A stretch of DNA of 64,000 nucleotides, taken from contig JAUVXU010000001.1 of the NCBI GenBank assembly GCA_030603445.1, positions 43,924 to 107,923 on the forward strand. The letters run 5' to 3'. Numbering within the stretch: position 1 is the stretch's first letter; every line of letters begins with the position of its first letter. The translations under genes and the position numbers were made by a program. The notes below the pieces were generated by a model. It saw only the letters and a list, made by a program, of their open reading frames with translations, ran no database searches and was not told where the DNA came from. Of this stretch, positions 1 to 64,000 are shown piece by piece. The DNA comes from Methanomicrobia archaeon (GTDB lineage: Archaea > Methanobacteriota_B > Thermococci > Methanofastidiosales > NM3).

Positions 1-1
1 C

Positions 2-1051
2 TGCCCAGGCGTTACTGGGAACATGCTGCGCGCATATGTAAATGCAGGAATATCAACAGACCATGAATCAACGACGCTTGAAGAGGCCATGGAAAAATCA
101 TCTATAGGCATGAAGATCCTTGTAAGGGAGGGTTCTAGCGCACATAATCTTGAAGCACTTGCCGGCCTAAAAGACGCTTTTGCATTTTGCACGGACGATA
201 AGCATGTTTTTGACCTGCTTTCTGCAGGCCATATGGATGCGATTCTTGCAAAAGCCGTGTCGTTTGGCATTGACCCGCTTCGCGCCCTGAAAATGGCAAC
301 TTTTAATCCGGCATCACACTATAACATAGAGGGGGGCGCTATTAAAGAAAACGCGCCTGCAACGATGCTTGTGCTAAAAGACCTATCCTCTTTTATGCCA
401 GAACGAGTATACATCCGCGGAAATATCGTGGCAAAGGACGGTGTAGCCCTCCAAATACCTAAAAAGCGGCCACAGCCGCTTACCCGCATGTCGGCTTCTT
501 CCATATCCGCAAGCGATATCAAGGTGCGCGGAAAAGATGCATCACATATCATAGGCGCCCATAATAGCGAGCTTTTGACAGATCACCTAACAACTGCTTC
601 AGAAGGTGGCAAATACCAAAAAATAGTCGTTGTTAACAGGTATGGGGGAGGACACGTGGCTGCAGGCCACATTAAGGGTATGAATATGAAGAATTGTGCT
701 ATTGCACAGACCATAGCACATGATTCCCACAACATTATTGCAACGGGTTCAAGTGACGAATTGATAGTTAGTGCAATAAATGAAGTGATAAAATTAGGCG
801 GAGGAATTGTTGCGTGCTCCCCTAATAAAAGAAAGATTGTGCCCCTGGACATAGCCGGCCTCATGAGCACAAAAGACCCTGCTGTGGTTTCACAAGAGAT
901 GGAAGACCTTATGATATTTATTAAAAGACACGGCACAAAGATGCAAAATATCGTAACGACGCTTTCATTTATGGCGCTTCTTGTAATACCCCATCTAAAG
1001 ATCTCTGATCTGGGGCTTTTTGATGTAGATAGCTTCTCTTTTATAGGATAA
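2..1051 (+). CDS. Adenine deaminase / amidohydrolase-family protein, C-terminal ~350 aa (5' end lies outside the window)
   Basis: The reading frame is open from the first base of the window. The translation (…DHESTTLEEAMEK…HNSELLTDHL…GGHVAAGHIKGMN…) looks like an amidohydrolase-superfamily adenine deaminase C-terminal region. The family call is from memory of the fold and is not verified. Confidence 0.55.
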   Translation, partial: CPGVTGNMLRAYVNAGISTDHESTTLEEAMEKSSIGMKILVREGSSAHNLEALAGLKDAFAFCTDDKHVFDLLSAGHMDAILAKAVSFGIDPLRALKMATFNPASHYNIEGGAIKENAPATMLVLKDLSSFMPERVYIRGNIVAKDGVALQIPKKRPQPLTRMSASSISASDIKVRGKDASHIIGAHNSELLTDHLTTASEGGKYQKIVVVNRYGGGHVAAGHIKGMNMKNCAIAQTIAHDSHNIIATGSSDELIVSAINEVIKLGGGIVACSPNKRKIVPLDIAGLMSTKDPAVVSQEMEDLMIFIKRHGTKMQNIVTTLSFMALLVIPHLKISDLGLFDVDSFSFIG

Positions 1052-1094
1052 ATAATATATATTATATCCCACCATATGATGTGGGGGTCGGCAC

Positions 1095-2606
1095 GTGCAT
1101 TCTTTTCTTAATAATCTTGGAATAAAAAAGGAAAATTTAGGCGGTTGTTATGGTATAGACAACTGGGTGGGATATGGAGAGACCATTATATCTATTAATC
1201 CTGCAACAGGTGAACCTATTGCAAAAATAAGGCTAATTGATGAGGGAGAATATAACAACATAACCAAGAGCGCATGCTCTACTTTTAAGAAATGGCGCGA
1301 GCTTCCTGCACCAAAGCGAGGAGAAATAGTGCGTCAGATAGGAAATGCTCTTCGCAAGAAAAAAGAGGACCTTTCCAAGCTAGTATCACTTGAAACAGGA
1401 AAAATATACACAGAGGGGCAAGGCGAGGTCCAAGAAGCTATTGACATCTCTGATTTTGCTTGTGGTCTTTCCCGCCAACTCTATGGAAATACCATGCCAA
1501 GCGAGCGCCAATCACACCGGCTATATGAACAGTGGCATCCCTTAGGCAGCGTGGGAATAATTACGGCCTTCAACTTTCCTGTTGCAGTATGGGGATGGAA
1601 TGCTCTAATAGCATCGGTATGTGGTGATACCACAATATGGAAACCCTCCTCGAAAGTGCCCCTTTGCGCCATAGCAGTGCAGCATATAGTAAATGGCGTG
1701 CTTGCTGACAATGGATGGGAAACCGGGGTCTTTTGCCTTGCTTGCGGAGATGGAAAAACTGTGGGAAGTTGGATATCTAAAGACCCGCGCATACCGCTTG
1801 TTTCGGCAACTGGATCTGTTTCTATGGGCAAGAAAGTAGCAGAGAATGTTGCCAAGCGTTTGGGAAAAACCATCCTTGAGCTTGGGGGAAACAATGCAGT
1901 TATTGTAAGCGAACATGCAAATATGGACCTGACACTCCCCGCCATACTCTTTGGCGCCATTGGGACGGCAGGCCAAAGATGCACATCTTTACGAAGGGTG
2001 CTGGTGCATTCATCCCGCAAAGATGACCTCATAACGCGCCTCATAAAAGCATATTCATCAGTAGAGATAGGAGATCCACTTGACCCGGATGTTCGTATGG
2101 GCCCACTAATTGACGGTCGCGCAGTATCTGATATGATGATGGCGCTAGCCTCAGTTGAGGAACAGGGAGGTGCCATCATCTATGGAGGCAAGAGGCTGCG
2201 CGGAAATTTTGTAGAACCAGCAATAGTAGAGGTACCGGGAAATGTCCCAATCGTTTCCAAGGAGACTTTCGCACCCATTCTTTACATTATAGAGTACAGC
2301 GATTTTGATGAAGCAGTGCAACTCCAAAACGAGGTGCCTCAGGGGCTTTCAAGCGCAGCATTCACAACTAACTTAACAGAAGCAGAATATTTCCTATCAT
2401 GCAGTGGATCGGACTGCGGGATAGCAAACATCAATGTTAGCACCAGCGGTGCTGAGATAGGCGGGGCGTTTGGCGGAGAAAAAGAAACAGGAGGGGGCAG
2501 GGAAGCTGGTTCTGATGCCTGGAAAGCCTATATGCGGCGCCAGACCGTGACTATTAATTGGGGGAACAAAATGCCTCTCTCACAAGGGATCGACTTTTCT
2601 AAATAG
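1095..2606 (+). CDS. Aldehyde dehydrogenase, ALDH7/antiquitin-like (alpha-aminoadipic semialdehyde / piperideine-6-carboxylate dehydrogenase family)
   Basis: 503 aa with a GTG start. It carries ALDH hallmarks (ELGGNNA, GTAGQRCTS with the catalytic Cys, FAPILY, EVPQGLSSAAFT, SDCGIANINVSTSGAEIGGAFGGEKETGGGREAGSDAWKAYMRRQT). This is nearly collinear with vertebrate ALDH7A1 as I remember it. Confidence 0.85.
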   Translation: MHSFLNNLGIKKENLGGCYGIDNWVGYGETIISINPATGEPIAKIRLIDEGEYNNITKSACSTFKKWRELPAPKRGEIVRQIGNALRKKKEDLSKLVSLETGKIYTEGQGEVQEAIDISDFACGLSRQLYGNTMPSERQSHRLYEQWHPLGSVGIITAFNFPVAVWGWNALIASVCGDTTIWKPSSKVPLCAIAVQHIVNGVLADNGWETGVFCLACGDGKTVGSWISKDPRIPLVSATGSVSMGKKVAENVAKRLGKTILELGGNNAVIVSEHANMDLTLPAILFGAIGTAGQRCTSLRRVLVHSSRKDDLITRLIKAYSSVEIGDPLDPDVRMGPLIDGRAVSDMMMALASVEEQGGAIIYGGKRLRGNFVEPAIVEVPGNVPIVSKETFAPILYIIEYSDFDEAVQLQNEVPQGLSSAAFTTNLTEAEYFLSCSGSDCGIANINVSTSGAEIGGAFGGEKETGGGREAGSDAWKAYMRRQTVTINWGNKMPLSQGIDFSK

Positions 2607-3126
2607 GAAAATACTGTCCTTTTTCACCTTCGTCTTCTCCCATACCTCCACAATTCCCATAAGAGATGCCATTAGAAAGAAAATGGCTGGCCAGGTGCCA
2701 TGTATAAGCCACCACACAAGATACCCCGATATGACAACAAGTGCTACAACCAAGGGAATAGCAACATATAATGGAAGATATAATACTTTAATTTCTAACG
2801 AATGTATACGCATATTTCCCTCTTGTTAGGTCAACTTATTAAGTTTATTGTGGGTAGAAACGATAAGTTAAAAGAGCGAATGAAATAAAATCATTCTGGT
2901 TCAAGGTCCAGCAATAATATAAGGAGTGCTAGTATAACTGCAACTAGTGCCAAGATCCCCCTATCGTAGACATAGAGGATAAGGGCCGCAATAATAAACA
3001 GTATGGTGGATCTCGAGCCTACCTTCATGCCTGTATAAACCCACATACATTAAAAAAAGTATTGGTGGGTAAAGCAATAGAAAAAATTTTAAATGGAAGA
3101 AATGTTCTAAACTACTAAATAGCAAT

Positions 3127-3213
3127 GTCAGGGTGGCCCAGCCTGGTACGGCGCCGGCCTGCTAAGCCGGTTCTTGAAAGAGATCCGGGGTTCAAATCCC
3201 CGCCCTGACGCCA
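3127..3213 (+). tRNA. tRNA-Ser (anticodon GCT), class II with a long variable arm and encoded CCA
   Basis: Sequence GTCAGGGTGGCCCAGCCTGGTACGGCGCCGGCCTGCTAAGCCGGTTCTTGAAAGAGATCCGGGGTTCAAATCCCCGCCCTGACG+CCA. There is a 7-bp acceptor stem (GTCAGGG/CCCTGAC), a 5-bp anticodon stem (CCGGC/GCCGG) with loop CTGCTAA giving anticodon GCT, about 15 nt of extra arm, and a T-loop GGTTCAAATCC. Confidence 0.9.
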
Positions 3214-3307
3214 AATCTATTCTTGTTATGTTGCCCATACATTATTTGATGGATTTACGCATTTTTCCCCATATATTACGAAACCAAACACTTCATCCAA
3301 TACTTAG

Positions 3308-3332
3308 TTTGCAGTGGAAACGAAGGGGTATG
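3308..3332 (+). repeat. Isolated ORB-like element (TTTGCAGTGGAAACGAAGGGGTATG), near-identical to the ORB at oriC (28218–28245)
   Basis: It matches the oriC ORB at 28218–28245 at 18 of 19 core positions. It sits in a 430-bp AT-rich spacer about 95 bp downstream of tRNA-Ser. Confidence 0.6.
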
Positions 3333-3637
3333 AAATGATACTCTTCATTCCAATGAGCAGCTTCTTTTCCATGACATTATATGATATATTTATGCATAAA
3401 ATGCCATATCCAATTCGTGCCGTGAAAAACAAGGGATTAAATATAAATAATACCCTATAAAACTAAATCTATGGAACATGAAAAATTATTTATGGGGTGT
3501 GTTGCAGGCGGTATTATTTTAGGAATAATACCCTTTGGTTTTGAGTACAAGGCAATTGCCGTAGGTGTAGCAATAGGTTTGATTTTCTTTATGCAGATGA
3601 GAAATTATATTGACTGAAAAATTCTCCGATAGGTTGC

Positions 3638-4171
3638 CTATCTATCTGGAGGTCTTTTTCTTAGATATTTATTAAGCTCGCATCGCAGGTAGCTACGAGA
3701 AAACATCTCAAGCCCAAACTGGCTGTTTTGGGCCTCAAGTGGTGCCTCGAAACGAATAGAGTCTTTGTCAATTATATGTATACTGCCACCTTTTCCAATA
3801 GCAATGTTTAGTGGCCATTTCCCCATAAAGATACCATATCCAATTCCCCTTGACCGGAGTTCTTCTAATGTCGTATCAATTAATATGTTATTAGTAAGCG
3901 GAGTTATTATTACTATTCCCTTAGTGATACTGCTAGTTGGGTCAACGCAGCTTAAAAACTGCTCCAATTGCTCTTTACACTGTGCATTATAATCTATGTG
4001 CGTAAGATACTGTGCTTCTTTTGTTTCAATATATAACGAAAGGCAGGAAATGATGCTCGTTGTTTCTAGAAATTCTTCATCAGATGCTCTTTTACAAATG
4101 CAAGAGCGCTGAAATATCTTCTTCACATTCTCGGGCTCACGTATTAAAGTTACCAAGTAAATTACTCCCAT
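3638..4171 (-). CDS. Hypothetical protein (177 aa)
   Basis: ORF only; no recognisable motif. It overlaps the upstream ORF by 10 nt, as in an operon. Confidence 0.4.
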   Translation of the reverse strand: MGVIYLVTLIREPENVKKIFQRSCICKRASDEEFLETTSIISCLSLYIETKEAQYLTHIDYNAQCKEQLEQFLSCVDPTSSITKGIVIITPLTNNILIDTTLEELRSRGIGYGIFMGKWPLNIAIGKGGSIHIIDKDSIRFEAPLEAQNSQFGLEMFSRSYLRCELNKYLRKRPPDR

Positions 4172-4473
4172 CGCTTTTTGTTGTAGTAGGTTTTCTTGTA
4201 GGCAACGATAAAAGATCGGCCGTCAATATCTTCGTTTGCTACCACATAATCCATTGTAAACGAGTCTTCCTCTTCGCCCCGAACTGTTAGAACACTGTCT
4301 TTTGATTCTACAATAGGAAATCCGTTTTTATGAAAATATTCCCTCAATAATGGCTCTTTATCAGCTGGCACTCTAAGCGCCACCGTACCTGTGCATGAGG
4401 AATAAAGCTCCTCAATGTCTTTTGTGTTTGCCAATAGGCGCCATGTCATGTCGCAACTTTCGCCTAACATCAA
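4162..4473 (-). CDS. Hypothetical protein (103 aa)
   Basis: ORF overlapping the next gene by 10 nt. Function unknown. Confidence 0.4.
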   Translation of the reverse strand: MMLGESCDMTWRLLANTKDIEELYSSCTGTVALRVPADKEPLLREYFHKNGFPIVESKDSVLTVRGEEEDSFTMDYVVANEDIDGRSFIVAYKKTYYNKKRWE

Positions 4474-4581
4474 AACAAATCATGTTTGATAAATAAAAAT
4501 CTAATGCGATAGAAGGCATTTGTTATATCTGCCGGTCTTGATCCTTTCATTATTTATGATAAGAAATAATAACTTTCTAGC

Positions 4582-5781
4582 TTAGCTGCCCCTACACAAA
4601 CTCGCACAAAAAGCCACAGCTAACGTTTTTAAATTAACTGGGCGCTTTCTAACTGGCCTAACTTCCTCCTCGTTCTCAATTATCGTTGCAAGAAGATACC
4701 AATTTGAGAACACAATACGCCCCCCTAAATAATCCTTTGTCAAAGAATATCCTGGTGTTCCAAATCCAATGTTTTTTACCATTGCCCCAGCAAGAATAAA
4801 TGAGAATTCTCCAAGATATGTCTTGTAAGGTTCGCTGAAATATTCTTTCTCATCTGTCTTTTTGCCTATCTGAAGAAAATCATAACGATTGTCCTTGCCC
4901 AACGGCGCCTTGTAGATGTTTGCATCATCTACCCATATGTCATAAACGGCGCCCGTGTGATTCTGCATTCCTAAAAGCCACCCCCATGCATCCTCTAGTG
5001 CGTTGCCGTAACGTGTGCCAGCAGATATTTTGTACGCCATCCAAAGCCCCATCATTGTCATTGTCACGTAATGGACCGACCTATCCCATCTGGTCGGAAT
5101 CCTAAGGGCATATCCGTCATGCCAGGACCCATCCATTAACTGCATGTCATACAGCGCGTCTGCAAGCTTTATGCAGTATCCATAATAGGGGTCTTTTGCA
5201 ACGCCATAATAAGTTAGTGCACCTATTCCAAGGCCCACGATTCCCAAATCATTAGGGCTTGTCCAATAGTATGAAGTGAGGGATGATGTATTAAAACCCC
5301 CGTTGTGCTGGTTCAAACAACGGGTATCGTTGCATTCTGCAGGATATGTTTTCTCCCATCTGTCCATCTCCATTATTAGAAAATCACCGCATCTAATTGC
5401 GGCCTCTGCATAAGTGGTGTTGCCTGTATACCAATATGCTGCAGAAAGCACCCATGCACCAAGTCCTGTAATAAGCTTGGAATTTACATTTTCCTTATCC
5501 AAATACCTCTTTACCTCGCCATTCTTATCTGTCCTTAGAAGGATTGCATCAGCGCATTGCAAGGCCTTTTGCTGTACAGAATAACTAGGCTCATTCATGT
5601 CCAGATACATTAAGAAAATAAACCTATAACAAATGTTTATCCCGTCCTCCTCAGCTACAGGATCCCATATAGATAGTGTGCGCTCATAAATGGATGTTGC
5701 CTCTGTAGTTGATGCCACAACAGGGGGGCAGAAACCAACTATCAACATTGCCAAAAGAAAAGTCGTTACGTATCGGCGCAT
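4582..5781 (-). CDS. Secreted protein with a signal peptide, possibly an alpha/alpha-toroid (prenyltransferase / squalene-cyclase-like repeat) fold
   Basis: The N-terminus has a hydrophobic signal (MRRYVTTFLLAMLIVGFCPPVVAS). The mature part is Trp/Tyr/Gly-rich with repeated aromatic segments (DGSWHDGYA, NHTGAVYD, GGFNT). The fold guess is weak. Confidence 0.45.
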   Translation of the reverse strand: MRRYVTTFLLAMLIVGFCPPVVASTTEATSIYERTLSIWDPVAEEDGINICYRFIFLMYLDMNEPSYSVQQKALQCADAILLRTDKNGEVKRYLDKENVNSKLITGLGAWVLSAAYWYTGNTTYAEAAIRCGDFLIMEMDRWEKTYPAECNDTRCLNQHNGGFNTSSLTSYYWTSPNDLGIVGLGIGALTYYGVAKDPYYGYCIKLADALYDMQLMDGSWHDGYALRIPTRWDRSVHYVTMTMMGLWMAYKISAGTRYGNALEDAWGWLLGMQNHTGAVYDIWVDDANIYKAPLGKDNRYDFLQIGKKTDEKEYFSEPYKTYLGEFSFILAGAMVKNIGFGTPGYSLTKDYLGGRIVFSNWYLLATIIENEEEVRPVRKRPVNLKTLAVAFCASLCRGS

Positions 5782-6133
5782 TGCAAATAATTACAAGAGA
5801 ATAATATAAAACTATTTAGCATATGAAACGAATCATCAAAAACTATATTCTAGGAATCCCAAATTATCGAAAAAATTGGCAAGGGAAAAAAGGATGTATA
5901 CGCCGGCAAAATAACCGCAATAATACTTTATAATACATAATTTTCTCTAAAACCCTTAGTAAATATCGTAAGATTTATAAATAAGATATTTTCTACATCT
6001 ATAATGCGATGCTGATATGAACCCATCCATAAAAGGATTAAATAATCGTTGGCATCAAAAAATGGCAGAAAAATTTAAAAAGCATACGCTTAGATGTGAT
6101 GCTAATTCAATTTAAAGATTGGAGGACTAACCA

Positions 6134-7432
6134 ATGGCAAAAGAAAAACCACACTTAAATGTAGCATTTATTGGTCACGTTGACCACGGAAAGTCTACAA
6201 CTGTCGGACAGTTGCTGGTCCAACATGGTGACATTAGGGAAAATATAATCAAAAAGTTCGAGGATATGGGCGAGAAAGGTAAGACCTTTAAATTCGCATG
6301 GGTAATGGACAACCTCAAAGAAGAGCGTGAGCGGGGCGTGACAATCGACTTGGCTCATAAGAAGTTCGAGACAGATTCAAAGTACATCACGATCGTGGAC
6401 TGTCCAGGACACCGTGACTTCGTCAAGAATATGATCACTGGCGCCTCACAAGCTGATGCAGCCGTTCTTGTCGTTGACGCAAAAGACGGTGTAATGCCGC
6501 AGACGAAGGAACACGTCTTCTTGGCCAGAACGCTTGGTATCAAGCAACTCGCAGTTGCTGTAAACAAAATGGATGTAGTTGGCTACAAAGAAGAGAGGTA
6601 TAACGAGATAAAGGATTCTGTTTCAAAATTAATACGTGTTGTAGGCTTCAAGCCCGATGAGACACTATTTATTCCTATCTCCGCATTCGAAGGGGACAAT
6701 GTAACTAAATCTTCAGATAATCTATCCTGGTATAAGGGCAAGACTCTTCTTGATACCATAGACTCTTTCAAAGAGCCTTCAAAACCAGTTAACAAGCCCC
6801 TTAGGCTTCCGGTGCAGGATGTATTTACTATAACCGGCGTAGGGACCGTCCCTGTTGGCAGAGTGGAAACAGGCATAATGAAAATAGGGGACAAAGTGAT
6901 TTTTGAACCCGCATCAAACATCCTTGGTAAACCAGTAACTGGTGAAGTAAAGACTGTTGAGATGCATCATGTTACCTTAAAGCAAGCAGAGCCTGGGGAC
7001 AACATAGGATTTAACGTACGAGGCGTCGGAAAGAAGGACATCAGGAGAGGCGATGTTTTAGGACACGTTTCCAAACCACCAACGGTCGTAACACCAAAGG
7101 ACACATTCAGGGCGCAGATAGCCGTTCTCACCCACCCAACAGCCATCACCGCAGGATACACCCCGGTGTTCCATGCATATACTGCACAAGTAGCCTGCAC
7201 ATTCGAGGCACTTGTCGCAAAACTCGATAAGAAAACAGGCGGTATAGCTGAAGAGAATCCAAAATTCTTGAAGTCTGGCGACGCCGCAATCGTTGAGATA
7301 AGGCCAACAAAGCCAATGGTGATTGAGAACTACAAGGAACTCCCAGAAATGGGTCGATTTGCTATACGTGATATGGGTACAACAGTTGCTGCAGGTATGT
7401 GCATCGCTATTCACAAGGGTGGCAAGTACTAA
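6134..7432 (+). CDS. tuf: Translation elongation factor EF-1 alpha (aEF1A)
   Basis: The GTPase motifs are present ([24 protein letters not shown]), with the domain II/III conservation of archaeal EF-1alpha. There is a GGAGG Shine-Dalgarno 8 nt upstream. Confidence 0.97.
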
Positions 7433-7455
7433 ATAAGTAGTATTTAGCCCTGGAG

Positions 7456-7773
7456 ATGATAGCGTTGCAACGAGCACGTATTAGGCTTGCCAGCACCCAT
7501 CCTGTAAAACTTGATGATGTTTGTGAACAAGTAAAGAAGATTGCTGAAAGAACCGGCGTTAATATTTCCGGTCCTATCCCTCTTCCTACAAAAAAACTCA
7601 AAGTGCCAGTACGAAAATCACCAGATGGTGAAGGTACGGCAACATGGGACCGATGGGAAATGAGGATTCACAAACGACTCATGGAAGTTGATGCAGAAGA
7701 GCGCGCAATGAAGCAGGTCATGAGAGTAAGAGTACCCGATGGCGTCAGCATAGAAATAGAATTGATCTCTTAA
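7456..7773 (+). CDS. rps10: 30S ribosomal protein S10
   Basis: ARIRL…GPIPLPT… is the S10/NusE signature. It sits immediately downstream of EF-1alpha, which is the conserved archaeal tuf–rps10 arrangement. Confidence 0.93.
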
Positions 7774-7827
7774 ACGTAATCAATCTCTATTATTTTTCCT
7801 TCTTTTTTTAATATTAATTCTATCGCA

Positions 7828-8682
7828 CTAAACATCACTATTTCTAATAAATGACTTTACCTTGGAAATGTCCCAGGAGTGATCAAGATCTTGAGAAACC
7901 GGTGTTTCAAGTATCAGCGGAATATTGGTTAGTAAAGGGTCGTTTAAAAAACGCTTAAATGCCTCATCTCCTATATAACCCATGCCAATGTGTTCATGTT
8001 CGTCCTTGCGGCTGTCAAATGGATGCTTTGAATCATTGAGGTGAATAACTCCTAGATTCTCAATTCCTATTACCTCATCTAGCTTATCGATTGTTGACTC
8101 AAGACCTTTTTCAGTGTGAATTGGAAAACCACCGCAAAACGCATGGCATGTGTCAAAGCATATTCCAAGAGACGAAAAATCCTTATCAGAACCCTCAATA
8201 ATTGCAGCTAATTCTTCGAATGTGCGCCCTATTGTTGTTCCTTTGCCCGTGGTGTTCTCCAAAAGGAGTTTTGTATCCTTGGGAACTAATAATTCATTTA
8301 GTCCCTGGGAAATACGCTTTAATCCTTCCTCCCTTTCAAAACCCCCTGTATGGGCGCCCGGATGAAAAACAAAATACTCTATGCCCAGCATGTGCGCAAC
8401 ATTAAGCTCTTCTTGAAGCGCTTTTAAAGATTTATAGAATATATCATCGTTCTTTGTGCCCAAATTTACAAGGTACATTGAATGTACAACGTATGGGGCC
8501 TGATCAAATTTTTTGCGCTGCATCCTAAAACTAGATGCCTCTTCGCTAGAAGGGGGGGAAACCTTCCATATGCGCGGGGATGAGACAAATATCTGGCCAG
8601 TATTTCCGCCTATGTCTTGCTGTCTGTAAATAGCATTGCTAACTCCTCCAGCAATTGAAACATGGGCACCTATCCTACGCAT
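7828..8682 (-). CDS. nfo: Endonuclease IV (AP endonuclease family 2)
   Basis: 284 aa TIM-barrel with the metal ligands of the Nfo family (…HMYLVNLGT…, FVFHPG, IDKLDEVIGIENLG). Confidence 0.88.
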   Translation of the reverse strand: MRRIGAHVSIAGGVSNAIYRQQDIGGNTGQIFVSSPRIWKVSPPSSEEASSFRMQRKKFDQAPYVVHSMYLVNLGTKNDDIFYKSLKALQEELNVAHMLGIEYFVFHPGAHTGGFEREEGLKRISQGLNELLVPKDTKLLLENTTGKGTTIGRTFEELAAIIEGSDKDFSSLGICFDTCHAFCGGFPIHTEKGLESTIDKLDEVIGIENLGVIHLNDSKHPFDSRKDEHEHIGMGYIGDEAFKRFLNDPLLTNIPLILETPVSQDLDHSWDISKVKSFIRNSDV

Positions 8683-8685
8683 GGA

Positions 8686-9168
8686 TTATTCCTCGTTGGG
8701 TGAATTTATCATATTTTTTAGGACCTTGTCATAATAATAAATTAAAATCTTGTTAAGCTGCTTATAATCAGATTCGCTTGTAAAACATAGTGTCATGTCT
8801 GGACTGTAAACACTAAAATATAATCGAGTAAGCAGTTCTAGGAGTTCAATATCTTCCAATTTTCTCCATTCCCTGCTGTTATAAAGATCGCATATATTTA
8901 TCATAGGTATTGTTAGGTCGTTTTTCGTCCATCCGGTGCATTCGTTGTAATCAAAGGCCAAATGAGTATTTACATACAATCGCTCAAATAGCAGAGCAAC
9001 CTCAACAAGTTTGTCATCCTCATCCTTTTGATAACGATGCCCCCACTCAGACTTGCATACGGATGTTAAAAATTCCAAAGCATGTTCATCGTTGATAATG
9101 CCATTTATAATGAGGCATATTTCATTTGATTTAAATTTCCTGCGTTTGGATTTAATATCTTTACTCAT
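8686..9168 (-). CDS. Hypothetical protein (160 aa), co-transcribed with nfo (3-nt gap)
   Basis: ORF with no recognisable family. It lies 3 nt upstream of the nfo start. Confidence 0.45.
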   Translation of the reverse strand: MSKDIKSKRRKFKSNEICLIINGIINDEHALEFLTSVCKSEWGHRYQKDEDDKLVEVALLFERLYVNTHLAFDYNECTGWTKNDLTIPMINICDLYNSREWRKLEDIELLELLTRLYFSVYSPDMTLCFTSESDYKQLNKILIYYYDKVLKNMINSPNEE

Positions 9169-9285
9169 AAACAGTCTATAAAACTGCCTCTATTATAAAT
9201 TTTTTCACGAAACCAGATGCAGACAAAATTATTACAAATAGGCACAACACATTAATAAACGCATATTGCAAAAAAAATATGTGAT

Positions 9286-10056
9286 ATGATGGGATCAATA
9301 AAACACAAGATAATTGTTCTTAGTGGCAAAGGTGGGCTTGGAAAAACCACCATAGCTACAAATTTAGCATATGAACTCTCAACGCAAGGTTTTAAAGTTG
9401 GGTTGCTTGATGCTGACCTATATAGTGAAGCAGTTGTCCATATGCTTGGAATAAATGACTTGCAGCCGGAAATAAAAGACAAAAAGCTTATCCCAGTGCA
9501 GCTTACGCCATCACTAAAGATTATGTCAATAGGGTTACTCGTAGAGGAAGACGGAGCCCCATTAATCGTTAAAAACGCAGCACAGAAGAAGGCTGTTGAG
9601 CAATACGTCACGAACATAACTTGGGGGGACTTGGACTTCTTGATAATAGATCCTCCAAGCGGCATGGGGGAAGGGGCCTTAGATGCCATTGATGCCACAT
9701 CCCAAAAAGCTGCACTTTTCGTCACGACCCCGCAAAAGATAGCACTCAAAGACACTAAAAAGATTATTTCATTTGCCCGTGAAAAAGGGTTAATGCTCAT
9801 CGGACTAGTAGAAAATATGGGAAGTTATTCCTGCAGTAAATGCGGCGAGGAACAAAATATATTCGGTAATGAAGACCCTAAATACATTGCTATGGAAATG
9901 GGGCTGCCATTTCTTGGAAGCATCCCGCTATCGCACCACATAGTTGTTGCATGTGACAAAGGGATGCCCATATGCGAGACCAGCTCAGATTTACCAGAAA
10001 CACATGATTTTAAGGAAATAGTGAATTTTATAAGGATCTTCCTAGAAGGGAAGTGA
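9286..10056 (+). CDS. Mrp/NBP35-family Fe-S cluster carrier ATPase (ParA/MinD fold)
   Basis: Deviant Walker A (VLSGKGGLGKTT) and a C-terminal CSKCGEE Cys motif typical of Mrp/ApbC. Confidence 0.88.
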   Translation: MMGSIKHKIIVLSGKGGLGKTTIATNLAYELSTQGFKVGLLDADLYSEAVVHMLGINDLQPEIKDKKLIPVQLTPSLKIMSIGLLVEEDGAPLIVKNAAQKKAVEQYVTNITWGDLDFLIIDPPSGMGEGALDAIDATSQKAALFVTTPQKIALKDTKKIISFAREKGLMLIGLVENMGSYSCSKCGEEQNIFGNEDPKYIAMEMGLPFLGSIPLSHHIVVACDKGMPICETSSDLPETHDFKEIVNFIRIFLEGK

Positions 10057-10108
10057 ACTAAACATATGCATCATAATAAATTTAAAGCCCAATACACTAA
10101 ATCTACCT

Positions 10109-11341
10109 ATGCCAACTGCCACCGTGCTAGAAAAATATGCAACATGCCTGATATGTGCTGATAAATCTGTATTTACTGGCATTTCCAAATCAAAGTGTGC
10201 CATTTGTAAAGGGCGTTTATTTTGTGGACAGTTCCCTTGTCCAATATTATCGTCCCTAACTGTAGAGTACATGTCGCAGCGCGATATAAAAACATCAATA
10301 GAAGGGACTGCATATGATATTGTTGCTGGTTGGGAACAGTTCCCAAACGAACCATTGGGTCTTGTTGTAACAGATAATGAAAAGGCGCCCTCAGAGAAGG
10401 ATGCTGCCACTCGAGAGATTCTAATAAGAAAACTGCAAACAACATACTGCCCGTTTACAAATGAACCAATTTCAAGCAAAAACATTGATATTATGCACGA
10501 TGTCGTAATTTCCAGCACCCCCGTACAAATAGAAGTCGAACTCGATACCTTGCCCATGCAATCGGTGGAATTTAGTGGCGTGGAAGAGCCAATAAGCAAC
10601 AAATGCATACTTGATAAGATTGAAGTTATTGGGAATCCTACGGTGCCAGCTTACATCAAAGATATAGTTAACTCTGATATGGGAACAGAACAATGCATCG
10701 CTACTGCATTCTCAAAAGGGGCGGACCCGGATTATATTACAAAACTTTTTTCGTGCGGATATCTTGGAATGTCCAGTAAATTTCTGCCAACACGATGGGC
10801 CAAGACAACTATGTATAATACATGTTCCAATCTGCTAATAAAAGATATAAAGCGCATGCCAGTTTTAGAAGAACCATGTGTTTATTACAATGAGTGCTAT
10901 GGCAACCCATATGCAATAGTTTTTTTGCCACGCTCATGGGAGTTCGAACTTATAGAGGTCTGGCAACCCAGCACCCTGTGGGCCTTTGGGGAAACTGAAC
11001 CAATAGTTGTGCATGAACACGAAACGTATAATGGAATCTCTGATCAGGCCATGAGGGGGGGCGGTTCTTATTATGCGAGCCGACTTGGTGTGGCCGAACT
11101 GCTAACTAAAATAAATAATCAAGCCGCAACTATCGTTATGAGGGGATCTAGCGCTTGCACTTCTGTGCCATTTGGCTCTGGTGAGATACGAACAGGTGTT
11201 GCAGAAGCGAAGTTATACAAGTGGTACGAGTCGCCTGAAGCGGCAGTAGATGCGGCATGCGCTCTTGTGGGTGCCCCTGAAAAGAAGATACGCTCATTGT
11301 CTACTATCATGGCCCAAGACACGCTAACACGATGGTTTTAG
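10109..11341 (+). CDS. NreA-like DNA-repair protein (COG1602-like) with an N-terminal Cys4 zinc finger and a C-terminal PIP box
   Basis: The N-terminus is CLICADKS…CAICKGRLFCGQFPCP. The extreme C-terminus is QDTLTRWF, which fits the PCNA-interacting consensus Qxx[LIM]xx[FYW][FYW]. The size (410 aa) and architecture fit archaeal Nre proteins. The family assignment is from memory. Confidence 0.5.
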   Translation: MPTATVLEKYATCLICADKSVFTGISKSKCAICKGRLFCGQFPCPILSSLTVEYMSQRDIKTSIEGTAYDIVAGWEQFPNEPLGLVVTDNEKAPSEKDAATREILIRKLQTTYCPFTNEPISSKNIDIMHDVVISSTPVQIEVELDTLPMQSVEFSGVEEPISNKCILDKIEVIGNPTVPAYIKDIVNSDMGTEQCIATAFSKGADPDYITKLFSCGYLGMSSKFLPTRWAKTTMYNTCSNLLIKDIKRMPVLEEPCVYYNECYGNPYAIVFLPRSWEFELIEVWQPSTLWAFGETEPIVVHEHETYNGISDQAMRGGGSYYASRLGVAELLTKINNQAATIVMRGSSACTSVPFGSGEIRTGVAEAKLYKWYESPEAAVDAACALVGAPEKKIRSLSTIMAQDTLTRWF

Positions 11342-11556
11342 CGTTTAGTTAAAATGCGTTTCTCCCTTTTTTATCTCCAGAAGAAGCTACTAAACCAGGG
11401 ATTCGCCTGCAACTTCGTGATAGAAAGTAAAATTTTTTAGAAGATTTTTTTGTCTCTTTTTCATTTTTTATGAAAATAGTTTAGGGAAAAATTAATTTAC
11501 TTCCAAATTGATTTTTATATAGATTTAATCAAATTTCACTTTAACGCCCGAATGAA

Positions 11557-11587
11557 CTGTTAAACGAATAGAAAATTCGTTTAACAG
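11557..11587. repeat. Perfect 13-bp inverted repeat with a 5-nt loop (CTGTTAAACGAAT-AGAAA-ATTCGTTTAACAG)
   Basis: The hairpin or operator-like palindrome is read directly from the sequence. It lies in the AT-rich region just upstream of the APH-family gene. Confidence 0.7.
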
Positions 11588-12525
11588 TGGTTAGGCAAAA
11601 TTTGAAAAAACAAACACTTTTAAATAATGATAATTATGGCAATTTTATGAAAGCGGAATTCTTTTTACAACAGATTAAAAATGAGTTTCCACAAGTAGAG
11701 TGGAAAAAATATCGTATACTTACACATGGTTGGGATCATGTAGTTATTGTTTTTGATGAAAAACTCATTTTTCGCTTCCCAAAAGATAAGGAGTATAAAG
11801 AAGAATTCAAAAATGAAATACAACTACTTAGTTATCTGAAAAAAAGAATAAAAGTTGGTATCCCAGAATATACTTATGTATCTAAAGATAAATCACTTGC
11901 TGGATATGAAATGTCGAATGGTCGAGAGCTTAAATCTTCTCACTTCAAACGTTTTACAGGCTCGGAAAAAGAACTGTTTGCTAAACAAATGGCTGATTTT
12001 CTTACAAATCTACATGCAACACCAAACTCAGCCATTTCAAAATTCAATATAAGTGTCAATAATCCAAAAAAAGACTATAACGAACTAGTTAGCAATACAG
12101 AGAAATTTCTTTTCCCTCGCATCAATAAAAAAGAAGTTTCGGTAATTGAAAAATATTTAGATGAATTAAAAGTCACTCTCGATCATAGCAACTATCCAAA
12201 TGTGCTAACACATAATGATTTAACTTGGGAGCATATTCTTTGGAATAAAGATAATAATAAAGTAAATATTATTGATTTTAGCGACCGCACATTTGGAGAT
12301 CCAGCAATTGATTTCGCAGGTTTATGGGAGTATGGACAAATATTCGTCAATAGAGTTTATGGCTTGTATAAAGGCAAAAAAGATGACCAACTTTTACATA
12401 GATCACAATTGTATTTCAAAAGAATCCCGCTTTTTATAATGAAAGATGCTCTTGATGGTTATCCATGTACTTTTAAAGAGGGATATGAAATGTTTAAGAA
12501 AAGGTATAAAATTGCTAAAATTTAA
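11587..12525 (+). CDS. Aminoglycoside/antibiotic phosphotransferase (APH)-family small-molecule kinase
   Basis: The catalytic loop is HNDLTWEHIL (the HGD-type Brenner motif) and the Mg-binding motif is IIDFSD. The N-lobe is Lys-rich. The gene is AT-rich and bacterial-like. The start is either GTG at 11587 or ATG at 11647. Confidence 0.75.
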   Translation: MVRQNLKKQTLLNNDNYGNFMKAEFFLQQIKNEFPQVEWKKYRILTHGWDHVVIVFDEKLIFRFPKDKEYKEEFKNEIQLLSYLKKRIKVGIPEYTYVSKDKSLAGYEMSNGRELKSSHFKRFTGSEKELFAKQMADFLTNLHATPNSAISKFNISVNNPKKDYNELVSNTEKFLFPRINKKEVSVIEKYLDELKVTLDHSNYPNVLTHNDLTWEHILWNKDNNKVNIIDFSDRTFGDPAIDFAGLWEYGQIFVNRVYGLYKGKKDDQLLHRSQLYFKRIPLFIMKDALDGYPCTFKEGYEMFKKRYKIAKI

Positions 12526-12695
12526 TAGGGATGTATTTATTTTTTCAAACTCAAGGGGGCGTTGCACTTCACTCTCCCATATTTTGCTCCACTGCGTTCC
12601 GCAAAACATTGCATATACTGAAACGTTATATGAAATTCAGGATTCCGCCTTTAAAGGCAATAAAATTTATAAAATTACATAATTAAGTTAATAAT

Positions 12696-13130
12696 ATGGT
12701 CTACAAACATACGCAAATTGGATATCTAATAATTATCGCATTAATTATTCCATTATTGATATTATTTTTTGTTATGACCATTGCTGAATTTATCAAAATT
12801 TTACCAATTACATTTTCCATTTTATTAATAGCTTTGGCATTATTTCACTCATTAACAGTAGAAATAGATAAAACAAGACTTGTTATTAAGTTTGGTTTGG
12901 GAGTTATAAATAAAAAATTTATTTTAAAAGATATTGAATCGTGCCATGCTGTGAAAAATTCTTGGTATTATGGTTGGGGAATTAGGAGAACCCCTCATGG
13001 TTGGTTGTATAATATTTCTGGTTTATCAGCCGTTGAGATACAGATGAAAAATGGTAAAAAATATAGAATAGGCACGGATGAACCTAAAAGCTTGGAACAC
13101 GCAATTACACAAACAATTAAACAAACCTAA
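12696..13130 (+). CDS. Membrane protein with a C-terminal bacterial-PH-like domain
   Basis: Two N-terminal TM helices, then …WYYGWGIRRTPHGWLYNISG…VEIQMKNGKKYRIGTDEP…, which resembles bPH/YdbT-type domains. Confidence 0.5.
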   Translation: MVYKHTQIGYLIIIALIIPLLILFFVMTIAEFIKILPITFSILLIALALFHSLTVEIDKTRLVIKFGLGVINKKFILKDIESCHAVKNSWYYGWGIRRTPHGWLYNISGLSAVEIQMKNGKKYRIGTDEPKSLEHAITQTIKQT

Positions 13131-13272
13131 CAAACAACGGAACCCTTAACTCAAGCCACGTTGCACCCTATCTGGGTTTGGCCTTCAAAACATTCTGCTT
13201 CGCCTAACGCCGCATGACCAAAAAACGTTATATAACCTTCTGCCAAGACCTAATCGATAGGGGGGCTTAAAC

Positions 13273-13479
13273 ATGGATGGAACCATTCGAAATAATATTA
13301 CCCAAGGGTTACGTGTTGCAATCGTGTTAAAAAGGGATCAAAAAACCGGAAAGCTTACAACAGGTGTTGTTCAAAACATACTAACGAAGTCCAAAACACA
13401 TCCTCATGGAATTAAAGTTCGCCTTAAAAGCGGCGAAATCGGCAGAGTAAAAGAAATTTTATGTGATACCACGTCTTAA
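13273..13479 (+). CDS. YwbE-like small conserved protein (DUF2196 family)
   Basis: 68 aa with …RVAIVLKRDQKTGKLTTGVVQNILT…HGIKVRLKSGEIGRVKEI, typical of the Bacillus YwbE family. Confidence 0.55.
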   Translation: MDGTIRNNITQGLRVAIVLKRDQKTGKLTTGVVQNILTKSKTHPHGIKVRLKSGEIGRVKEILCDTTS

Positions 13480-13486
13480 AAGAAAA

Positions 13487-14725
13487 TCACGACTTCAAAA
13501 CACGTTCTTTTCTGTTTATGTTGTAAAGCCCAACTCTAAATAATAATGGCGTCAATATAATTGTAAATAGCGACACCAGAACTATTGTTGAAAAAATATC
13601 CTTCCCTATAATGCCGCTTGAATATCCATAAGTAACAATAGCAAGCTCAAGTGACCCCCTTCCGCACATGCCAAGACCTATTAGCAATGATTTATCGGCA
13701 GAAAAGCGTGTGAGACGAGCCCCAACTCCACATCCTACTATCTTGCCAGCAAATGCCGCTAAAGCAACAGCTATTATGAAAAACCAGCTAATCTCGCTGA
13801 CTGGATTAAGTTTCAGCCCCACAGAGATAAAGAAAAGCGGCATAAATATGGATTTAAGATACACCTCCAGGTGATCTATATTCTCGTTTAGGCATATCTG
13901 CACATTTAACATGGGGTCTTTTCGCTCGCGTATCCTTCCGATTATCAGTCCCGCCATATAAGCGCCAATCACCTCATGAAGACCAACCAACTTTGCAAAT
14001 ATGGCAAAGGAGAACGCCAGTATGAACATTATAGTTAACATCTGGTAATCATTTCTAAAATACTTGAGACGAAGCAGCTTGAATATATCCTTAACGATTA
14101 CCTTTTCTGAGATATAAAATATTACAACCAAAAATGCTACTATCTTTACGGTTATTATTGCAACCTCGGCAACGCTTGGAAGCGTTGTTGAGGTTATTGA
14201 TGAAAGCAGGCCTATGAGATATATTGCAATTATATCATCTGCCAGTGCAGCAGCAATGATAATTGGCCCTGTTCCATGGGTATTTTCCCTTATCACGATC
14301 CCAGAAACAACTTCTATTGAAGTGTTAGAAAGCAAAATCCCCAAAAAAAGTGATTGTGCCATGCCAAAACCAAAAGAATAGCATACAGCAAATCCCAATG
14401 TAAAACTCACTACTACCCCTAGCACCCCAATAACAGATGCCGATACCTTATGTCGTTTCATATCAGAGAATTTACTTGTCAGGCCGACATATAACATCAT
14501 CATTAATAGCCCCAGCTCTGCAAGCGCATCAAACTCTGTTGATGGAGAAACCATACCTAAAATAAACGGGCCTAGGCAGATGCCCGTCATAATTTCAGCT
14601 ACAACAGGGGACACGTTATATTTGCCTATAATCCCCCCTGCCACTTTGGCAACTAAAAGAAGAAGTACAACATCTGTTAATTCTATCATTTGCACTCTAC
14701 CTTTTGTAACGATCTGTTGATACAA
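13487..14725 (-). CDS. Monovalent cation:proton antiporter, CPA2 (Kef/NapA-type Na+/H+ exchanger)
   Basis: 412 aa with about 12 TM helices. The Na_H_exchanger signature region is AEIMTGICLGPFILG…LLMMMLYVGL. Confidence 0.85.
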   Translation of the reverse strand: MYQQIVTKGRVQMIELTDVVLLLLVAKVAGGIIGKYNVSPVVAEIMTGICLGPFILGMVSPSTEFDALAELGLLMMMLYVGLTSKFSDMKRHKVSASVIGVLGVVVSFTLGFAVCYSFGFGMAQSLFLGILLSNTSIEVVSGIVIRENTHGTGPIIIAAALADDIIAIYLIGLLSSITSTTLPSVAEVAIITVKIVAFLVVIFYISEKVIVKDIFKLLRLKYFRNDYQMLTIMFILAFSFAIFAKLVGLHEVIGAYMAGLIIGRIRERKDPMLNVQICLNENIDHLEVYLKSIFMPLFFISVGLKLNPVSEISWFFIIAVALAAFAGKIVGCGVGARLTRFSADKSLLIGLGMCGRGSLELAIVTYGYSSGIIGKDIFSTIVLVSLFTIILTPLLFRVGLYNINRKERVLKS

Positions 14726-15582
14726 AGAGCTTTATTTGCAACACCAAGCGCATCTTTTCCAACTAGATAAATACAAGGTTCTATTCCAAATGCACCTTTA
14801 TCAATCATATAATCACATGTTGCAGATATATTGCCCAATATTAAAGTAGCACCTTCTCTTTCTAATAATTTTGCCTCATATCCCTGTCTCTCGCATGCAG
14901 ATACTATTTTTTCAGAATAACGAATATTCATAAGCGAACATATCTCGTGCTGTATTGAATTAATGTTTAGCAGCAGATTTGTTGTATGTTTTGAAGCATT
15001 GAACTCTGGTGCTGTAGGGCTCCTCAAGTGCCCCCTCACAACAAGAAGCCTTCCTGGAATCGATGCAACGTCAAATGGACCTTTTGGATCTCGTGCTGAC
15101 ATGGCAAAGTTGGTACGAACTTCTGGTATGAGCGAGGTAATATTTTCCTTAATAAGCAGGTCGACGGCCTGCTCTAATATATGAAGCACCGCATTACGGG
15201 GATTGTATGTGGAATGCAGATTCATACAAGCATGGCAATTAATGTCGCCTGTCGTCTCCTGATGCAATGCACAAAGTTTTGCAGTTTCACGAAGTGAGAG
15301 ACAAAATGTGCATAGCGTCCTTGTCGCTTCTCCAGGAGACTCCAACACATCGGAAAGCTCCCGCGATATTCTGTCTATCTCGTCCTGAATATAACTATCG
15401 GTCAGCTTCTTTGTTCCGGATAAGTAATTGGATATCATTGCCTGGGTAACACCTAAAAGCTCTGCAGTGCGCTTTTGTGAATACCCGCGCTCGTTGACAA
15501 GTATTTTTGCCACCGTCTGGCGCACGACAGGTAATATCTTTTCCCCAATTAAGATACAAGGAGGCTTAATATACGTCACCAA
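14686..15582 (-). CDS. XRE-type HTH regulator fused to a ThiN-like domain (ThiR-like thiamine regulator)
   Basis: The N-terminal HTH is QKRTAELLGVTQAMISNYLSG. A C-terminal ~200-aa domain resembles archaeal ThiN. It is adjacent to a ThiB/ThiP-like transporter. Confidence 0.5.
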   Translation of the reverse strand: MVTYIKPPCILIGEKILPVVRQTVAKILVNERGYSQKRTAELLGVTQAMISNYLSGTKKLTDSYIQDEIDRISRELSDVLESPGEATRTLCTFCLSLRETAKLCALHQETTGDINCHACMNLHSTYNPRNAVLHILEQAVDLLIKENITSLIPEVRTNFAMSARDPKGPFDVASIPGRLLVVRGHLRSPTAPEFNASKHTTNLLLNINSIQHEICSLMNIRYSEKIVSACERQGYEAKLLEREGATLILGNISATCDYMIDKGAFGIEPCIYLVGKDALGVANKALCINRSLQKVECK

Positions 15583-15644
15583 TCATCTTTTCGTTATATA
15601 TCATTCTTAACTGCTCACTTTTTATAGCTATTTATCTATGTCGC

Positions 15645-17294
15645 CTAGAACTGCATTTTAGATCCCATACGCTCTATGATAAAGAAACTTGCAGCAGATA
15701 CCACCATCAGCACTACCCCCATGGCTGCGGCCGACCCGAATCTATACCCCCCGATATAACGGTAAATGTAGATAGGTATAGTTGTATAGCGTCCGCCATA
15801 TAGCATGAATGATGCAGCAAGTTCACCAAGGGATATTGCAAATGAGAATACAGCTGCAGCTATAATGCCTCCTTTAAGCAATGGCAGCTCAATTGAGACA
15901 AACGCATGCAAATTCGAAGCGCCAAGGCCTCGCGCCGCGTCTATTAGTCCTTCATCTATCTTTGCAAGCGAGGCTGAGATAGCACGTACGGAGAAAGGAA
16001 AGGAAATGATCGTGTGTATTATAACTATCGCCCAAAATGACACATCAAGCGAAATACGATTTTCCAACACAATGTAACCAAGAGACAATGTAATGGTAGA
16101 TATGCACAAGGGCACCATTGTAGCTACGCCAATTATGCTTTTTCCCCTAATATTTCCTTTAAGCATATACGCAACCCACATGCCAAAAGCGACAGATGCT
16201 ACCATGGCCAAGAGCGCAAATATAAAAGATGTAAATATAGCCTCAAGAGGTGATGCGCCAAGGAAGCTCTTGCCTCCGCCAGCTATTATCTCTTTAAACC
16301 AATGAAGGGTCAGATGCGTCTGCCCAAGTACTGTACGCTGCAGCGATGCGTAACACACACCAAGCATTGGCCCAAAAAGAAATGCCCCTATCATGACGGC
16401 GTATGCAACAACACCCATCTTGGCCGCGGGTGAAAGAGAGGATATGGACAATAACACCTTTCGTCCCTGCCCCCCTTTCTCAATATGTATGCGCATGTAT
16501 ATCCAAACGACCACTGACAAAAATACAAGCTGCAGTAATGCCAAAGCGCTAGAGAGGCCGTATGTCCCATAGAAAAGGGCTAAATTGTAGATAGACACCT
16601 CTATTGTTGCATACTGCGGGCCCCCCAAAGCCAGGACTATGGCAAATGATGTGAAAGAGTATATAAAAGTGAGGAGCATGCAAGAAAGGATGCCCTGACG
16701 GATAAATGGCAGCTCTATATCCTTTAATATTCTAAATCTAGAAGCTCCAACGTTTCTGGCCGCCTCTATCATCGAGTCGTCAATCTGGGTCCAGACCGAA
16801 GATACCAGCCTAAACACCAAGGGAATATTGTAAAAGGCATGCGCAAGCACTATTGCCCTCCAGCTATACAAAATCCGTAAGGGGGGTGCATCCAAGTTAA
16901 AAATGTCCATAAGCGTGCTGTTGACCACCCCTGTGTTTCCAAAAAATATTATGAAACCCAACACCACTAGCACCGAAGGCAGGACAAACGGCACAGTTGA
17001 TATTGCCATAAGCTGGGCTTTCCACTTAAAATCATAATTTGAAAATATGAACGCCCCTGGAAGCCCCAGGAGAAGCGTCACTGCCGAAGACAGCAATGCC
17101 TGTTCAAATGTGAAGATTATAGCCTTCTTATAATAGCTGTCTGTGAGTATATAGCTAAAGAACGAGAAATGATATCCTTTTTCCCCTGCTATCCCTGAAA
17201 ACAGTACTAATAACAACGGAAGCACGATTACTGCCAAAAAAACTGCCACAAGCAATCCTATCGACAGCAATCGCCACCGTCTTTCCATTCTCAT
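15645..17294 (-). CDS. ABC transporter permease with duplicated domains (ThiP/FbpB-like)
   Basis: About 550 aa with two tandem six-helix permease modules, each carrying an EAA-like loop (IEAARNVGASRFRILKDIELP and IDAARGLGASNLHAFVSIELP). The start is adjusted to an ATG that overlaps the upstream stop (ATGA). Confidence 0.8.
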   Translation of the reverse strand: MRMERRWRLLSIGLLVAVFLAVIVLPLLLVLFSGIAGEKGYHFSFFSYILTDSYYKKAIIFTFEQALLSSAVTLLLGLPGAFIFSNYDFKWKAQLMAISTVPFVLPSVLVVLGFIIFFGNTGVVNSTLMDIFNLDAPPLRILYSWRAIVLAHAFYNIPLVFRLVSSVWTQIDDSMIEAARNVGASRFRILKDIELPFIRQGILSCMLLTFIYSFTSFAIVLALGGPQYATIEVSIYNLALFYGTYGLSSALALLQLVFLSVVVWIYMRIHIEKGGQGRKVLLSISSLSPAAKMGVVAYAVMIGAFLFGPMLGVCYASLQRTVLGQTHLTLHWFKEIIAGGGKSFLGASPLEAIFTSFIFALLAMVASVAFGMWVAYMLKGNIRGKSIIGVATMVPLCISTITLSLGYIVLENRISLDVSFWAIVIIHTIISFPFSVRAISASLAKIDEGLIDAARGLGASNLHAFVSIELPLLKGGIIAAAVFSFAISLGELAASFMLYGGRYTTIPIYIYRYIGGYRFGSAAAMGVVLMVVSAASFFIIERMGSKMQF

Positions 17295-18319
17295 CCCCCT
17301 ATAGCTGAAAGCCACAGTCTTATCCATTCGTCTAGTGAAGATTCTAGCTGTGTGCGGTCCAGTGGGAGGATGTTATCGGTAGTTTCAACTATGCTAAAGG
17401 AGCCTGGCAGCTGGACACCCGGATTTACAGGCATCATGAACTGCGTGAGCGGAAGCTCCCTCTGGAACTCTTCGCTAATCATGAAGTCGATGAACTTTCT
17501 TGCAAGATCGCTATGTGCTGCACCATTCACGATGCCGGCCCCTTCGATCTGAAGAAATCCGCCTTCCTCAAAAATTACTCCTTTATACCTATTCGTATCC
17601 TCAAACTCCAGATGGTAAGCGGGGCTTGTGGAATAACTCACCACGAGAGGGGCCTCGCCTTCCAGAAACATCCCATAATATGCCGTGCTCCAACTTGGCG
17701 CAACTGTAAGCAGGCTTTCTTTAATAGATTCCCAATAAGCAGGGAATTCATCGCCGTATGCTGCCACGGTCCAGAGCAGAAACGAAAGTCCGGGCGATGA
17801 TGTTCTGGGGTCCTCGACGATAAGCTTGCCTTTCCACTTCTCATCCTTAAGGTCCTCAAAGCTTCTTGGTGGCTCGTCAATAACTTCAGAATCATAGATT
17901 ATAGACATGAATCCGTAGTCGTATGGAGTAACCCTCCATTCTTCATCCATTATCAAATATGCAGGTATCATGTCATATTCTTTTGGCTTATAACTTTCCA
18001 AAATATTGTGTTCTAAGACACGATACATCTGCAAATCGTTTATACCAAGCAAAATATCTGCCTTTGGATCATCCTTTTCCAATATTGCCCTTGATATCAT
18101 ATCCCCGGAACTTCCCATAGAAACGATGTTGACTTTAACGCCATGCTTTTCCTCAAACATAGGTATGACCATTGGGCCTGGGCCCCAATCAGATACAAAA
18201 CTGTCGTAAGTGTAGATAGTAAGCTCGGAGCTATCATCTCCTGTTATACATCCGCATAGAAGTACAACGCATATTAACGGAATAGCTAACAACTTTTTCA
18301 TAATATCACCATTACCCAT
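17291..18319 (-). CDS. ABC transporter substrate-binding lipoprotein, thiamine/Fe3+ (ThiB/FbpA) family
   Basis: Signal peptide plus a lipobox-like LLCGCITG. It has a family-1 solute-binding fold and is the first gene of the operon with the duplicated permease. Confidence 0.7.
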   Translation of the reverse strand: MGNGDIMKKLLAIPLICVVLLCGCITGDDSSELTIYTYDSFVSDWGPGPMVIPMFEEKHGVKVNIVSMGSSGDMISRAILEKDDPKADILLGINDLQMYRVLEHNILESYKPKEYDMIPAYLIMDEEWRVTPYDYGFMSIIYDSEVIDEPPRSFEDLKDEKWKGKLIVEDPRTSSPGLSFLLWTVAAYGDEFPAYWESIKESLLTVAPSWSTAYYGMFLEGEAPLVVSYSTSPAYHLEFEDTNRYKGVIFEEGGFLQIEGAGIVNGAAHSDLARKFIDFMISEEFQRELPLTQFMMPVNPGVQLPGSFSIVETTDNILPLDRTQLESSLDEWIRLWLSAIGG

Positions 18320-18540
18320 TTATAAAATAAATAATCCATTTATAAATCTTGTGATTAATATGCTATCAAATAGAAAAATATAATTTAAAATAAAGGGCAA
18401 ATAAGCAAAATATCCACATCCGGGTGTTGTTTCAAATCTTAAGCATTTTAAGAGATGCTAGTAAATACGTGCAAAACTCTTTCATTGATTTACTTACTTT
18501 TTTCGAAAAAATATTAACTGCAGATAAAGCGGACTATCGT

Positions 18541-19779
18541 TTAGCTTAGTCTTTCATTAATGGTTTTTAAGTTATAAAGAATAATTAATTGAAGCACTTG
18601 ATTTAAGCTATTATCATTTCTTTTTTTTGCACCTTTTGTTGAATCAAGATATTGTTCTAGAAGCCCTAAGGGAATATCAAAAATAGGGACACCTTGGGTC
18701 CTTAACAAATGAAACGTGATTAATCTTGTTGTCCTGCTGTTTCCATCTTCAAAAGGATGAATCTGCTGAAACTCATTATGAAAATATGCTACAAAGTCAA
18801 GAATTTTTGTTAATGTGTTTTTCTTTACTCTAAACTCATTATATTTTTTTATTAAAATATTTAGTTTAGGTTCTATTTCTTCGACTTTTGCAACTTTAAA
18901 ATAAGGTTTGCCTTTTATATAAACAGGAAGATCCCTTATTTTTCCTGCAATATCATCTCTATGTTGCATTGCCAAATAATGATAACTAGTTATAGCATTT
19001 TTTGTAAGTGGCATGTTGTTTAATGCATCCTGAAGCATTTTTTGCATAGCTTTCTGATAATTTTTTACTTCTTCAATACTTTCAACACTTAAATTTTTAG
19101 GAACAATATAATCTCTGAGAAGTTTAATTGTGTCTGGAAGGGTGATGGGGTTTCCTTCAAGAGTTAAACTATGATGAATAAAACTTATTTCAAACTCATC
19201 TATGATTTTTCTATAAACTATAGCATTTCTATCTTTTAACCTATTAAATTTTTTCAGTTCTCTTTCAATTTCACTGAAATATTCATTTTCTTTGTGTTTT
19301 ACAACCAATACTTTATGACTGAAATATGCAACTAAATTTTTTAGAAACGAATTATAAGGTATAATACCTATCAAGGGCTTTCTAGATATGATTATTAATA
19401 AGCCATTTTTTGCAAGAATATTTACATACTTTGAATACGTTCTTGGATGAATGTCAAAATCATTTATACCAAAATTCTTCTTTAAAAATCCCTTACTAAT
19501 AAATGCAGTAATATTCTCATCTAATAGCTCATTATAATTAATTTTGTTTGATACACAAAATTGAATCATCTGATACAAGAGATCATTTTTTTTGTTTCTT
19601 ATAACTTCAAACCCATGTTCCGACTTAGAAACCTGCTTCATTTCAGCCAGATCTGTCATTAACCTGTAAATGAATTTATAGTCCTTATCCAGCTTTTTAA
19701 AATAAGTGGCAACTTCTTTTGGTTGTATGATGCTGCCCTTGGAATACATAAACTCAAAAACATCGTATTTTGTTACCAT
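18541..19779 (-). CDS. Fic-family protein (putative AMPylator), 412 aa
   Basis: The Fic motif is HPFEDGNSRTTRL, a variant of HPFx[DE]GNGRxxR with a Gly-to-Ser change. An upstream inhibitory-helix-like SLTLEGN ([ST]xxxE[GN]) is present. There is an extra ~190-aa N-terminal region. Confidence 0.8.
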   Translation of the reverse strand: MVTKYDVFEFMYSKGSIIQPKEVATYFKKLDKDYKFIYRLMTDLAEMKQVSKSEHGFEVIRNKKNDLLYQMIQFCVSNKINYNELLDENITAFISKGFLKKNFGINDFDIHPRTYSKYVNILAKNGLLIIISRKPLIGIIPYNSFLKNLVAYFSHKVLVVKHKENEYFSEIERELKKFNRLKDRNAIVYRKIIDEFEISFIHHSLTLEGNPITLPDTIKLLRDYIVPKNLSVESIEEVKNYQKAMQKMLQDALNNMPLTKNAITSYHYLAMQHRDDIAGKIRDLPVYIKGKPYFKVAKVEEIEPKLNILIKKYNEFRVKKNTLTKILDFVAYFHNEFQQIHPFEDGNSRTTRLITFHLLRTQGVPIFDIPLGLLEQYLDSTKGAKKRNDNSLNQVLQLIILYNLKTINERLS

Positions 19780-19909
19780 GTACTACTTATAAGTGTTTTT
19801 TATTAATAAATTTTTCTATTTAGCACTAAAAAAAGATAAAATATCACTTTTTAATGCCATATGTAACTTATAGAATTTTTTGATTATCCTACCTCTATCC
19901 CTGGAGCGT

Positions 19910-20461
19910 TCACTTAATTATCCTGTGTATCATCTTAAACTCATCATTATTTGAAAGCTCTATGAAAGAGAATAGTGCTCCTTCCGTGCTTTCGATAATT
20001 GCTCCAGCCGTTTTCATGCGCTCAATCGCAATGTCTTTGTTTGAAAGCGTGCGTGATGTTACTGCATCAGCAACTACAAATACGTCGTATCCTTCCTCTA
20101 AAGCGTCAAGCACTGTCTTTGAAACGCATATATGGGCCTCAATGCCCACAACTAATAGTTGTCTCTTTCCCAGAGACTTGATCTTTTTCTTGAACGCCTC
20201 GTCCTTGAAGCAGGAAAATGCATCTTTCTCAAAATACGAATAAGATACCAAGGAATCCATTATCTCTGGGACTGTTTTGCCTACCCCCTTTGGATGCTGC
20301 TCCGTTAGGATTGTTGGAATATCAAGCACAGCGGTCCCATTAGCCAGTTTTACTATATTTTGAACTACCTCTTTTGGGGCGTCCAGTACTGGCATAAAGC
20401 GCTCCTGAACATCAATAATCACAAATACACAATCATCTCTTCTTAATTTTTTCACCATCAT
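19910..20461 (-). CDS. Isochorismatase-family cysteine hydrolase (nicotinamidase/PncA-like)
   Basis: The Asp/Lys/Cys triad is in context (VIIDVQ…, …K…, GIEAHICV). Confidence 0.85.
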   Translation of the reverse strand: MMVKKLRRDDCVFVIIDVQERFMPVLDAPKEVVQNIVKLANGTAVLDIPTILTEQHPKGVGKTVPEIMDSLVSYSYFEKDAFSCFKDEAFKKKIKSLGKRQLLVVGIEAHICVSKTVLDALEEGYDVFVVADAVTSRTLSNKDIAIERMKTAGAIIESTEGALFSFIELSNNDEFKMIHRIIK

Positions 20462-20881
20462 TTACTCACCATTTACTGTTATTATAATCTCTCTTGTGCG
20501 CGGCTTGTTGTCAAGTTCTATGAAAACTATCTGTTGCCACGTTCCAAGAGCCATTCTCCCCTTATTTAACGGGAGGGTAATTGATGGGCCCAAAAGCGAT
20601 GCACGAATGTGGGAATGCCCATTATCGTCGTGCCACATCTTGTGGTGTTCGTACTCTGCGTTGCGTGGCGCTATGCGCTCTAACGCGGCTTTCATATCTA
20701 TTACGAGGCCTGGTTCATACTCCATAGTAGTCACGCCTGCAGTAGAACCTATGACAAACACATTTACAATTCCTTCTTTTATACCAGAACGATCTACTTC
20801 AAGCCTCACAATATCTGTAACATTAAGTATATCAAGCTCCCCGGTCTTTGATAAAACAACTTTCGTACTATATACGCTCAA
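20462..20881 (-). CDS. YjbQ/UPF0047-family protein (secondary thiamine-phosphate synthase-like)
   Basis: 139 aa with …VNVFVIGSTAGVTTMEYEPGL… and HSHIRASLLGPS…, which is typical of YjbQ. Confidence 0.85.
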   Translation of the reverse strand: MSVYSTKVVLSKTGELDILNVTDIVRLEVDRSGIKEGIVNVFVIGSTAGVTTMEYEPGLVIDMKAALERIAPRNAEYEHHKMWHDDNGHSHIRASLLGPSITLPLNKGRMALGTWQQIVFIELDNKPRTREIIITVNGE

Positions 20882-21258
20882 CTTACCACCAAAAATCTCT
20901 CACGCGAAGGGAATAAAAAGTTTTTTAACATGGCGCTTAATGGCATATGAAACGGATGATAAGTTAAAATGCCTAAATAAGGTCTTTCTCGCTTCTGAGT
21001 TTTTCTATTACTGCTTGGTAAAGAAAATCAGATTTCGTCTTGTAGTACCCCTTTTTTACGAGTACCTCAATCTGTTTTTCAATTTCAGGAGGAACGCTTG
21101 TTCCTAAAGTTCTGTTTACTCTCATACAAACACCAATATATAATAACATATGTTCTATCTTAAATATTTTTTCTAAAAAACAGGGTTATGTTAACATATA
21201 TTTCCCAATAAATAATAAAATATCATGAAAAAAGAAAAAAGAGAGGTGTGTGAAATGC

Positions 21259-21543
21259 TCAATATGAAAGCATGTTGTGCATTACTGCACTGTGGCCTGT
21301 GTTAGTAAGTTTCGTTATGAAACAAGAAGACAAGCCTTCTAATTTATCCACATAACCTCTTTTTTCGAGTAGTTCGATGTAGGGCCTAAGTTCTTCGGTT
21401 GCCATATCTAGTCTTGCTCTTAGTATGCTTGACCCAACAAAGTAGGCAGGTTCTTTCTTATATTGTTCTTCTAACAACATAAGAATTTTTTCTAATCTTA
21501 TATCTTTTTTCATAGATACACCTAAATATAATATAATATTCAT
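21259..21543 (-). CDS. Small winged-helix protein, hypothetical regulator
   Basis: 94 aa with weak wHTH character. It is poorly supported. Confidence 0.35.
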   Translation of the reverse strand: MNIILYLGVSMKKDIRLEKILMLLEEQYKKEPAYFVGSSILRARLDMATEELRPYIELLEKRGYVDKLEGLSSCFITKLTNTGHSAVMHNMLSY

Positions 21544-21672
21544 ATTATTTAAATTTATTCCATATATAATCCTATAAAATAGAAATATAAGAATAATATT
21601 CCTATACTACAAAACATTATACAATATAACACCCAATAAAAATAATAAGTAAAATTATGTGCAATCAAGTGC

Positions 21673-24600
21673 CTAAGGCCCGAAATCTGCAAGAGTCATC
21701 TGCGTTACCTTCTCCTTGAAAACAGATTCAAGCTCTTTTTCGATTATATCAATGCGCTGCGCTATGTATGGATCAATTTTATAATTCCTAATAATGTCCT
21801 TGCTAACCTGCAAATACTTCTCAACAGATCCTTTCGATACTGTGAGCACCAAGCGTCCACCATAACATTTGCTGCACTTTCCAGATAGGGGTATACGCCG
21901 ATATATAGTATTACAGCTAACACAGCGAAAAGTCTGCTTTGAAAAGGAGCGCAAATTCCCTATAATGTCTGGTATGAAATGTGAAACTATGACCCGTTGC
22001 GCCGTATCATCTAGATCCACAGCACGTATCTTGCGTGCAAGCTCCAGCTGCGCATCTATTTTTTCTGCCATAGATCCGAGTGTCTTGTATGCCGAGACGC
22101 TTGGGCCATCAGCTATATCACGTGTTGGGAGCGTGTAATGCAAATTGTAAAGTGCCTTTTCACTTCCTAAATGGTCAGCAACTGTTGGCAAAGAACACTT
22201 TGAGGGGTGGATGTACTGCTGCGTCTGTTCATAAAATGACACTGGATAACGCCTTGAGGTATCTATATTATATGCCTCCTTATCAATTTCCTCGGGGTCT
22301 ATTCTGGTAGTTAACACAAGAGGGGCATCCATCTTTCCTCCCCTATGCACAGGTAAGTAGTGTCGTGAAAAATTTAACAATGCATCTAACAAAAGAATGA
22401 TTGCATCCTCATCTCCATCACAATTGCGCCGCTTGGATGCGTGGAAGAATGGATGGGCATAGCCCACCTTTGCGCAAGTGTATCCTATTATGCGCCCTAA
22501 TACTCCTGCAGATGTGTGTGGAGCAAGCCCTATTACAAGATGCCCTACTAGATCTTCTCGATTTTCTGTATTGTAAAATCGTGGGAGTTTGTATACTCGC
22601 TCCAGTAAATCGTCAATAAAAGAACAGCATTTTAAGAGATAATCTGCGCCATTGTCCGAAACTATGATATCTTGCACCTTTAGCTCCACTACCTGTTCTT
22701 CACTTGAAAGTGGTTTACCTGCTTCATCAACAGTATACCCCAATTCGCGCATCTTGTTAACTGATGTACTTATCTCCTGAGGGGTAACGTGAGTAACAGG
22801 GACATCCGTGGCATCAAATCTCATGGTCCCGTCCTTGAACACATAAACATGATTATGTGCGCGTAGTATCGCCTTTTCTATGGGTTCCGGGAACTTTTCA
22901 CCAGACATCATGCCAATTACGCCCTTGACCTCTTTTGGCATTGCAATACTTAGGCCCGTGATAGCCTGATTCATCTCAGTCTTGATGTCGATGTTTTGGT
23001 AGGAATAATCGGACATATTTCTGCCGCAAGAAGGGCATTGTTCTATCTTGGTGTCAAATATCTTGCTCTTTCCCATATTGCAATGTTTATTGTTGCATGC
23101 TGCGAACGGAATTGTTTCTTCGCCGCAAGAGGGACATATAAGCTTCGGTATTATTTTCTTGCATGATGGGCACTGCCTGTTTGACACTTCAACGCGTACA
23201 TAGTTATTTTCCCTTGCCTTTATAAGTGAACGTGTCTTGCCGCCAGCATGCCCGACAGGTATCAGGCCATGTACTGGAGGAGACATTGTTCGCTCCTTTG
23301 CTTTCTCCGGGCGCCCCATTCTCCCGCCGACTGTTATAGGGCATTTTGAGCGCATCATTATTCCCAGTGTCTTGCCGATTGCTTCAATCACTATCTCGCT
23401 CTCTGACTTCCCCTCAAGGGATATTAGTGGTATAATATCATCAAATTTCTCTTTGTTGACGCATCTTCTGAAAGTCTCTGATTCTATTGTTATGCCATCT
23501 TTTGTTACAATATGCGGCAGACATATTTTTTCAAGCAGTTCCTTTTCCTTGGACAGAGGGAGCAATAGATTTTCGTTCTTTACAACGCCTTTAGAACACC
23601 AATCGATCAGTTCTCTAAGCTCCTCTAAATTAACATCTTCCCAATGGTATGTGAACCGAGGGTGTAAAGGTATCCCTAACTCCTCAGATATCTTCAACGC
23701 ATCCTTCTCACCAATATCAAATGGATTGTCTATGTATCTCTGATACTTTCTTGAGGCATCGGCTTCTTCAAGTTCCTGCACCCACCACTCCTCCACATAC
23801 CCTGAAGGCACTAGTACGTGGTTATTCTCCAAAAACTCGCCATACCCTATGAGGGCGTCCCCAAGAAACAGTATCTCGTCCACCTTGTCGCATATTTCCT
23901 GTGCCTGTTTTGAGGTCTCTACCCTAAGAACGCTGCCGTTTCTTAACTTTACGATCGGGCCCTCTATGGAGTCGACCGGGGCCGTGACGTTGGCCTTACC
24001 TGGTCTTTCGGTCTTCATCTGCGTCCCTATGGCAAGAAAAGAGTCCACTAAGTACATAGTTGCAGGATGTATGCCCCATCCTGCAAAACCAGTGTTTCGC
24101 GAACGCCCATATCTGATGCGCATCCCCTCTCTAGCCATTGGGTGTGAAAATACGGGTCTGCCGGCAATGATATCCTTTAGATATGTCCAGTTTTCAGAAA
24201 CGCCCCCAACTTCTGCCTTTTTGGACTTCTTACTAGTGCCTACATCCTTGAGCCAGTCCCATCCAACTATAGATACCTTGGACGTTATCTTTAGAACCTT
24301 AGCCGACTTTTGCAATATGCCCTCACAAAGTGCGAGCATTGCCCCTCCACGAAGGCAGTTTGTTTCAATGCGGGGCAGGTCCCTGTGTCCTGTTGCTTCA
24401 ATGTTATCGGTCTTCTCGCCAGTTATCTCAACCCCAATGTTCTCAAGAGCCATCTTCACGTCCTCGCTAGGTGGTTTATACTGCAGGTGAACGCTCCTGT
24501 TATACAACTCGACCTCTTCAATGAAACGTTCTACTTCGTCCTGAGTTACCTTATATGGATCTAGGTGTAGTTTCTGGCGCACGTAATCAGCTATTAGCAC

Positions 24601-25074
24601 CGCCATAGCAGCTGCAGTTCCGCCAGCAGAACGTATTGGGCCAGCAAAGTATATGGCAAGGTACTTTGAATTATCTGAGTTCTCCTTTATCCTTACGCTG
24701 GCTATTCCCTCAAGCGGGGCTGACACTATCCCCTCGGTAAGTATTGCTAGAGCTGTGCGTACTGCCTGCTCTGCTGCTTTTTCTATTGGAAGTGAATCAA
24801 ATTCTCCCTGGCAGATGCGGCCAGCAACCTTAAACGACACCTCCTCACGGGAGATGCCACTGTTGTCAAGTTCTCTAATTAATGCCGCAACGTCGCTTGG
24901 CCCTACAAGACTCTCCACTCGGCTTGCCATATCTTTTGCAACAGGGATCTCGACTTCAAACGATGGATCGCGCCCTTTTTTACGTGCATCTCTGGCTACT
25001 TTATAAAGGATCTCAGCCTCATGTTCTAGCAAAGAAAAATAAGATTCATACGACATTCCCATATCAGTCACCAA
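21673..25074 (-). CDS. polD2: DNA polymerase II (family D) large catalytic subunit DP2
   Basis: 1133 aa with the DP2 Cys clusters (CPSCKK…CPSCGEE, CVSCN…CSKCYGGRL). It is collinear with archaeal PolD large subunits. The size argues against an intein. Confidence 0.95.
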   Translation of the reverse strand: MVTDMGMSYESYFSLLEHEAEILYKVARDARKKGRDPSFEVEIPVAKDMASRVESLVGPSDVAALIRELDNSGISREEVSFKVAGRICQGEFDSLPIEKAAEQAVRTALAILTEGIVSAPLEGIASVRIKENSDNSKYLAIYFAGPIRSAGGTAAAMAVLIADYVRQKLHLDPYKVTQDEVERFIEEVELYNRSVHLQYKPPSEDVKMALENIGVEITGEKTDNIEATGHRDLPRIETNCLRGGAMLALCEGILQKSAKVLKITSKVSIVGWDWLKDVGTSKKSKKAEVGGVSENWTYLKDIIAGRPVFSHPMAREGMRIRYGRSRNTGFAGWGIHPATMYLVDSFLAIGTQMKTERPGKANVTAPVDSIEGPIVKLRNGSVLRVETSKQAQEICDKVDEILFLGDALIGYGEFLENNHVLVPSGYVEEWWVQELEEADASRKYQRYIDNPFDIGEKDALKISEELGIPLHPRFTYHWEDVNLEELRELIDWCSKGVVKNENLLLPLSKEKELLEKICLPHIVTKDGITIESETFRRCVNKEKFDDIIPLISLEGKSESEIVIEAIGKTLGIMMRSKCPITVGGRMGRPEKAKERTMSPPVHGLIPVGHAGGKTRSLIKARENNYVRVEVSNRQCPSCKKIIPKLICPSCGEETIPFAACNNKHCNMGKSKIFDTKIEQCPSCGRNMSDYSYQNIDIKTEMNQAITGLSIAMPKEVKGVIGMMSGEKFPEPIEKAILRAHNHVYVFKDGTMRFDATDVPVTHVTPQEISTSVNKMRELGYTVDEAGKPLSSEEQVVELKVQDIIVSDNGADYLLKCCSFIDDLLERVYKLPRFYNTENREDLVGHLVIGLAPHTSAGVLGRIIGYTCAKVGYAHPFFHASKRRNCDGDEDAIILLLDALLNFSRHYLPVHRGGKMDAPLVLTTRIDPEEIDKEAYNIDTSRRYPVSFYEQTQQYIHPSKCSLPTVADHLGSEKALYNLHYTLPTRDIADGPSVSAYKTLGSMAEKIDAQLELARKIRAVDLDDTAQRVIVSHFIPDIIGNLRSFSKQTFRCVSCNTIYRRIPLSGKCSKCYGGRLVLTVSKGSVEKYLQVSKDIIRNYKIDPYIAQRIDIIEKELESVFKEKVTQMTLADFGP

Positions 25075-26635
25075 AGTTCATTAAGACAAGGTTGTGTGTT
25101 TGTAAATTTATTATGGGGACCTTGGCCACATCAGGCGTTATGTTTCTCATCTTCTGAAAGCTCGTCTGTGACTGCCAACCACCAGAATTTATAAGAGTAA
25201 CGCCGCGATACACCCCATTTCCATTCATGTGGGTATGTCCTGTCTGAAAGATGTCTGGTGTTTCATCTATGCAAAGATAATCGCTGGTCTCAGGAATTAT
25301 CTGCGTCCCTTTCCCATATACAGGCGCAAGATGCCTCTTTCGCAGCATCTCTATCATGGGGGGGATAGGCTTGTTAATCTCGAAACCCGGGACTTGTGAA
25401 AGAAAGTCAAATATCGAGTCGCCATGGTACGCAAGACACTTTACGCCGTGTAGCGAGAAAAAAGAAGGATTAGACACCATATGTATGTTATCCATATCGT
25501 AAAGGTCGTAGGCAAACGCTTTTGGGATAGGTATTTGGGGATTCCCGCTTCTTGTGGCATCGTGATTTCCTGGCGATACTATAACTTCTATCCAATCGGG
25601 GAGATACGATAGCAGCTGTGCCGTTTTCTCATACTGTTTGTATATGTCAGTAATGCAGAGCTCCTTATCCTGATTGGGGTATATGCCAACCCCATCAACA
25701 ACGTCGCCGCAGATAACTATATACTTTATCTTTGATGCTATCTCTTGCTGTTTCTCGTTGCCTGTCTCTAGGCGCAGCCATTTGATGAAGCGCAAAAAAG
25801 ATTTTTCCATAAAATTATTGCTTCCAACATGCACATCTGAAGTGAACACCGCACCAATGTCATAAGGGGATACATTACGATTCCTGCCAAGTGCAATATC
25901 TGGGAATTCGAAGTTATTTGAAAATATTATATCTTCCCCCAACGCCCCAGAAACACCTATAACCTCATCGCACACAATGTACTTTGCACGTTCTAATAAG
26001 CGTTCCTTCTTCGTAGAAACAAGAACTTTTATCGTACCGGAAAGATCCTCAAGCTCCAACATTACGTTTCCGTTCTTAGTTGTCTTCTTACTTCGCACAA
26101 TACCGACTATCTTCACCTGCGATTTTAGTTCATTGGCCTTTGCATTTTTGATACTGACGAAATCGCGAAGTTCTCTGTGTTGCTTGAATATCTTAGATAT
26201 TCGTGTGTAACGATCCTTAAAAAGAGAGAGAAAATCCTCAAATTTTCCTTCAGAATCATCTTTTCCCGACACATCCTTAATAATCTTAATATCCTTATCT
26301 ACGTCCTTTGAAGGTATATGCTTTACTTTTATAGATTTTCTCTTTTTCTCGCTTTTGGGGACCTCGTCGGGAAGTTCTGCTCTTTGTTCCACTGATTCTT
26401 TTTGCTGTCCTGATTCTATACGTGGATAGAAATAATCCTCATAAACGTCTTTTGTAACAATAAATATATTATTTTTCTTCAAATGTGTCATGAATTCTAG
26501 AATAATATCTTCATTTGCTGCATCCTCAAGAAATTTAGCATATGCCTCTTCATTAAGAAGTACACCTTCGTCAAGGAACATGCCTGGTATGTTAATTTTA
26601 CAACTTTGTGTTGATGCCATAAGCCCTCTGCCCAC
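25064..26635 (-). CDS. polD1: DNA polymerase II (family D) small subunit DP1 (Mre11-like calcineurin phosphoesterase exonuclease)
   Basis: It has an OB-fold and a phosphoesterase domain with the metallophosphatase motifs (DVHVGS, GDVVDG, GNHD, GHTH). It overlaps dp2 by 11 nt and orc1 by 1 nt. Confidence 0.95.
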   Translation of the reverse strand: MGRGLMASTQSCKINIPGMFLDEGVLLNEEAYAKFLEDAANEDIILEFMTHLKKNNIFIVTKDVYEDYFYPRIESGQQKESVEQRAELPDEVPKSEKKRKSIKVKHIPSKDVDKDIKIIKDVSGKDDSEGKFEDFLSLFKDRYTRISKIFKQHRELRDFVSIKNAKANELKSQVKIVGIVRSKKTTKNGNVMLELEDLSGTIKVLVSTKKERLLERAKYIVCDEVIGVSGALGEDIIFSNNFEFPDIALGRNRNVSPYDIGAVFTSDVHVGSNNFMEKSFLRFIKWLRLETGNEKQQEIASKIKYIVICGDVVDGVGIYPNQDKELCITDIYKQYEKTAQLLSYLPDWIEVIVSPGNHDATRSGNPQIPIPKAFAYDLYDMDNIHMVSNPSFFSLHGVKCLAYHGDSIFDFLSQVPGFEINKPIPPMIEMLRKRHLAPVYGKGTQIIPETSDYLCIDETPDIFQTGHTHMNGNGVYRGVTLINSGGWQSQTSFQKMRNITPDVAKVPIINLQTHNLVLMNFGD

Positions 26636-27954
26636 TAAAGTTTATGCTGTATCGGGGGCACGTATGTAGCAACACGCTCTATTTTTCTGTCAAGCTCTAG
26701 AACACGTTTGGCTTGGGTGACCGGAACGCCCATACGTATTTCTTTAGTGCGGCCGTAGCGCCCTTTACTAACAACTTTTGCATTTAATATGCCTAGCATA
26801 TCTAGCTCGGATATAATATCAGATATTCTTCGCTGCGTCAATATCTCGCTTGAAGAAAGCTTACACAAGTCACGATAGACTGTATAGACCTCCCCAGTAG
26901 AAATTCCAGAAGGTTCATATTTTTCTAGTAATATACAGGAGTATAAAACAAGCTTTGATTGTATCGGCAGCGTTTTAACGACTTCTACTATTCTGTCCTG
27001 TTCTATATGGTCCTTTGCCTCACGTACATGTTTCTCGGTGATCCTTTTGCTTTTCTCGCGCTCTGCCAGTTCTCCTGCAACCCTGAAAAGATCAAGTGCA
27101 CGTCTAGCATCTCCATGCTCCTGGGCAGCATATGCAGAGCATAACGGTACTACACCAGTATCTATTAAATTAATTGACCTGCAAGACATCTTCGCACGTT
27201 GTGTGAGTATGTCCTGAAGCTGTATGGCGTCGTATGGCGGAAACACTATCTCCTCTTCCCCAAGCGAGCTTCGTACACGAGGATCCAGAAATTCTATGAA
27301 GTTGAGGTCGTTTGTTATACCGATAATGCTAACGCGCGCGTTAACAAGATCAGAGTTTACGCGTGTAAGGTTATATAATACTTCATCGCTCCCCTTTCGA
27401 AGCAATCTATCGATCTCATCGAGAACTATTATGACCAGGCGCTTTTCGCGATCCAGTGTTGAAAAGAACGTGTCATACACCTTATCCGTGGGCCACCCTG
27501 TTAAGGGTATGGACTGCCCAAAATATTCACCCAACTTCGCCAAAAGACGGTATTGTGTATCAACTATTTCACAGTTCATATAAATAAACCAGACTGGATA
27601 ATCATTATCAGTAACAGCAGAGTAGTCGGGAACTATATTATTGTCTCGAAAAGTCTTTGAAAAGAATTTCCCGCCGATCTTTTTGACAAGTGCTTTGCCA
27701 ATATGTTTAACAACAGCTGTTTTTCCAGTACCTGTCTTTCCATACACAAATATATTAGAAGGCGTTTCTCCCTTGAAAACGGATACTAGTATAGCTGCTA
27801 CCTCTTCTATTTGACGCTGTCTATGAGGTAGTTGATCAGGCGTATAAGAATGACGTAAAACCTCTTTATTAATAAAAATGCGTTCATTGCTTAAAAGTTC
27901 ATCAAATAAACAGTCTAGACTCTTTTGGTTGTTCATCATTGCACCTGGTTCCAC
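26635..27954 (-). CDS. orc1: Orc1/Cdc6 replication initiator
   Basis: AAA+ fold with Walker A YGKTGTGKTA, Walker B IIVLDEID, and a C-terminal winged helix. It is adjacent to the ORB-containing origin. Confidence 0.95.
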   Translation of the reverse strand: MEPGAMMNNQKSLDCLFDELLSNERIFINKEVLRHSYTPDQLPHRQRQIEEVAAILVSVFKGETPSNIFVYGKTGTGKTAVVKHIGKALVKKIGGKFFSKTFRDNNIVPDYSAVTDNDYPVWFIYMNCEIVDTQYRLLAKLGEYFGQSIPLTGWPTDKVYDTFFSTLDREKRLVIIVLDEIDRLLRKGSDEVLYNLTRVNSDLVNARVSIIGITNDLNFIEFLDPRVRSSLGEEEIVFPPYDAIQLQDILTQRAKMSCRSINLIDTGVVPLCSAYAAQEHGDARRALDLFRVAGELAEREKSKRITEKHVREAKDHIEQDRIVEVVKTLPIQSKLVLYSCILLEKYEPSGISTGEVYTVYRDLCKLSSSEILTQRRISDIISELDMLGILNAKVVSKGRYGRTKEIRMGVPVTQAKRVLELDRKIERVATYVPPIQHKL

Positions 27955-28292
27955 TAGAAACGGTCCTTTTTATATATTTCCTCTACCCCTTTGTTTCCAA
28001 TGGAAAATTATAATAGAACACCATATTATAAGATATTTTAAGATATTATTAAATGAGGCAGTCCTTCATTTCCAGTGGAACATTTTTTACGAAATTTGGT
28101 TGATTTGCGCTTCAGAAAATGTAATTGCGAAAACTATTTATAGATAGAATGAAATAAGCTTTTAGAACCTTTTTTTATTACAATAATAAAGCATTAAAAA
28201 ATCTTTTTATTATTCTACTCCACTGGAAACGAAGGGGTAGGGGTCAAGCATAATTTAAAAAGGTTTATTAACTAAAATATATTATAAATCGT
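27955..28292. other. Chromosomal replication origin (oriC): inverted ORB elements flanking an AT-rich duplex-unwinding element
   Basis: There is a mini-ORB GTTTCCAATGGAAAA (27993–28007). ORB at 28058–28082 reads, on the minus strand, GTTCCACTGGAAATGAAGGAC. ORB at 28218–28245 reads CTCCACTGGAAACGAAGGGGTAGGGGTC on the plus strand. Between them lies about 130 bp of more than 75% A+T. This is the canonical archaeal origin architecture directly upstream of orc1/cdc6. Confidence 0.8.
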
Positions 28293-28943
28293 ATGGACAA
28301 TTTGTCGGAGAAAAAATCCCTCAATCATTTTCTTCTTGTTCCACACGGCATTAAGTTATATTCTGGGAAGATAGGTTGTTCGAATATAGATGCATACGAT
28401 GCTACGTCTATCATATTTAAAAATATTTTAAAATGGATTTTTGTGGATTATAATATAAAGGAATTCTCATTTATTGGGTTAACATTAAATGCGATGCAGA
28501 CTAGAAGTGCGGAAGAATTAACACCAATTATGGAAGTCGAGTCCACAACATATGAAGATCCTGATTTAGTATCGTTTCTAATGGAGAATCAAATTAAGGT
28601 AACGTTCAAAGGAAACTTCTCTAAACTTCCAAAATATTATAGACGTGCCATGAAGAATATTACAAAGCTCACGGAAAATCACATGGCCCACAAGCTCAAT
28701 ATTTTAGTTGGATATGGCCTTGGCAAAAAAAGTCTTTTTTCAAAGATAAAAAAGAAGCTTTTTAGGGATATTTTTACAAGCGACCCTCCCGACCTAATGG
28801 TAAGCACTGCAGGTAGAGATTTTAGTATTATTTTGGAGAAAATTCCCAAGACTACAAAGACGCTAGTAGTTGATACTATTTTTCCAGAGCTAACGCAGCA
28901 GAATATAAAATCTTTTGTTGATTATTATTTTGCTACACCCTAA
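28293..28943 (+). CDS. Cis-prenyltransferase (UPPS)-fold protein lacking the catalytic DGNRRWA motif (possible non-catalytic NgBR/Nus1-like subunit)
   Basis: 216 aa, collinear with UPPS. HFLLVPHGIKLYSGK replaces H.AIIMDGNGRWA. FIGLTLNAMQTRSAEELTPIMEV corresponds to LTLYAFSSENWNRPAQEVSALMEL. The C-terminal DPPDLMVSTAGRDFSIIL corresponds to PVDLVIRTGGEHRISNFL. This is homology by eye only. Confidence 0.45.
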   Translation: MDNLSEKKSLNHFLLVPHGIKLYSGKIGCSNIDAYDATSIIFKNILKWIFVDYNIKEFSFIGLTLNAMQTRSAEELTPIMEVESTTYEDPDLVSFLMENQIKVTFKGNFSKLPKYYRRAMKNITKLTENHMAHKLNILVGYGLGKKSLFSKIKKKLFRDIFTSDPPDLMVSTAGRDFSIILEKIPKTTKTLVVDTIFPELTQQNIKSFVDYYFATP

Positions 28944-29028
28944 GCACGCAGGATTTATGCAGGGGCTTTTCGAGTTAACGCTTGCTAAATTAAGTAGTAG
29001 CCATACGCTGAAATAGGAAGTCGTTCAT

Positions 29029-30396
29029 CTACTTAGTTGGGAGTAGTTCATTATTTACTATTTCTTTTATTTTTTTAAGATACTTCTTATATTCGTAATG
29101 TAACGTTTGTGATTTAAAATCAAAGTAAGGCTCTTCAAGTGAGATGCTTTGCTCAAAATAATACCGCATACGGGGAGCACGAGATTTCCTGCTTTCGTGG
29201 TATGAGATGGACCATACGTTGTATCGTATCTTTGAGTTAATAAAAGGGGTGTTTAGCAGTCCCATTATTCTTTCTTTATATAGGGGATGGCATCTTATGT
29301 GTACACACCAGTGATATTTACCGTAATCATTTTCATTTAGAGATTTGACGAAGGCGCCAGCTTTTAATGTGCGGGCGCATGCACCAACACTTGCGGCAAT
29401 CTTTTTCGTGTCATCGTAGTTTTTTCCTGTGAGCATTAGGAAGAAATGGGAGCATTTGTCCTTTGGCATTGGATAAACTGTGTAGAATTTGCGTACTATT
29501 CCTGCGTTTTTTAGTTTCTCATAAGAATATCGCCATGCATTATATCCAAATATGTAAGGGTTATTCCCTTCCTTGTCTATTATTTGTGCATCGTGCTTCA
29601 TTAGTCTAGATAAGTCTCCATTATAATATCCTGATTGTAGGTACATTATAAGGCGCGTATCTAGCAGCGATAGACGCAGGCGTTTTTCTTTAGTTGCCTC
29701 GAAAGCGGGTTTGAATGTTTTGTCAAAGTTTATTTTATCGACAACTAATGGCGTCTCACAAATGTTGTTAGGATTTTTCGTAAGATGGTATGGATTGTAT
29801 ATATCCAGTAATCCTTCTAGTTCAAATGCGGTGTAATAAAACAAGACCCCTTCGTCTTTTAGATAGTCCATAATTCGAATTATGGCTTTGGAGTCTGTGT
29901 TGTATACGGATACTAGCATCTCGTTGAATACGCCCTCTTCCAAAGGATAGAAGAAGCTCCAGCTATCAATAGTCTGCAGCAGCGAGATTAGGTAGTCATA
30001 AGTGTACTTCTTTGGGAACATTATGAAAAAGATTAACCTATTAACAGGATTCGTTGAGATCTTCGAAAGATCTATCCAATAGTTCGCTCCGGAAAGATAA
30101 CCTCTCTTCTTTAGTATGGTATTTTTCACGGTTGATATATAGTTGTAGTATTTAAATCCCACAAGTTTGGCTATTTCCCTGTCAGTTAGATCCGGCTGAT
30201 GTCCTAAGATATCTAGAATAGCCATTTGTGAATGGCTTAGCCTTTCATCTTTTTCTAACATTGTTATAGAATTTTCTAGAGATATCATATATATAATGCG
30301 CTCCCTTGTGGTATAGATGGAGGTGATAAGTTGCGTGGATTTCCGCCAGGTTTTGGGCCAGGATTTACTGCACCATGCATTGATGGAGACCCCCAC
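29029..30396 (-). CDS. Hypothetical 420–455-aa protein with an N-terminal winged-helix (MarR/wHTH-like) domain; last gene of the RPA operon
   Basis: A wHTH is present (LSHSQMAILDILGHQPDLTDREIAKLVGF). The remaining ~350 aa are Tyr/Lys-rich with no recognisable family. The alternative start MISLENS… is at 30288. Confidence 0.5.
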   Translation of the reverse strand: MGVSINAWCSKSWPKTWRKSTQLITSIYTTRERIIYMISLENSITMLEKDERLSHSQMAILDILGHQPDLTDREIAKLVGFKYYNYISTVKNTILKKRGYLSGANYWIDLSKISTNPVNRLIFFIMFPKKYTYDYLISLLQTIDSWSFFYPLEEGVFNEMLVSVYNTDSKAIIRIMDYLKDEGVLFYYTAFELEGLLDIYNPYHLTKNPNNICETPLVVDKINFDKTFKPAFEATKEKRLRLSLLDTRLIMYLQSGYYNGDLSRLMKHDAQIIDKEGNNPYIFGYNAWRYSYEKLKNAGIVRKFYTVYPMPKDKCSHFFLMLTGKNYDDTKKIAASVGACARTLKAGAFVKSLNENDYGKYHWCVHIRCHPLYKERIMGLLNTPFINSKIRYNVWSISYHESRKSRAPRMRYYFEQSISLEEPYFDFKSQTLHYEYKKYLKKIKEIVNNELLPTK

Positions 30397-31181
30397 TAGG
30401 CTAACATATAGTGGCCTATGGCTGGTTCAAATATATCTCCAAGTGATAACAGTGATTTAAGTGCTTCCTCAATTTCTGCAGTAGTGAACTTAGAATCTAG
30501 TTCGGCTATAAGTACATCTAGCTCAACGCCTTTCTCATCGCTTTGGAGACTCACTATTTTTTCTAATATTTGTTTTTTTACTATTTCAAGATTTTGTACA
30601 TTAACAGATTCGTCCCTTTCTTTTTCAAGGAGATAATCAAGTTCGTCAATCCCCTCTAATATCTCCGGGGCTATGTTTTCTTTACTTGCAAGTTCTAGGG
30701 CTTTTCTCATCGCTCCGGTAGTCTCCATCAACTCACGTGCACGAAAAGCTGTTTTCTTGAAATGCAGCACACGTGCTACTGTTTCAGCACGCGCCAAAAG
30801 AAGGAATTCCGGTGATACAGAAGTTACTGCTTCTATAGTGAGCTGCTTGTTGTCCTGCCATTCCCTAGGTTTTGCAATTAGTTGAACGAGCATGCCTCGC
30901 TCTAAAGGTTTTATAAGCTGGGCGCGCTCCCTAAACGCAGATCCCCACATCGTGGCAGTAGTATCATCAAGCAGTATTCTTGCATAAGAGTCGTCGTCAC
31001 TAAAATATGGCCCAGAAACTATTGTTGCAACGATTTTGGCACGGTGGATTTTTTCCCCATTTTTAGTAAGAATATAGTTTGGGTCAAAATCTCCCTCTTT
31101 TTCTACATAGTAGCCTGTTTGTAATTCTGATAGGTATACTCGTTTTGCTGGAAGTCGTTTCTTCATATACGTTCCTCCCAT
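30396..31181 (-). CDS. RPA32-like protein (OB-fold plus C-terminal winged helix)
   Basis: The OB core is RAKIVATIVSGPYF…ARILLDDTTATMWGSAF. A C-terminal acidic/helical wH-like region (…AEIEEALKSLLSLGDIFEP) follows. It overlaps the upstream gene by 19 nt. Confidence 0.6.
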   Translation of the reverse strand: MGGTYMKKRLPAKRVYLSELQTGYYVEKEGDFDPNYILTKNGEKIHRAKIVATIVSGPYFSDDDSYARILLDDTTATMWGSAFRERAQLIKPLERGMLVQLIAKPREWQDNKQLTIEAVTSVSPEFLLLARAETVARVLHFKKTAFRARELMETTGAMRKALELASKENIAPEILEGIDELDYLLEKERDESVNVQNLEIVKKQILEKIVSLQSDEKGVELDVLIAELDSKFTTAEIEEALKSLLSLGDIFEPAIGHYMLA

Positions 31182-31537
31182 TTTTTGATCTTGTGGTATA
31201 TATCCATATCCACAGAGGAGAAGTCTTGAATAACTTCTGCGTTTATGCCTTTTCCCATCTCAAAGGGCTTTCCGATGACCCGTATGACAGTTCCTATTTC
31301 ATAGAGTTTGTCTCCAAATATTGTTATTTGCCCTGTGCCATCGTCTATAATCATGGTGTAATCATTCGGGTTAGACCTAATTACAGTACCTATAACGGTA
31401 ACATAATCGTCTTCCTCTTCTATCTCCACTATTTCTTTTTCAACAGCAGGATTTCTACTCACCGTAATCACACTCCAGAATAGATAGGACGTTTTGTGTC
31501 TCTTTGTTAAATTCCAGGGGCCTAATATCCTGAACAT
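31163..31537 (-). CDS. Small OB-fold protein (RPA14-like or RPA-associated protein, COG3390-like)
   Basis: 124 aa; VTVIGTVIRSNPNDYTMIIDDGTGQITIFG is a classic OB-fold ssDNA-binding core. It overlaps the upstream RPA gene. Confidence 0.5.
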   Translation of the reverse strand: MFRILGPWNLTKRHKTSYLFWSVITVSRNPAVEKEIVEIEEEDDYVTVIGTVIRSNPNDYTMIIDDGTGQITIFGDKLYEIGTVIRVIGKPFEMGKGINAEVIQDFSSVDMDIYHKIKKWEERI

Positions 31538-32498
31538 TGATATTTATCCCAGTATACTCATTTTCTGAGATAGACCCTATAAGCACTATCTCCTTTCCAA
31601 GAATATCTGGTTTTTTCTCTAGGATGTACTCAAGGCCAGCGCTCTTTCCTGTGTATCCTGCATCAAGGTAGCCTTGTAGATCACGTGCTATGTTATCTGG
31701 GGACTCTCCGAGGAGTTCTGATGCGCTGTCGCTAAACAAGACGGCCCGGATGTGGTTTGTTCCATCATCTATTCCTATCTCAACTACCATGGCTTTCTTC
31801 GGAACAATGCGTATCTTGCAGTTATCACAAAAGAAGGAATCTTTTGATTTAATGGCCCGTTTATGACATGTAGGACAAGCATCATAGATAAGAAGACGGT
31901 ATATATTGGATATAGTCGCCCTTATCTCTATCGAATGTTCTCCTGGGGATATGTCTATTAGTTTTTTTCTCACTACATTTTGAGGGGATTTGTATGTAAG
32001 TTCTGGGAAATTGCTTTCATCCTCTACTATGATCCTGCCTTTGTAACCGAGGCGTAGTTGTGGGCCTGACGGCCCTTTTACAGATATGCAATTTATTAGG
32101 CGTATCACATTGCCATCATGAATTTTATTATATATGTCTAATTCTCTGTCCCATAAAGTCAAATATATCTTTCCTGTTGGGTCTCCAAGAAGGAATGATT
32201 GAAGCTGTTTTTTCTTCTTGTCTTCCTTGATGAATTCTTTTTTATCGAAAACTCGTAGCACACGAGTAATTAAATGTAGATTCATAAGCCCATCGGTTAT
32301 TTTATCGATTGTGAGCTCTGGCGATTCAACTGTTTCTGTTATGCCATGTTCTGCAGCAATTAGGGAGATTATTCCCTCATCAGTTATGTGGGACCCAATA
32401 GACTCCTTTTTTTCATTTATCATACGTTCTATGGCGTCTTCTCCGAATCCTTTTTCTTTAAGTAATACGACGAGTTCATCTATTCCCATCTTTTTCAC
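31455..32498 (-). CDS. rpa: Replication protein A, short form (N-terminal domain, one OB-fold, C4 zinc finger)
   Basis: The N-terminus (EGIISLIAAEHGI) resembles that of the second RPA at 38162. The OB fold is LTLWDRE…, and there is a Zn finger CPTCHKR…CDNCK. Confidence 0.7.
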   Translation of the reverse strand: MKKMGIDELVVLLKEKGFGEDAIERMINEKKESIGSHITDEGIISLIAAEHGITETVESPELTIDKITDGLMNLHLITRVLRVFDKKEFIKEDKKKKQLQSFLLGDPTGKIYLTLWDRELDIYNKIHDGNVIRLINCISVKGPSGPQLRLGYKGRIIVEDESNFPELTYKSPQNVVRKKLIDISPGEHSIEIRATISNIYRLLIYDACPTCHKRAIKSKDSFFCDNCKIRIVPKKAMVVEIGIDDGTNHIRAVLFSDSASELLGESPDNIARDLQGYLDAGYTGKSAGLEYILEKKPDILGKEIVLIGSISENEYTGININVQDIRPLEFNKETQNVLSILECDYGE

Positions 32499-32590
32499 CT
32501 TAACACGTTATATCAATGATATTTTAGATGCTTTTTCCCTTATATAAATATATAGCAAATCTTTAAATGTAACAATGCAAAAAATATAGT

Positions 32591-33871
32591 GTGAATTGTT
32601 ATTTAATTCGTTATGCGGAGATTGGAATAAAATCCTCCCAGATACGAAATAAGTGGTTACACCAATTAAGGCAGAATATAGAAAGATGCCTTTTTTGGAA
32701 CGCCGTATCATTTGGCCGCGTTGTTATAGTTCAAGGTAGGCTTATAGTATATTCTAATGACAAAAAGGCGGCCGACGCTATGCACCATGTTATGGGGATA
32801 TCCTCAATATCTCCTGCCACAGAAATTGATTTGGATATGGGGGAGCTAAAAAACGTTGCATTAAGGATTTATCACGAAAGGAATCCAAAGACATTTAGAA
32901 TATCCACTCAGCGCGTTACAAAAGATTACCAACTTACCTCCCAAGAGATCAATGAACAGATCGGCGAGGCCGTTTATGAGGCCGGCGGGACAGTAAGCCT
33001 AACAAAGCATGAGCTTAACATATCTTTTGAAATTATCAATGACAAAGCATACGTCTTTACCGAAGTCAACAGAGGAGTCGGTGGCCTTCCACTCGGTGTG
33101 CAAAATGTTGGCTGTGCTGTCGTAAAAACACTTCGCGATTTAGTGGCCTGTTGGTTATTTATGAGGCGGGGATGCCCTGTTGAGGTCGTAGCATATAACA
33201 CTAATCACACGAGCATTTACATTGACATATTGCAGTCATTTGCCTGTAGCGGCCTGAGAATACAACTTATCAATAGCACAGATGATCTAAAGGAAGTTCT
33301 GCCTTCGTATCTTAAGCGTGATATCGAGGTAGTTGTCAGTGGCACACAAATCGATGCCCCGGAAGGCATGGTAAACTTATGCCCATGTGAACTTTTCACT
33401 ACCATTCAGTTAAATGACACGCTTCGTATGGCCGGAATAGTTCTTCCACACCCTATCGAAAATCATATGCTCTCTGCAGGAGGGATCGTCTACAAAGACA
33501 ATAAAATTTTTCTTTTTAGGCGAAAGGATGAAAGGACATGGCTGCTCCCAAAAGGTGGGGCGGATAACAAGGAGCATCTTAGAGAGGCGGCATTGCGTGA
33601 AATATGTGAGGAAACTGGTCTGTGCAATGTAGATATTGGTGATATGGTTGGAAAGGCGCAGTACTCATTTGTTAGGGAAGGCATAAAATACACCAAAGAT
33701 GTTTACTATTATCTGTGCACTACTTGCGACGAGCTAGTTACTTTAGAACCACTCTTTGACGATCATGCTTTCTTAAGTCCGAATGATGCGGAAAAACGTG
33801 CCACATTCGTGAACGACAAAAGAATGATAAGGTGTTCGCAACGGCTCCGCGACGCACGCAGACGTTCATAA
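32591..33871 (+). CDS. ThiI-like ferredoxin/THUMP protein with a degenerate PP-loop domain fused to a C-terminal Nudix hydrolase
   Basis: The N-terminus (CYLIRYAEIGIKS…) is THUMP/ThiI-like. The segment GCAVVKTLRDLVACWLFMRRGCPVEVV aligns to the ThiI PP-loop region, but SGGxDS is replaced by KTLRDL. The C-terminus has a Nudix box GGADNKEHLREAALREICEETGL. Confidence 0.7.
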   Translation: MNCYLIRYAEIGIKSSQIRNKWLHQLRQNIERCLFWNAVSFGRVVIVQGRLIVYSNDKKAADAMHHVMGISSISPATEIDLDMGELKNVALRIYHERNPKTFRISTQRVTKDYQLTSQEINEQIGEAVYEAGGTVSLTKHELNISFEIINDKAYVFTEVNRGVGGLPLGVQNVGCAVVKTLRDLVACWLFMRRGCPVEVVAYNTNHTSIYIDILQSFACSGLRIQLINSTDDLKEVLPSYLKRDIEVVVSGTQIDAPEGMVNLCPCELFTTIQLNDTLRMAGIVLPHPIENHMLSAGGIVYKDNKIFLFRRKDERTWLLPKGGADNKEHLREAALREICEETGLCNVDIGDMVGKAQYSFVREGIKYTKDVYYYLCTTCDELVTLEPLFDDHAFLSPNDAEKRATFVNDKRMIRCSQRLRDARRRS

Positions 33872-34202
33872 TGCATGCACAATGAGAAAAGCTTTTTAAA
33901 CAAACGGAAATTATCTTCTTTATTAGCGTGATTTATATGAAAAAAGAAAAGTGGAAAGAAATCATTGAGCAGCTAGAAAATGGAGAGATAAGCGAAGAGA
34001 GTGCACACGAGGAGATAATGCGAAATTACGGCATACCCGATCAGGAGCGCATACGCCAGTGCAATTAGGGAATTCTTTCACTCTTTTTTATTATAGATTT
34101 TTTTGATTAACCTACTTCTTTCAGTTAGGTTTGCATGCTTTGATTTTCAGGGTGGTTTTTGACAGCAATCTTTTAATATATAGGTATTAACATTTAAGTA
34201 TT

Positions 34203-35594
34203 ATGAAACGCCAATCTAATGCTATTGTTGCATCTTTTTTTATCCTTGCTATTATTGGATTATCAGTATTCTCTGGTTGTATAAATGGCGATATAAACAT
34301 CACGTCCGAGCCAAAAGTTGTGGATTCGGATGGCGACGGCATTCAGGATGTCTACGATAAGTGCCCATTTATCTATGGCCCCATATCAAACGATGGTTGT
34401 CCTGTTGAGGACTTGGATACCCCAGACTTGGATACCCCACCTCCAACTACCACAGTTGCACCCACCACACAGCCACCAACGACCACTTCTCCCCCAACAT
34501 CGCCACCGGCATCAACCCTTCCACCAACAACAGCTCCTCCAACACCCCTCCCTTCCCTAAAAAATTCTGATTGGCCGATGAGGGGATATGATATTGAAGC
34601 TACGGGATACACTCAAAGTTCTGGCATAGTAGTTCAGGCAACACAATGGACTTATCCTCTACTAAACTATGTTTCCTCCGTTCCTTCAGTAGGGTATGGG
34701 AACGTGTATGTGGGGGACGTGGACGGGAATTTTTACTGCATGGACCAGACAACCGGGGGGCTTAAGTGGACATACAAGGCGCGAGATCAGATTATTTCCA
34801 CACCAGCACTTTACAAGGGAAAAGTGTACTTTGGTTCTTACGATAGATATGTTTATTGTTTGGATGCCGTTACTGGCGATCTTGTCTGGAAATACAGGAC
34901 GGGGGATGCTGTGTATTCCTCTGCATTCGTGTACAGGGATAAGGCATATATAGGGTCATGGGACGGAAAGATGTATTGCTTTGATGCAGGTACGGGCGAA
35001 GTTATATGGGATTTTGACACAGGTGCCCTTATACTATCCTCACCTTCCTATTCCAATGGCAGCGTTGTGTTTGGAAACGATAATGGAAATATGTACTGCC
35101 TTAATTATCTTGACGGATCCCTTATATGGGCAACGAATATACCCCATTGCACGATATATGCTACCCCCGCCATTTATGAAGAAAGGATATTTATCACAAT
35201 GTCATCGCGCGACGTTATTTGTCTGGATGAAAAAACAGGAAATCAATTGTGGACATATACTACAAAAGATATCATTCATACCTCTGTGGCAGTTCATGAC
35301 GGCATGGTCTATGCAACATCATTCGATTCTTTTATATACTGTCTAGATGCTTATTCTGGCACACTGTTGTGGCTGCATAAGACATCAGATACCGCTTCCA
35401 CCCCAACAATTTCCAATGGGGTTGTGTATTTGTTGGAAAGTGACGGTCTTGTTTGCTTGAATGCAACAACAGGGATGGCGGAGTCCAGGTATCCTGCGTC
35501 CGGATTCAAGGGGTTATCAGCGATACTAGCAGATTCCCTTCTTTACTTCACTTCGGGAAATACGTTGTACTGCCTTGGGTATATCACAAATTAG
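34203..35594 (+). CDS. Secreted PQQ-repeat beta-propeller protein with a Thr/Pro-rich linker
   Basis: It has a signal peptide and a TTTVAPTTQPPTTTSPPTSPP linker. Repeated G-x-V/LYxGSxDGxxYCLDAxTGxxxW blades (eight or more) are present. Confidence 0.8.
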   Translation: MKRQSNAIVASFFILAIIGLSVFSGCINGDINITSEPKVVDSDGDGIQDVYDKCPFIYGPISNDGCPVEDLDTPDLDTPPPTTTVAPTTQPPTTTSPPTSPPASTLPPTTAPPTPLPSLKNSDWPMRGYDIEATGYTQSSGIVVQATQWTYPLLNYVSSVPSVGYGNVYVGDVDGNFYCMDQTTGGLKWTYKARDQIISTPALYKGKVYFGSYDRYVYCLDAVTGDLVWKYRTGDAVYSSAFVYRDKAYIGSWDGKMYCFDAGTGEVIWDFDTGALILSSPSYSNGSVVFGNDNGNMYCLNYLDGSLIWATNIPHCTIYATPAIYEERIFITMSSRDVICLDEKTGNQLWTYTTKDIIHTSVAVHDGMVYATSFDSFIYCLDAYSGTLLWLHKTSDTASTPTISNGVVYLLESDGLVCLNATTGMAESRYPASGFKGLSAILADSLLYFTSGNTLYCLGYITN

Positions 35595-35803
35595 GTATAT
35601 TTTTGCGTCATGTTTTCAGTGACCCATATTTTAATAGTCTTATTTATGTATGTGATTTGATTATAGAATTATCCATTCAGTCATCCTCTTTATTGAAAAG
35701 AATATTAATCATAATTCTCTATATATTAACATATTTAAAGTCTATTTTTGTATCAAGTTTCTAAAGACAAAAGTGTTTAATACACTATAGTCTTAGTGGA
35801 TGC

Positions 35804-36280
35804 ATGGAGTCGGTAATCGTATCTATTGAAAAGGAAGCCGGTGTGGAGTGTATCATCGGCCAGGGGAATTTTTCAATATTCACTGTGGATAATTTAGCAA
35901 CAACCCTAAAGACGTCTGTTCCATCCATTTCATTTGGGCTCTCGATGAACGAGGCTAAACCCAAGCTGGTGCGCGTGGAAGGAAATGATAAAGTGCTCAA
36001 GGCAGCAAGCGCCAAGGCTTGCCTGGAAATTGGTGCCGGACACGTATTTGTCATAATGATGAAGGGGACATTTCCAATAAACGTTCTAAATGCCATTAAA
36101 GCGCATCCTGCAGTATGTACAATTTACGGTGCATCGGAAAATCCATTGGAAGTTGTAGTTGGGATAACTGAGTTAGGGAGATGCGTACTAGGCATCGTTG
36201 ATGGCTTTGCTGCCACTTCTATCGAGAGCGAGAAACAAAAGAAGGAACGAAAGGATTTGCTGGCAATGATTGGTTATTAA
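35804..36280 (+). CDS. Small conserved archaeal protein, possibly adenosine-specific-kinase-like (COG1839 / PF04008)
   Basis: 158 aa. The family call is a weak recollection based on size and the HVFVIMMKGTFPINVLNAIK region. Confidence 0.3.
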   Translation: MESVIVSIEKEAGVECIIGQGNFSIFTVDNLATTLKTSVPSISFGLSMNEAKPKLVRVEGNDKVLKAASAKACLEIGAGHVFVIMMKGTFPINVLNAIKAHPAVCTIYGASENPLEVVVGITELGRCVLGIVDGFAATSIESEKQKKERKDLLAMIGY

Positions 36281-36360
36281 TAAATATTGTTCACATTCCT
36301 CAAGGAAAGCTTTATCAAAAGGTTTATATTTTTTTGAAAATAACATTTTAAGGTGTTTTA

Positions 36361-38157
36361 ATGAAGTTACTTATGATGGGCAACGAGGCCATTGGACGCG
36401 GTGCAATAGAAGCTGGCGCAAGCGTTGTTTGTGCCTATCCAGGAACACCCTCTTCGGAGATACCTGCGTATGTGGCGCATCATGCTCACAATCACGGGAT
36501 GTATGTTGAGTATTCCACCAACGAGAAGGTAGCACTTGAGGTAGCTATAGGTACTAGCTGGTCTGGGTTGAGGGCGATGGTGACCATGAAGCATGTAGGT
36601 GTGAACGTAGCTTCTGATGCACTTTTGTCTTTGACGTATACAGGCGTTGAAGGCGGTCTTGTTCTGGTGTCAGCTGACGATCCTACCTGTCACTCATCAC
36701 AAAACGAGCAGGACAGCCGATATTATGCATTGTTGGCAAACATCCCTGCTATGGAACCATCATCACCACAGGAAGCATTGGAGATGACCAAGGTTGCGTT
36801 TGATATATCAGAGGATATAGGGCTCCCAATAATGATGCGCCCAACAACTCGTTTGTGTCATTGCAGGGCGGATGTTGCCATAGGTGTGATACGTGAGAAG
36901 AACGATGGACCAGATTTCAAGAGGGATATTAGTCACAAGGTAACGATACCCTCACACGCACGCCTCTTACATCCCGAACTTCTAGAAAAGATAGAGAAGA
37001 CGAGGGAACTATTTGAAAATAGTCAGTTCAATTGGATCGAAGGAAAAGGAAAGCTTGGCGTCATAGGTTCTGGCATTGCATACACCTACGTTGTCGAGGC
37101 TGCTGCTTTACTCAAAGCTGAAGTGTCAATTCTAAAACTTGGAACTCTGCACCCCCTTCCTAAAGGTGTATTACTTGACTTCTTACGCGACAAGGACATA
37201 GTCGTAGTTGTAGAGGAGATGGAACCAATAGTTGAGCAATATGTGAAAGAGATTGCTTACGACAATGGGTTAACATTAAAAATAAGAGGAAAAGACGTTA
37301 TACCAAAGGTAGGAGAACTGAATACCAAAATTGTCCGAAATGGACTTTCTGAAGCATTTTCGTACGCATATGAAGAAACTATGGCATGTGGAGTACCAGA
37401 AAATACCTTATTACCACCACGCCCGCCCACACTGTGTCCAGGATGCCCCCACAGGGCCACGTTTTACTGTATCAACAAGATGGCAAAAAAGTCTATAAAG
37501 ACCAGCGATATAGGGTGTTATACTCTAGGTGTAGTCCCGCCATTATCTGCTGTTGACACGACATTATGTATGGGAGCAAGCATAGGTATCGCTTGTGGTC
37601 TTTCCGCTGCAGGAAATGAAAAGATAATAGCCACGATAGGCGACTCTACATTTTTCCATACGGGAATGCCAGGATTAGTGAATGCAGTATATAATAATCA
37701 TAATATACTAATGGTCATCCTTGATAACAGGACAACTGCCATGACAGGCCATCAACCCCATCCAGGAACAGGCAAAACTGCCATGGGTGAGCGCGTGCCA
37801 ATAATAGATATAAGGAAGATATGCGAAGCGGTCGGTGCATATACCCAAGAGGTAGACCCGTTCGACCTCAAAGACACCATAGAATGCATGAAGCGCGCAT
37901 TTGAGCATGAAGGCGCATCTGTGATAATTTCGAAGCGTCCATGTACTTTGCTATTAGGCCCTATCGAACGAGAGGCAGAGAATTTTGAGGTGGACAAAGA
38001 TACGTGCAATGGATGCAAACTATGCATAAAACAGCTTGGCTGTCCTGCGCTTTTGTTTGAAGAAGAGAGTAAAAAGGCGGAGATAGACAATCTATTGTGC
38101 ACGAACTGTGGCGTTTGTGCACAAGTGTGTCCGTTCGATGCTATAAGGAGTAAGTGA
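36361..38157 (+). CDS. iorA: Indolepyruvate:ferredoxin oxidoreductase alpha subunit (TPP-dependent, with a C-terminal 2×[4Fe-4S] domain)
   Basis: 598 aa with a TPP-binding region (GDSTFFHTGMPGLVNAVYNN) and C-terminal CNGCKLCIKQLGCPA / CTNCGVCAQVCP ferredoxin motifs. No iorB is adjacent. Confidence 0.85.
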   Translation: MKLLMMGNEAIGRGAIEAGASVVCAYPGTPSSEIPAYVAHHAHNHGMYVEYSTNEKVALEVAIGTSWSGLRAMVTMKHVGVNVASDALLSLTYTGVEGGLVLVSADDPTCHSSQNEQDSRYYALLANIPAMEPSSPQEALEMTKVAFDISEDIGLPIMMRPTTRLCHCRADVAIGVIREKNDGPDFKRDISHKVTIPSHARLLHPELLEKIEKTRELFENSQFNWIEGKGKLGVIGSGIAYTYVVEAAALLKAEVSILKLGTLHPLPKGVLLDFLRDKDIVVVVEEMEPIVEQYVKEIAYDNGLTLKIRGKDVIPKVGELNTKIVRNGLSEAFSYAYEETMACGVPENTLLPPRPPTLCPGCPHRATFYCINKMAKKSIKTSDIGCYTLGVVPPLSAVDTTLCMGASIGIACGLSAAGNEKIIATIGDSTFFHTGMPGLVNAVYNNHNILMVILDNRTTAMTGHQPHPGTGKTAMGERVPIIDIRKICEAVGAYTQEVDPFDLKDTIECMKRAFEHEGASVIISKRPCTLLLGPIEREAENFEVDKDTCNGCKLCIKQLGCPALLFEEESKKAEIDNLLCTNCGVCAQVCPFDAIRSK

Positions 38158-38161
38158 TATT

Positions 38162-39838
38162 ATGTCAGAGGATTTCGAGCGATTCAAGGGGAAGATATCT
38201 AAAGAGGATTTCGAGTGCAGAGTAGCTGAGAAGATAAAGGAATTTCAAGGACTACTGACCAAGGAAGGCGCAATATCTATTATAGCATCAGAGCTTGGAG
38301 TTGAACAAGCGCAACCAGCAGATATATCGATTAAAGTGAGCGACATTGTAGAAGGCATGACAAACATAGATATTGTTGGGCGCGTGACACGAATATCCTC
38401 TGTTAAAGAATTTATACGAAAGACAACAGGAGACACAGGAAAGGTTCTTAGTTTTGTATTGGCAGATGAAACTGATTCTATACGCGTTGTCTTGTGGGAT
38501 GATATTGCAGATAGCGCACGCATGTTTAGTGTTGGTGATGTGGTAAGGGTAACTGGCGGTTTCGCTAAGAAAGGTTTCAACGATTATTTGGAGATATCCC
38601 TCTCAAGGAGAGGAAAAGTGCGTGCATCCACAGCAGAGGTAGATATACCGGTGGTAAATTTTGAGCGTGTTGATATTGGCGATTTGTCGGAGGCCATGGC
38701 AAACATCATGTTGGTTGGGGTAGTTGCAGGAATCTCGGATGTTAAAGAACATGAGCGCAATGGCAGGACGTTTAAAGTATGTTCGATGTATCTTAAAGAT
38801 AACACAGGGCAAACACGCATTTCGTTGTGGAACAATCACGCGGAACTTACTAGAAATTTTTCTATTGGGGATATTATACAGCTAAAAGGTTGTTATACCA
38901 AGGCAGGATTCAATGGCATAGAGGTCCAAACAAATTCGTATACAGAGATCGAGACAAATCCTGTCATTGAGGGTCTTGCTCTACCGACAATAGATCATGA
39001 GCTGCAGCTGGCAGATATTACGTCAGACCACCAGTTCTTTACTGTCAGAGGAACAATAAAACAAGTTTTTGAAAAACGAACATTCGCACGTGATGATGGT
39101 ACCCAAAGTTCAGTAGGGACCATGGAGATACAAGACGAGTCAGGCACGTGTAAGGTAGCGCTGTGGGAGGATAAGGCAGATCTTGTCACATTACTGGCGC
39201 CAGGGACTTGCATCACGATAGAAGGATGCAAAGCACGCGAAGGCCTCGATGGAGTAGAAATTAGTGTTGGAAGATCCGGAAGGGTGGTGCCGCACCTGCC
39301 TGATACACTTGACGTAGGCTTGATGCCAGAAGGCTTGGCAAGGATAATCGAAATAAAGGATGGGACCATCAAGGCGATTAGCAAAGAATCTCAGTTCCTT
39401 ATAAAAACAGAGTCCCAGGACTTTAAGGCAGGAGACCTGATAATTTATAAGGGGCGCCTGGAAGGAGATATTGTAGTAGCAGATTCTGTACATGCAGCTT
39501 CAGACGACTATCCAACTATTGATGATCTTCTTTCGCCCCCATATAAATTTATAAAGGATATTCAATGCGACGAGGTCGTAAGGCTACAGGGCATAGTTCG
39601 TTCTGTGGCAAAGATCAAAGACCACACGCTACTTCATCTTGACGATGGAAGCGGGAACATCACAGGGTATATAAAAGACAATGGAGTTGCTGCAGGGAGT
39701 GAGTACTTTTTTGTTGCTAGGATATTCAATAATGGATTTGGGCCCGAATTTGTCTCACACACCAGTGGACCAGTAGATATGGAGAAGGAAGCATACCAGT
39801 TATTAGAACTTATAGGTGAGGAAGGTAAAGATGAGTGA
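38162..39838 (+). CDS. rpa: Replication protein A, long single-chain form with four tandem OB folds
   Basis: 558 aa with repeated OB modules (…VLWDD…, …ISLWNN…, …VALWED…). Its end overlaps the radA start by 23 nt. Confidence 0.85.
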
Positions 39839-40781
39839 TATTATAAAAGAGATTGAGGACCTGCCTGGAGTAGGACCTATAACAGCCGAAAAGTTACGGG
39901 GCGGAGGATTTTCAACTTTGGAGGCTATAGCAGTGTCATCTCCCCTTGAGCTTCATGAGATAGCCGATATAACGGAAGCCACTGCAGCAAAAGTGATTTT
40001 GGCAGCACGAAATGCTGCAGATGTAGGGGGATTTATCTCTGGTGAGGAATTATATGAGCGAAGACAGACCATAGGCCGGATAACCTCTGGCAGCAGTCGC
40101 CTCGATGAGCTTATTGGCGGGGGTTTTGAGACACAGGCCATAATAGAGGCTTTTGGTGAGTTTGGAAGTGGCAAATCTCAAATTGCGCACCAGCTTATAG
40201 CGGCCGTACAGCTGCCAATTGAGAAGGGTGGGCTTGATTCGGGCGCTGTTTATATAGATACTGAAAACACATTTCGCCCAGAGCGCACAATGTCTATAGC
40301 AAAACATTTGGGCCAGGACCCACATGAGGCGTTACGAAATATTCATGTTGCCCGAGCCTTCAATTCAAGCCACCAGATACTCCTTGCAGAGCGTGCTGAG
40401 GAAATCTTCGAGAAAGGAGACGCGCGGCTACTTGTAGTTGACTCTCTAACAGCGATGTTTAGAGCAGAGTATATTGGGCGGGGCACGCTTGCCGAAAGGC
40501 AACAAAAATTAGGGATGCATCTACGCCAACTACACAAGATTGCAAATGTATATGATGCATGCGTTTATGTTACAAACCAGGTTTCAGCAAAACCAGATGC
40601 TTTCTTTGGGGATCCAACACGCCCTATTGGCGGCCATGTTCTTGGACATTCTGCAACACTTAGGCTTTATTTAAGAAAAAGTAAGCAAGGGCAGCGCATA
40701 GCAAGACTTGTAGACTCCCCGTCACTACCCGAGGGTGAGGCACTCTTCATGCTTACCGAAAACGGCATTGAGGATAAGTAG
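39816..40781 (+). CDS. radA: DNA repair and recombination protein RadA
   Basis: An N-terminal HhH region ([12 protein letters not shown]), Walker [10 protein letters not shown], and Walker [10 protein letters not shown] are present. The true start may be MSDII at 39831. Confidence 0.95.
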
Positions 40782-40933
40782 AGCCCGGAAAATTGAGGGA
40801 ATATATTTGGCACTGATATTATCGGTGCAAAGAACCATGGGCTTAAGGTAGTACTTACCATGACAGGAGTAGCAAGGCCACAAGACTTTGTAAGTAGTCA
40901 AGTCTTTGAATAATATATTCTTGGGCGATCCAT

Positions 40934-41581
40934 ATGATAGGCATTGATGAGGCAGGGCGTGGAGCGGTATTGGGTCCACTAGTTGTTGGGGCCGTCCAGG
41001 TAGCGGATGAACAACTGTTTTTAGATATGGGAGTTAGGGACTCAAAACAGCTTTCAAGAAAGAGGCGCGTAATTATCGATACGAAGATACGTGCTTGCTC
41101 GAAAGTTTCATTAACAAGCGTAAGCGCAAAGGAAATCGATACCTTCAGGCAACAAGTATCGCTAAACATTATAGAGGAGCGCCTATTCATTCAAGCATTA
41201 ACTAGGCTTCCATGCAAAGGAGAGGTCGTATATATAGATAGCTTTGATACTGTGGAGGGAAGGATAGGAGACAAAGTGTCATCTAAAGTCGGAGGCGTAA
41301 CCGTCTTTTCCAAACACAAGGCAGACGAGAATTATCCTTGCGTTGCAGCAGCATCAATAGTTGCAAAAGTGGCCCGGGATGCGGCTATAACAAATATTGA
41401 TGAATTGGCAGTGAGAACATGGGGGTTGCATATAGGGAGCGGTTATCCAAGCGACCCGACAACATGTGCATTTTTGAGGCATATCGCAGATAAGGGGGAA
41501 AAGTTTCCGGGCTTTGTAAGACAGTCATGGAAAACTGTGCAGCGCTTGTCACAACTAACGCTTGATGCCTACAACAAATGA
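40934..41581 (+). CDS. rnhB: Ribonuclease HII
   Basis: The catalytic motif is GIDEAGRGAVLGPLVV. Confidence 0.95.
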   Translation: MIGIDEAGRGAVLGPLVVGAVQVADEQLFLDMGVRDSKQLSRKRRVIIDTKIRACSKVSLTSVSAKEIDTFRQQVSLNIIEERLFIQALTRLPCKGEVVYIDSFDTVEGRIGDKVSSKVGGVTVFSKHKADENYPCVAAASIVAKVARDAAITNIDELAVRTWGLHIGSGYPSDPTTCAFLRHIADKGEKFPGFVRQSWKTVQRLSQLTLDAYNK

Positions 41582-42205
41582 ATGGTCCTTCTCATATTGC
41601 CCTATGTCTATTATCTCAACAATATCCACTGCCTGGCTTAGTGTTTCTATTTCTTTTTTGAACATCTCATTAGGGTCTTTTGTCACATCTATGCTGCGTG
41701 CCTTTATGCAAAGCATAATATGGCCGCCTTTCTTTAGGAAAGGGAGATTTCGCAACACTATCTCTGCCTGTTCAACCTGAGCAATGTCTTGGTATATGAC
41801 ATCGACCGTTTCTAATAAGGGGGCATATTCAATAGGTTGTTTCGCATCTGCGAGAATTGGCACTAGGTTGTTTCGCATCTTGGCGTTGCCAATGAAGTCA
41901 CGCATAGAGCGGGGTGAAAATTCTACACAGTATATCATCCCTTCTGAAACAATATCTGAAATATGGGACACTGTGGTGCCTGTTGCAGACCCCAAGTATA
42001 ATACTTTGGATGAGGGTGTAAATGGAATTATTGTTAGCCCAAGCATGAGGGCAGAGGCGAGCTTTGATCGATTTGGATTCCATGCTCTGTATTCTTCCTC
42101 ATTATAGGTAACTAATTTTTCGCCGTAGACGCGAATACCAGGAACAAGATTTTTTGTCAGGAATCCTATGTCGTCATAATATACGTTGCTAAACTTCTCT
42201 TTCAT
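41555..42205 (-). CDS. flpA: Fibrillarin (C/D box sRNP 2'-O-methyltransferase)
   Basis: SAM-binding VLYLGSATGTTVSHISD with archaeal fibrillarin collinearity. It overlaps nop5 by 4 nt. Confidence 0.95.
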   Translation of the reverse strand: MKEKFSNVYYDDIGFLTKNLVPGIRVYGEKLVTYNEEEYRAWNPNRSKLASALMLGLTIIPFTPSSKVLYLGSATGTTVSHISDIVSEGMIYCVEFSPRSMRDFIGNAKMRNNLVPILADAKQPIEYAPLLETVDVIYQDIAQVEQAEIVLRNLPFLKKGGHIMLCIKARSIDVTKDPNEMFKKEIETLSQAVDIVEIIDIGQYEKDHSFVVGIKR

Positions 42206-43314
42206 AGTTTTCTCCCTCTTCCCTTGTTCTTTTTCCTTGGAGGGTATTGATTCTTTTTCCTGATTTCATTAACTCGTGCTTCTAGTTTATCAATAAGACC
42301 CTGAGCCATCATCTCCCCAGAAAAATAGTCTATTCTCGCAGCTATGGAAAGCTCAGCTGCCATCGTACGCGCTATTTTCCCCCGTTGCCAGTATTTTGCA
42401 TTGTGCACTAACGGATGTTGGAATATGATGCCGTGCTTTGGTGGCTTTGCCCCTGTTTTAAGATGCCTGAAAAGAGCCTTTTCTGCACCAAGCATCTGCA
42501 TGGTAGAAGCTGGTTTTTTGGATAGATTCTTTAGTCCGCCTGCAAGCGCTATCAAGCGTGCAGTTATGAGCGGCCCCACAAGGGCGGTCATGTTCGGTGC
42601 CACAGCACTGACACCTTCTTCAATATAAGATGTATAGGACTCACGTATTTTTCCAAGATCTACTACTTGTTTTGCAAGGCATTGTATGATATGCATATCT
42701 TTCCCAGAGATTTGCACCCCCATGCTAGTTTTTGCAGCAGCAGATATCCTATCATCTTTGAAGTCATCTCTCCATCCAATTTGTGCAATCATTGTACAGT
42801 ACTGCACGTTGTCGCCAACAAGTTTTTCAAGTTCTGGAAAGTGAAGTCCATACCATTCGTTTAATCGTTCTGTGAAAAGATTGATGGTCTGATCTAATTC
42901 GTCAATGGCATTAATTGCTTGAGATATGGAAAGGTCTTTGGAGGATGCTGCAACCTTAAGTTGCTTTTCAACAAGCAGAAATGATACTTCGCGACGAAGC
43001 AGGCTCAACTCTTCTGAGCTAGTTTGGGTGTAAGCCATTATCTGGCTTTCTATCATGGAATAGTATGTTGTCCTTTCCTCAAGCGGCAGCTGCCTACAAG
43101 AAAGATGGTCCGCGATCGTTGGGTCGTCACATAGATTTATGTCCAGTTCTTCTAGCGTTTGTAAATCTGAGGGAAAAATGCCTTGCCTCAACGACAATAA
43201 CATCTCTGCTATGGTTGTAGCATTTTTCTCAAAAGGGATTACCTTTTCTACGGCCGCCTCGAAGTTAAGCAGAGCAAAACCCATGAGCGAAGTTATAAGT
43301 ATCATTCGAATCAC
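42202..43314 (-). CDS. nop5: Nop5/Nop56 C/D box sRNP protein
   Basis: It has a Nop domain (…ALVGPLITARLIALAGGLKNLSKKPASTMQMLGAEKALFRHL…) and a C-terminal KKN-rich tail. It is co-transcribed with fibrillarin. Confidence 0.9.
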   Translation of the reverse strand: MIRMILITSLMGFALLNFEAAVEKVIPFEKNATTIAEMLLSLRQGIFPSDLQTLEELDINLCDDPTIADHLSCRQLPLEERTTYYSMIESQIMAYTQTSSEELSLLRREVSFLLVEKQLKVAASSKDLSISQAINAIDELDQTINLFTERLNEWYGLHFPELEKLVGDNVQYCTMIAQIGWRDDFKDDRISAAAKTSMGVQISGKDMHIIQCLAKQVVDLGKIRESYTSYIEEGVSAVAPNMTALVGPLITARLIALAGGLKNLSKKPASTMQMLGAEKALFRHLKTGAKPPKHGIIFQHPLVHNAKYWQRGKIARTMAAELSIAARIDYFSGEMMAQGLIDKLEARVNEIRKKNQYPPRKKNKGRGRKL

Positions 43315-43402
43315 ATTATAGTTACAAAAAACTATTTAAATAGCTATTGTTTTTGAAAAGACTTATAAAGCTATATTTATTAACTACTAAATAAGAGGGA
43401 TC

Positions 43403-44149
43403 TTGTTGTCAAAACTTTCAATCTCACAAATATATTCATTATCTGGAAGCGTATATAAGGAGAATTTCTTCAAGCTACTTTTACCAGCCATTATACCGAC
43501 AATACTGCTCATTGGAGTTTCCCTTATATTTTATTTAACAACTCTCCCTACGCTTATGATCGATGATATATCCCAATACTATTCTTTTTCCACGTATCAG
43601 GCCTTGGAGAGGATACTTGGGACGTGGTATGATATATTTTTTGCATCACTCATAATATATGGAATTATGATGCTGTATTCTATATCTTCAATCACGGGTG
43701 TTATTAGCGATGGGCTTGCATCCGGGTCGTTGTCGTTGGATAAAGGGGCCCGCAAAGGCAGACGAGGGTTTTTAAATTCTGTGATACCTTTGTCAGTATT
43801 TGTTGTATTGGCATATTTTTTATTGATTAATTATGGCCGTTATTCTTTTGTAATAATATTTATTATCGCCTATTTTCTGAATTATGTGATATCTTCAAGT
43901 GTAGTTGATGGTGCGATATTTGGGAAAAATATTGCAATGAGCATATCAAAGGTTGTTAGGGCGCCAATATTCTCTATGGTGGTGTTTACAGTGCCTTTGG
44001 CGTTGATATTATTTGTAGGAGGCGTGGCTTTTATGACGTCGTTATTATACGCCCCATCACTTATTTTTGTCATCACGCCATTTGTTATAATGTTTCTTAT
44101 ACCTTATGCGGCTATCGTAAATGCGGTTGCTTATCTCTCACTTAAATAG
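43403..44149 (+). CDS. Hypothetical polytopic membrane protein (about 6 TM helices)
   Basis: The hydrophobic profile supports about six helices. Its stop abuts the Elp3 start with a 1-nt gap. Confidence 0.5.
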   Translation: MLSKLSISQIYSLSGSVYKENFFKLLLPAIIPTILLIGVSLIFYLTTLPTLMIDDISQYYSFSTYQALERILGTWYDIFFASLIIYGIMMLYSISSITGVISDGLASGSLSLDKGARKGRRGFLNSVIPLSVFVVLAYFLLINYGRYSFVIIFIIAYFLNYVISSSVVDGAIFGKNIAMSISKVVRAPIFSMVVFTVPLALILFVGGVAFMTSLLYAPSLIFVITPFVIMFLIPYAAIVNAVAYLSLK

Positions 44150-45829
44150 TTGAGCGCGATGGATCAAGAAAACGAAGCACTACAAGAAATTTGTAGGAAA
44201 ATAGACGATGGAACAATTAAAAATAGAAAAGACCTCTCTAGTGCAAAGCGCATGGTAGCGATAAAGTATAAGCTGAAAAGAATTGTTAAGAATTCTGATA
44301 TTATTTTCTTTTATGGCAAGTCTGTAGATTTTCTCCAGCGAAAACCCACGCGCACAATGTCCGGTGTTGCAATTGTTGCAGTCATGGCGCGCCCAGCTAA
44401 TTGTCCTCATGGCAAATGCACTTTTTGTCCCGGGGGTCCAGAAAACGATAGCCCGCAATCATACACGGGGCATGAACCAGCAGCTATGAGGGCTATACAG
44501 AATAAATACCATCCATTCTTACAAACATACAAGCGAATAGAGCAGTTAAGGGCAATTGGTCATCCGACCGACAAGATAGAGCTTATAATCATGGGAGGAA
44601 CATTCCCCTCACAAGACTTGGATTACCAGGAGTACTTTGTACGTGAATGCCTTTCTGCCATGAACTTCTATAGCTCCGACGTATTAGCATCATCTATTGA
44701 GAATTGTCTTTTCTTCCCTTCAACAGATGTCTCTTTAAAGGAGGCACGATTGCTGCTCTCAAAGCGCCCGCTACTGTTAGAAAAAGCCCAGAAGCTAAAT
44801 GAAAAAGCACAAAATCGCTGTGTGGGCATGACCTTTGAAACACGTCCGGATTGGGCATTCGAACCACAGATAAAGCGCATGCTAGCTTATGGGGGAACAA
44901 GGGTGGAGCTTGGTGTTCAGACGGTATACGACTTCATATATTCAAAAATAAAAAGAGGGCACACCACGCGTGATACAAAACATGCAACAGCTCTTCTTAA
45001 AGATCAGGGATTTAAGATAAACTATCATATGATGCCTGGGCTCCCTGGATCAAATCAGGGGCGTGACTTACGTATGTTTGAACGTATTTTCACAGATCCA
45101 GATTATTGTCCTGATATGGTAAAGATTTATACCTGTCTTGTGATGGAAAGAACACCACTTCATGACAAGTATCTTGCAGGGGAATTTGTTCCATATACAA
45201 CAGAACAGACCGTTGATTTTATTATAAAGGCAAAATTGTCAATGCCACCATGGGTGCGTACTATGCGTATTCAGCGTGATATACCAACAACACTAGTTGC
45301 TGCCGGGGGCGATAAATCAAACATAGGGCAGATTGTGGAAGAAGAGATGAAGCGTAGGCATATCTCATGCAAATGCATACGTTGCAGGGAGATGGGACTT
45401 AAGGTATACAAAGAAGGCATCATACCACGGGAACAGGACATAAAGTTAGTGAAGCGAAAGTATAATGCTTCAGGTGGCAAGGAAATATTTTTGAGCTATG
45501 AGGATACCAAAAACGATGCCATCATAGGATTTTTACGTATGAGGATCCCTGGAGGGAACGTCTTTAAGAAAGAGATCACAGATGCCACCGCCCTTGTAAG
45601 GGAGCTGCATGTTTATGGGCCACTGACACCAATAGGGGACACAAAAAAAACATGGTGGCAGCACAAAGGATATGGGAACAAGCTATTGAAAGCTGCAGAG
45701 GACATGGCACGTGAAAAGTATGATAAGGATAAGATGGTCATTATATCGGGCATAGGGGTGCGCGAGTACTATAGGCGATTTGGTTATAAAAAAGATGGGC
45801 CGTACGTATCAAAGAACTTAAAATTATAA
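44150..45829 (+). CDS. elp3: Elp3-family radical SAM / GNAT tRNA-modification enzyme
   Basis: A Cys cluster (ANCPHGKCTFCPGG) is followed by the radical-SAM core and a C-terminal GNAT (…GYGNKLL…). Confidence 0.9.
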   Translation: MSAMDQENEALQEICRKIDDGTIKNRKDLSSAKRMVAIKYKLKRIVKNSDIIFFYGKSVDFLQRKPTRTMSGVAIVAVMARPANCPHGKCTFCPGGPENDSPQSYTGHEPAAMRAIQNKYHPFLQTYKRIEQLRAIGHPTDKIELIIMGGTFPSQDLDYQEYFVRECLSAMNFYSSDVLASSIENCLFFPSTDVSLKEARLLLSKRPLLLEKAQKLNEKAQNRCVGMTFETRPDWAFEPQIKRMLAYGGTRVELGVQTVYDFIYSKIKRGHTTRDTKHATALLKDQGFKINYHMMPGLPGSNQGRDLRMFERIFTDPDYCPDMVKIYTCLVMERTPLHDKYLAGEFVPYTTEQTVDFIIKAKLSMPPWVRTMRIQRDIPTTLVAAGGDKSNIGQIVEEEMKRRHISCKCIRCREMGLKVYKEGIIPREQDIKLVKRKYNASGGKEIFLSYEDTKNDAIIGFLRMRIPGGNVFKKEITDATALVRELHVYGPLTPIGDTKKTWWQHKGYGNKLLKAAEDMAREKYDKDKMVIISGIGVREYYRRFGYKKDGPYVSKNLKL

Positions 45830-45898
45830 CTTCAATAAGAATTGAACCTTATCAAAAACAATATATATCACTAAAGTAACATTATTTATAGTGATTAT

Positions 45899-46729
45899 AT
45901 GATAAAATTAAAACGTACATATATTGGAATAGCTTTTTTAGTTTTAATGATTTCAGCTGTGGGTGCAGCATCTTTCTGGCCTTCAGAAAATGGTAATGAT
46001 AATGATATACATTATATGGACGAGCCCTCTGGTGGATATGATAATTTTGAAGGGACAAAAGAATTCACGCAAACCCCCACAAGCGTTACTGACAGAAAAG
46101 TGATACGTTCTGGATATTTTGTAATTGAAGTAGAAAACTTCGATAGCTCATATGCGGCCGTCTTTGCAGTAGCACAAGGCACTGGCGGATGGATAGAAAG
46201 CTCCAACGTATATAAAGATAAAGACGGAAGGAGAATAGGTTACATCACATTAAGGGTGCCTAGCGATAATTTTGATGCCGTATTCAATGAGATAAAACAG
46301 TATGGTGACGTAAAGAGTGAACAGACTTCAAATATGGATGTTACAGAGGAATTCATTGATCTAAGCGCACGACTAGACGTTCTTTATGCCCAGGAAGTAA
46401 GATATATGGAACTATTGGGAAAGGCAGAGACCGTTGAGGATATCCTAAGCATAGAAGTGCAGCTTGAGCGCATCAGGTCAAACATAGAATCGCTTGAGGG
46501 AAGAATAACATACCTTTCAAGCCAGATAGACATGGCCCGCATAAATGTAACATTACAAGAACCTGAAAAAGGAGAGGAGTTTCCCCTCGTCAGTGCATTT
46601 AAAAGAGCCGCAAGCGCGTTTGTTGATGCATTTGTTTGGATAATTATCCTTATCGGATATGCTATACCAATAGCAATAGTCGGAACATTAGGTTATTTTG
46701 GAGTAAAAAGGATTAGAAGGAAGAAATAG
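45899..46729 (+). CDS. DUF4349-family secreted/membrane-anchored protein
   Basis: It has a signal peptide, a coiled-coil middle region, and a C-terminal TM. The segment YFVIEVENFDSSYAAV…GYITLRVPSDNFDAV is typical of DUF4349. Confidence 0.6.
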   Translation: MIKLKRTYIGIAFLVLMISAVGAASFWPSENGNDNDIHYMDEPSGGYDNFEGTKEFTQTPTSVTDRKVIRSGYFVIEVENFDSSYAAVFAVAQGTGGWIESSNVYKDKDGRRIGYITLRVPSDNFDAVFNEIKQYGDVKSEQTSNMDVTEEFIDLSARLDVLYAQEVRYMELLGKAETVEDILSIEVQLERIRSNIESLEGRITYLSSQIDMARINVTLQEPEKGEEFPLVSAFKRAASAFVDAFVWIIILIGYAIPIAIVGTLGYFGVKRIRRKK

Positions 46730-47033
46730 TATTCTCAATCTTTTTCTCTATTTTTTTATATTTTTCTAAAAGGTCTTTTCCTTTTTGGGATAATAAGGAG
46801 CTTCCCCCGCCTGTGCCCCCACGAGTCTTTTCAACTATGGTTGCGCCAAAATGAGCTTCCATTTTTCTTATTTTTTTCCATGCATGCGCATAGGAAATCT
46901 CGCTCTTCTTGGCCGCTTCTGAAAGGGATCCCGTATTTTCTATATTTTCAAGTAGTTTGCACATGCCCTCTCCAATTACAAAGGTCCCATCCTCGTTTTC
47001 TAGCCATAATTTAAATTTTGGGCGTATTTCCAT
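46713..47033 (-). CDS. ModE-N-terminal-like winged-helix regulator (molybdate-type HTH without TOBE domains)
   Basis: The translation reads …FVIGEGMCKLLENIENTGSLSEAAKKSEISYAHAWKKIRKMEAHFGATIVEKTRGGTGGGSSLLSQKGKDLL, which matches the ModE N-domain pattern. Confidence 0.55.
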   Translation of the reverse strand: MEIRPKFKLWLENEDGTFVIGEGMCKLLENIENTGSLSEAAKKSEISYAHAWKKIRKMEAHFGATIVEKTRGGTGGGSSLLSQKGKDLLEKYKKIEKKIENTISSF

Positions 47034-47092
47034 AAGTTACGTTTGCAGTGCATTTATAAAATTCTTTTGCAAAGATTTTTGCTGCATTATTT

Positions 47093-48106
47093 TTAATACT
47101 CATAGGTATCTGCTTCTTCTATTATTGCAACTAGTAGATCTATAAGGGATTTGATATCATTGATATCAATTATCTCATTGCCAGTATGCATGTACCTTAA
47201 TGGAATGAGAAGTGCAACAGTTGGTATACCGCCGTTTGCAGTATGTATTGGGGACGCATCCGTTCCACCTTTTGAGATGTCATATTGTAGAGTGATTTTA
47301 TGGGATTTTGCAATACCTTCTATAAATTCGCGCATTTTAGGTGAAAGAATATACTTATCATCTTTTAGAGTCATTGCAGGCCCGCCGCCAAGCACGGTGT
47401 TAATATCCCTTGCTTCTTTTTTTTGCGGAGTGTCATAAGCGAAGGTGACATCAACTGCAATGGCAATATCTGGCTTTTGCATTTGTGCTGCTACCTTTGC
47501 TCCCCTGGTGCCTACTTCCTCTTGGCTGGATGCGACCGCTATTAGTGTTCCAGGAAAAGATATCACTTTCTGGAATGCTTCAAGCATTGCACAAAGCCCT
47601 GCCCTGTTGTCAAATGATTTAGACACGTAACGAGATCCAAGCAGCTTTTCAAAAGAGGGCATCCTCGTTATTGGGCTCCCTATTTTTATATTAAGGTCTT
47701 CGAGATCCTCTTTGTTCTTTGCCCCAACGTCTATGTAAAGGTCCTTTAATTCTAGTTTTTCGTTTTTTGGAATGTCCCTTATTTGTATTATTCCAGTAAC
47801 AGATGGGCCAATGTGCACCCTTGAACCTAAGAGCTCGCTTGGGGATTGATGTCCTATGCTATCAAAGAAGATGAATCCTTTTTCATCAATATAGCGCACC
47901 ATTCCGCCAACTTCGTCCATGTGGGCACTAATTAGCATTGTAGGGCCGGGACGAGTTCCTTTCTTTGTCATCATAACGTTTCCTATAGAATCGCTTTCTA
48001 TGGAATCTGCCACGCCTTTCATCTCTTTTTTTATTAAGGATGCCACATTAGACTCATTACCTGAAACACCCTTTGCATTACATAATTTTCTTAATAGTTG
48101 TTCCAT
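47093..48106 (-). CDS. M42-family (TET/FrvX) aminopeptidase, paralog 1
   Basis: The M42 metal-ligand context is present (…SAHMDEVGGMV…, EEVGTRGA). The start is trimmed to MEQLLRKL, giving a TAATG overlap with the upstream stop. Confidence 0.85.
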   Translation of the reverse strand: MEQLLRKLCNAKGVSGNESNVASLIKKEMKGVADSIESDSIGNVMMTKKGTRPGPTMLISAHMDEVGGMVRYIDEKGFIFFDSIGHQSPSELLGSRVHIGPSVTGIIQIRDIPKNEKLELKDLYIDVGAKNKEDLEDLNIKIGSPITRMPSFEKLLGSRYVSKSFDNRAGLCAMLEAFQKVISFPGTLIAVASSQEEVGTRGAKVAAQMQKPDIAIAVDVTFAYDTPQKKEARDINTVLGGGPAMTLKDDKYILSPKMREFIEGIAKSHKITLQYDISKGGTDASPIHTANGGIPTVALLIPLRYMHTGNEIIDINDIKSLIDLLVAIIEEADTYEY

Positions 48107-49098
48107 TATATCCCCTCCACTAGACGCAATGATGCTGCCATTATAAGTTTTGAAGTGTAATTTATGTCTTTTTTGCTTGCTACAGCGCATGGCGAATGAA
48201 TATACCTGCAAGCTGTTGCGATAACGCCGCTTGGAGTGCCGTTTTCAAGATGAAAGGCACCGGCATCAGTACCGCCGGCAAAAGGTTTTTTGTATTGGTA
48301 GGGAATATCGTTTTCATATGCAGCAGCTTCAATGGATTCACGTAACAGTTTGTCAGCTATAAGAGTATTATCGGAGATTGTTATAGCAGGGCCGTTTCCC
48401 ATAACAGGCATACGTTCTTCCTTGGCCAACCCTGGAAAATCCAAAGCAAAGGTTCCCTCACACGCAATTGCATAGTCACAATTTACTTTTGTTCGTGCAA
48501 CCATGGCACCTCTTGTCCCTATTTCTTCTTGAACAGTAAAGATGCAGGTAATAGGAATTCCAAGCTGTGCTTTTAACATTTCTATAAGACATACGCACCC
48601 TATGCGGTCATCAAAGGCTTTTCCCATATATATATCGCCCTGCGACCTGAACGATGTTTCGAATGTTATCATATCACCTATTTGAACGTCTTCTGGGCCG
48701 ATATCGCCACAATCTATGCGCAGCTCGCTCTTTTTTACTGGAGAATCTTTCTTTTCCTTTGATTGTAGATGTAAAGGAGGGAACCCCACCACCCCAGACA
48801 AGCGTTTTTCTCCAATAGATACTACAGCCCCAGGAAGAAGATCATCCCTTATACCGCCGACCGTATCGAAGTCTATTATTCCATTTTCTTCAATGGCCGT
48901 TGCCATCATACCCACCTCGTCCATGTGGGCAAGGAGGCATATGGATGGGCCACTTCCTGATTGTGTGGCATAGAGATTTCCCATGGCGTCGGTACGCATT
49001 TTGTCACAGTAATCCAATATATTGTCTTTTATTATGGAGCGCACATCGTTTTCGTATCCTGCTATGCCGCGGGCATTGGAAAGTTCTTTTAGTAGCAA
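48106..49098 (-). CDS. M42-family (TET/FrvX) aminopeptidase, paralog 2
   Basis: …LAHMDEVGMMA…, QEEIGTRGA. Confidence 0.85.
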   Translation of the reverse strand: MLLKELSNARGIAGYENDVRSIIKDNILDYCDKMRTDAMGNLYATQSGSGPSICLLAHMDEVGMMATAIEENGIIDFDTVGGIRDDLLPGAVVSIGEKRLSGVVGFPPLHLQSKEKKDSPVKKSELRIDCGDIGPEDVQIGDMITFETSFRSQGDIYMGKAFDDRIGCVCLIEMLKAQLGIPITCIFTVQEEIGTRGAMVARTKVNCDYAIACEGTFALDFPGLAKEERMPVMGNGPAITISDNTLIADKLLRESIEAAAYENDIPYQYKKPFAGGTDAGAFHLENGTPSGVIATACRYIHSPCAVASKKDINYTSKLIMAASLRLVEGI

Positions 49099-50111
49099 GA
49101 GAATTCCTCCAAAAAAGGTGCATCCAACGATGATATGAATGATTTTAACAACATGGCTGATGCCTCCATATCCCTAATATCTGCCACTTCTGATGGAGTA
49201 TGCATATAGCGCACAGGCAGGCTTAAAAGAGCACCCGGAACGCCAGATTCTTGAATTGTGCGTAGGTTGGTCGGGGTTGCGGCAGGGTATGCTTTTATGG
49301 TGTGGGAAATGTTTTTTCTTTCTGCAATTTTCCTTAACCTATCTGATATGGTATTGTGAATGTTAGGCCCCACTCCTATTATTGGTCCACTCCCCAAAAC
49401 GCGCGTCTTGTTCTTATCAACGCCCTTCATATCACCATGTGTGGCATCAATTGAAATGGCAAACACAGGAGAGCAGAGTGCAATAGCACTTTGTACCCCT
49501 CTTGCCCCGACTTCTTCTTGAGAAGAAAATAAGAAGGCAATATTGTACTGGCTATCAATTATTTTAGAAAGGTGGCACAACACAGCACATCCTGCTCTAT
49601 TGTCTAGCGCCTTGGAGCATATCTTGGTCCCGCCCAAGCTGCGCAAGGGGGAATGGAAGGTAACTGGGTCCCCTATACGCACAAATCTCTCAAGTTCCTC
49701 TTTGGCCAAGCCAGTGTCTATTGGCAAATCTTGAAACTTAGGGATTTTATTTTCTTTGCATATGTGGGGAGGCGGGACACCTATGGTGCCGATAAGTTCC
49801 TTCTTACCATTTATTAATGCCTGTTTTCCAGTCATGATTCGTGGGTCTATTTTGCATATGGGCTCAAGGAATATATACCCATCATCGTCGATATGGCGCA
49901 CAAGGCCGCCTATCTCATCCATATGGGCATCAAGCAGTATTGTTGGCGCGTTTTTGTCCGCTTCCTTAATACAAATAAGATTCCCCATCGGGTCCGTCAT
50001 ATGGGACGTAAAATCACAAATCTTTAGGATGGCGTCAGATACATTGTGTTCATGCCCTGGGACGCCTGATTGTTCGGTTAATATTTTTAAATATTCAAAA
50101 AGAGAGGTCAC
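49089..50111 (-). CDS. M42-family (TET/FrvX) aminopeptidase, paralog 3
   Basis: …DAHMDEIGGLV…, QEEVGARGV. Confidence 0.85.
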   Translation of the reverse strand: MTSLFEYLKILTEQSGVPGHEHNVSDAILKICDFTSHMTDPMGNLICIKEADKNAPTILLDAHMDEIGGLVRHIDDDGYIFLEPICKIDPRIMTGKQALINGKKELIGTIGVPPPHICKENKIPKFQDLPIDTGLAKEELERFVRIGDPVTFHSPLRSLGGTKICSKALDNRAGCAVLCHLSKIIDSQYNIAFLFSSQEEVGARGVQSAIALCSPVFAISIDATHGDMKGVDKNKTRVLGSGPIIGVGPNIHNTISDRLRKIAERKNISHTIKAYPAATPTNLRTIQESGVPGALLSLPVRYMHTPSEVADIRDMEASAMLLKSFISSLDAPFLEEFSCY

Positions 50112-50226
50112 GTTATGATAGTAGGATGGTAAATTAAAAAATGTTTTGATGAACCTGTTTTATGGCAATTGATATTATGAAATAAACCATTACATTTATA
50201 AATTAAAAAAAATCTACATCCCATAG

Positions 50227-50661
50227 GTGAAAACAATGTCTATCATCGGAGTTAGAATTGATAAAATTGAAGCTTCAAGAAATAATCAGACAAAAGTGGA
50301 TGGTCCAGTCAGAATAGGCTCAACGCCAAGGATATTATCACTTATAGAAACCCAGATCAACAGCGGGACAGGAAAGATGAACGTCATTGAGGTCGGTTTT
50401 GAATATTTTACAAATTATGATCCTGCTCTTGGTTCAATACGCGTAAATGGCGTTGTTTGGGCACAGGAAAATGATGATAAGAGGAAAAATATACTTTCCA
50501 AGTGGAAGAAAGATCATGCACTGCCGCCAGAGGTCTCTACCGAGCTGCTAACACATCTTACACAAAGGGCAATGCTTATCACAATGCTGCTTGCTCGTGA
50601 ACTTAGTTTGCCAAGCCCCCTTCCATTAAGGATAAACCAGTCTGAAGAACCTAAAAAGTAA
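50227..50661 (+). CDS. Hypothetical protein (144 aa)
   Basis: ORF with a plausible AT-rich upstream region. No family recognised. Confidence 0.4.
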   Translation: MKTMSIIGVRIDKIEASRNNQTKVDGPVRIGSTPRILSLIETQINSGTGKMNVIEVGFEYFTNYDPALGSIRVNGVVWAQENDDKRKNILSKWKKDHALPPEVSTELLTHLTQRAMLITMLLARELSLPSPLPLRINQSEEPKK

Positions 50662-50682
50662 GACTGCGTTTACTTTTTCTTT

Positions 50683-52008
50683 TTATTTTTCTTTATTTAC
50701 AAAATCTTCTAGTATTTTCTTTAAGTTAAGATTACCTATTTCTTCTAGATCATAGTGCACGCGCACGTAGGGTTTGTGAATTTTCATGATCCGTGTGAGG
50801 TCTATTGGCGTCCCCATAACGACCGCATCGCAGTTAGTCGCAGTAATGGTATCCTGCAGGTCACGAACTTGGGATTTGTTGTAGCCCATTGCCGGAACAA
50901 CGTGTTCTAAGTGAGGATATTTTTCAAATGTTTCCTTAAGCGACCCCACTAGAAACGGCCTTGGATCAACAATTTCTTTCACCCCGTATTTTTGGGCAGC
51001 GATATATCCTGCACCATACCCCATCCCGCCATGGGTCACAGTAGGGCCATCCTCAATGACTAGCACCCGTTTTTCTTTGATAAGGTCCGGATTGTTGATA
51101 GTCACTGGAGATGCAGCTTCTATTATTTCTGCTCCCGGATTGATCATTGATATGTTCTTGCGCACCCTTCTTACCTCCTCCCCACATGCGGTGTCTATTT
51201 TATTTATTATGCATACGTCCGCCATGCGCACATTAGCCTCCCCGGGATAATAGGTAAGTTCATTACCGGAGCGCAGGGGGTCTAGCACAACGATATAAAG
51301 GTCTGAAACATAAAAAGAGAAATCATTGTTGCCACCATCCCACAGGATAATGTCTGCTTCCATTTCCGCCTCACGTATTATCTTTTCATAGTTTACTCCG
51401 GCAAAAACAACAAAACCATTGTCTATGTGCGGCTCGTACTCTTCTCTTTCCTCTATTGTGGTGTTATATTTGTCGAGGTCTTTGTAAGTAGAAAAACGCT
51501 GGCATTCCTGTTCTTGGAGATTTCCATATGGCATTGGGTGGCGGATAACAACAACACGGTAACCCATCTCCTTTAGTTGCAGGGCTATTTTTCGTGTTAC
51601 TTGGCTTTTTCCACTGCCTGTACGGGATGCGCATACAGAAATAAGGGGCTTGTTACATTTTATCATAGTAGTTTTTGGCCCCATTATCCAATAATCGGCA
51701 CCAGCCGCCAGGACTCTTGAACCTAGCTGCATAACATGATCATATGGGAGGTCAGAATATGCCATTATCACTCTATCGATTTTATTTTTCTTTATCAGTT
51801 TCTCTAAATCCGCTTCTGGATATATGGGGATGCCTTCTGGATACAAGTCTCCAGTGAGTTTAGAAGGATATCTTCTTTTATCTATATCTGGTATCTGTGC
51901 AGCTGTGAAACACACGACATCATACTTGGAATTATCTTTGAAGTAAACGTTGAAGTTTTGAAAATCCCTTCCGGCAGCACCTAAAATAATTACTTTCGTT
52001 TTGTTCAT
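50683..52008 (-). CDS. Cyclic 2,3-diphosphoglycerate synthetase-like protein (COG2403 family)
   Basis: 441 aa with an N-terminal Rossmann-like segment (KVIILGAAGRDFQNF) and a P-loop (SRTGSGKSQVTRKIA). Size and layout recall methanogen cDPG synthetase. This is not verified. Confidence 0.5.
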   Translation of the reverse strand: MNKTKVIILGAAGRDFQNFNVYFKDNSKYDVVCFTAAQIPDIDKRRYPSKLTGDLYPEGIPIYPEADLEKLIKKNKIDRVIMAYSDLPYDHVMQLGSRVLAAGADYWIMGPKTTMIKCNKPLISVCASRTGSGKSQVTRKIALQLKEMGYRVVVIRHPMPYGNLQEQECQRFSTYKDLDKYNTTIEEREEYEPHIDNGFVVFAGVNYEKIIREAEMEADIILWDGGNNDFSFYVSDLYIVVLDPLRSGNELTYYPGEANVRMADVCIINKIDTACGEEVRRVRKNISMINPGAEIIEAASPVTINNPDLIKEKRVLVIEDGPTVTHGGMGYGAGYIAAQKYGVKEIVDPRPFLVGSLKETFEKYPHLEHVVPAMGYNKSQVRDLQDTITATNCDAVVMGTPIDLTRIMKIHKPYVRVHYDLEEIGNLNLKKILEDFVNKEK

Positions 52009-52077
52009 AACCCTTCCACCATTTAATGTATTGAAAAATAAGTTTTATATATCTTATCCATTTACCACGCAAGTATT

Positions 52078-54336
52078 CTATTTTGCATATTGTTTTATGA
52101 TAAAGAGCAAGGTCGCGAAGGTGGAGGGATGGAGATATGATGGTATTTTTTTGGAGTTCACGTATATTTCTGGCATCTTGCCTTCCCATTCTGTGATAAA
52201 GTACCGTAATTTTCCACCAGAATAAAACGATGCACGCAGCACATTGTTAATAATATCATTTGAGATATCAGAATCCTTTTTGAGAAACATTTCAATAGTG
52301 ACAACAGGTAAGCGCCTTAGTTCTTGGATGTTTTTATCAGAAATTCCTCTTTTTGGAGTTTGTACCATGCTTCCGTGGTGCGCCCGGATTAGTGGGACAT
52401 GGGCACCCTTCCCATACAATGCGAACAAGCCGTCATAGTGGCATGATGCAAGTATTGCCCCAGGAGATTTTGCATTAAACGATGACAAGGGATACTTTTC
52501 ATTTGATTTAATGTCTAGAGTTCCAATTATATTACTACAAGTCTTTTGTTTACAAATGTTTGTGCATCGCTGGGCATTGCATGAGATGTATATGTCATTG
52601 TATGTTTCCTCTACTCTGCGCACAAACTGCAAGAATGCATTTACATTATTAACAGGTCCAGTATATAGCTGGCCATTAGTGATTATAATTGGTGTTTCCA
52701 CAAAACCACTGTACACTGCCTTATAGTAGTCGGCTGATTTTTCATCATAATATATGTTGTGTTTGTGCACAATATAGTCTGAGGAACCCTCAAGCCGCAT
52801 TATGGGATTTGACAGTTCCGTATGTGATTTGTAGAATACATCAATATAAACCGGCCGTTTCCATATATGCACTCGAGGTGCATCTACTTTTGGGATAGGC
52901 GGTTTAGGGGCCGGCCTTGTAACAGTGGTAGTGAATTTATTTGTAGATTCTTGGATGCGGGGTTCTCTTTCACGTTTTATTTTTATTTTTGGAAGTTTAA
53001 ATTGGGGGCGTGGCACACTAAATTGCGGTTTGTAATCAAATGAGATTGTAAGGGCGCCTGAAACTCTTTTGCATGCCTCAACACATTCACCACAAAGAGT
53101 ACAGTTTGTCTGTTCTTTATTTATTGTGTCAAAAATTATATTGGGTATGGAGCGCTTCTCTTGTTGTTTTTTTAGAAATAGTTCAGGGGATAGTTCCATA
53201 GGGCATGCTTTTTTGCATAGCCCACAAGAAATGCACCTGCTCTCATCTAGCTTTAATCGCAATAATGAAAAGCGATTGAAGTGTCCTGCAAGATGCCCCA
53301 ATGGGCAGAAGAATCTGCACCAGAAGCGTGAAACAACTATAGCAATTAGAAGTAGTGATGTGAAAATTACCACACGCATAACAAAGAGAGTGTCAGAGAA
53401 CACGTTGTGGGACAATCTGTATGGAAGTGCAGCTTCAAGCAGGCCTGCTGGGCACAACTTGCAAAACATTGTGTCAACAAACTCCCATGCAAACAAAATT
53501 AGGGCAATAAATACTATGGTGCGGGTTAAGTAAGTCAAGGCGCCCAAATGGTCTAAGCGAGGCCTTGCCGATTTTTTCGGCATGCCGGATATTTTTTTCC
53601 TAAGCAGTATGCATTTAATTCTGTAAAGATCATGGCTCAAATTTGTTCGGCTATACTTCACATTAGTTATTTTATCAACAACGTCATGTAGGAATCCGAA
53701 AGGACAGGCCCAACCACAAAACGCCCGGCCAACTATTGCGAAGAGGGTAAGGAAGTAACCCAAAAGATAGTAAGGTATCTCGCCCATAATGACCCAGTTC
53801 TGGAGTAGTCCAATAGGACAACCAGCAGTTGCCCACGGGCATGCATAACAGTGAAGACCGGGTGCTATTAGATGTTTTGCAACTATTCCCAGCGCCCCTA
53901 AATTGAACATTATGAGGGAGAATGTTTGGTAGATTTTTCTCCTGTTCGAAAGTGAGCTGTTTAGTTTTAGTATGATATATGTAAATAATATTATTCCAAT
54001 TGCAAGCAGTATCGTACCGGGCCAAATAGCAATATTTGTGGATTCTTTTGATCCAGTTATCTCATAGCGTACGAGAGCCAGACCATATAACGCGGTAGAG
54101 CTAAGAAAAATGGTTACAAAGAATACATACTTCTTATTAAGGATGTTTGATGCCCCTATACCCAAAAGAACTATACCACAATATCCCATAGTAAGTGTCA
54201 CTGCAGAATACCCTTTTGTCCCGAGTATTCCTGTGATCATGGATAGCAGGCTAACAAGCACTATTACTGTGCCTATGGTCACCATGATTTTCCAGGCGAT
54301 ATTTTGATCATTATTCGTTTTTTTCTGCTGTTCCAA
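52078..54336 (-). CDS. NapH/MauN-like membrane polyferredoxin fused to a ~350-aa C-terminal domain of unknown function
   Basis: There are multiple TM helices, then CGWACPFGFLHD…, CPLGHL…, CISCGLCKKACP, CTLCGECVEAC iron-sulfur motifs. These are followed by a Pro/Lys-rich linker and an uncharacterised Cys-containing domain. Confidence 0.6.
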   Translation of the reverse strand: MEQQKKTNNDQNIAWKIMVTIGTVIVLVSLLSMITGILGTKGYSAVTLTMGYCGIVLLGIGASNILNKKYVFFVTIFLSSTALYGLALVRYEITGSKESTNIAIWPGTILLAIGIILFTYIILKLNSSLSNRRKIYQTFSLIMFNLGALGIVAKHLIAPGLHCYACPWATAGCPIGLLQNWVIMGEIPYYLLGYFLTLFAIVGRAFCGWACPFGFLHDVVDKITNVKYSRTNLSHDLYRIKCILLRKKISGMPKKSARPRLDHLGALTYLTRTIVFIALILFAWEFVDTMFCKLCPAGLLEAALPYRLSHNVFSDTLFVMRVVIFTSLLLIAIVVSRFWCRFFCPLGHLAGHFNRFSLLRLKLDESRCISCGLCKKACPMELSPELFLKKQQEKRSIPNIIFDTINKEQTNCTLCGECVEACKRVSGALTISFDYKPQFSVPRPQFKLPKIKIKREREPRIQESTNKFTTTVTRPAPKPPIPKVDAPRVHIWKRPVYIDVFYKSHTELSNPIMRLEGSSDYIVHKHNIYYDEKSADYYKAVYSGFVETPIIITNGQLYTGPVNNVNAFLQFVRRVEETYNDIYISCNAQRCTNICKQKTCSNIIGTLDIKSNEKYPLSSFNAKSPGAILASCHYDGLFALYGKGAHVPLIRAHHGSMVQTPKRGISDKNIQELRRLPVVTIEMFLKKDSDISNDIINNVLRASFYSGGKLRYFITEWEGKMPEIYVNSKKIPSYLHPSTFATLLFIIKQYAK

Positions 54337-54856
54337 GCTCTACCACCATATCAATAACTTGAATAATATACCGTATGTCGTCTGGCCTTGGGTAGTTGGT
54401 AATGTAAGACTCATAAAGCCAGCTTTTGTAGTCATTGTTTTCGTTGGTTACCACGACCCAGGGCACACCAACGCTCTCAGCACCTGAATCATACATGGCT
54501 GCAAGCTCACGAAATAGTTCGACATCGTTGTCATATTTTACCTCAATGGCGGTCACGTTTTCGGAGAATCTGGCAAGCTCTTGGCACATTGCAATGACAC
54601 GAGGGCAAGATTTACAGGTTTCCGTAGAAAAGATGTATATGGTAATATCTTGTTCGAACTCCGTGTATTGTATTTTGGTCAAGTCATCTATTACTAAATA
54701 ATCGCTTGTTGTATTTGTGATACCCAAACAAGAGAGGCATATCACAGAAGATATATTCCTGCTCCTGGTCACATCATCGTATTGTGGGAGGACACCAATA
54801 ATTAGAAAAATGATGCCAAGAATCAAAATAATATACGGAGCAAGTCTTTTTCTCAT
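54311..54856 (-). CDS. Membrane-anchored thioredoxin-like protein (CxxC)
   Basis: It has an N-terminal TM anchor and an FSTETCKSCP CxxC motif in a thioredoxin-fold context. Confidence 0.5.
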   Translation of the reverse strand: MRKRLAPYIILILGIIFLIIGVLPQYDDVTRSRNISSVICLSCLGITNTTSDYLVIDDLTKIQYTEFEQDITIYIFSTETCKSCPRVIAMCQELARFSENVTAIEVKYDNDVELFRELAAMYDSGAESVGVPWVVVTNENNDYKSWLYESYITNYPRPDDIRYIIQVIDMVVELGTAEKNE

Positions 54857-55527
54857 ATCGTTCTACCTCTATTCACACCCAAATAAAGCTTTTCATACAA
54901 TTCATTCCAGTCTAATTTAGTCTCGATGCATCCAAGTGTTTCCAATAATACGCCCTGCACAGCGATACCGGCGTTTTGAACCGCCTTCATACCTTCTGCT
55001 AGGTCAGCAAAACAACCTACCCCAAGCACTGCTTTTGGATGCTCCATCTTAACGATCCTTTGCACGAAAGTTCCACCCGGAACAATAAATACTTTGTACC
55101 CCAATTGTTCAGCATTCAATTTGAAATCATCAATGGGGCATTTTTTGCATCCTGCACAGTTAATTCCATACTTCGAGGATAATTTAGCAGGGCAAGAAAT
55201 AGAACGCAGGCATTGCGGTAAAACTACGATACGCTTTTTAAGATCCGTTTTTGAAAATTTATTTTCATTTATGCGATTTTTTAATTGTATGTCTAGCAAG
55301 TCTATTGTATTAGGTTTTATTTTAAGAAGGATCATTATGCCTTTGAAGATGGGATGAAGTGTATCAATAAGGAAGGATTGAAATGTGGGAAAAATAAATA
55401 TTTTAGTGTGGATTGAAATAATAAATTGTAAAAGGCCAATTACAACAAGCAGGATAATTATGATGAGTAAATAAAAAACTGCCTCCCCAATTATTTGAAA
55501 CAACGATGTGTCAAGAGTTAAAATCAT
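54853..55527 (-). CDS. DUF116-family membrane protein
   Basis: N-terminal TM helices are followed by a conserved Cys-rich cytoplasmic domain (VLPQCLRSISCP…CAGCKKCP…GYKVFIVPGGT). Confidence 0.55.
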   Translation of the reverse strand: MILTLDTSLFQIIGEAVFYLLIIIILLVVIGLLQFIISIHTKIFIFPTFQSFLIDTLHPIFKGIMILLKIKPNTIDLLDIQLKNRINENKFSKTDLKKRIVVLPQCLRSISCPAKLSSKYGINCAGCKKCPIDDFKLNAEQLGYKVFIVPGGTFVQRIVKMEHPKAVLGVGCFADLAEGMKAVQNAGIAVQGVLLETLGCIETKLDWNELYEKLYLGVNRGRTI

Positions 55528-55660
55528 ATTATCTACCTTACTTATAAGAGATTGTTTTTAATATTATACTTAAATATTTCTAGAAAACTTTCAAAATTCT
55601 CTAACAGTAAATTTATAAAAGTAATGGAAAAGATTAATAAAAGGACAACCTTAGCTAAGG

Positions 55661-55909
55661 ATGGTGAAAAAGGAAATGGAAATGACACCTGAGGAAATAG
55701 AAGAAACAGATAGACAAAACATCAAACGTGTTTTCGAGGTTACAGGCCTATCGTTAAAAGACGACAAATGTGAAGATATCAGAAAGGCGATGCTTAAGGC
55801 TATTGCATTAAAACAAATCGCAGCAACGGCACTAGTTGACGGCGATGCAAAGGATCCTGACGTACTTGTAGCACTATATACTGTTGCATTATCTTCCCTT
55901 GTTAAGTGA
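55661..55909 (+). CDS. Small acidic hypothetical protein (82 aa)
   Basis: ORF whose stop overlaps the downstream start (ATGA). Confidence 0.35.
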   Translation: MVKKEMEMTPEEIEETDRQNIKRVFEVTGLSLKDDKCEDIRKAMLKAIALKQIAATALVDGDAKDPDVLVALYTVALSSLVK

Positions 55910-57030
55910 AAGTAATGGTATTTCGAAAATATTATGCTCTGATAGTAGTGGTTGTTATATTTGGGGCTTTATTATTTAGCTTTAATATACAAAGATATTT
56001 TGCCCCCCTCTCTTCTTTTGAAGATCCCTTGCAACAGGACAATGATTATTTTTCTATAGGGAAATATCCCTTTGGTTATAATGGGGCATGCATGGTTACT
56101 GTCGATGATGTTTCTTTTTGGACTTTGACAGAAGAGTTGCAATCATTACGAGAAATCACGCGATTGCATGGCGTGCATGCAACATATTTTGTTATACCGG
56201 CGCATGGTGGAGCAGCATATCCCATTTCAAATAACATGGAAGTAGTGGAATTACTGCTTAAATGCATGGGAGAGGGAGATGAAGTGGCCCTACACGGATA
56301 CACACATTCCCCCACCACCGAGCTTAAAGGAAAATCCAGGGCAGATCAAGAAGAGATAATACGCAAAGGATTAGCGGAACTGACAAATATATTTGGCCCA
56401 GTATATGGTTTTAGGCCGCCTGCATTTTGGAAAAATACAGCCACATATTCTGTGCTTGAGGAACTGGAGTTTTTGTACTGTGCATCTGCTTGTGTGTTTA
56501 ATGTGAATCCTTACCATCCTTTTGACACATTCTCTCCTTTCTTTGGAGAGGAGATCAACCTTATTGAGATCCCTTGTTTCCCTACCGATTATCTGGCAAA
56601 CATAACATCCGAGAACTCTTCTGAACAACTATTCAAACTCAAAACGCGTTTTGATGGCTGTTATGAAAAAGGTGCGCCATTTGTGTTTTTTTCACATTTG
56701 GAGACTCTTTTATATATTGATAAATCTTCGGGACGCTATGAGGGATTAAGTGCTCTTGATAATTTCCTTAGTTATACACACTCGCTAAATATGTGGATGC
56801 CCACTATGTTAGAATATGCAAAATGGCAGATTTTTTTAGAAGACATTAAAATAAGCTATAATATCTCTTCAAATAAGATTAATATTTCAATGATGTCGGA
56901 TGATGTCATTGATGGCATTACAATATATATGAATCTCCCCGATGACATCAATGATGTTACAATATCTTTTAATAACGTAGTTTGTTACAAATGCGATACA
57001 TGCTCCAAGAACGAGATTATTATTCTCTAA
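55906..57030 (+). CDS. Membrane-anchored polysaccharide deacetylase-like (CE4/DUF2334-like) protein
   Basis: An N-terminal TM is followed by TVDDV (a TFDDG-like motif) and ALHGYTHSP (an H-x-x-x-H-like motif). Confidence 0.45.
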   Translation: MKVMVFRKYYALIVVVVIFGALLFSFNIQRYFAPLSSFEDPLQQDNDYFSIGKYPFGYNGACMVTVDDVSFWTLTEELQSLREITRLHGVHATYFVIPAHGGAAYPISNNMEVVELLLKCMGEGDEVALHGYTHSPTTELKGKSRADQEEIIRKGLAELTNIFGPVYGFRPPAFWKNTATYSVLEELEFLYCASACVFNVNPYHPFDTFSPFFGEEINLIEIPCFPTDYLANITSENSSEQLFKLKTRFDGCYEKGAPFVFFSHLETLLYIDKSSGRYEGLSALDNFLSYTHSLNMWMPTMLEYAKWQIFLEDIKISYNISSNKINISMMSDDVIDGITIYMNLPDDINDVTISFNNVVCYKCDTCSKNEIIIL

Positions 57031-58268
57031 TAATATACTATTTTTTCTTTTATGTGTTCTATGGCCAAATGACCTTTGTATATTTTTTTCTCCGCTTTCT
57101 TGAGGTAAGTTCCCATGCCTCTTCCATTCTTGATAATATCTTCAATGAGGTCATTAACATCACAATACTTCCGTTTTCGAAATGAATATAGTTTTCCTTT
57201 TTCGACATAAGTTTTGGGATTGACGTGTTTAAATTTTGATACATTATCGTAGTTATCTATTGGGGGGCCAACATGTTTTTTAAATTCAGGAAGAGATTTT
57301 ATCTCAACGTCAATTGCCACTCCTCTTTCATAAACCCCATGTTTATATATGGAAAATCCATAATGTTCACACTCTTGAACAGTAGACTCTACGAACCTCC
57401 TAGCTTGGGCATAGAATGTAGATTCATGTACGTCTGTATAAAGATCTATTAATATTAATAATCCACTATCTACAGAGTCATATCCTTTTTTAGGGCCAAT
57501 AAACATCGTGTTGTCCTTTGTCTCTTCATAGGTGTGGCAGGCATCCATAAATAAGGAGAAAGAATTAAGAGATACAGCAGAGGCAACATTGCGTTTTGGG
57601 TCTACAGGGTCCACAACAATCAATGGGTCAGAGAATTCCTTTACTGGGTCTATGAAATTTATTTGGGTGCCTATTTTCCATTTTGTTGCATTAGCAACTA
57701 AATTGATAAACGTTCTATAGTGTATTATTAATAATTCACAAAGATATCCAGAAAATCCATTTGTCCTTGAATCTGCACCATATATTTTCTGTGCTTTTAA
57801 GAATCGTTTGAGTAATCTAACTTCATCCCTTTGCTCAGGCTTTAAATTAGCTAAGACATATTCCAAGTGAAAAGGCGTTCTATCAACAGCAGAAATAATC
57901 TCGGGCGCTGTTTGCACGTTGTAGCATGGAACTAATTCAACAGAGAATTTATCGACAATTCCCGATACGTAAGGATGTTCAGCATAGGATATTTTATATT
58001 GAATTCCAAGATGTCTGAATACAGATTTACCTATTTCAATGCCTTCTTTTACTAATATTCTTATCGGCGTATTAGGTGGGAAAAAAATGAAAATGTCCAG
58101 ATCTTTATCATTTTTTAGAAAAGTGTCTTTTGCTACCGATCCAACTAAAATTGATTCTTTGCCATAATCAGATTTTATATAGGAATATATTTTTTTATAT
58201 ATCTCGATGGCATTATCCTTTTCTTCATCGGAGGGTCGGATATTGTTTTTTATAGTATCTAGGTTCAT
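57027..58268 (-). CDS. cca: CCA-adding enzyme (archaeal class I tRNA nucleotidyltransferase)
   Basis: The nucleotidyltransferase motif is GSVAKDTFL…DLDIFIFF. The size and architecture match archaeal CCA enzymes. Confidence 0.88.
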   Translation of the reverse strand: MNLDTIKNNIRPSDEEKDNAIEIYKKIYSYIKSDYGKESILVGSVAKDTFLKNDKDLDIFIFFPPNTPIRILVKEGIEIGKSVFRHLGIQYKISYAEHPYVSGIVDKFSVELVPCYNVQTAPEIISAVDRTPFHLEYVLANLKPEQRDEVRLLKRFLKAQKIYGADSRTNGFSGYLCELLIIHYRTFINLVANATKWKIGTQINFIDPVKEFSDPLIVVDPVDPKRNVASAVSLNSFSLFMDACHTYEETKDNTMFIGPKKGYDSVDSGLLILIDLYTDVHESTFYAQARRFVESTVQECEHYGFSIYKHGVYERGVAIDVEIKSLPEFKKHVGPPIDNYDNVSKFKHVNPKTYVEKGKLYSFRKRKYCDVNDLIEDIIKNGRGMGTYLKKAEKKIYKGHLAIEHIKEKIVYY

Positions 58269-58816
58269 AGCTTAAACACCTTTTCATCGGAATACATTGG
58301 TCCATTTGGCGTGAGAACACTTTTTTTCAAATAAATTTTATTTACTTTGTCTTTACCAAGAACAGTATCTTTTAATGACACAATGATATCATTGGTCTTT
58401 TGTTTATTATAAACTTCCTTAACACGCGCAATCGTGATGTGAGGCGAAAATGGCCTTGTTTCCTTAGCAATACCTATTGTAGCAAAATTTGTATCTATAT
58501 TCTTGGATAATTCAAGCATACGGGGGCTGCTACAGCCCACCCATATTATTTTTGGATTTCGCGAATTCGGAAATGCACCAACTTTTTTATAATCAATTTC
58601 AAATTGGGATATATCATTGCATGATTTATTTATAGCTTCAATGATGTCGTTGATGTCATCGTAAGGTTTTTCTCCAATGAATTTCAACGTTATATGCATA
58701 TTATTTTTGGTTGTAAATTTGGCTCGTAAAATAGAATCAGGAAAGTTATACTTCATTTTTTTTATCTTTTCTTTTATTTCATCTGATAATTCTATTGAAA
58801 CAAAGAGGCGTGTCAT
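58265..58816 (-). CDS. thpR: RNA 2',3'-cyclic phosphodiesterase / 2'-5' RNA ligase (2H phosphoesterase, ThpR/LigT)
   Basis: There are two H-x-T/S-x motifs (HITLKF and HITIAR). The start is trimmed to MTRLFVSIEL, giving a 4-nt overlap with the upstream stop. Confidence 0.85.
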   Translation of the reverse strand: MTRLFVSIELSDEIKEKIKKMKYNFPDSILRAKFTTKNNMHITLKFIGEKPYDDINDIIEAINKSCNDISQFEIDYKKVGAFPNSRNPKIIWVGCSSPRMLELSKNIDTNFATIGIAKETRPFSPHITIARVKEVYNKQKTNDIIVSLKDTVLGKDKVNKIYLKKSVLTPNGPMYSDEKVFKL

Positions 58817-59289
58817 CTTATAACTCCATTTCCTCTTGATATTGGTATTTTTTCCCAAGGAAATATTATCCATTTGTCAGTTTCAAATACATAATAATCT
58901 GGATCTATAATACTATGTGATTTTTTTGCTATAACGGCTATTCTTATTTCTTTGGCGTTTTTATTACTCAAATGTTCTTTAATTGCCATAAGGGTTTTAC
59001 CAGTATCAGCGACATCATCAACAATTAAAACGTTTAAATTATCTATTTTATCGGTCAAAGGAACCATAATATTGGGTTTTTCTCTTCTTTTTTCTACATC
59101 TTTATAAAATTTTACATCAACAACCCTCATAAGAATATTATTTGAGATATGAGATAATCTTACGGCAGGAATAAGTCCTCCTCTTGCTACACCTACAATC
59201 ATGTCTGGCGTGAAGTCTTTTAGAATTTCATCTTTTAGAGTCCACACTGCTTCATCAATTTTTATCCAATCTAAATATTCTTTGTTCAT
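58813..59289 (-). CDS. gpt: Xanthine-guanine phosphoribosyltransferase-like purine PRTase
   Basis: Collinear with bacterial Gpt: VARGGLIP, the PRPP motif VLIVDDVADTGKT, and C-terminal DYYVFE…WIIFPWE. Confidence 0.8.
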   Translation of the reverse strand: MNKEYLDWIKIDEAVWTLKDEILKDFTPDMIVGVARGGLIPAVRLSHISNNILMRVVDVKFYKDVEKRREKPNIMVPLTDKIDNLNVLIVDDVADTGKTLMAIKEHLSNKNAKEIRIAVIAKKSHSIIDPDYYVFETDKWIIFPWEKIPISRGNGVIR

Positions 59290-59371
59290 ATCTATATCAC
59301 AAAATTACTCTAGTTTTCATTATATAAATATTGTCATAGCAAGGTTTATATATATTTTTAAGTTATACTAT

Positions 59372-59391
59372 GTCAAGTAAAATGACTTGAC
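59372..59391. promoter_or_regulatory. Palindromic operator-like element GTCAAGT-AAAATG-ACTTGAC at the start of the downstream HTH gene
   Basis: A 7-bp inverted repeat with a 6-nt spacer ends 12 nt before the ATG at 59404. Confidence 0.5.
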
Positions 59392-59403
59392 TTGGTGTTT
59401 GTT

Positions 59404-59805
59404 ATGAAATACTCTTTCAATTATGTGGAAAAATGGATAGATACAGATTATTTTGCTAATAAATTATTAGATATGAGTTATTTTACTAAAATTCAATTAA
59501 AAGATTACGTTTCTTACGTTTGGAACAAAGAATATGGAGATAATGTTACATATATCGAGTTAGCAAACAATAGAAATGTATCAAAACAGGCGATTTCTGA
59601 TAATATACGCCTTGCAAAAGATAATATTGACAAAGCAATCTCAACTTTTATTTTAGGTATTTACGCTAATCTCATCCCGTTGGAATCTATTGAAATATAT
59701 ACAGAATTTTTAGAGCTTTTGAAGGAAGCAAAAGAAAGCGAAAGTGAACGAGACTTTCAAAAAATGAGAAAAAGAATGATAAATGTTTTGGATGAATTAT
59801 TGTGA
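59404..59805 (+). CDS. Small HTH protein (133 aa), hypothetical regulator
   Basis: An HTH-like segment is present (TYIELANNRNVSKQAISDNIRLAKDNI). The sequence is AT-rich. Confidence 0.45.
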   Translation: MKYSFNYVEKWIDTDYFANKLLDMSYFTKIQLKDYVSYVWNKEYGDNVTYIELANNRNVSKQAISDNIRLAKDNIDKAISTFILGIYANLIPLESIEIYTEFLELLKEAKESESERDFQKMRKRMINVLDELL

Positions 59806-59808
59806 TAT

Positions 59809-59844
59809 CAATGATGTCATAATGATGTTATTGATGTCATCGAT
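59809..59844. repeat. Tandem short direct repeats CAATGATGTCAT / AATGATGTTAT / TGATGTCAT(CGAT) between two convergent genes
   Basis: Three consecutive copies of an AATGATGTYAT motif are read directly from the sequence. Confidence 0.7.
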
Positions 59845-59845
59845 A

Positions 59846-60457
59846 TTATAACTTGTTATAAATATATTCTTTCCCTTTTCGTTTTCTTGAGAGATATCCT
59901 TTTTTGTGCAGTGCTTTAAGTATTCTTGATATATGCCCTTTGGACATCTTTGTTTCTTCTACGATCATATCTGTGGTAATATTCGTTGAATACTTACTGA
60001 GTATTTCTTCTTCGAATTCTGTTAGTGTTTCCTCGTTTTGAATTATTTCTTTTTTAGAAACTATTGGTCTTTTATTTAAGGCGAAATCTATAAATTTTTC
60101 AGTTATTTTATTTTGGGACTCTTTTATGTCTTTTATTTCGTTTTGAACCATTTCTATTTCTTTTTTTGTTAAATTTAATTCATCTTTATATACAACTTTT
60201 AACATTTCATTATCCGTTTCCATTATTTTCTCTGCCAATTTATTTAGTTTGAATTCGTGTTTATCGCTTACTGTGTTAATATCTTTTAATTCCAGTTTTA
60301 TATCTTGTATCTCAGAAAATATGGTTCTTACGTCTGTTTTAAAGATTTGAAAGTCTTGGATATTTTGTTCTTCTAGCGTTGTCTTTATTATTTCAAGTTC
60401 TTTTTCTATTTTATTGTCTTCTTTCTTTTTTAATCCCAACAATGATAATAATCCCAT
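59846..60457 (-). CDS. Coiled-coil protein with a C-terminal winged-helix DNA-binding domain
   Basis: The N-terminal ~150 aa are heptad-rich (EKELEIIKTTLEEQ…). The C-terminus is a wHTH (TDMIVEETKMSKGHISRILKALHKKGYLSRKRKGKEYIY). Confidence 0.55.
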   Translation of the reverse strand: MGLLSLLGLKKKEDNKIEKELEIIKTTLEEQNIQDFQIFKTDVRTIFSEIQDIKLELKDINTVSDKHEFKLNKLAEKIMETDNEMLKVVYKDELNLTKKEIEMVQNEIKDIKESQNKITEKFIDFALNKRPIVSKKEIIQNEETLTEFEEEILSKYSTNITTDMIVEETKMSKGHISRILKALHKKGYLSRKRKGKEYIYNKL

Positions 60458-60491
60458 GAGTAAATAATTAATATTTTCCTATATATATCTT

Positions 60492-60618
60492 TCGATGATG
60501 TCATTGAAACTAGCATAATATTTGATATTTTTTTAATTAAAATGATATTTTTTAATTAAAACAATTCAATGATATCAATGATGTAATTTAATATTATTTA
60601 ACATCAATGATGTTATCG
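60492..60618. repeat. Cluster of AATGATGTYAT-family motifs (CGATGATGTCAT, CAATGATATCAATGATGTAAT, CAATGATGTTAT) upstream of the coiled-coil wHTH gene, extending into the rpiA 3' end
   Basis: At least four copies lie within 130 bp. The motif is the same as in the 59809–59844 repeats. Confidence 0.65.
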
Positions 60619-61259
60619 TGTGCGATTATTATTTTGCATGGTCGTGTGAATATACCATTTTCTACTACGCCGGGTATATTGTTTAATTTTTGTTCTAATG
60701 TTGGTGGGTCATTAATCATAATCTTTAGATCTATTATGAAGTTTCCATTATCTGAGATCACAGGCCCGTCTTTAGCTTTTGCTTCTCTTAGTATTGGTTT
60801 TCCTATTTTTTCTAATTTATTCATAACGGTGGTTAAGCTCATGGGTATAATTTCTATTGGGAGTGCAAAATTCGTTCCTAGTGTGGCAACGAGTTTTGAC
60901 TTATCAATAAGCACGTAGAATTCCTTTGCTGCATAATCTACGATTTTTTCTTGTGTTAGAGCTCCACCCCTCCCTTTTATTAGATGATTATGTGGATTGA
61001 CCTCATCTGCCCCATCAAATGCTACTTCTGGTAGGTGCTCTGGTAAACTTGTGATTCGTAGGTTATTTTCTATGCATAAATTATATGATTGGTAAGAGGT
61101 AGGTATAGCATAAAATTCCTCCCCTTGTTCTATGCGTTTTCTTAGAGCTTTAGCATAGAGTGCTATAGTACTGCCCGTACCTAACCCAATTACTTGCCCT
61201 TCTTTTGTTAAGTTTGCAGCATAATCAGCAACTTTCTGTTTCTGTTGTATTATATTCAT
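60594..61259 (-). CDS. rpiA: Ribose-5-phosphate isomerase A
   Basis: GLGTGST…, DGADEV…, KGRGGALTQEK are the RpiA signature segments. Confidence 0.9.
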   Translation of the reverse strand: MNIIQQKQKVADYAANLTKEGQVIGLGTGSTIALYAKALRKRIEQGEEFYAIPTSYQSYNLCIENNLRITSLPEHLPEVAFDGADEVNPHNHLIKGRGGALTQEKIVDYAAKEFYVLIDKSKLVATLGTNFALPIEIIPMSLTTVMNKLEKIGKPILREAKAKDGPVISDNGNFIIDLKIMINDPPTLEQKLNNIPGVVENGIFTRPCKIIIAHDNIIDVK

Positions 61260-61300
61260 ATTGGTAAAAACATTTTTATTATTTTTATATATATCTTATA

Positions 61301-62932
61301 TTGATGCAACATATACGATATTTTTCATTGATATTTATTTTTTTATTGTTTTTTGAATCATTCTCTTTTTGTGCATCTCTTGAATCGAATGAAAATGTAG
61401 ATTTAGCTTTGGATAGTGGAAAAATTGTAGTTTTATATTTTTGGCAATCTGATTGTTCTTCATGTGGTAGCGTAGATGTTTCTATGACATCTATAGAAAC
61501 AATGTATGGCGATAGTATTGTTCTTTTCAGGCTTAATTTAGATCAAGGGGAAATTGTGTTAGAAACACGTTATTCTGTCAGCGTTACCCCAACTGTTGTT
61601 ATTTTTGATAGTTTAGGTAGAATTTTTGATACTTTGGCGGGTGCTAAAACCTTATCTTATTACATTGATCGCATTGATGCAGCATTTGCTGCAGAGGGGG
61701 GATTTAGAGATGAGGCCAATAAATATTATGACAATGCTTTACTCTTTTTTAATATTGAAAAGTATTCCAATGCAAAACAGTACTTTACGAAGGCACGTGA
61801 ATTGTATTCAAAAATAGGCGATGTTACTAAGACCATATTATGTGACCAGTTTATTCAGAAATCCGATAAATATATGGATGCAGCATTATATTTGGAACAG
61901 GCCGATGATAATTTTTTGGAAGAAGATTACCTACTTGCTAAATCTAATTATAATGTTGCTTTATCTTATTATTTGAATTTAAACGATTTAGATAAGATGG
62001 ATTATTGTAGTTTACAAATTGATAAATGTGATTTGTATCCCTCTCTTGAAGAGAATATGATTATTGCACAAAGGTATGTGTATGAACATAAATATGCATC
62101 TGCAAAAGTAGCTTTAATAGAAATTCGCAATGGATATGAGCAGTTAGGTGAGACAGAGAAAGTTGTTGAAATAGAAAATACTATCAAATTATGTAGCGAC
62201 TATATCTTAGCAAACCAATATTTTTCAGATGCGACTGTAGCAATTAATAACAAAAATTACGAAGTTGCAATTTCTAATTTTAATGAAGCAAAAAATATCT
62301 ATATTTCTTATGGCGACGAGGAAAAAATAATGTTATGTGACCAAAACATTGCTATTGCAAATCAATTATTGGAATTGCAGGTATCAATTACGCCCCCCCC
62401 TGCTGGTTTAGGAACGGATTACAGTAAGTATTATCCTTATGTGGCATTCATAGTATTTTGTGTATTAATTATAGGCGGAATAATAATATATTATACTAAA
62501 AGAAAAAAGAATAAATCTGGTGTTTCATCTTCTTCAAAAGTCCCTGCAATTGACAGAATATCTAAACAGTTGGATATTTCTTTTGATAAAAATACAATTG
62601 AAGAAGCAGAAATTCTAAGCGAAGAGGAGGATAAAGAACCGTCTTTTATACCCGAGGACCCGTTTAATTCTTATAAAAGTACTACTATTGAAGCAAAAAA
62701 TGAGCTTCTTTCTAACTTTTTACAGTGGGCAGAAGAGCTTGTTAAAGAACTCGATAATGCAAATTCAAAGGATTATTTTATATATCGTGACAAATTGGAT
62801 CAATTGTATTCTTTTTTCACACGTTCTTTTAGCTCGGATGAAGCATATCTTGACAAAGACCTACTTTCCTTGGTAAATGAACGCATTCATATTTGTCAAA
62901 CAAAGCTTACTGACTTGATAGACATAATATGA
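61301..62932 (+). CDS. Secreted/membrane-anchored TPR-like repeat protein with a C-terminal TM and acidic cytoplasmic tail
   Basis: It has a signal peptide and repeated ~34-aa Tyr/Ala/Asn-rich helical hairpins (…ANKYYDNALLFFNIEKYSNAKQYFTKARELYSK…). The TM is YVAFIVFCVLIIGGIIIYY. Confidence 0.5.
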   Translation: MMQHIRYFSLIFIFLLFFESFSFCASLESNENVDLALDSGKIVVLYFWQSDCSSCGSVDVSMTSIETMYGDSIVLFRLNLDQGEIVLETRYSVSVTPTVVIFDSLGRIFDTLAGAKTLSYYIDRIDAAFAAEGGFRDEANKYYDNALLFFNIEKYSNAKQYFTKARELYSKIGDVTKTILCDQFIQKSDKYMDAALYLEQADDNFLEEDYLLAKSNYNVALSYYLNLNDLDKMDYCSLQIDKCDLYPSLEENMIIAQRYVYEHKYASAKVALIEIRNGYEQLGETEKVVEIENTIKLCSDYILANQYFSDATVAINNKNYEVAISNFNEAKNIYISYGDEEKIMLCDQNIAIANQLLELQVSITPPPAGLGTDYSKYYPYVAFIVFCVLIIGGIIIYYTKRKKNKSGVSSSSKVPAIDRISKQLDISFDKNTIEEAEILSEEEDKEPSFIPEDPFNSYKSTTIEAKNELLSNFLQWAEELVKELDNANSKDYFIYRDKLDQLYSFFTRSFSSDEAYLDKDLLSLVNERIHICQTKLTDLIDII

Positions 62933-62942
62933 GGCCATAATA

Positions 62943-64000
62943 ATGTTAGAGTTCACTGAAGGTAAGGCAGTAATTTCTGTACCCAAATTTGACAAAATTA
63001 CTTCACGCAATGCAGTTTTCTATAATCCCCTCATGTATTTTAATAGAGATATTTCTGTGCTATTTGTTGATGGCCTATCTGATGATTATACTATCCTTTG
63101 TGGCATGGCAGGTACAGGTATTCGTCCTTTAAGATATTTTTTGGAATCACGAAAGCGTGTTTTTGCCAATGATATAAATCCACGCGCTGCTGATATTATT
63201 AAGAAAAATGCAAAGAAAAACAATGTTATTTTGGAATATTTTAATGAGGATTTCAATGTATTAAAGGGCAAGTATGATATTATTGATATAGACCCATTCG
63301 GATCACCGGCAAGATATATGTCTGCTGGCATGCGCATGCTGCGAAAAGAGGGATATATATTTGCAACTGCAACAGATACTGCAGCGCTTTGCGGCTCTTC
63401 CCAAAAATCATGCCTGCGTAAGTATGGTGCCCACCCCTTAAAAACACATTATTGTCATGAGACCGGACTTCGAATCCTTATAGGCACAATTGTGAGTGAT
63501 GCGGCCAGGTGGGGATATGGTGCTACCCCACAACTTTGTTTTTATAAAGATCATTATATGCGGGTGCATGTTAAAATGGTAAAAGGAAAGCGACGCGCTG
63601 TTACTTCTATGAAACAGCTTGGTTTTATTAATCATTGTTGGTCGTGTCTTGATAGGTCCTTTTCTACAAAACCGGTAAGTGTTTGCAAGTGTGGTAACAA
63701 TTACGCACACGCATATCCTGTGTGGGGAGGCCCCATAAATGATAATGATGTAATTGAGCGCATGCTATCTGGAATTGAAAATTCATCAATTGATAATAAG
63801 GAACAAATAGAGAATTTTCTTTTAACCCTTAAATCTGAAGTTGATATACCCTTCCATTGGGACGCTCATGAGATTTCTTCATATTTGAAGATCCCTGCCC
63901 CAAAAATGGAGAAAATTCTTGAAGTTCTTGATAAAGAGGGGCACGAAAGCTCAAAAACACACTTTTCGCCTACAGCATTCAAGACTCGGGCAACGATTCA
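62943..64000 (+). CDS. trm1: tRNA (guanine26-N2)-dimethyltransferase Trm1 (3' end outside the window)
   Basis: The translation (MLEFTEGKAVISVPKF…NAVFYNPLMYFNRDISV…DPFGSP…) matches Trm1. A C-terminal Cys cluster CWSC…CKCG is present. This ORF has no stop within the window and is missing from the supplied ORF track. Confidence 0.85.
   Translation, partial: MLEFTEGKAVISVPKFDKITSRNAVFYNPLMYFNRDISVLFVDGLSDDYTILCGMAGTGIRPLRYFLESRKRVFANDINPRAADIIKKNAKKNNVILEYFNEDFNVLKGKYDIIDIDPFGSPARYMSAGMRMLRKEGYIFATATDTAALCGSSQKSCLRKYGAHPLKTHYCHETGLRILIGTIVSDAARWGYGATPQLCFYKDHYMRVHVKMVKGKRRAVTSMKQLGFINHCWSCLDRSFSTKPVSVCKCGNNYAHAYPVWGGPINDNDVIERMLSGIENSSIDNKEQIENFLLTLKSEVDIPFHWDAHEISSYLKIPAPKMEKILEVLDKEGHESSKTHFSPTAFKTRATI

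Follow-up and report, generated by a model that had tools for sequence, protein, structure and literature searches.

The closest described counterparts of the locus presented here are the heterotrimeric replication protein A (RPA) complexes of Pyrococcus abyssi and P. furiosus (PDB 8AAJ, 8OEJ, 9F26), in which three subunits are encoded in the order RPA41-RPA14-RPA32 with short gene overlaps. The N-terminal helical domain of RPA41 is named AROD (PMC10122647); in P. abyssi, PriSL and PolD are recruited through the winged-helix domain of RPA32, which serves as a hub (PMC11686378). Proteins encoded next to RPA genes are known from haloarchaea, where the genes of Rpap1 and Rpap3 each neighbour an RPA gene in the same orientation (PMC8329085). 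Another architecture is that of the euryarchaeal RPA1 type, as in Methanosarcina acetivorans, whose chains hold several OB folds in tandem and lack a zinc finger.

The window analyzed here, a stretch of 64,000 nucleotides from an archaeon of the Methanofastidiosa group, includes an RPA operon of the Thermococcus-like three-subunit type, to which a fourth gene, referred to below as gene X, is appended in the Methanofastidiosa lineage.

A heterotrimeric RPA operon in a replication island

The four minus-strand open reading frames proposed in the initial annotation are all present, and the first three encode clear orthologues of the P. abyssi heterotrimer (8AAJ), as expected from the Thermococcus-like multi-subunit RPA that it had recognized. 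RPA41 (Rpa1; 31455..32489, minus strand) is composed of an N-terminal helical, AROD-like domain, an OB fold and a zinc-finger OB fold (CPTC...CDNC), whose CxxC...CxxC motif is present in the sequence. It matches Pfam Rep_fac-A_C (1e-11), NCBIfam PRK08402 (8e-55) and 8AAJ_A over residues 7-341 (3e-45). Its start is ATG 32489 and not GTG 32498 of the longest frame (31455-32498), the start codon and an upstream GGTG Shine-Dalgarno column being conserved in six lineages. RPA14 (Rpa3; 31163..31462, minus strand) starts with GTG and overlaps the RPA41 stop by 8 nt (GTGAGTAG). Residues 3-98 of its 99-aa product match 8C5Y_C/8AAJ_C (4e-18), with a further match to Pfam Rep_fac-A_3 (7e-4), and the orthologues in loci L001-L008 have the same length and an identical 8-nt overlap. 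RPA32 (Rpa2; 30396..31166, minus strand, 256 aa) carries an OB fold and a C-terminal winged helix. Its start, ATG 31166, is preceded by GGAGG and shares a 4-nt ATGA overlap with the RPA14 stop; the protein matches 9F26_C/8AAJ_B over its full length (8e-46) and the winged-helix chains 9F27/9F29 at residues 175-255, the Pfam RPA_C and OB matches being weak. The OB folds predicted for 31163–31537 and 30396–31181 are thus confirmed by PDB matches of 4e-18 and about 1e-45. The overlaps of 78 and 19 nt first given for these genes are reduced to 8 and 4 nt by the homologue-supported starts, the higher values having arisen because the longest open reading frames were taken.

The sequence features of a heterotrimeric RPA of the Thermococcales type are found, namely the domain set of Rpa1, Rpa3 encoded between Rpa1 and Rpa2, and the OB fold plus winged helix of Rpa2; this is a standard Thermococcales-type operon. 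The three subunits match those of P. abyssi and P. furiosus over their full length, the domain sets, gene order and short overlaps are alike, and RPA32 shares about 36-40% identity with its Thermococcus counterpart. On these sequence grounds, the three products are predicted to form a stable heterotrimer binding ssDNA. A well-studied system is thereby extended to Methanofastidiosa, which fits the reported kinship of this group with Thermococci.

The operon belongs to a conserved replication island with the order PolD, orc1, oriC, RPA operon, then a second RPA gene with radA. The orc1/cdc6 gene (26635..27954, minus strand; NF001625, 4e-178) is followed on the same strand by the PolD genes DP1 (25064-26635) and DP2 (21673-25074), a pair supported by Pfam DNA_pol_E_B and PolC_DP2. 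Directly upstream of orc1/cdc6, the interval 27955..28292 is by its sequence a probable replication origin. It contains three origin-recognition-box (ORB) elements, which are Orc1 sites, with an inverted pair on either side of an AT-rich stretch and an inverted repeat of 39 nt (27980-28018/28205-28243); TCCANTGGAAAYRAAGG is matched perfectly three times at 27988-28235, the expected number for the whole window being 0.22. The origin lies about 0.7 kb downstream of gene X with one gene between them, a layout kept in all loci. This gene, a divergent cis-prenyltransferase-like one (28293..28943, plus strand, 216 aa; Pfam Prenyltransf 1.5e-10, with a score far under the NCBIfam cut-offs), is convergent with X and also keeps its position in all loci. 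The flanking gene order is collinear within Methanofastidiosa over about 17 kb, wherever that much flank was fetched. At the other end of the operon, rpa41 and a ThiI/THUMP-NUDIX gene diverge from a promoter region (32490..32590) whose alignment across six lineages contains an invariant block of about 45 bp, CATTGTTACATTTAAA.ATTT.CTA.A.ATTTATATA, with two TATA-like boxes inside; the motif of this block occurs once in the window.

Gene X and its predicted double Lrp/AsnC-like fold

Gene X (29029..30261, minus strand) most likely encodes 410 aa from the conserved start ATG 30261 (MLEKDE...) and not the 455 aa initially given: the first 45 codons of the longer frame lack conservation, and a stop codon closes the corresponding stretch in the L001 orthologue, which is 66% identical. 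Its junction with RPA32 had been placed either at a 1-nt overlap or about 110 nt downstream; a downstream start is retained, at 134 nt after the RPA32 stop. The resulting spacer (30262..30395, minus strand) is limited to the sub-lineage of the window, L001 and L045. About 30 nt before ATG 30261 it carries a TATA-like TATATATA, and it shows neither an oligo-T run nor significant RNA structure (folding z-score +0.49). In the lineage of the window, X is probably expressed from its own TATA-driven, near-leaderless promoter. Among the loci whose junction was read, four have a gap of 7-10 nt, a distance that argues for co-transcription with RPA32.

The predicted model of X (pTM 0.77, pLDDT 76), of medium confidence and built from 12 sequences, displays two modules, each running through three helices, a wing and a beta-alpha-beta-beta-alpha-beta unit. 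In the 419-aa numbering of the model, module 1 consists of wHTH-1 (19-60), a wing and RAM-1 (83-165), and it is followed by a poorly conserved linker. Module 2 comprises wHTH-2 (206-262), a wing and RAM-2 (280-358), and precedes a conserved C-terminal extension (QSISLE...Y.Y plus a helix). The wHTH helices lie at 19-30/36-43/48-59 and 208-218/226-234/249-261, with a beta-hairpin after each set, and the model contains no OB fold. The N-terminal winged helix-turn-helix already suspected in this protein is in agreement with the model and with a weak HTH_24 match, such weak matches being found in 4 of the 17 members of the X family.

In the predicted model, the order of secondary structures and the structural alignment of whole modules both correspond to the RAM domain of Lrp/AsnC proteins. 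No match to the Lrp/AsnC models of Pfam (AsnC_trans_reg or HTH_AsnC-type) is obtained at E <= 0.05-0.1 for the window protein or the 17 family members, so X is filed as Lrp-like by fold and not by sequence. The two modules have no detectable sequence similarity to each other either, and the classification as a single-chain fused double Lrp/AsnC-like protein consequently rests on the medium-confidence model from 12 sequences. With a pI of 9.2, X is a basic protein; conservation is highest in the two recognition helices, where column identity reaches 0.90 and 0.85 against 0.65 overall. It is 10-18% identical to Lrp/AsnC regulators (P. horikoshii FL11 PH1519, 2CYY/2E1C; P. furiosus LrpA, 1I1G; E. 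coli Lrp, 2GQQ), from which it differs by two modules in one chain of about 410 aa joined by a linker of about 40 aa, and by the conserved extension of about 60 aa at its C-terminus. Over its full length, the structure that X matches best is that of the enzyme NirDL and not that of a regulator. Like X, NirDL and the AhbA-AhbB siroheme decarboxylases (4CH7, 4CZC, 4CZD) have two Lrp-like modules per unit, either fused or as a heterodimer in these enzymes; this likeness is one of architecture and not evidence of shared function, and the top rank of NirDL is largely due to its being the sole fused double-Lrp protein in the PDB.

X defines a tiny family, with an architecture otherwise solved only for NirDL. 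An exhaustive profile search of 1.8 billion proteins returns only 26 relatives (26 clusters among representatives), the named ones coming from Methanofastidiosia, Theionarchaea and MAGs labelled Methanomicrobia. The family is unannotated and has no Pfam model, although one source labels a homologue as an Lrp family regulator. Its wider members, 20-31% identical, occur in varied, unrelated contexts and often as tandem paralogues, as is usual for families of transcription factors; among the distant homologues, none of those whose contexts were examined lies beside RPA. Co-occurrence with the RPA operon holds for nine Methanofastidiosa-type lineages, in which X directly follows RPA32 on the same strand. 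It does not extend to the Thermococcus RPA loci (about 45) or to one Hadarchaeota RPA operon, all devoid of X, nor to the Methanofastidiosa-like contig L045, where a different gene follows RPA32. Within Methanofastidiosa, the adjacency of X and RPA32 is weak evidence of a specific functional tie since the flanks are collinear over about 17 kb. Haloarchaeal rpap genes, co-transcribed with rpa1 or rpa3, are placed in a similar way to gene X, but Rpap proteins are RPA32-like, with an OB fold and a C-terminal winged helix. Assignment of X as an Rpap (COG3390-like) was rejected, the model having no OB fold and the RPA32 orthologue already filling that role.

Possible roles of gene X

Any role of X alongside RPA is putative. 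The reading we favour, and consider fairly likely, is that of a standard RPA operon followed by a fused double-Lrp protein acting as a dsDNA-binding transcription regulator. We infer DNA binding, a regulatory role and a target as follows. The two RAM domains would pack together within one chain, as in an Lrp dimer, and in this pseudo-dimer the two strongly conserved recognition helices would face adjacent major grooves of a single specific dsDNA site. X would then act as a transcription regulator, possibly responsive to a ligand, and would be made together with RPA in most lineages by operon coupling. A candidate target is the invariant block of the rpa41/thiI-like promoter, which would amount to autoregulation. 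This block could, however, be explained by two back-to-back core promoters alone; the first rank of an enzyme among the structural matches also speaks against a regulator, and the tight, conserved placement after RPA32 in the replication island could reflect a replication-related role. One orthologous branch of the family has been taken up into the RPA operon beside oriC. Should this capture be functional, a regulator of the metabolite-sensing type would be directly connected to the machinery that binds ssDNA in an uncultured methanogen lineage, which would be a rare case; if not, the X family would simply be a new lineage-specific family of regulators.

The initial annotation had seen in the fourth gene a possible new RPA-associated factor. 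As a lineage-specific accessory subunit, X would bind the RPA trimer, for instance through the RPA32 winged-helix hub, or act alongside it at forks or in recombination. The position immediately downstream of RPA32 in nine lineages, the gaps of 7-10 nt in four of those read at the junction, suggestive of coupled translation, the location inside the replication island near oriC, the conserved C-terminal extension and the recruitment of PriSL and PolD by the P. abyssi RPA32 winged helix (PMC11686378) are all in line with such a factor. This nevertheless seems unlikely, as the fold is that of dsDNA-binding regulators and lacks an OB fold, and the distant relatives examined never adjoin RPA. Moreover, the Thermococcus and Hadarchaeota operons do without X, L045 keeps RPA without it, the adjacency is unspecific, some 17 kb of gene order being syntenic in the loci fetched with that much flank, and the spacer in the window lineage carries a probable separate promoter.

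Equally unlikely is a feast/famine-type sensor, co-translated with RPA inside the origin-proximal replication island and tuning RPA supply or origin activity through the RPA promoter, oriC or the RPA32 winged-helix hub. Were it true, X would tie DNA replication or recombination to metabolic state in a lineage-specific manner, and the RPA module of Methanofastidiosa would have four components, an arrangement unmatched in Thermococcales or eukaryotes.

Slightly less probable still is an origin- or chromatin-associated protein, bound at oriC or forming an Lrp-like nucleoid coat, that would modulate replication initiation rather than transcription. Lrp-type proteins can build higher-order nucleoprotein assemblies, X is basic, and oriC with its ORB repeats, orc1 and PolD lie one gene beyond X in all loci. 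The collinear island accounts for this proximity, however; paralogues and distant homologues lie far from recognizable origin genes, and no repeated candidate site for X is seen in oriC apart from the ORB elements.

A siroheme-decarboxylase-like enzyme of the NirDL/AhbA-B type, with the Lrp fold kept and DNA binding lost, is very improbable: X is 8-9% identical to NirDL, all 17 members fail to match the NirD-like Pfam families, none of the contexts inspected holds tetrapyrrole, heme d1 or ahb/nir genes, the HTH recognition helices are the most conserved segments, most of the positions that are nearly invariant across the family hold structural residues (P, Y, F, L, I), and of the histidines, reportedly essential for catalysis in NirDL, none is conserved across the wider-family alignment (H330 and H334 are invariant among close orthologues only).

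The second RPA and a candidate antisense micro-ORF

The genome additionally keeps a second RPA, which distinguishes it from P. abyssi and P. furiosus. In this protein of 558 aa (38162..39838, plus strand), a helical domain at the N-terminus is followed by three clear OB folds, which span about residues 55-385; the C-terminal 170 aa or so are without an assigned domain. It matches Pfam OB-fold in three stretches (6e-26) and NCBIfam replication factor A (4e-60). Pairwise hhalign comparison of the OB segments gives 4e-17 to 3e-19, that of the C-terminal region being not significant. With tandem OB folds and no zinc-finger motif (seven cysteines, no CxxC pair), it corresponds to the single-chain multi-OB RPA1 type. 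The radA gene (39816..40781, plus strand; TIGR02236 recomb_radA, 1e-143) overlaps or abuts it directly downstream and iorA lies upstream, both conserved neighbours; the RPA-radA order is kept in every locus fetched whose flank reaches radA (L002-L008). The structurally different RPA coupled to radA that had been described here is thus retained, with three OB folds demonstrable instead of four and a weak tRNA_anti-codon OB hint at residues 473-517 (E 0.013) as a possible trace of a fourth. The coexistence of two RPA types, earlier called unusual, has a published precedent in some Methanococcales, which harbour a trimeric RPA together with an RPA1 homologue (PMC3914693); the window adds another case.

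Finally, the spacer between RPA32 and X carries a candidate antisense micro-ORF of 22 aa (MRGFPPGFGPGFTAPCIDGDPH; 30331..30399, plus strand), which overlaps the RPA32 stop convergently, has its own Shine-Dalgarno sequence (GGAGGTGA) and gives no match in Pfam. It is kept in L001 with 23 aa and in L045 with 17 aa, both versions having a Shine-Dalgarno sequence, a start codon and an ending in DGDPH-stop, and its substitutions are distributed 5/4/11 over the three codon positions, with third positions enriched.

Gene boundaries in the RPA operon

The four minus-strand ORFs listed in the initial annotation are all present in the sequence and, judged by their database matches, the first three are a Thermococcales-type heterotrimeric RPA set in the canonical 41-14-32 order. 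Thus, the 347-aa ORF is a replication factor A (NCBIfam PRK08402, 8e-55; Pfam Rep_fac-A_C, 1e-11) matching the Pyrococcus abyssi Rpa1 chain 8AAJ_A over residues 7-341 (3e-45), the small ORF matches P. abyssi RPA14 (4e-18), and the 261-aa ORF matches P. abyssi RPA32 over its full length, winged-helix chains 9F27/9F29 included (8e-46). The OB folds predicted for the two smaller ORFs are upheld by these last matches, and the three together bear out the Thermococcus-like multi-subunit RPA that had been proposed. The operon itself is an ordinary system of an already known type.

The gene boundaries have to be revised. The 78-nt and 19-nt overlaps first described are an artefact of choosing the longest ORFs, as homologous loci support 8-nt and ATGA overlaps. 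In eight such loci, the called RPA14 has 99 aa and an overlap of 8 nt, and RPA32 is either 255-256 or 261 aa long depending on the locus. By correspondence, RPA14 starts in the window at GTG 31462 (overlap GTGAGTAG) and RPA32 at ATG 31166, with an ATGA overlap and GGAGG upstream. The RPA41 start is ATG 32489, located behind a GGTG that is invariant in an alignment of the upstream intergenic region from six lineages.

The length of 455 aa given for the fourth gene, referred to here as X, is not retained either, its first 36-45 codons having no counterpart in any homologue. This stretch is closed by a stop in L001, the locus of a 66%-identical orthologue whose gene begins MLEKDE; the same start in the window is ATG 30261, which gives 410 aa and leaves a 134-nt spacer after RPA32. 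In the homologous loci L002, L004/L005, L006 and L008, the conserved N-terminus begins from GTG or TTG only 7-10 nt past the RPA32 stop, so that X is tightly operonic in most lineages. The spacer, acquired by the sub-lineage of the window and L001, has no Shine-Dalgarno sequence but contains TATATATA some 30 nt before ATG 30261; from its sequence, it looks like a near-leaderless promoter. Folding of this spacer gives no excess RNA stability (z +0.49), and a structured RNA or terminator was dropped on that value, a bacterial promoter/terminator scan of the window being uninformative for an archaeon.

The same spacer contains a candidate antisense micro-ORF (30331-30399, plus strand; peptide MRGFPPGFGPGFTAPCIDGDPH), also found in L001 (7864-7935, minus strand; peptide MRGELPPGLGPGFIAPTLDGDPH) and, as a 17-aa version, in the Methanofastidiosa-like contig L045 (about 1349-1402, minus strand). 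Each has a GGAGGTG-type Shine-Dalgarno sequence, a start codon and a DGDPH-stop end overlapping the RPA32 stop, and differences between the window and L001 fall mostly at third codon positions (5/4/11). The micro-ORF yields neither a Pfam match nor an RNA structure signal.

Fold and distribution of the X family

Against Pfam, X gives one sub-threshold HTH_24 match, and it has neither an NCBIfam model nor a PDB relative, even by profile search. An AlphaFold model built from 12 orthologues (mean pLDDT 76, pTM 0.77) displays twice a module of three helices, a beta-hairpin and a beta-alpha-beta-beta-alpha-beta unit, followed by a C-terminal extension ending in a helix. In a Foldseek search of the PDB with this model, the fused Lrp-like enzyme NirDL ranks first over the whole length (8.9e-9), followed by dozens of Lrp/AsnC regulators matching single modules, with a probability of 1.00 throughout. 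Because of the repeated module and these matches, X is, according to the model, a single-chain double Lrp/AsnC-like protein. The internal duplication is seen in the model alone, since an hhalign comparison of module 1 with module 2 is not significant (probability 3%) and detects no residual sequence similarity. The best-conserved segments are the two HTH recognition helices (consensus YYNYVSTVKN and YNSWRYSYEKL), with column identities of 0.90 and 0.85 versus 0.65 overall, and the protein is basic (pI 9.2). Helix conservation and charge point to a conserved and specific recognition of nucleic acids, not to catalysis.

A word-indexed search retrieves 11 close homologues (47-95% identity), and only 26 family members at E <= 1e-3 are retrieved when 1.84 billion cluster representatives are searched exhaustively by HMM. 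The named members belong to Methanofastidiosia, Theionarchaea and MAGs labelled Methanomicrobia, and sources label the homologues Candidatus Methanofastidiosa/Methanofastidiosia, which places the window in that archaeal group. No paralogue is detected within the 64-kb window by tblastn with the whole family. The contexts of close orthologues are identical, with radA, an RPA with three OB folds, iorA, a PF04008 gene and a ThiI/NUDIX gene on one strand, and RPA41, RPA14, RPA32 and X on the other; beyond X stand a convergent prenyltransferase-like gene, a gap of about 350 bp, Orc1, and PolD DP1 and DP2. Scans anchored on RPA32, covering GTDB genomes and JGI metagenomes, re-found known lineages and added Methanofastidiosa-type loci with X after RPA32 (L016, L018/L049, L046). 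Counting the window, X directly follows RPA32 in nine lineages, and gene order is collinear over about 17 kb in this class wherever so much flank was fetched.

Outside this class, X is missing from about 45 Thermococcus loci and from a single Hadarchaeota locus that carry the same three RPA genes. In the Methanofastidiosa-like contig L045 (OMKS01027661.1, 1-2602), RPA41-RPA14-RPA32 have about 60% G+C, with an RPA32 63% identical to that of the window, and are followed by a convergent gene for a 381-aa unrelated protein (about 35-40% G+C). The fall in G+C, from about 60% to some 35%, coincides exactly with the junction, which is at the RPA32 stop and micro-ORF, so that the assembly may be chimeric; otherwise, it represents a true lineage devoid of X. 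Distant family members (20-31% identity) have unrelated neighbourhoods: FKBP and PAN (L009), Pelota and TGT (L011), small ORFs and transporters (L012), a position downstream of Mre11/Rad50, DUF432 and MscS (L013), Nop10, PAC2 and Endo_dU (L015), and an exosome/Pcc1 cluster (L068), with no RPA gene nearby in any of these six contexts. Co-conservation of X with the RPA genes, put forward as a check, thus holds inside one class but fails in Thermococcus, Hadarchaeota and the distant homologues. Proximity to DNA-repair genes (Mre11/Rad50 in L013, Hjc in L011, Endo_dU in L015) was taken as chance because L009, L012 and L068, the latter adjoining exosome genes, do not show it.

In three distant loci, two family members lie close together on the same strand. 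In L012 (3949-7140), the two are separated by about 0.8 kb containing small ORFs of the opposite strand, and the pairs of L013/L014 (4638-7161) and L068 (4368-6723) share a spacing range of 62-181 nt, the second copy of L068 being presumed from its size and absence of Pfam matches. Such pairs are a hint of either local duplication or hetero-oligomers. Outside the RPA-linked class, the family behaves as lineage-specific families of transcription factors do; it is an unannotated fused double-Lrp family of which the RPA operon has captured one branch.

The second RPA and the probable replication origin

The 558-aa protein encoded at 38162-39838 (plus strand) is a real RPA, with OB-fold matches in three stretches (6e-26) and replication factor A models at about 1e-60. 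It had been described as a four-OB RPA coupled to radA. Its identity and the coupling stand, but only three mutually related OB folds appear in profile-profile comparison (4e-17 to 3e-19), the C-terminal 170 aa or so giving a weak OB hint (E 0.013) and nothing in a PDB search. The protein has no CxxC pair, and its single-sequence structure model (pLDDT 31) is of no use. The gene abuts radA (39816-40781, plus strand; TIGR02236, 1e-143), and the pair is kept in every fetched locus whose flank reaches radA. The coexistence of two RPA types, presented as unusual, is not unprecedented, since Raymann et al. 2014 (PMC3914693) report that an RPA1 homologue is retained alongside the RPA41/14/32 trimer in some Methanococcales. 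A gene for an indolepyruvate:ferredoxin oxidoreductase alpha-like protein precedes the pair, and iorA-RPA-radA (36361-40781, plus strand) forms a conserved cluster with a 4-nt spacing, then an overlap, an odd arrangement in which a redox enzyme gene is packed against recombination genes. After radA, the gene at 40934-41581 has an N-terminus (MIGIDEAGRGAVLGPLVV) resembling RNase HII, for which it is a candidate.

On the other side of X, a probable oriC occupies the intergenic region 27955-28292, between orc1/cdc6 and the divergent prenyltransferase-like gene. It contains three perfect ORB elements (TCCANTGGAAAYRAAGG; 27988-28004, 28063-28079 and 28219-28235), versus 0.22 expected in the whole window, with an inverted ORB pair around an AT-rich core and a 39-nt inverted repeat flanking the AT-rich stretch. 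It lies directly upstream of orc1 (NF001625, 4e-178), followed by PolD DP1 and DP2, which makes the RPA-X locus part of a replication island close to the origin. A further ORB-like site, the fourth, has one mismatch (3310-3326) and adjoins tRNA-Ser (3127-3213). The prenyltransferase-like gene (28293-28943, plus strand) encodes a highly divergent 216-aa cis-prenyltransferase (UPPS)-like protein, detected by Pfam (1.5e-10) far under the NCBIfam equivalog cut-offs and kept between X and oriC in every Methanofastidiosa-type locus.

Proposed role of X

The fold class and distribution of X are established by the present analysis; DNA binding, a regulatory role and any target are inferred. X would be an intramolecular pseudo-dimer of Lrp-type modules, with its core made of the RAM domains and its two winged HTHs touching adjacent major grooves at a specific dsDNA site. 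Its function would be to regulate transcription, possibly in response to a ligand via the RAM interface, and its placement at the operon end ties its synthesis to that of RPA in most lineages. We consider this role reasonably probable.

The claim of a new RPA-associated factor, that is, X as a physical partner of RPA, has adjacency within one collinear clade as its basis; both the fold and the genomic settings of the wider family contradict it, and it is unlikely. A regulator that senses metabolites and is functionally tied to RPA or oriC is just as doubtful, and a role at the origin or in chromatin slightly more so. An enzyme of the NirDL type is very improbable despite the first-ranking structural match, as the likeness is one of architecture only (8-9% identity), the NirD-like and AsnC Pfam models match none of 17 family members, no histidine is kept across the wider family, and tetrapyrrole genes are absent from every family context inspected.

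For the favoured Lrp-type regulator, an obvious candidate target is the divergent promoter between RPA41 and the ThiI/THUMP-NUDIX gene (32490-32590). This region contains a block of about 45 bp (CATTGTTACATTTAAA.ATTT.CTA.A.ATTTATATA) that is invariant in six lineages (the window, L001, L002, L004, L006 and L008) whose proteins are only 50-66% identical. The block may serve as an operator, as a pair of core promoters placed back to back, or as both at once, and such a promoter pair alone, with no regulator, could explain its conservation. The motif occurs once in the 64 kb and thus provides no evidence for a regulon.

Further along, a gene at 34203-35594 (plus strand), between the ThiI-NUDIX and PF04008 genes, encodes a PQQ/BamB-type beta-propeller of 463 aa that looks secreted and has a linker rich in Thr/Pro. 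At this position, L001-L008 have a 43-aa ORF or nothing called, which indicates a lineage-specific insertion in DNA that is collinear in other respects. Elsewhere in the window, the segments 18001-20000 and 58001-62000 have a G+C content of about 30%, versus about 40% for the whole, and carry ORFs of 180-540 aa.

Follow-up and report, generated by a model that had tools for sequence, protein, structure and literature searches.

A candidate iron-sulfur transmembrane reductant relay formed by a NapH-like membrane protein and an anchored thioredoxin in a Methanofastidiosales archaeon

Two overlapping genes in a 64,000-nucleotide stretch of the genome of a Methanofastidiosales archaeon (contig JAUVXU010000001.1; this whole stretch is referred to as the window) encode a polytopic iron-sulfur membrane protein, A, and a thioredoxin-like protein with a membrane anchor, B. 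Judged from their sequences, A and B belong to a widespread set comprising an Fe-S membrane protein, a small module of one transmembrane (TM) helix and a CxxC motif, and a thioredoxin-type domain, and this set probably carries electrons from the cell interior to a thioredoxin on the outside. We consider the chance to be slightly better than even that A and B together form an iron-sulfur transmembrane reductant relay, a functional analogue of DsbD/CcdA on a NapH-type scaffold.

The genes, a DUF116 gene that precedes them and the adjoining intergenic region are arranged as follows, with positions counted from the first nucleotide of the window.

52078 to 54336, minus strand: gene A, polytopic Fe-S membrane protein; 752 aa with a TTG 54336 start, 735 aa with an ATG 54285 start
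54311 to 54856, minus strand: gene B, thioredoxin-like protein with a membrane anchor, 181 aa
54853 to 55527, minus strand: gene C, DUF116 protein, 224 aa, with an N-terminal TM helix and a Rossmann-like domain
55528 to 55660, minus strand: AT-rich intergenic region 5' of DUF116, containing a TTTATAAA box and the ribosome-binding site AAGGTAG

Strong homologs exist for all three proteins, and A, B and C are therefore genes rather than chance open reading frames. The initial annotation had described three consecutive minus-strand genes overlapping by 26 and 4 nt, and the reading frames are as it claimed; C and B share the 4-nt ATGA, and the 26 nt shared by B and A require that A start at TTG 54336. 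The public protein record for A (P0001) has 735 aa, matching the ATG 54285 start, from which residues of A are numbered here. The TTG start is plausible because a Shine-Dalgarno-like GGTGGT lies 6-11 nt upstream of it, because 'IAWKI', among the additional residues, is conserved in homologs, and because overlaps of 14, 8 and 1 nt are likewise found in homologous B/A gene pairs. DUF116 is the first gene of an apparent C-B-A operon, and the AT-rich region ahead of it probably serves this unit as promoter region.

Gene A combines a membrane core with several cysteine motifs and a long C-terminal extension.

53962 to 54285, minus strand: four extra N-terminal TM helices, residues 1-108, from hydropathy, AF2 helices and alignment
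53251 to 53961, minus strand: NapH-type four-helix membrane core (Fer4_5), residues 109-345
53815 to 53850, minus strand: outer-loop motif 1, C146-Y-A-C149-P-W-A-T-A-G-C156-P, in a loop without K or R
53701 to 53718, minus strand: inner CX3CP motif 1, C190-G-W-A-C194-P, invariant in 39 homologs
53449 to 53463, minus strand: outer-loop motif 2, C275-K-L-C278-P
53302 to 53319, minus strand: inner CX3CP motif 2, C323-R-F-F-C327-P, invariant
53026 to 53250, minus strand: 2x[4Fe-4S] ferredoxin domain, predicted cytoplasmic, CISCGLCKKACP ... CTLCGECVEAC, residues 346-420
52852 to 53025, minus strand: Pro/Lys-rich linker, residues 421-478, predicted disordered (pLDDT <50 for 426-473)
52081 to 52851, minus strand: C-terminal domain of two thioredoxin folds, residues 479-735
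52441 to 52566, minus strand: ferredoxin-like insert between the two thioredoxin folds

A matches Pfam Fer4_5 (PF12801) over two stretches, at 50.5 bits against a cut-off of 22, and also carries a Pfam dicluster ferredoxin match. In alignment it shares with E. coli NapH (b2204) the four-helix core, the two CX3CP motifs where helices end on the cytoplasmic side and the 2x[4Fe-4S] domain. This last domain is C-terminal in NapH, whereas in A it is followed by an extension of ~310 aa, and A has four more helices, which the alignment restricts to this clade. NapH also lacks all five subfamily-specific outer cysteines of A (C146, C149, C156, C275 and C278), carrying an 11-residue deletion in loop 1 and the sequence 'IWEWINPVSL' in loop 2, and it works with NapG, NapC and NapA instead of a TM-CxxC or thioredoxin partner. 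A position-aware count placed outer motif 1 in 132 of 143 and outer motif 2 in 104 of 143. C149, C275 and C278 are jointly lost in Thermoplasmatota relatives, and at the single Thermoplasmatota locus checked, a thioredoxin gene and a TM-CxxC module are both missing. The initial annotation credited A with at least four [4Fe-4S]-type cysteine motifs; only two are of the classical CxxCxxCxxxC(P) form, the others being a pair of NapH-type CX3CP motifs, a pair of outer CxxCP motifs and a four-cysteine C-terminal remnant.

The same annotation had A fused to an unassigned domain of ~350 aa; the fusion stands, its size is ~310 aa and it is now assigned, as tandem thioredoxin folds lacking CxxC around a vestigial one-cluster ferredoxin insert. 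The model of this domain is mostly above pLDDT 90, with dips at 570-579 and 630-649. Two tandem thioredoxin folds are likewise found in archaeal PDO (1a8l/2ayt/2hls) and the N-terminal domain of AhpF (1zyn), from which A differs in the insert between the folds and in having no cysteine at either canonical CxxC site. These sites are replaced by KSHTEL and KKDSDIS, and no cysteine is conserved at them among orthologs. C574, C578, C583 and C615 of the insert are the four ligands of one cluster, and in Methanofastidiosum orthologs the insert has the full 2x[4Fe-4S] motif.

Gene B is shorter, and its features fall into two parts.

54716 to 54853, minus strand: TM-CxxC module, residues 2-47, with a K/R-rich N-terminus, TM anchor (5-23) and ICLSCLGIT
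54728 to 54739, minus strand: first CxxC, C40-L-S-C43
54602 to 54616, minus strand: thioredoxin active site, C81-K-S-C84-P

A single-sequence Pfam scan gave no match for B, and its NCBIfam matches were below cut-off. A profile of B searched against the PDB matched PDO (1j08) at E 2.6e-17 and many thioredoxins, which bears out its description as a TM-anchored CxxC thioredoxin-fold protein. The C81-K-S-C84-P site and P132 (G-V-P132-W), presumably the cis-Pro of the thioredoxin fold, are invariant. Residues 2-47 align with CD1871A-family CXXC proteins (hhalign probability 96.6%, E 6.8e-10), and on this comparison B is a fusion in which a small and widespread TM-CxxC module precedes a thioredoxin domain, a composition that the initial annotation had missed. 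B and the CD1871A family (NF040920) share a K/R-rich start, one TM helix, a spacer of 15-20 residues and the motif (I/L)C(L/M)(E/S)C(I/L/V)G, and their genes occupy the same position, directly upstream of an A-like gene and overlapping it. Family members are ~45-50 aa long and end right after the motif, whereas B continues into its thioredoxin domain. NF040920 (cut-off 32 bits) gave no match on residues 1-50 of B at E up to 1, whereas a P. acidaminophilum 45-mer scores 63.4, and B is therefore filed as a relative of the family and not as a member. A literature search found no published function for the CD1871A family.

The cysteine motifs of A and B are predicted to lie on both sides of the membrane. 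Counts of K+R per loop alternate between inner and outer positions in A, a pattern seen in 11 orthologs and 24 short relatives; the loop of outer motif 1 has 0 K/R in 26 residues, and inner loops have 17-29 K+R per 100 aa. The ferredoxin domain, both CX3CP motifs and the C-terminal Fe-S/thioredoxin-fold domain of A are accordingly placed by prediction on the K/R-rich, cytoplasmic side, and the five outer cysteines on two K/R-poor loops. B is predicted to have its N-terminus inside and a single helix, so that the C40/C43 motif and then the C81/C84 thioredoxin domain would be outside. The cysteine-rich domain of DUF116 is predicted to be cytoplasmic.

The association of A with a thioredoxin extends well beyond this clade. 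The B-A pair is kept in archaeal loci (L004, L005 and L168) whose remaining neighbours differ. In a metagenomic set of 80 loci of short A relatives, obtained by a scan with a 5-sequence alignment, a same-strand thioredoxin/TlpA-like gene directly adjoins the A-like gene in 64, although many of these loci are closely related gut sequences; after clustering, the partner is present in 16 of 22 clusters at 70% identity and in only 5 of 9 at 50% identity. Nine loci with room on both sides have no adjoining thioredoxin gene. The partners, confirmed by Pfam, score as TlpA/ResA/DsbE-type thiol-disulfide oxidoreductases, and 59 of the 64 have an N-terminal hydrophobic anchor. In at least 66 of 83 archaeal and bacterial loci the A-like gene is directly preceded by a TM-CxxC module, a lower bound because the search pattern was too strict and missed 'CQEC' in one locus (L006), and the module was also seen in one fusion-type locus. 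Among 58 long A relatives, 29 carry a fused Redoxin, AhpC-TSA or Thioredoxin domain; in all 12 fusions examined this domain is preceded by the ferredoxin domain, then a K/R stretch and one or more further hydrophobic helices, which puts it across the membrane from the ferredoxin domain. No paper describing the A/B pairing was found in a literature search.

Four lines of evidence, all of them comparative (topology, the conserved B-A pair, the adjoining thioredoxin genes and the fusions), therefore support, for A and B, the transmembrane electron/thiol relay suggested in the initial annotation, though not the inclusion of DUF116. In the proposed relay, the ferredoxin domain of A would receive electrons from a cytoplasmic donor of low potential, with reduced ferredoxin the likeliest candidate. 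The Methanofastidiosum B-A pair adjoins a thioredoxin reductase and a PDO-like gene, neighbours which hint at a thiol donor instead. Electrons would then cross the ~30 Å membrane through the core of A, whose inner and outer cysteine sites would act as clusters or as thiol pairs; for NosR, a content of at most 8 Fe per protein is noted in a published discussion and argues against the CX3CP motifs as cluster ligands (PMC5928378). From A they would reach the membrane-proximal CxxC of B and then its thioredoxin CxxC, and B would reduce disulfides or sulfenic acids of proteins that are secreted or exposed at the surface. The outward direction, toward reduction, is suggested solely by the type of motif in the partners, whose active sites (WCGPC, CSGC, CxPC) are of the reducing kind.

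The task predicted for A/B is that of DsbD/CcdA with TlpA/ResA/CcmG-type partners, bringing cytoplasmic reducing power to anchored extracytoplasmic thioredoxin folds. The likeness is functional only, as no DsbD/CcdA (PF02683) Pfam match was found for A, B or C, and DsbD/CcdA use cysteine pairs only, with electrons from thioredoxin, whereas A/B have at least three [4Fe-4S]-type sites. In ferredoxin:thioredoxin reductase (FTR/FDR), one-electron Fe-S input is turned into two-electron disulfide reduction beside a cluster, and the outer face of A might employ similar cluster-plus-disulfide chemistry; this likeness is one of chemical logic only, FTR being soluble and without sequence kinship. Flavinylated NapH-like systems (NosR, PceC/RdhC) have been proposed to move electrons across the membrane (PMC8238504, Meheust et al. 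2021; PMC5928378, Buttet et al. 2018) and, as in A/B, couple a NapH-type membrane module to an extracytoplasmic redox domain. Their outer acceptor is an ApbE-flavinylated FMN-binding domain, where A/B have a CxxC module and a thioredoxin fold, and Pfam scans of A, B, C and neighbouring genes gave no FMN_bind or ApbE match.

The place of DUF116 was assessed separately. Gene C scores 156.7 bits against a cut-off of 25 for Pfam DUF116 (PF01976; E 4.1e-46), and its TM helix and seven invariant cysteines in the Rossmann-like domain confirm it as a DUF116 membrane protein with conserved cysteines.

55138 to 55212, minus strand: DUF116 cysteine cluster C106-x5-C112-x11-C124-x2-C127-x2-C130, with C172 and C200 further on

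DUF116 could be an obligatory third component, for instance a cytoplasmic electron-entry or maturation subunit, which we regard as unlikely. It stands first in the unit in this clade and overlaps B by 4 nt, the DUF116-B-A order is kept where A has diverged to 44-56% identity, and the seven cysteines, including a CxxCxxC, sit on a membrane-anchored domain predicted to be cytoplasmic. The relatives with this order, however, have ~14 kb of synteny in common, so the linkage is not independent evidence; DUF116 adjoins A/B only in such close relatives, which share the whole neighbourhood. A scan of contigs from other genomes gave 309 confirmed DUF116 loci, and among the best 80 of these A/B adjoin DUF116 in just one, from a close relative; DUF116 as a general partner of A/B was rejected. 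B-A and DUF116 occupy separate loci in Methanofastidiosum (L005 and L079) and different contigs in GCA_034659995.1, and DUF116 is absent from all 80 bacterial and environmental loci of A relatives. The expected co-occurrence thus holds for the NapH-like and thioredoxin-like genes and fails for DUF116, and the three-gene module first envisaged is not upheld. A PLP decarboxylase is the neighbour seen most often in the best 80 of the 309 loci, largely because the sample is dominated by Methanoperedens. DUF116 as part of a general module is largely refuted, and it is at most an accessory factor, a clade-specific neighbour.

The direction of flow might also be the reverse, with B oxidising exported cysteines in the manner of DsbA and A acting like DsbB/VKOR to send electrons inward to ferredoxin or another acceptor. 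The architecture of A/B fixes no direction, iron-sulfur wires are reversible and the window holds no obvious DsbB of this euryarchaeal lineage. We nevertheless think this reading very unlikely, since the partner sites (WCGPC, CxPC and the CKSC of B) resemble thioredoxin, TlpA and ResA and not the CPHC of DsbA, [4Fe-4S] ferredoxin domains of low potential are poor acceptors of electrons from thiols, and the hosts are strict anaerobes in which reduction is the expected need.

We give equally little credence to A as a metal reductase or handler like CcoG, a Cu(II)-reducing polyferredoxin of the same superfamily, with CxxC partners serving as metal chaperones. CX3CP is also the copper-binding motif of Sco, and the Cys-Pro-rich loops could bind soft metals; against this, the partners score as thiol-disulfide oxidoreductases, no CopA, Sco, PCuAC or oxidase genes lie beside A in the loci examined, and CcoG is described as facing the cytoplasm (PMC8267372). 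Finally, that A is a true NapH-type quinol dehydrogenase feeding an extracytoplasmic reductase, with B a mere assembly factor, is scarcely credible despite the core, CX3CP motifs and ferredoxin domain it has in common with NapH: it does not reach the curated NCBIfam cut-offs for NapH/MauN (TIGR02163, 49.5 against 213.05) or the NapH equivalog (NF007013, 38.6 against 234), NapH is without the outer cysteines and TM-CxxC partner, there are no nap genes in the window neighbourhood of A or in eight homologous loci, and no napA, napG or other reductase gene lies near A.

Reducing power is needed across the membrane for the repair and maturation of surface proteins, and the textbook routes that export it (DsbD, CcdA, ScsB) use cysteine pairs supplied by cytoplasmic thioredoxin. 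It is conceivable, at what we would put somewhat below an even chance, that A and B represent an unrecognised and widespread class of transmembrane disulfide-reducing system in archaea, gut Clostridia and candidate phyla, composed of a small CD1871A-type TM-CxxC subunit, a NapH-like polyferredoxin bearing additional cysteines toward the outside and a thioredoxin/TlpA domain, and powered by Fe-S clusters and ferredoxin rather than by DsbD/CcdA and thioredoxin. The proposal for A/B is directly testable in cultivable carriers. If true, it would give many strict anaerobes, including methanogen relatives and abundant human-gut Clostridia, a second, ferredoxin-wired Fe-S route; it would assign a job to proteins whose present annotation is uninformative, namely this subfamily's '4Fe-4S binding protein' genes, CD1871A-family mini-proteins and many orphan TlpA-like genes, and it would extend the idea of NapH-type cores as general-purpose transmembrane electron modules.

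The initial annotation had described three consecutive minus-strand genes, and open reading frames for all three, here A, B and C, were found at the claimed positions:

52078..54336, minus strand: A, NapH-like iron-sulfur membrane protein
54311..54856, minus strand: B, membrane-anchored thioredoxin-like protein
54853..55527, minus strand: C, DUF116 protein

C and B share a 4-nt ATGA as claimed, and the claimed 26-nt overlap of B and A holds only if A starts at TTG 54336. The public copy of A (P0001), at 735 aa, matches initiation at ATG 54285, from which residues are counted here. We favour the TTG start, since it is preceded by a GGTGGT ribosome-binding site 6-11 nt 5', the additional residues that it supplies ('IAWKI') are kept in homologs, and homologous B/A gene pairs also overlap.

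Neighbouring genes in the window have housekeeping functions: a CCA-adding enzyme, a LigT-like phosphoesterase, a phosphoribosyltransferase and three M42 peptidases, the last being tandem aminopeptidase paralogs (47093..50111, minus strand) whose arrangement is kept on two related contigs, L001 and L002. Downstream of A, after a 69-nt gap, a 441-aa P-loop protein (50683..52008, minus strand) is distantly related to cyclic 2,3-diphosphoglycerate synthetase (PDB 9sxb, E 6e-11); synteny of its gene is limited to close relatives, and distant B-A loci lack it. Divergent from the DUF116-B-A unit lies an 82-aa open reading frame (55661..55909, plus strand) for which a family search gave no match; genes of 75-77 aa occupy the equivalent position in three homologous loci (L001-L003).

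Hydropathy and an AF2 model (mean pLDDT 78) give A eight transmembrane helices, of which helices 1-4 are confined to the window's clade and the other four, 5-8, make up the NapH-type core (Pfam Fer4_5). Across 11 orthologs and 24 short relatives, lysine and arginine content alternates from loop to loop: the loops bearing CX3CP contain 17-29 K+R per 100 residues, none of the 26 residues in the C146-x2-C149-P-x6-C156-P loop is K or R, and the C275-x2-C278-P loop is likewise K/R-poor. Under the positive-inside rule, this pattern places the two CX3CP motifs in the cytoplasm, together with residues 346-420, which form the 2x[4Fe-4S] ferredoxin domain, and everything after them; the five additional cysteines are placed outside. 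Beyond a predicted disordered stretch (426-473), residues 479-735 were modelled by AF2 with mostly very high confidence as a beta-alpha-beta-alpha-beta-beta-alpha unit, an insert and a second such unit. The insert contains a complete two-cluster ferredoxin motif in Methanofastidiosum orthologs; in the window it retains C574, C578 and C583 from motif 1 (its first three) and C615 from motif 2 (its last), which by alignment to the Methanofastidiosum insert make up the complete four-ligand set of one cluster. Our guess is that this C-terminal domain is a docking or entry site for an electron donor.

B consists of a K/R-rich start, one transmembrane helix (5-23), the motif 'ICLSCLG(I/L)T' (C40/C43) and a thioredoxin domain (C81-K-S-C84-P), and every one of these elements is kept in distant B-like proteins. 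Its N-terminal part recurs as a separate gene. In Peptoclostridium acidaminophilum, a 45-aa gene runs into the start of the best A-like gene carried on a plasmid; the product of the small gene, annotated 'CD1871A family CXXC motif-containing protein' (NCBIfam NF040920), is a transmembrane helix followed by '...NICLECIGIG'. When 14 of these mini-proteins were compared with the B family, profile against profile, they aligned to B residues 2-47 (96.6% probability, E 6.8e-10). By sequence, therefore, B is a fusion of this transmembrane-helix and CxxC unit, hereafter the TM-CxxC module, with a thioredoxin domain. A CD1871A-type reading frame ends at or overlaps the A-like start in 53 loci, and at another 13 loci a long B-like form bearing the motif takes this position, placing the module directly 5' of the A-like gene in at least 66 of the 83 loci with room for it.

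Close relatives of the window, in which A is 44-56% identical, prove little about this pairing because they share the whole 14-kb neighbourhood. In the distant archaeal loci L004 and L168, B and A are present together, the other neighbours differ and DUF116 is absent; in a further locus, L006, the module lies 5' of an A-like gene with a fused TlpA-like domain. Searching exhaustively with the core of A recovered 4683 cluster representatives at E <= 1e-3, of which 1000 reached E <= 1e-10, and outer motif 1 was correctly positioned in 132 of the 143 relatives newly retrieved among the best 150. A Redoxin, AhpC-TSA or Thioredoxin domain occurs in 29/58 long relatives; the 12 fusions examined run from core through ferredoxin domain, K/R stretch and at least one further hydrophobic helix to a WCxxC domain, an order that mirrors the predicted topology of B. 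Short relatives have a directly adjacent same-strand thioredoxin-like gene, confirmed by Pfam, at 64 of 80 metagenomic loci (45 downstream, 19 upstream), and 59 of these 64 partners carry an N-terminal hydrophobic anchor. After clustering of the metagenomic A-like proteins, a partner was present in 16/22 clusters at 70% identity and 5/9 at 50%. Clostridia (Zongyangia, Pararuminococcus), TA06 and WOR-3 are among their named sources, and annotation of the proteins goes no further than '4Fe-4S binding protein', 'polyferredoxin' or 'NapH'. Thermoplasmatota relatives of A have lost C149, C275 and C278 together, and the one such locus checked had no thioredoxin or TM-CxxC partner.

Several loci depart from the simple pair. 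Methanofastidiosum locus L005 (3140-8846) sets B-A within a larger redox cluster, in the order thioredoxin-reductase-like flavoprotein, 240-aa PDO-like protein, 208-aa lipoprotein-like thioredoxin, B-like, A-like and undecaprenyl-diphosphatase (BacA), a possible sign that the donor is thiol-based or that the system connects with the cell envelope. Long partners lie upstream of A-like genes in four environmental loci: one of 689 aa (L095:1917-3986, plus strand) joins a TlpA-like domain to a B-like Thioredoxin_9 domain, and those at L088, L091 and L094 (334-402 aa) are extended at the N-terminus by about 175 residues and keep two CxxC motifs 41 residues apart, spaced as in B. On a Sulfurovum mangrovi plasmid (L172:807-3951), two '4Fe-4S binding protein' genes in a row, of which the second is A-like, stand directly upstream of 2-hydroxyacyl-CoA dehydratase and its activase, a differing context with no thioredoxin gene annotated nearby.

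DUF116 behaves differently. A single peptide pattern identified 309 confirmed loci, common in methanogens, ANME and related MAGs; among the best 80, B and A adjoin DUF116 in one, a close relative of the window, and in GCA_034659995.1 B-A and DUF116 are on separate contigs. The support for the proposed transmembrane relay through A and B comes from comparative genomics, which does not support DUF116 as a member of it. C does have the claimed membrane segment and conserved cysteines, with one long N-terminal helix, a K/R-rich Rossmann-like domain and seven invariant cysteines; a search for structural relatives gave no informative match. We conclude that C is a predicted membrane-anchored, cytoplasm-facing, cysteine-rich protein that entered this operon in one clade only. 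Methanoperedens loci (L016-L045 and others; DUF116 at about 6001) carry a conserved run of peroxiredoxin, 90-aa thioredoxin, MBL-fold, DUF116 and PLP-dependent decarboxylase (MfnA-like) genes. Here DUF116 is again found, independently, among genes for thiol redox chemistry, although this may reflect lineage synteny.

Aligned with NapH from an annotated E. coli genome, A shares the inner and ferredoxin motifs, whereas NapH has none of its five outer cysteines; as A also scores far under the NapH/MauN cut-offs, it is NapH-like and not a NapH. Meheust et al. rank thioredoxin-like proteins, cytochromes and flavinylated proteins as three kinds of extracytosolic mediator, and describe the coupling of NapH-like cores to extracytoplasmic FMN-binding domains; a core paired with thioredoxin is absent from their account (PMC8238504), and our literature search found no description of one. 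A less likely alternative is that A is a metal reductase; CcoG shows that metal reduction, too, occurs in its superfamily.

For the relay through A and B, comparisons among loci show the domain order and predicted sidedness, and define a three-part gene set of TM-CxxC module, NapH-like core with outer cysteines and thioredoxin/TlpA domain, the last of which appears interchangeably on the module (as in B), as a separate downstream gene or at the end of A. Electrons would enter the cytoplasmic ferredoxin domain of A, with ferredoxin as their most likely donor; a protein of the 2-oxoacid:ferredoxin oxidoreductase type is encoded in the window too, which is not specific evidence for the donor. They would then pass the inner and next the outer cysteine sites, the CX3CP and outer motifs being candidate clusters or thiol pairs; for NosR, published discussion takes iron content to count against clusters at CX3CP (PMC5928378). 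The CxxC of the module would be reduced next, then that of the thioredoxin and lastly client proteins outside the cell, a reducing direction suggested by the thioredoxin/TlpA-type active sites of the partners. Some 7 kb from A/B, 61301..62932 (plus strand) encodes an extracytoplasmic thioredoxin-fold protein of 543 aa. It begins like a signal peptide, contains a thioredoxin domain with the motif DCSSCG (Pfam Thioredoxin, E 1.6e-5) and long helical repeats, and has a transmembrane helix at the C-terminus and a K/R-rich tail; the relay might serve it as a client or pass electrons to it as a second acceptor. The A/B system would thus do a job equivalent to that of DsbD/CcdA, to which it is unrelated.

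Follow-up and report, generated by a model that had tools for sequence, protein, structure and literature searches.

TGAYRTCA repeat arrays around a lineage-specific winged-helix gene of a Methanofastidiosia-like archaeon: conserved sites of a probable multi-site operator system

The locus examined here raises the question of what a family of short repeats does around the gene of a long-helix winged-helix-turn-helix (wHTH) protein, and which protein recognizes them. It lies in a 64-kb window (the whole stretch of DNA analyzed), which is archaeal chromosome of Methanofastidiosia-like type. A first-pass annotation had described dispersed copies of AATGATGTYAT, likened them to iterons or centromere-like sites and cautioned that copies within genes might be codon coincidence. 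All reported copies are present, where it had placed them or within a few bases, and AATGATGTYAT has three matches in the window (0.16 expected). The repeat unit is better defined as the 8-bp pseudo-palindrome TGAYRTCA, with the weaker variants TGATGTTA and TAACATCA; units mostly form pairs at 9-bp distance, each pair making up a composite palindrome of 17 bp, with 19–20 bp from one pair to the next. Counting as composite any two units 9–11 bp apart with up to two mismatches, 12 sites were found in 64 kb against 0.65 expected under a first-order Markov model; ten fall within 56891–60616 (3.7 kb), where such sites are about 15-fold enriched relative to the whole-window expectation. All six copies of TGATGTCAT in the window lie within 56901–60496. 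Away from the locus, one perfect composite site is carried by a gene of unrelated function, for an M42 peptidase (47152; encoded peptide IIDINDIK). The repeat is real and far above chance expectation, motif frequency having been surveyed in the window and in about 10–20 kb around the locus of each relative.

Regarding conservation, 9–11 orthologous loci were compared, in which the neighboring proteins are 45–80% identical and the gene order rpiA-wHTH-small-PRT-thpR-CCA-deacetylase is the same in all relatives; the cassette, suspected earlier of being a possible indel, is therefore not one. Arrays occur at three shared intergenic places across these loci, with the 9/10/11-bp spacing retained, and the wHTH gene and the arrays always co-occur. 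The distal array comprises four units at 60570, 60579, 60599, and 60608 (60570..60616; TGATATCA-A-TGATGTAA, a 12-bp gap, then TAACATCA-A-TGATGTTA) and covers the final codons of rpiA together with its stop, which is overlain by an array of four to six units in 9/9 loci covering that region. A single promoter-proximal unit, TGATGTCA (60496..60503), is found directly upstream of the putative BRE (60489–60494) and TATA box (60480–60488) of the wHTH gene, both assigned by eye from the archaeal promoter consensus. The block CAATGAYRTCATCGAAAnnTAT(A/T)TAT is kept in all nine loci, and in six of these the distance from this unit to the last distal unit is exactly 74 bp. The third array (59803..59839) takes up the 40 bp that separate, stop codon to stop codon, the small HTH gene from the convergent wHTH gene; three tandem copies had been counted there, whereas four units are present, spaced 9-11-9 (59803 TGATATCA, 59812 TGATGTCA, 59823 TGATGTTA, and 59832 TGATGTCA), the TGA stop of the small gene being part of the first. 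Between three and six units stand at the equivalent place in 10/10 loci. Neither the arrays nor the promoter-proximal unit are assigned a strand.

The gap array is a large imperfect palindrome that folds into hairpins on both strands, which raises the possibility that it acts mainly as nucleic-acid structure, either a bidirectional 3′-end hairpin (terminator or mRNA stabilizer) or a cruciform, with the remaining repeat copies secondary. Long hairpins on both strands are indeed predicted for the gap arrays of all ten loci (z-scores −3.5 to −11), that of the small-gene transcript here reaching −21.7 kcal/mol. However, the unit is also found at a promoter, across the rpiA stop and within four genes, places that call for no hairpin of this kind, and it is sequence rather than pairing that is conserved, with invariant units and no compensatory changes. 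Hairpins are, moreover, dispensable for archaeal termination, and Rfam returned no family matches, so that a mainly structural role is considered very unlikely.

Further copies lie inside coding regions. In thpR, a composite site TGATGTCG-T-TGATGTCA (58642..58658; units 58642/58651) encodes DDINDII at about residue 55; this copy had been reported correctly as present but misplaced at 58624–58650, the correct interval being 58638–58661. The corresponding codons carry at least one unit in 9/9 loci, as do those around residue 143, where one or two units occur in every locus and a single unit TGATATCA (58384..58391) encodes NDII here. Pyrococcus ThpR has TEEQAEEI and DKLGLAMK, respectively, at these two positions. 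The CCA-adding enzyme gene contains a degenerate composite, TGAGGTCA-T-TAACATCA (57146..57162; units 57146/57155), near the C-terminus, encoding DVNDLIE at about residue 370, and good sites of one to three units were detected at the matching codons in six of the seven other loci covering this gene. Two composite sites (56891..56959) are present in the C-terminal part of the DUF2334/deacetylase-like gene: TGATGTCG-GA-TGATGTCA(-T-TGATGGCA) with units 56891/56901, and TGACATCA-A-TGATGTTA with units 56943/56952. Coding copies are positionally conserved in thpR, the CCA-adding enzyme gene, the deacetylase-like gene and rpiA, less constantly so in the deacetylase-like gene, where relatives have sites at about residue 215, 330 or 346.

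Codon coincidence was assessed by comparing paired half-sites in the coding copies with 300 synonymous-codon shuffles, summed over 8–9 genomes. Observed against shuffled counts were 45 and 21.4 for thpR, 16 and 4.4 for the CCA-adding enzyme gene, 22 and 5.6 for the deacetylase-like gene, and 13 and 3.5 for rpiA, the observed value being reached by none of the 300 shuffles in any of the four, while neither five control genes nor 49 further genes of the window showed such enrichment. Paired half-sites are about 14-fold denser in the four locus genes than in those 49. The possibility that the repeats arise by chance, or through codon usage in Asp/Asn/Ile/Val-rich peptides of an A+T-rich genome, draws on the single frame, xxT-GAY-RTC-Axx, used by every coding copy, on the perfect composite in the M42 peptidase gene, and on the lack of significance for any single gene when the synonymous test is confined to this window. 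It leaves the intergenic arrays without explanation, however, and the D-D-I-N-D-I-I peptides are lineage-specific, Pyrococcus ThpR lacking them at both positions. Since synonymous shuffles are exceeded and Pyrococcus ThpR is without these peptides, codon coincidence fails for the coding copies, the earlier caveat is largely answered, and an artefact is scarcely credible; the coding copies are under DNA-level constraint. The TGAYRTCA sites thus exist, are enriched, and have a regular architecture and deep conservation.

Regarding replication and partition, the locus is not oriC. A canonical oriC, with inverted ORB elements around an A+T-rich center and adjoining cdc6-DP1-DP2 (cdc6-polD), is located at about 27955–28290, coincides with the minimum of cumulative GC skew, and lies about 31–32 kb from the wHTH locus. 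Genes encoding ParA/SegA, ParM, TubZ, ParB or Rep were not found among the window ORFs scanned (some 60 of the 75 that reach 110 aa, most of the others overlapping these in other frames), nor, in relatives, among called genes within 6 kb either side of the wHTH gene. The tandem 9–11-bp repeats do stand within an A+T-rich trough, and similar GTGACATCA iterons occur beside a primase-helicase gene in two bacterial phage contigs, both of which would suit iterons that serve a replication origin or control replication; with an origin elsewhere, no initiator gene at the locus and no turn of GC skew at 57–61 kb, that explanation is most improbable. With oriC about 32 kb away and no ParA, ParM, TubZ, or Rep gene among the ORFs scanned, there is no support for reading the repeats as iterons or as a classical partition site, and with synteny conserved as well, the proposal of a small partition or replication-control cassette was not upheld.

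The wHTH gene (59846..60457, minus strand) encodes a protein of 203 aa with a conserved N-terminal MGLLSxLGxKK peptide, one long helix of 117 residues (12–128) and, after a disordered linker, a minimal winged helix at the C-terminus (147–202), in which the SKGHISR(T/I)LK helix is invariant and the wing reads RKRKGKE. The mean pLDDT of the AF2 model is 82; fold matches (ArsR/MarR/MecI) extend over its wHTH domain alone, and every Pfam match falls under the curated cut-offs. Only 16 homologues were found in 5.8 billion proteins, and two representatives below 1e-30 in 1.84 billion. The convergent small HTH gene (59404..59805, plus strand) encodes an all-helical protein of 133 aa with a sigma-70-region-4/YlxM-like HTH at about residues 29–78, sub-threshold Pfam matches only (UPF0122, E = 0.011) and no significant matches in a fold search. 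Its start is the ATG at 59404, as opposed to the TTG of the ORF list, and at 72–80% identity it ranks with the best-conserved genes nearby (PRT gene, 73–79%). The palindrome reported at its promoter was confirmed: GTCAAGT-AAAATG-ACTTGAC (59372..59391, no strand assigned) is perfect, stands between a putative TATA box (about 59345–59355) and the start codon, and overlaps the expected transcription start. GTCAAG-N8-CTTGAC occurs as a single perfect copy in the window, is invariant in 9/9 loci covering the region, and is probably the auto-operator of the small sigma-4-like HTH protein. A remote homologue of the small protein is encoded in different surroundings, where the wHTH gene is missing and both motifs are absent nearby; this favors neither DNA-binding protein as the binder of the arrays.

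Both DNA-binding proteins are candidates for the TGAYRTCA arrays. Binding by the small HTH protein or by a factor encoded elsewhere, with the wHTH protein recognizing the GTCAAG palindrome or something else, would fit the contact of the gap array with the small gene, whose stop codon lies inside the first unit, and the conservation of the small protein, which parallels the invariance of the units; sites are assigned to proteins by adjacency alone. This arrangement is nevertheless unlikely, as the promoter of the wHTH gene is the sole promoter with a unit and the small gene has at its promoter another palindrome that is conserved just as well, a pattern typical of two separate auto-operators.

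On balance, the TGAYRTCA repeats are more likely than not the cognate sites of the adjacent lineage-specific wHTH protein and would form a multi-site autoregulatory operator system. From adjacency only, we infer the identity of the binder; repression (rather than activation) and looping are likewise put forward as inference. The unit at the promoter directly adjoins the conserved CGAAA-TATA block of the wHTH gene, and the protein has a genuine wHTH whose recognition helix and wing are invariant. The part of the earlier proposal in which the repeats behave like sites of a local, adjacent DNA-binding protein thus holds up, with sequence, number, spacing, and position conserved in 9–11 divergent loci and one unit abutting the BRE/TATA, while its partition or replication role does not. 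The elementary site would be TGAYRTCA, two units 9 bp apart making a 17-bp palindrome of wHTH-dimer size. Each unit would receive one winged helix, these entering successive major grooves, and the basic RKRKGK wing would lie across the A/T base that separates the units. Dimers on the distal array, the BRE/TATA-adjacent unit and the 3′-end array would bracket the protein's own gene, which it would most likely repress by competition with TFB/TBP and/or by looping, the promoter-proximal unit being kept about seven helical turns (74 bp) from the distal array. The conserved sites in thpR, the CCA-adding enzyme gene, the deacetylase-like gene and the rpiA end may extend the complex over about 3.7 kb, the intragenic ones being written into the host proteins as D-D-[IV]-N-D-[IV]-I peptides. 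However, conserved sites in four neighboring genes, as far as 3.5 kb away, and an array between convergent 3′ ends go beyond what a plain autoregulator needs. The gap array would also make a strong RNA or DNA hairpin, and the units and the recognition helix, both invariant across loci, show no co-variation.

An alternative is an origin-proximal chromosome-organizing or centromere-like locus, at which the long-helix wHTH protein would bridge, tether or position the origin region through a higher-order complex on 8–10 clustered sites, functioning like RacA/ram, RicO/ricS, SegB, and AspA, with autoregulation as a by-product. The scatter of many sites through 3.7 kb, some of them conserved within genes, would agree with this and recalls parS, ram, and ricS sites, as would the distance of 32 kb to oriC (cdc6 is about 30.7 kb from the wHTH locus in a second genome) and the 117-residue helix with a conserved hydrophobic-basic peptide at the end opposite the DNA-binding domain. 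Against it, no ParA/SegA-type ATPase or motor was found in the scans described above, the wHTH family is restricted to one class, and the conserved oriC distance may be mere general synteny. The N-terminal peptide, furthermore, has a low helical hydrophobic moment (0.12–0.2) and is therefore not a classical membrane amphipathic helix. Such a role is thus rather unlikely.

Compared with known systems, the preferred operator system resembles in fold the autoregulated MarR/ArsR/BlaI-MecI-type wHTH repressors (in archaea, AbfR2 and MJ MarR-like proteins), on which the C-terminal 56 residues superpose and which likewise have a palindromic, dimer-size operator with one site at their own core promoter. 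It differs from them in Pfam scores below all gathering thresholds, in a wHTH at the extreme C-terminus behind the 117-residue helix rather than embedded in a helical dimerization core, and in having 8–10 site clusters, among them conserved intragenic ones and an array at the gene's 3′ end. In the type II ParR/parC and type III TubR/tubC centromeres, iterated 10–12-bp repeats double as operators, and helically phased 9–11-bp repeat arrays flank the promoter of the binder's gene, as here; TubR is also a winged-helix protein, whereas ParR is ribbon-helix-helix. Unlike these plasmid centromeres, the present locus is chromosomal and syntenic rather than mobile, is without a ParM/TubZ motor gene and has sites reaching into neighboring housekeeping genes.

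RacA/ram of B. subtilis is an origin-region tether combining a DNA-binding domain, a coiled coil and an anchoring peptide. RicO/ricS of S. aureus, a tether of this kind as well, has nine origin-proximal 18-bp sites, and RicO has an analogous DNA-binding domain, coiled coil and membrane helix (bioRxiv 10.64898/2026.03.06.710092). The archaea-specific dimeric binders SegB (SegAB) and AspA (AspA-ParBA of pNOB8) bind palindromes upstream of their own cassettes, AspA being a wHTH protein that assembles multi-dimer arrays (PMC5120986); segB always follows the segA (ParA) gene and aspA precedes parB-parA, while the wHTH gene here has no such partner and its product no detected sequence similarity to SegB or AspA. 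KfrA-type proteins combine a globular DNA-binding head with a long alpha-helical tail and are transcriptional autoregulators, as proposed here, although they are bacterial and plasmid-borne with the head N-terminal (PMC7821693), and homology to the wHTH protein was not detected. Relative to RacA/ram and RicO/ricS, the domain order of the wHTH protein is inverted, its terminal peptide is not detectably amphipathic, and its sites fall within 3.7 kb rather than across hundreds of kb; the likeness, known from sequence and predicted fold, lies in the tripartite build of DNA-binding domain, long helix and short conserved terminal peptide and in several specific palindromic sites close to oriC.

Analysis of the AATGATGTYAT repeats described in the first-pass annotation showed that the repeat family is real and considerably extended that observation. 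The 11-mer itself occurs three times in the window against 0.16 occurrences expected, and all six window copies of TGATGTCAT fall within 56901-60496. Alignment of 95 intergenic instances from 11 orthologous loci defined the unit as the 8-bp pseudo-palindrome TGAYRTCA, in which T1, A3, T6, and A8 are at least 97% conserved and G2 and C7 are 77% conserved, with A or T as the alternative, and which has A/T flanks. Successive units are spaced by 9 bp (n = 38), 10 bp (n = 10) or 11 bp (n = 11), a pair at 9 bp forming a 17-bp palindrome. The motif count, which had been proposed genome-wide, was run on the window, where 12 composite sites (two units 9-11 bp apart, with at most two mismatches) were found against a first-order Markov expectation of 0.65, ten of them within 56891-60616. 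Outside this locus, a perfect composite site, TGATATCATTGATATCA (47152-47168), encodes IIDINDIK in the C-terminal codons of an M42 aminopeptidase gene, the first in a tandem row of three paralogues (47093-50111). The site may be a further target, or it may have arisen by chance or from the peptide sequence, and as a counter-example it indicates that such chance or peptide-driven composite copies can occur.

Regarding gene content, the window is a segment of an archaeal chromosome, and its proteins have their nearest relatives among sequences with the label Candidatus Methanofastidiosia or Methanofastidiosum, a lineage that is, to our knowledge, known from metagenomes only. The motif locus and its surroundings contain genes encoding a DUF2334/polysaccharide-deacetylase-like protein (55906-57030, forward strand), the CCA-adding enzyme (57027-58268, reverse), the ThpR/LigT 2',3'-cyclic phosphodiesterase (thpR; 58265 to about 58816, reverse), a phosphoribosyltransferase (PRT; 58813-59289, reverse), a small protein of 133 aa without a Pfam family (59404-59805, forward), a 203-aa protein with a C-terminal winged helix (wHTH; 59846-60457, reverse), RpiA (60594-61259, reverse), and a thioredoxin/TPR (Trx/TPR) membrane protein (61301-62932, forward). 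The wHTH gene is monocistronic, flanked by rpiA and the convergent small HTH gene. For thpR, the longest ORF (202 aa) shares 61 nt with the PRT gene (58813-58873); since its orthologues have 183 aa, translation probably begins at the ATG of MTRLF at about 58816, which would leave the 4-bp overlap that is usual within a PRT-thpR-CCA operon.

Comparison of 9-11 distinct orthologous loci showed that the order and orientation rpiA-wHTH-small-PRT-thpR-CCA-deacetylase-77-aa gene-DUF116 are identical in every locus spanning these genes, at protein identities to the window of 45-80%. A mobile or indel cassette would need variable presence or position among relatives; the cassette is therefore neither an indel nor a mobile insertion, and the possible indel raised in the first-pass annotation was not borne out. 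G+C content falls to 0.27-0.35 in a trough that has the wHTH and small genes at its centre, both in the window (approximately 57000-62000) and in loci L001, L003, L005, L006, L008, and L009, and that is kept whatever the overall G+C content of the locus (0.37-0.49) or genome (0.37-0.50); it may merely reflect the K/E/I/N-rich composition of these two genes. Elsewhere in the window, a gene encoding a Fic/DOC-domain protein (18541-19779) adjoins ABC-transporter genes in a stretch of 30% G+C that may be an island or toxin-like element, and a tRNA-Ser(GCT) (3127-3213) is the sole RNA gene identified by Rfam and ARAGORN.

The intergenic DNA is otherwise unalignable at the divergence of these loci; nonetheless, arrays of the unit recur in all of them at three fixed positions. 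The distal array (60570-60616) has 4-6 units over the final codons and stop codon of rpiA in all loci covering it. The promoter-proximal unit (60496-60503) sits in the block CAATGAYRTCATCGAAAnnTAT(A/T)TAT, directly upstream of the apparent BRE (CGAAA) and TATA elements of the wHTH promoter, and the last distal unit is exactly 74 bp away in six of nine loci; the wHTH start codon is approximately 27 bp past the TATA centre, a distance that suggests a leaderless mRNA. The third array (59803-59839), with 3-6 units at a typical spacing of 9-11-9, lies in the short stretch where the wHTH and small genes converge, filling it from one stop codon to the other. In the window, the DNA that separates the distal array from the promoter-proximal unit also carries an A+T-rich sequence of 18-19 bp directly repeated in tandem, GATATTTTTTTAATTAAAA / GATATTTTTTAATTAAAA (60521-60565), a feature not seen in the other orthologous loci. 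This comparative evidence supports the earlier suggestion that the repeats are protein-binding sites. It is also conceivable that the gap array acts structurally, at the RNA or DNA level, as its sequence is a long but imperfect palindrome in every locus, with strong folding of either strand; such a role, however, leaves the other copies of the unit unaccounted for. A C/D-box sRNA or other known RNA was ruled out by the missing CUGA D box in the arrays, which were inspected by eye, and by the lack of any Rfam match in the locus.

Units are also conserved inside genes. In thpR, at least one unit is present at the same codons around residue 55, and one or two units around residue 140, in nine of nine loci; in the gene of the CCA-adding enzyme, units occur at the same codons around residue 370 in six of the seven other loci, the window copy being degenerate; units recur at about residues 215, 330, and 346 of the deacetylase-like gene, and pairs of units recur across loci at the C-terminus of rpiA. 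All coding copies are in the frame xxT-GAY-RTC-Axx and therefore encode D-D-[IV]-[NI]-D-[IV]-I, while a frame beginning at the first base of the unit would open with a TGA stop codon. Synonymous codons were shuffled within each gene, keeping protein and codon usage (300 shuffles), and paired half-sites were summed over 8-9 genomes, giving 45 observed against 21.4 expected in thpR, 16 against 4.4 in the CCA-adding enzyme, 22 against 5.6 in the deacetylase-like gene, and 13 against 3.5 in rpiA, observed values that were reached by none of the 300 shuffles in any of these genes. No excess was found in five control genes (wHTH, PRT, Trx/TPR, DUF116, and an 82-aa gene), nor in 49 other window genes (10 paired half-sites observed, 9.4 expected), so that the codon coincidence suspected in the first-pass annotation does not explain the signal in the four genes. 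Solved Pyrococcus homologues of ThpR have TEEQAEEI and DKLGLAMK where Methanofastidiosia have DDINDII and DDVNDII; thus, these peptides are lineage-specific and, from the alignments, were plausibly imposed by the DNA sites.

Regarding the candidate binding protein, only 16 homologues of the 203-aa wHTH protein were found among 5.8 billion clustered proteins, and searching 1.84 billion representatives with a profile gave two matches below 1e-30; judged by these searches, the protein belongs to a narrow, class-specific family. Exact-sequence look-up of this protein and of protein P0017 returned no record. The AlphaFold2 model (15-sequence alignment, pLDDT 82) has a single helix at residues 12-128, a disordered linker, and, in the last 56 residues (147-202), a minimal wHTH of three helices and a beta-hairpin wing, in which neither the recognition helix, SKGHISR(T/I)LK, nor the wing, R-x-R-K-G-K-E, varies. 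Foldseek matches were confined to the wHTH and were generic (ArsR, MarR, MecI, AbfR2), while all Pfam hits scored below their gathering thresholds, including, over residues 159-199 only, those to MarR (PF01047; 21.6 vs. 24.6 bits), MarR_2 (PF12802; 22.7 vs. 27) and DUF7343 (PF24034; 26.8 vs. 27.6). Members of the MarR family, of approximately 140-150 aa, have the wHTH between N- and C-terminal helices forming the dimer interface, whereas here it is predicted to lie at the C-terminal end behind helix 12-128. The N-terminal peptide MGLLSxLGxKK, hydrophobic-basic and almost without variation, has a helical hydrophobic moment of 0.12-0.2 (0.41 in one sequence) and low AlphaFold2 confidence.

At 72-80% identity between loci, the small protein is, together with PRT (73-79%), among the most conserved of the neighbourhood, in which most proteins are 45-67% identical. 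Its model is all-helical (pLDDT 72), with a segment resembling sigma-70 region 4 or YlxM, but profile and fold searches gave no significant matches, the nearest being UPF0122 (YlxM; E = 0.011, 16.4 vs. a cut-off of 22.7 bits) and the UPF0122 structure 1xsv (E = 0.26, probability 0.87). Between the TATA box and start codon of its gene, the palindrome GTCAAG-N8-CTTGAC (59372-59391) is invariant in all loci; it has one perfect copy in the window, is unrelated in sequence to the TGAYRTCA unit and, as RNA, is predicted to form a hairpin of -13.9 kcal/mol (z -4.25). Lying over the transcription start of the small gene, it is probably the auto-operator of the small protein. A distant homologue of this protein (55-57% identity; 6001-6387 in loci L018 and L019, from GCA_053940565.1 and GCA_053938645.1) occurs in a different gene context without a wHTH partner or either DNA motif, and is therefore of no help in assigning sites.

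The window contains a canonical archaeal oriC of the Thermococcales type at 27947-28243, directly upstream of cdc6/orc1 (26635-27954, reverse), where inverted ORB-type repeats reading TTCCAGTGGAAAC ... GGGG (copies CCTCTACCCCTTTGTTTCCAATGGAAA / TCCACTGGAAACGAAGGGGTAGGGG, plus TTTCCAGTGGAAC and GTTCCACTAGAAA) lie on both sides of an A+T-rich centre, where the cumulative GC skew is at its lowest. The genes encoding PolD DP1 (25064-26635, reverse) and DP2 (21673-25074, reverse) are next to cdc6, and genes for RPA, RadA, and RNase HII come downstream, in a replication island. The motif locus is 29-32 kb from oriC and, in the second of the two genomes in which this distance was compared (JBTNGD010000049.1), cdc6 and the wHTH gene are approximately 30.7 kb apart on the same contig. 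No initiator gene, ORB-like sequence or skew inflection was found at the motif locus; an iteron- or ORB-based replication origin there was thus ruled out, given the textbook oriC 32 kb away, and the label of a replication-control cassette is not supported. In a scan of viral contigs, the three-unit pattern matched only two bacterial siphophage-like IMG/VR contigs, L020 (8056-8208) and L021 (198-512), in which 6-7 GTGACATCA/TGATGTCAC repeats with the same 8-mer core adjoin a VirE-type primase-helicase gene and are likely phage ori iterons. As these contigs encode no homologue of the wHTH or small protein, a link was dismissed as unrelated convergence on a short word.

The simplest model accounting for these observations is that the wHTH protein and the TGAYRTCA operators are a predicted cognate pair. 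One wHTH dimer would bind each 17-bp composite site, within arrays that bracket its own gene, and the promoter-proximal unit would be placed to hinder, or aid, TFB/TBP at the BRE/TATA. The most likely mechanism, to which we give somewhat better than even chances, is autorepression with cooperative, possibly looped, multi-site binding. Conserved sites in four neighbouring genes and the array in the convergent 3' gap are poorly explained by autoregulation, and an origin-proximal system specific to Methanofastidiosia, without a motor, that organises or tethers the chromosome in a centromere-like manner was therefore kept as the main alternative, although it is considered improbable. The long-helix wHTH protein would then bridge or tether the origin region, having nucleated on about ten sites that are hard-wired into four housekeeping genes approximately 31 kb from oriC.

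What the analysis offers for testing is a candidate pair: an archaeal DNA-binding protein, class-specific and uncharacterised, and a recognition element whose sequence and array architecture are precisely defined. It is unusual for sites to be conserved inside four neighbouring housekeeping genes near oriC, whose protein sequences (D-D-I-N-D-I-I) appear to be shaped by them, and the embedded sites are an example of a DNA-binding code laid over a protein code. The autoregulator alone would be a modest addition to archaeal regulons; origin-proximal organisation, if true, would be a new type of chromosome-organising system in the Euryarchaeota, in which chromosome segregation is poorly understood.

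Regarding known partition systems, no ParA/SegA, ParB, ParM, TubZ or Rep gene was found among the scanned ORFs of the window or within approximately 6 kb on either side in relatives, so that the first-pass label of a partition cassette is not supported. The neighbours, from Pfam and the called genes of five relatives, are rpiA, PRT, ThpR, the CCA-adding enzyme, DUF2334, and Trx/TPR, and include no Walker-type ParA/MinD/SegA ATPase as in ParABS or SegAB. Neither the wHTH nor the small protein has a ParB-like domain (SoPB_HTH for the latter, E = 0.059, far short of the cut-off), and the unit is unrelated to the 16-bp parS palindrome of ParABS. In type II (ParMRC) and type III (TubZRC) systems, repeats are iterated at the promoter of the binder gene, as are the distal array and proximal unit here at 9-11-bp spacing, but ParM or TubZ is encoded in the operon of the binder, whereas the wHTH gene is accompanied by neither. 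Origin tethers of the Noc/RicO type have a terminal amphipathic membrane-binding helix; the hydrophobic moment of MGLLSxLGxKK is low, which neither argues for a membrane anchor nor disproves one. By analogy, the layout of the sites recalls the parS, ram, and ricS (bioRxiv 10.64898/2026.03.06.710092) clusters and the AspA or SegB sites (PMC5120986), and intragenic sites as part of the architecture are seldom a mark of simple operators and rather one of nucleoprotein assemblies, as at parS, ram, and ricS.
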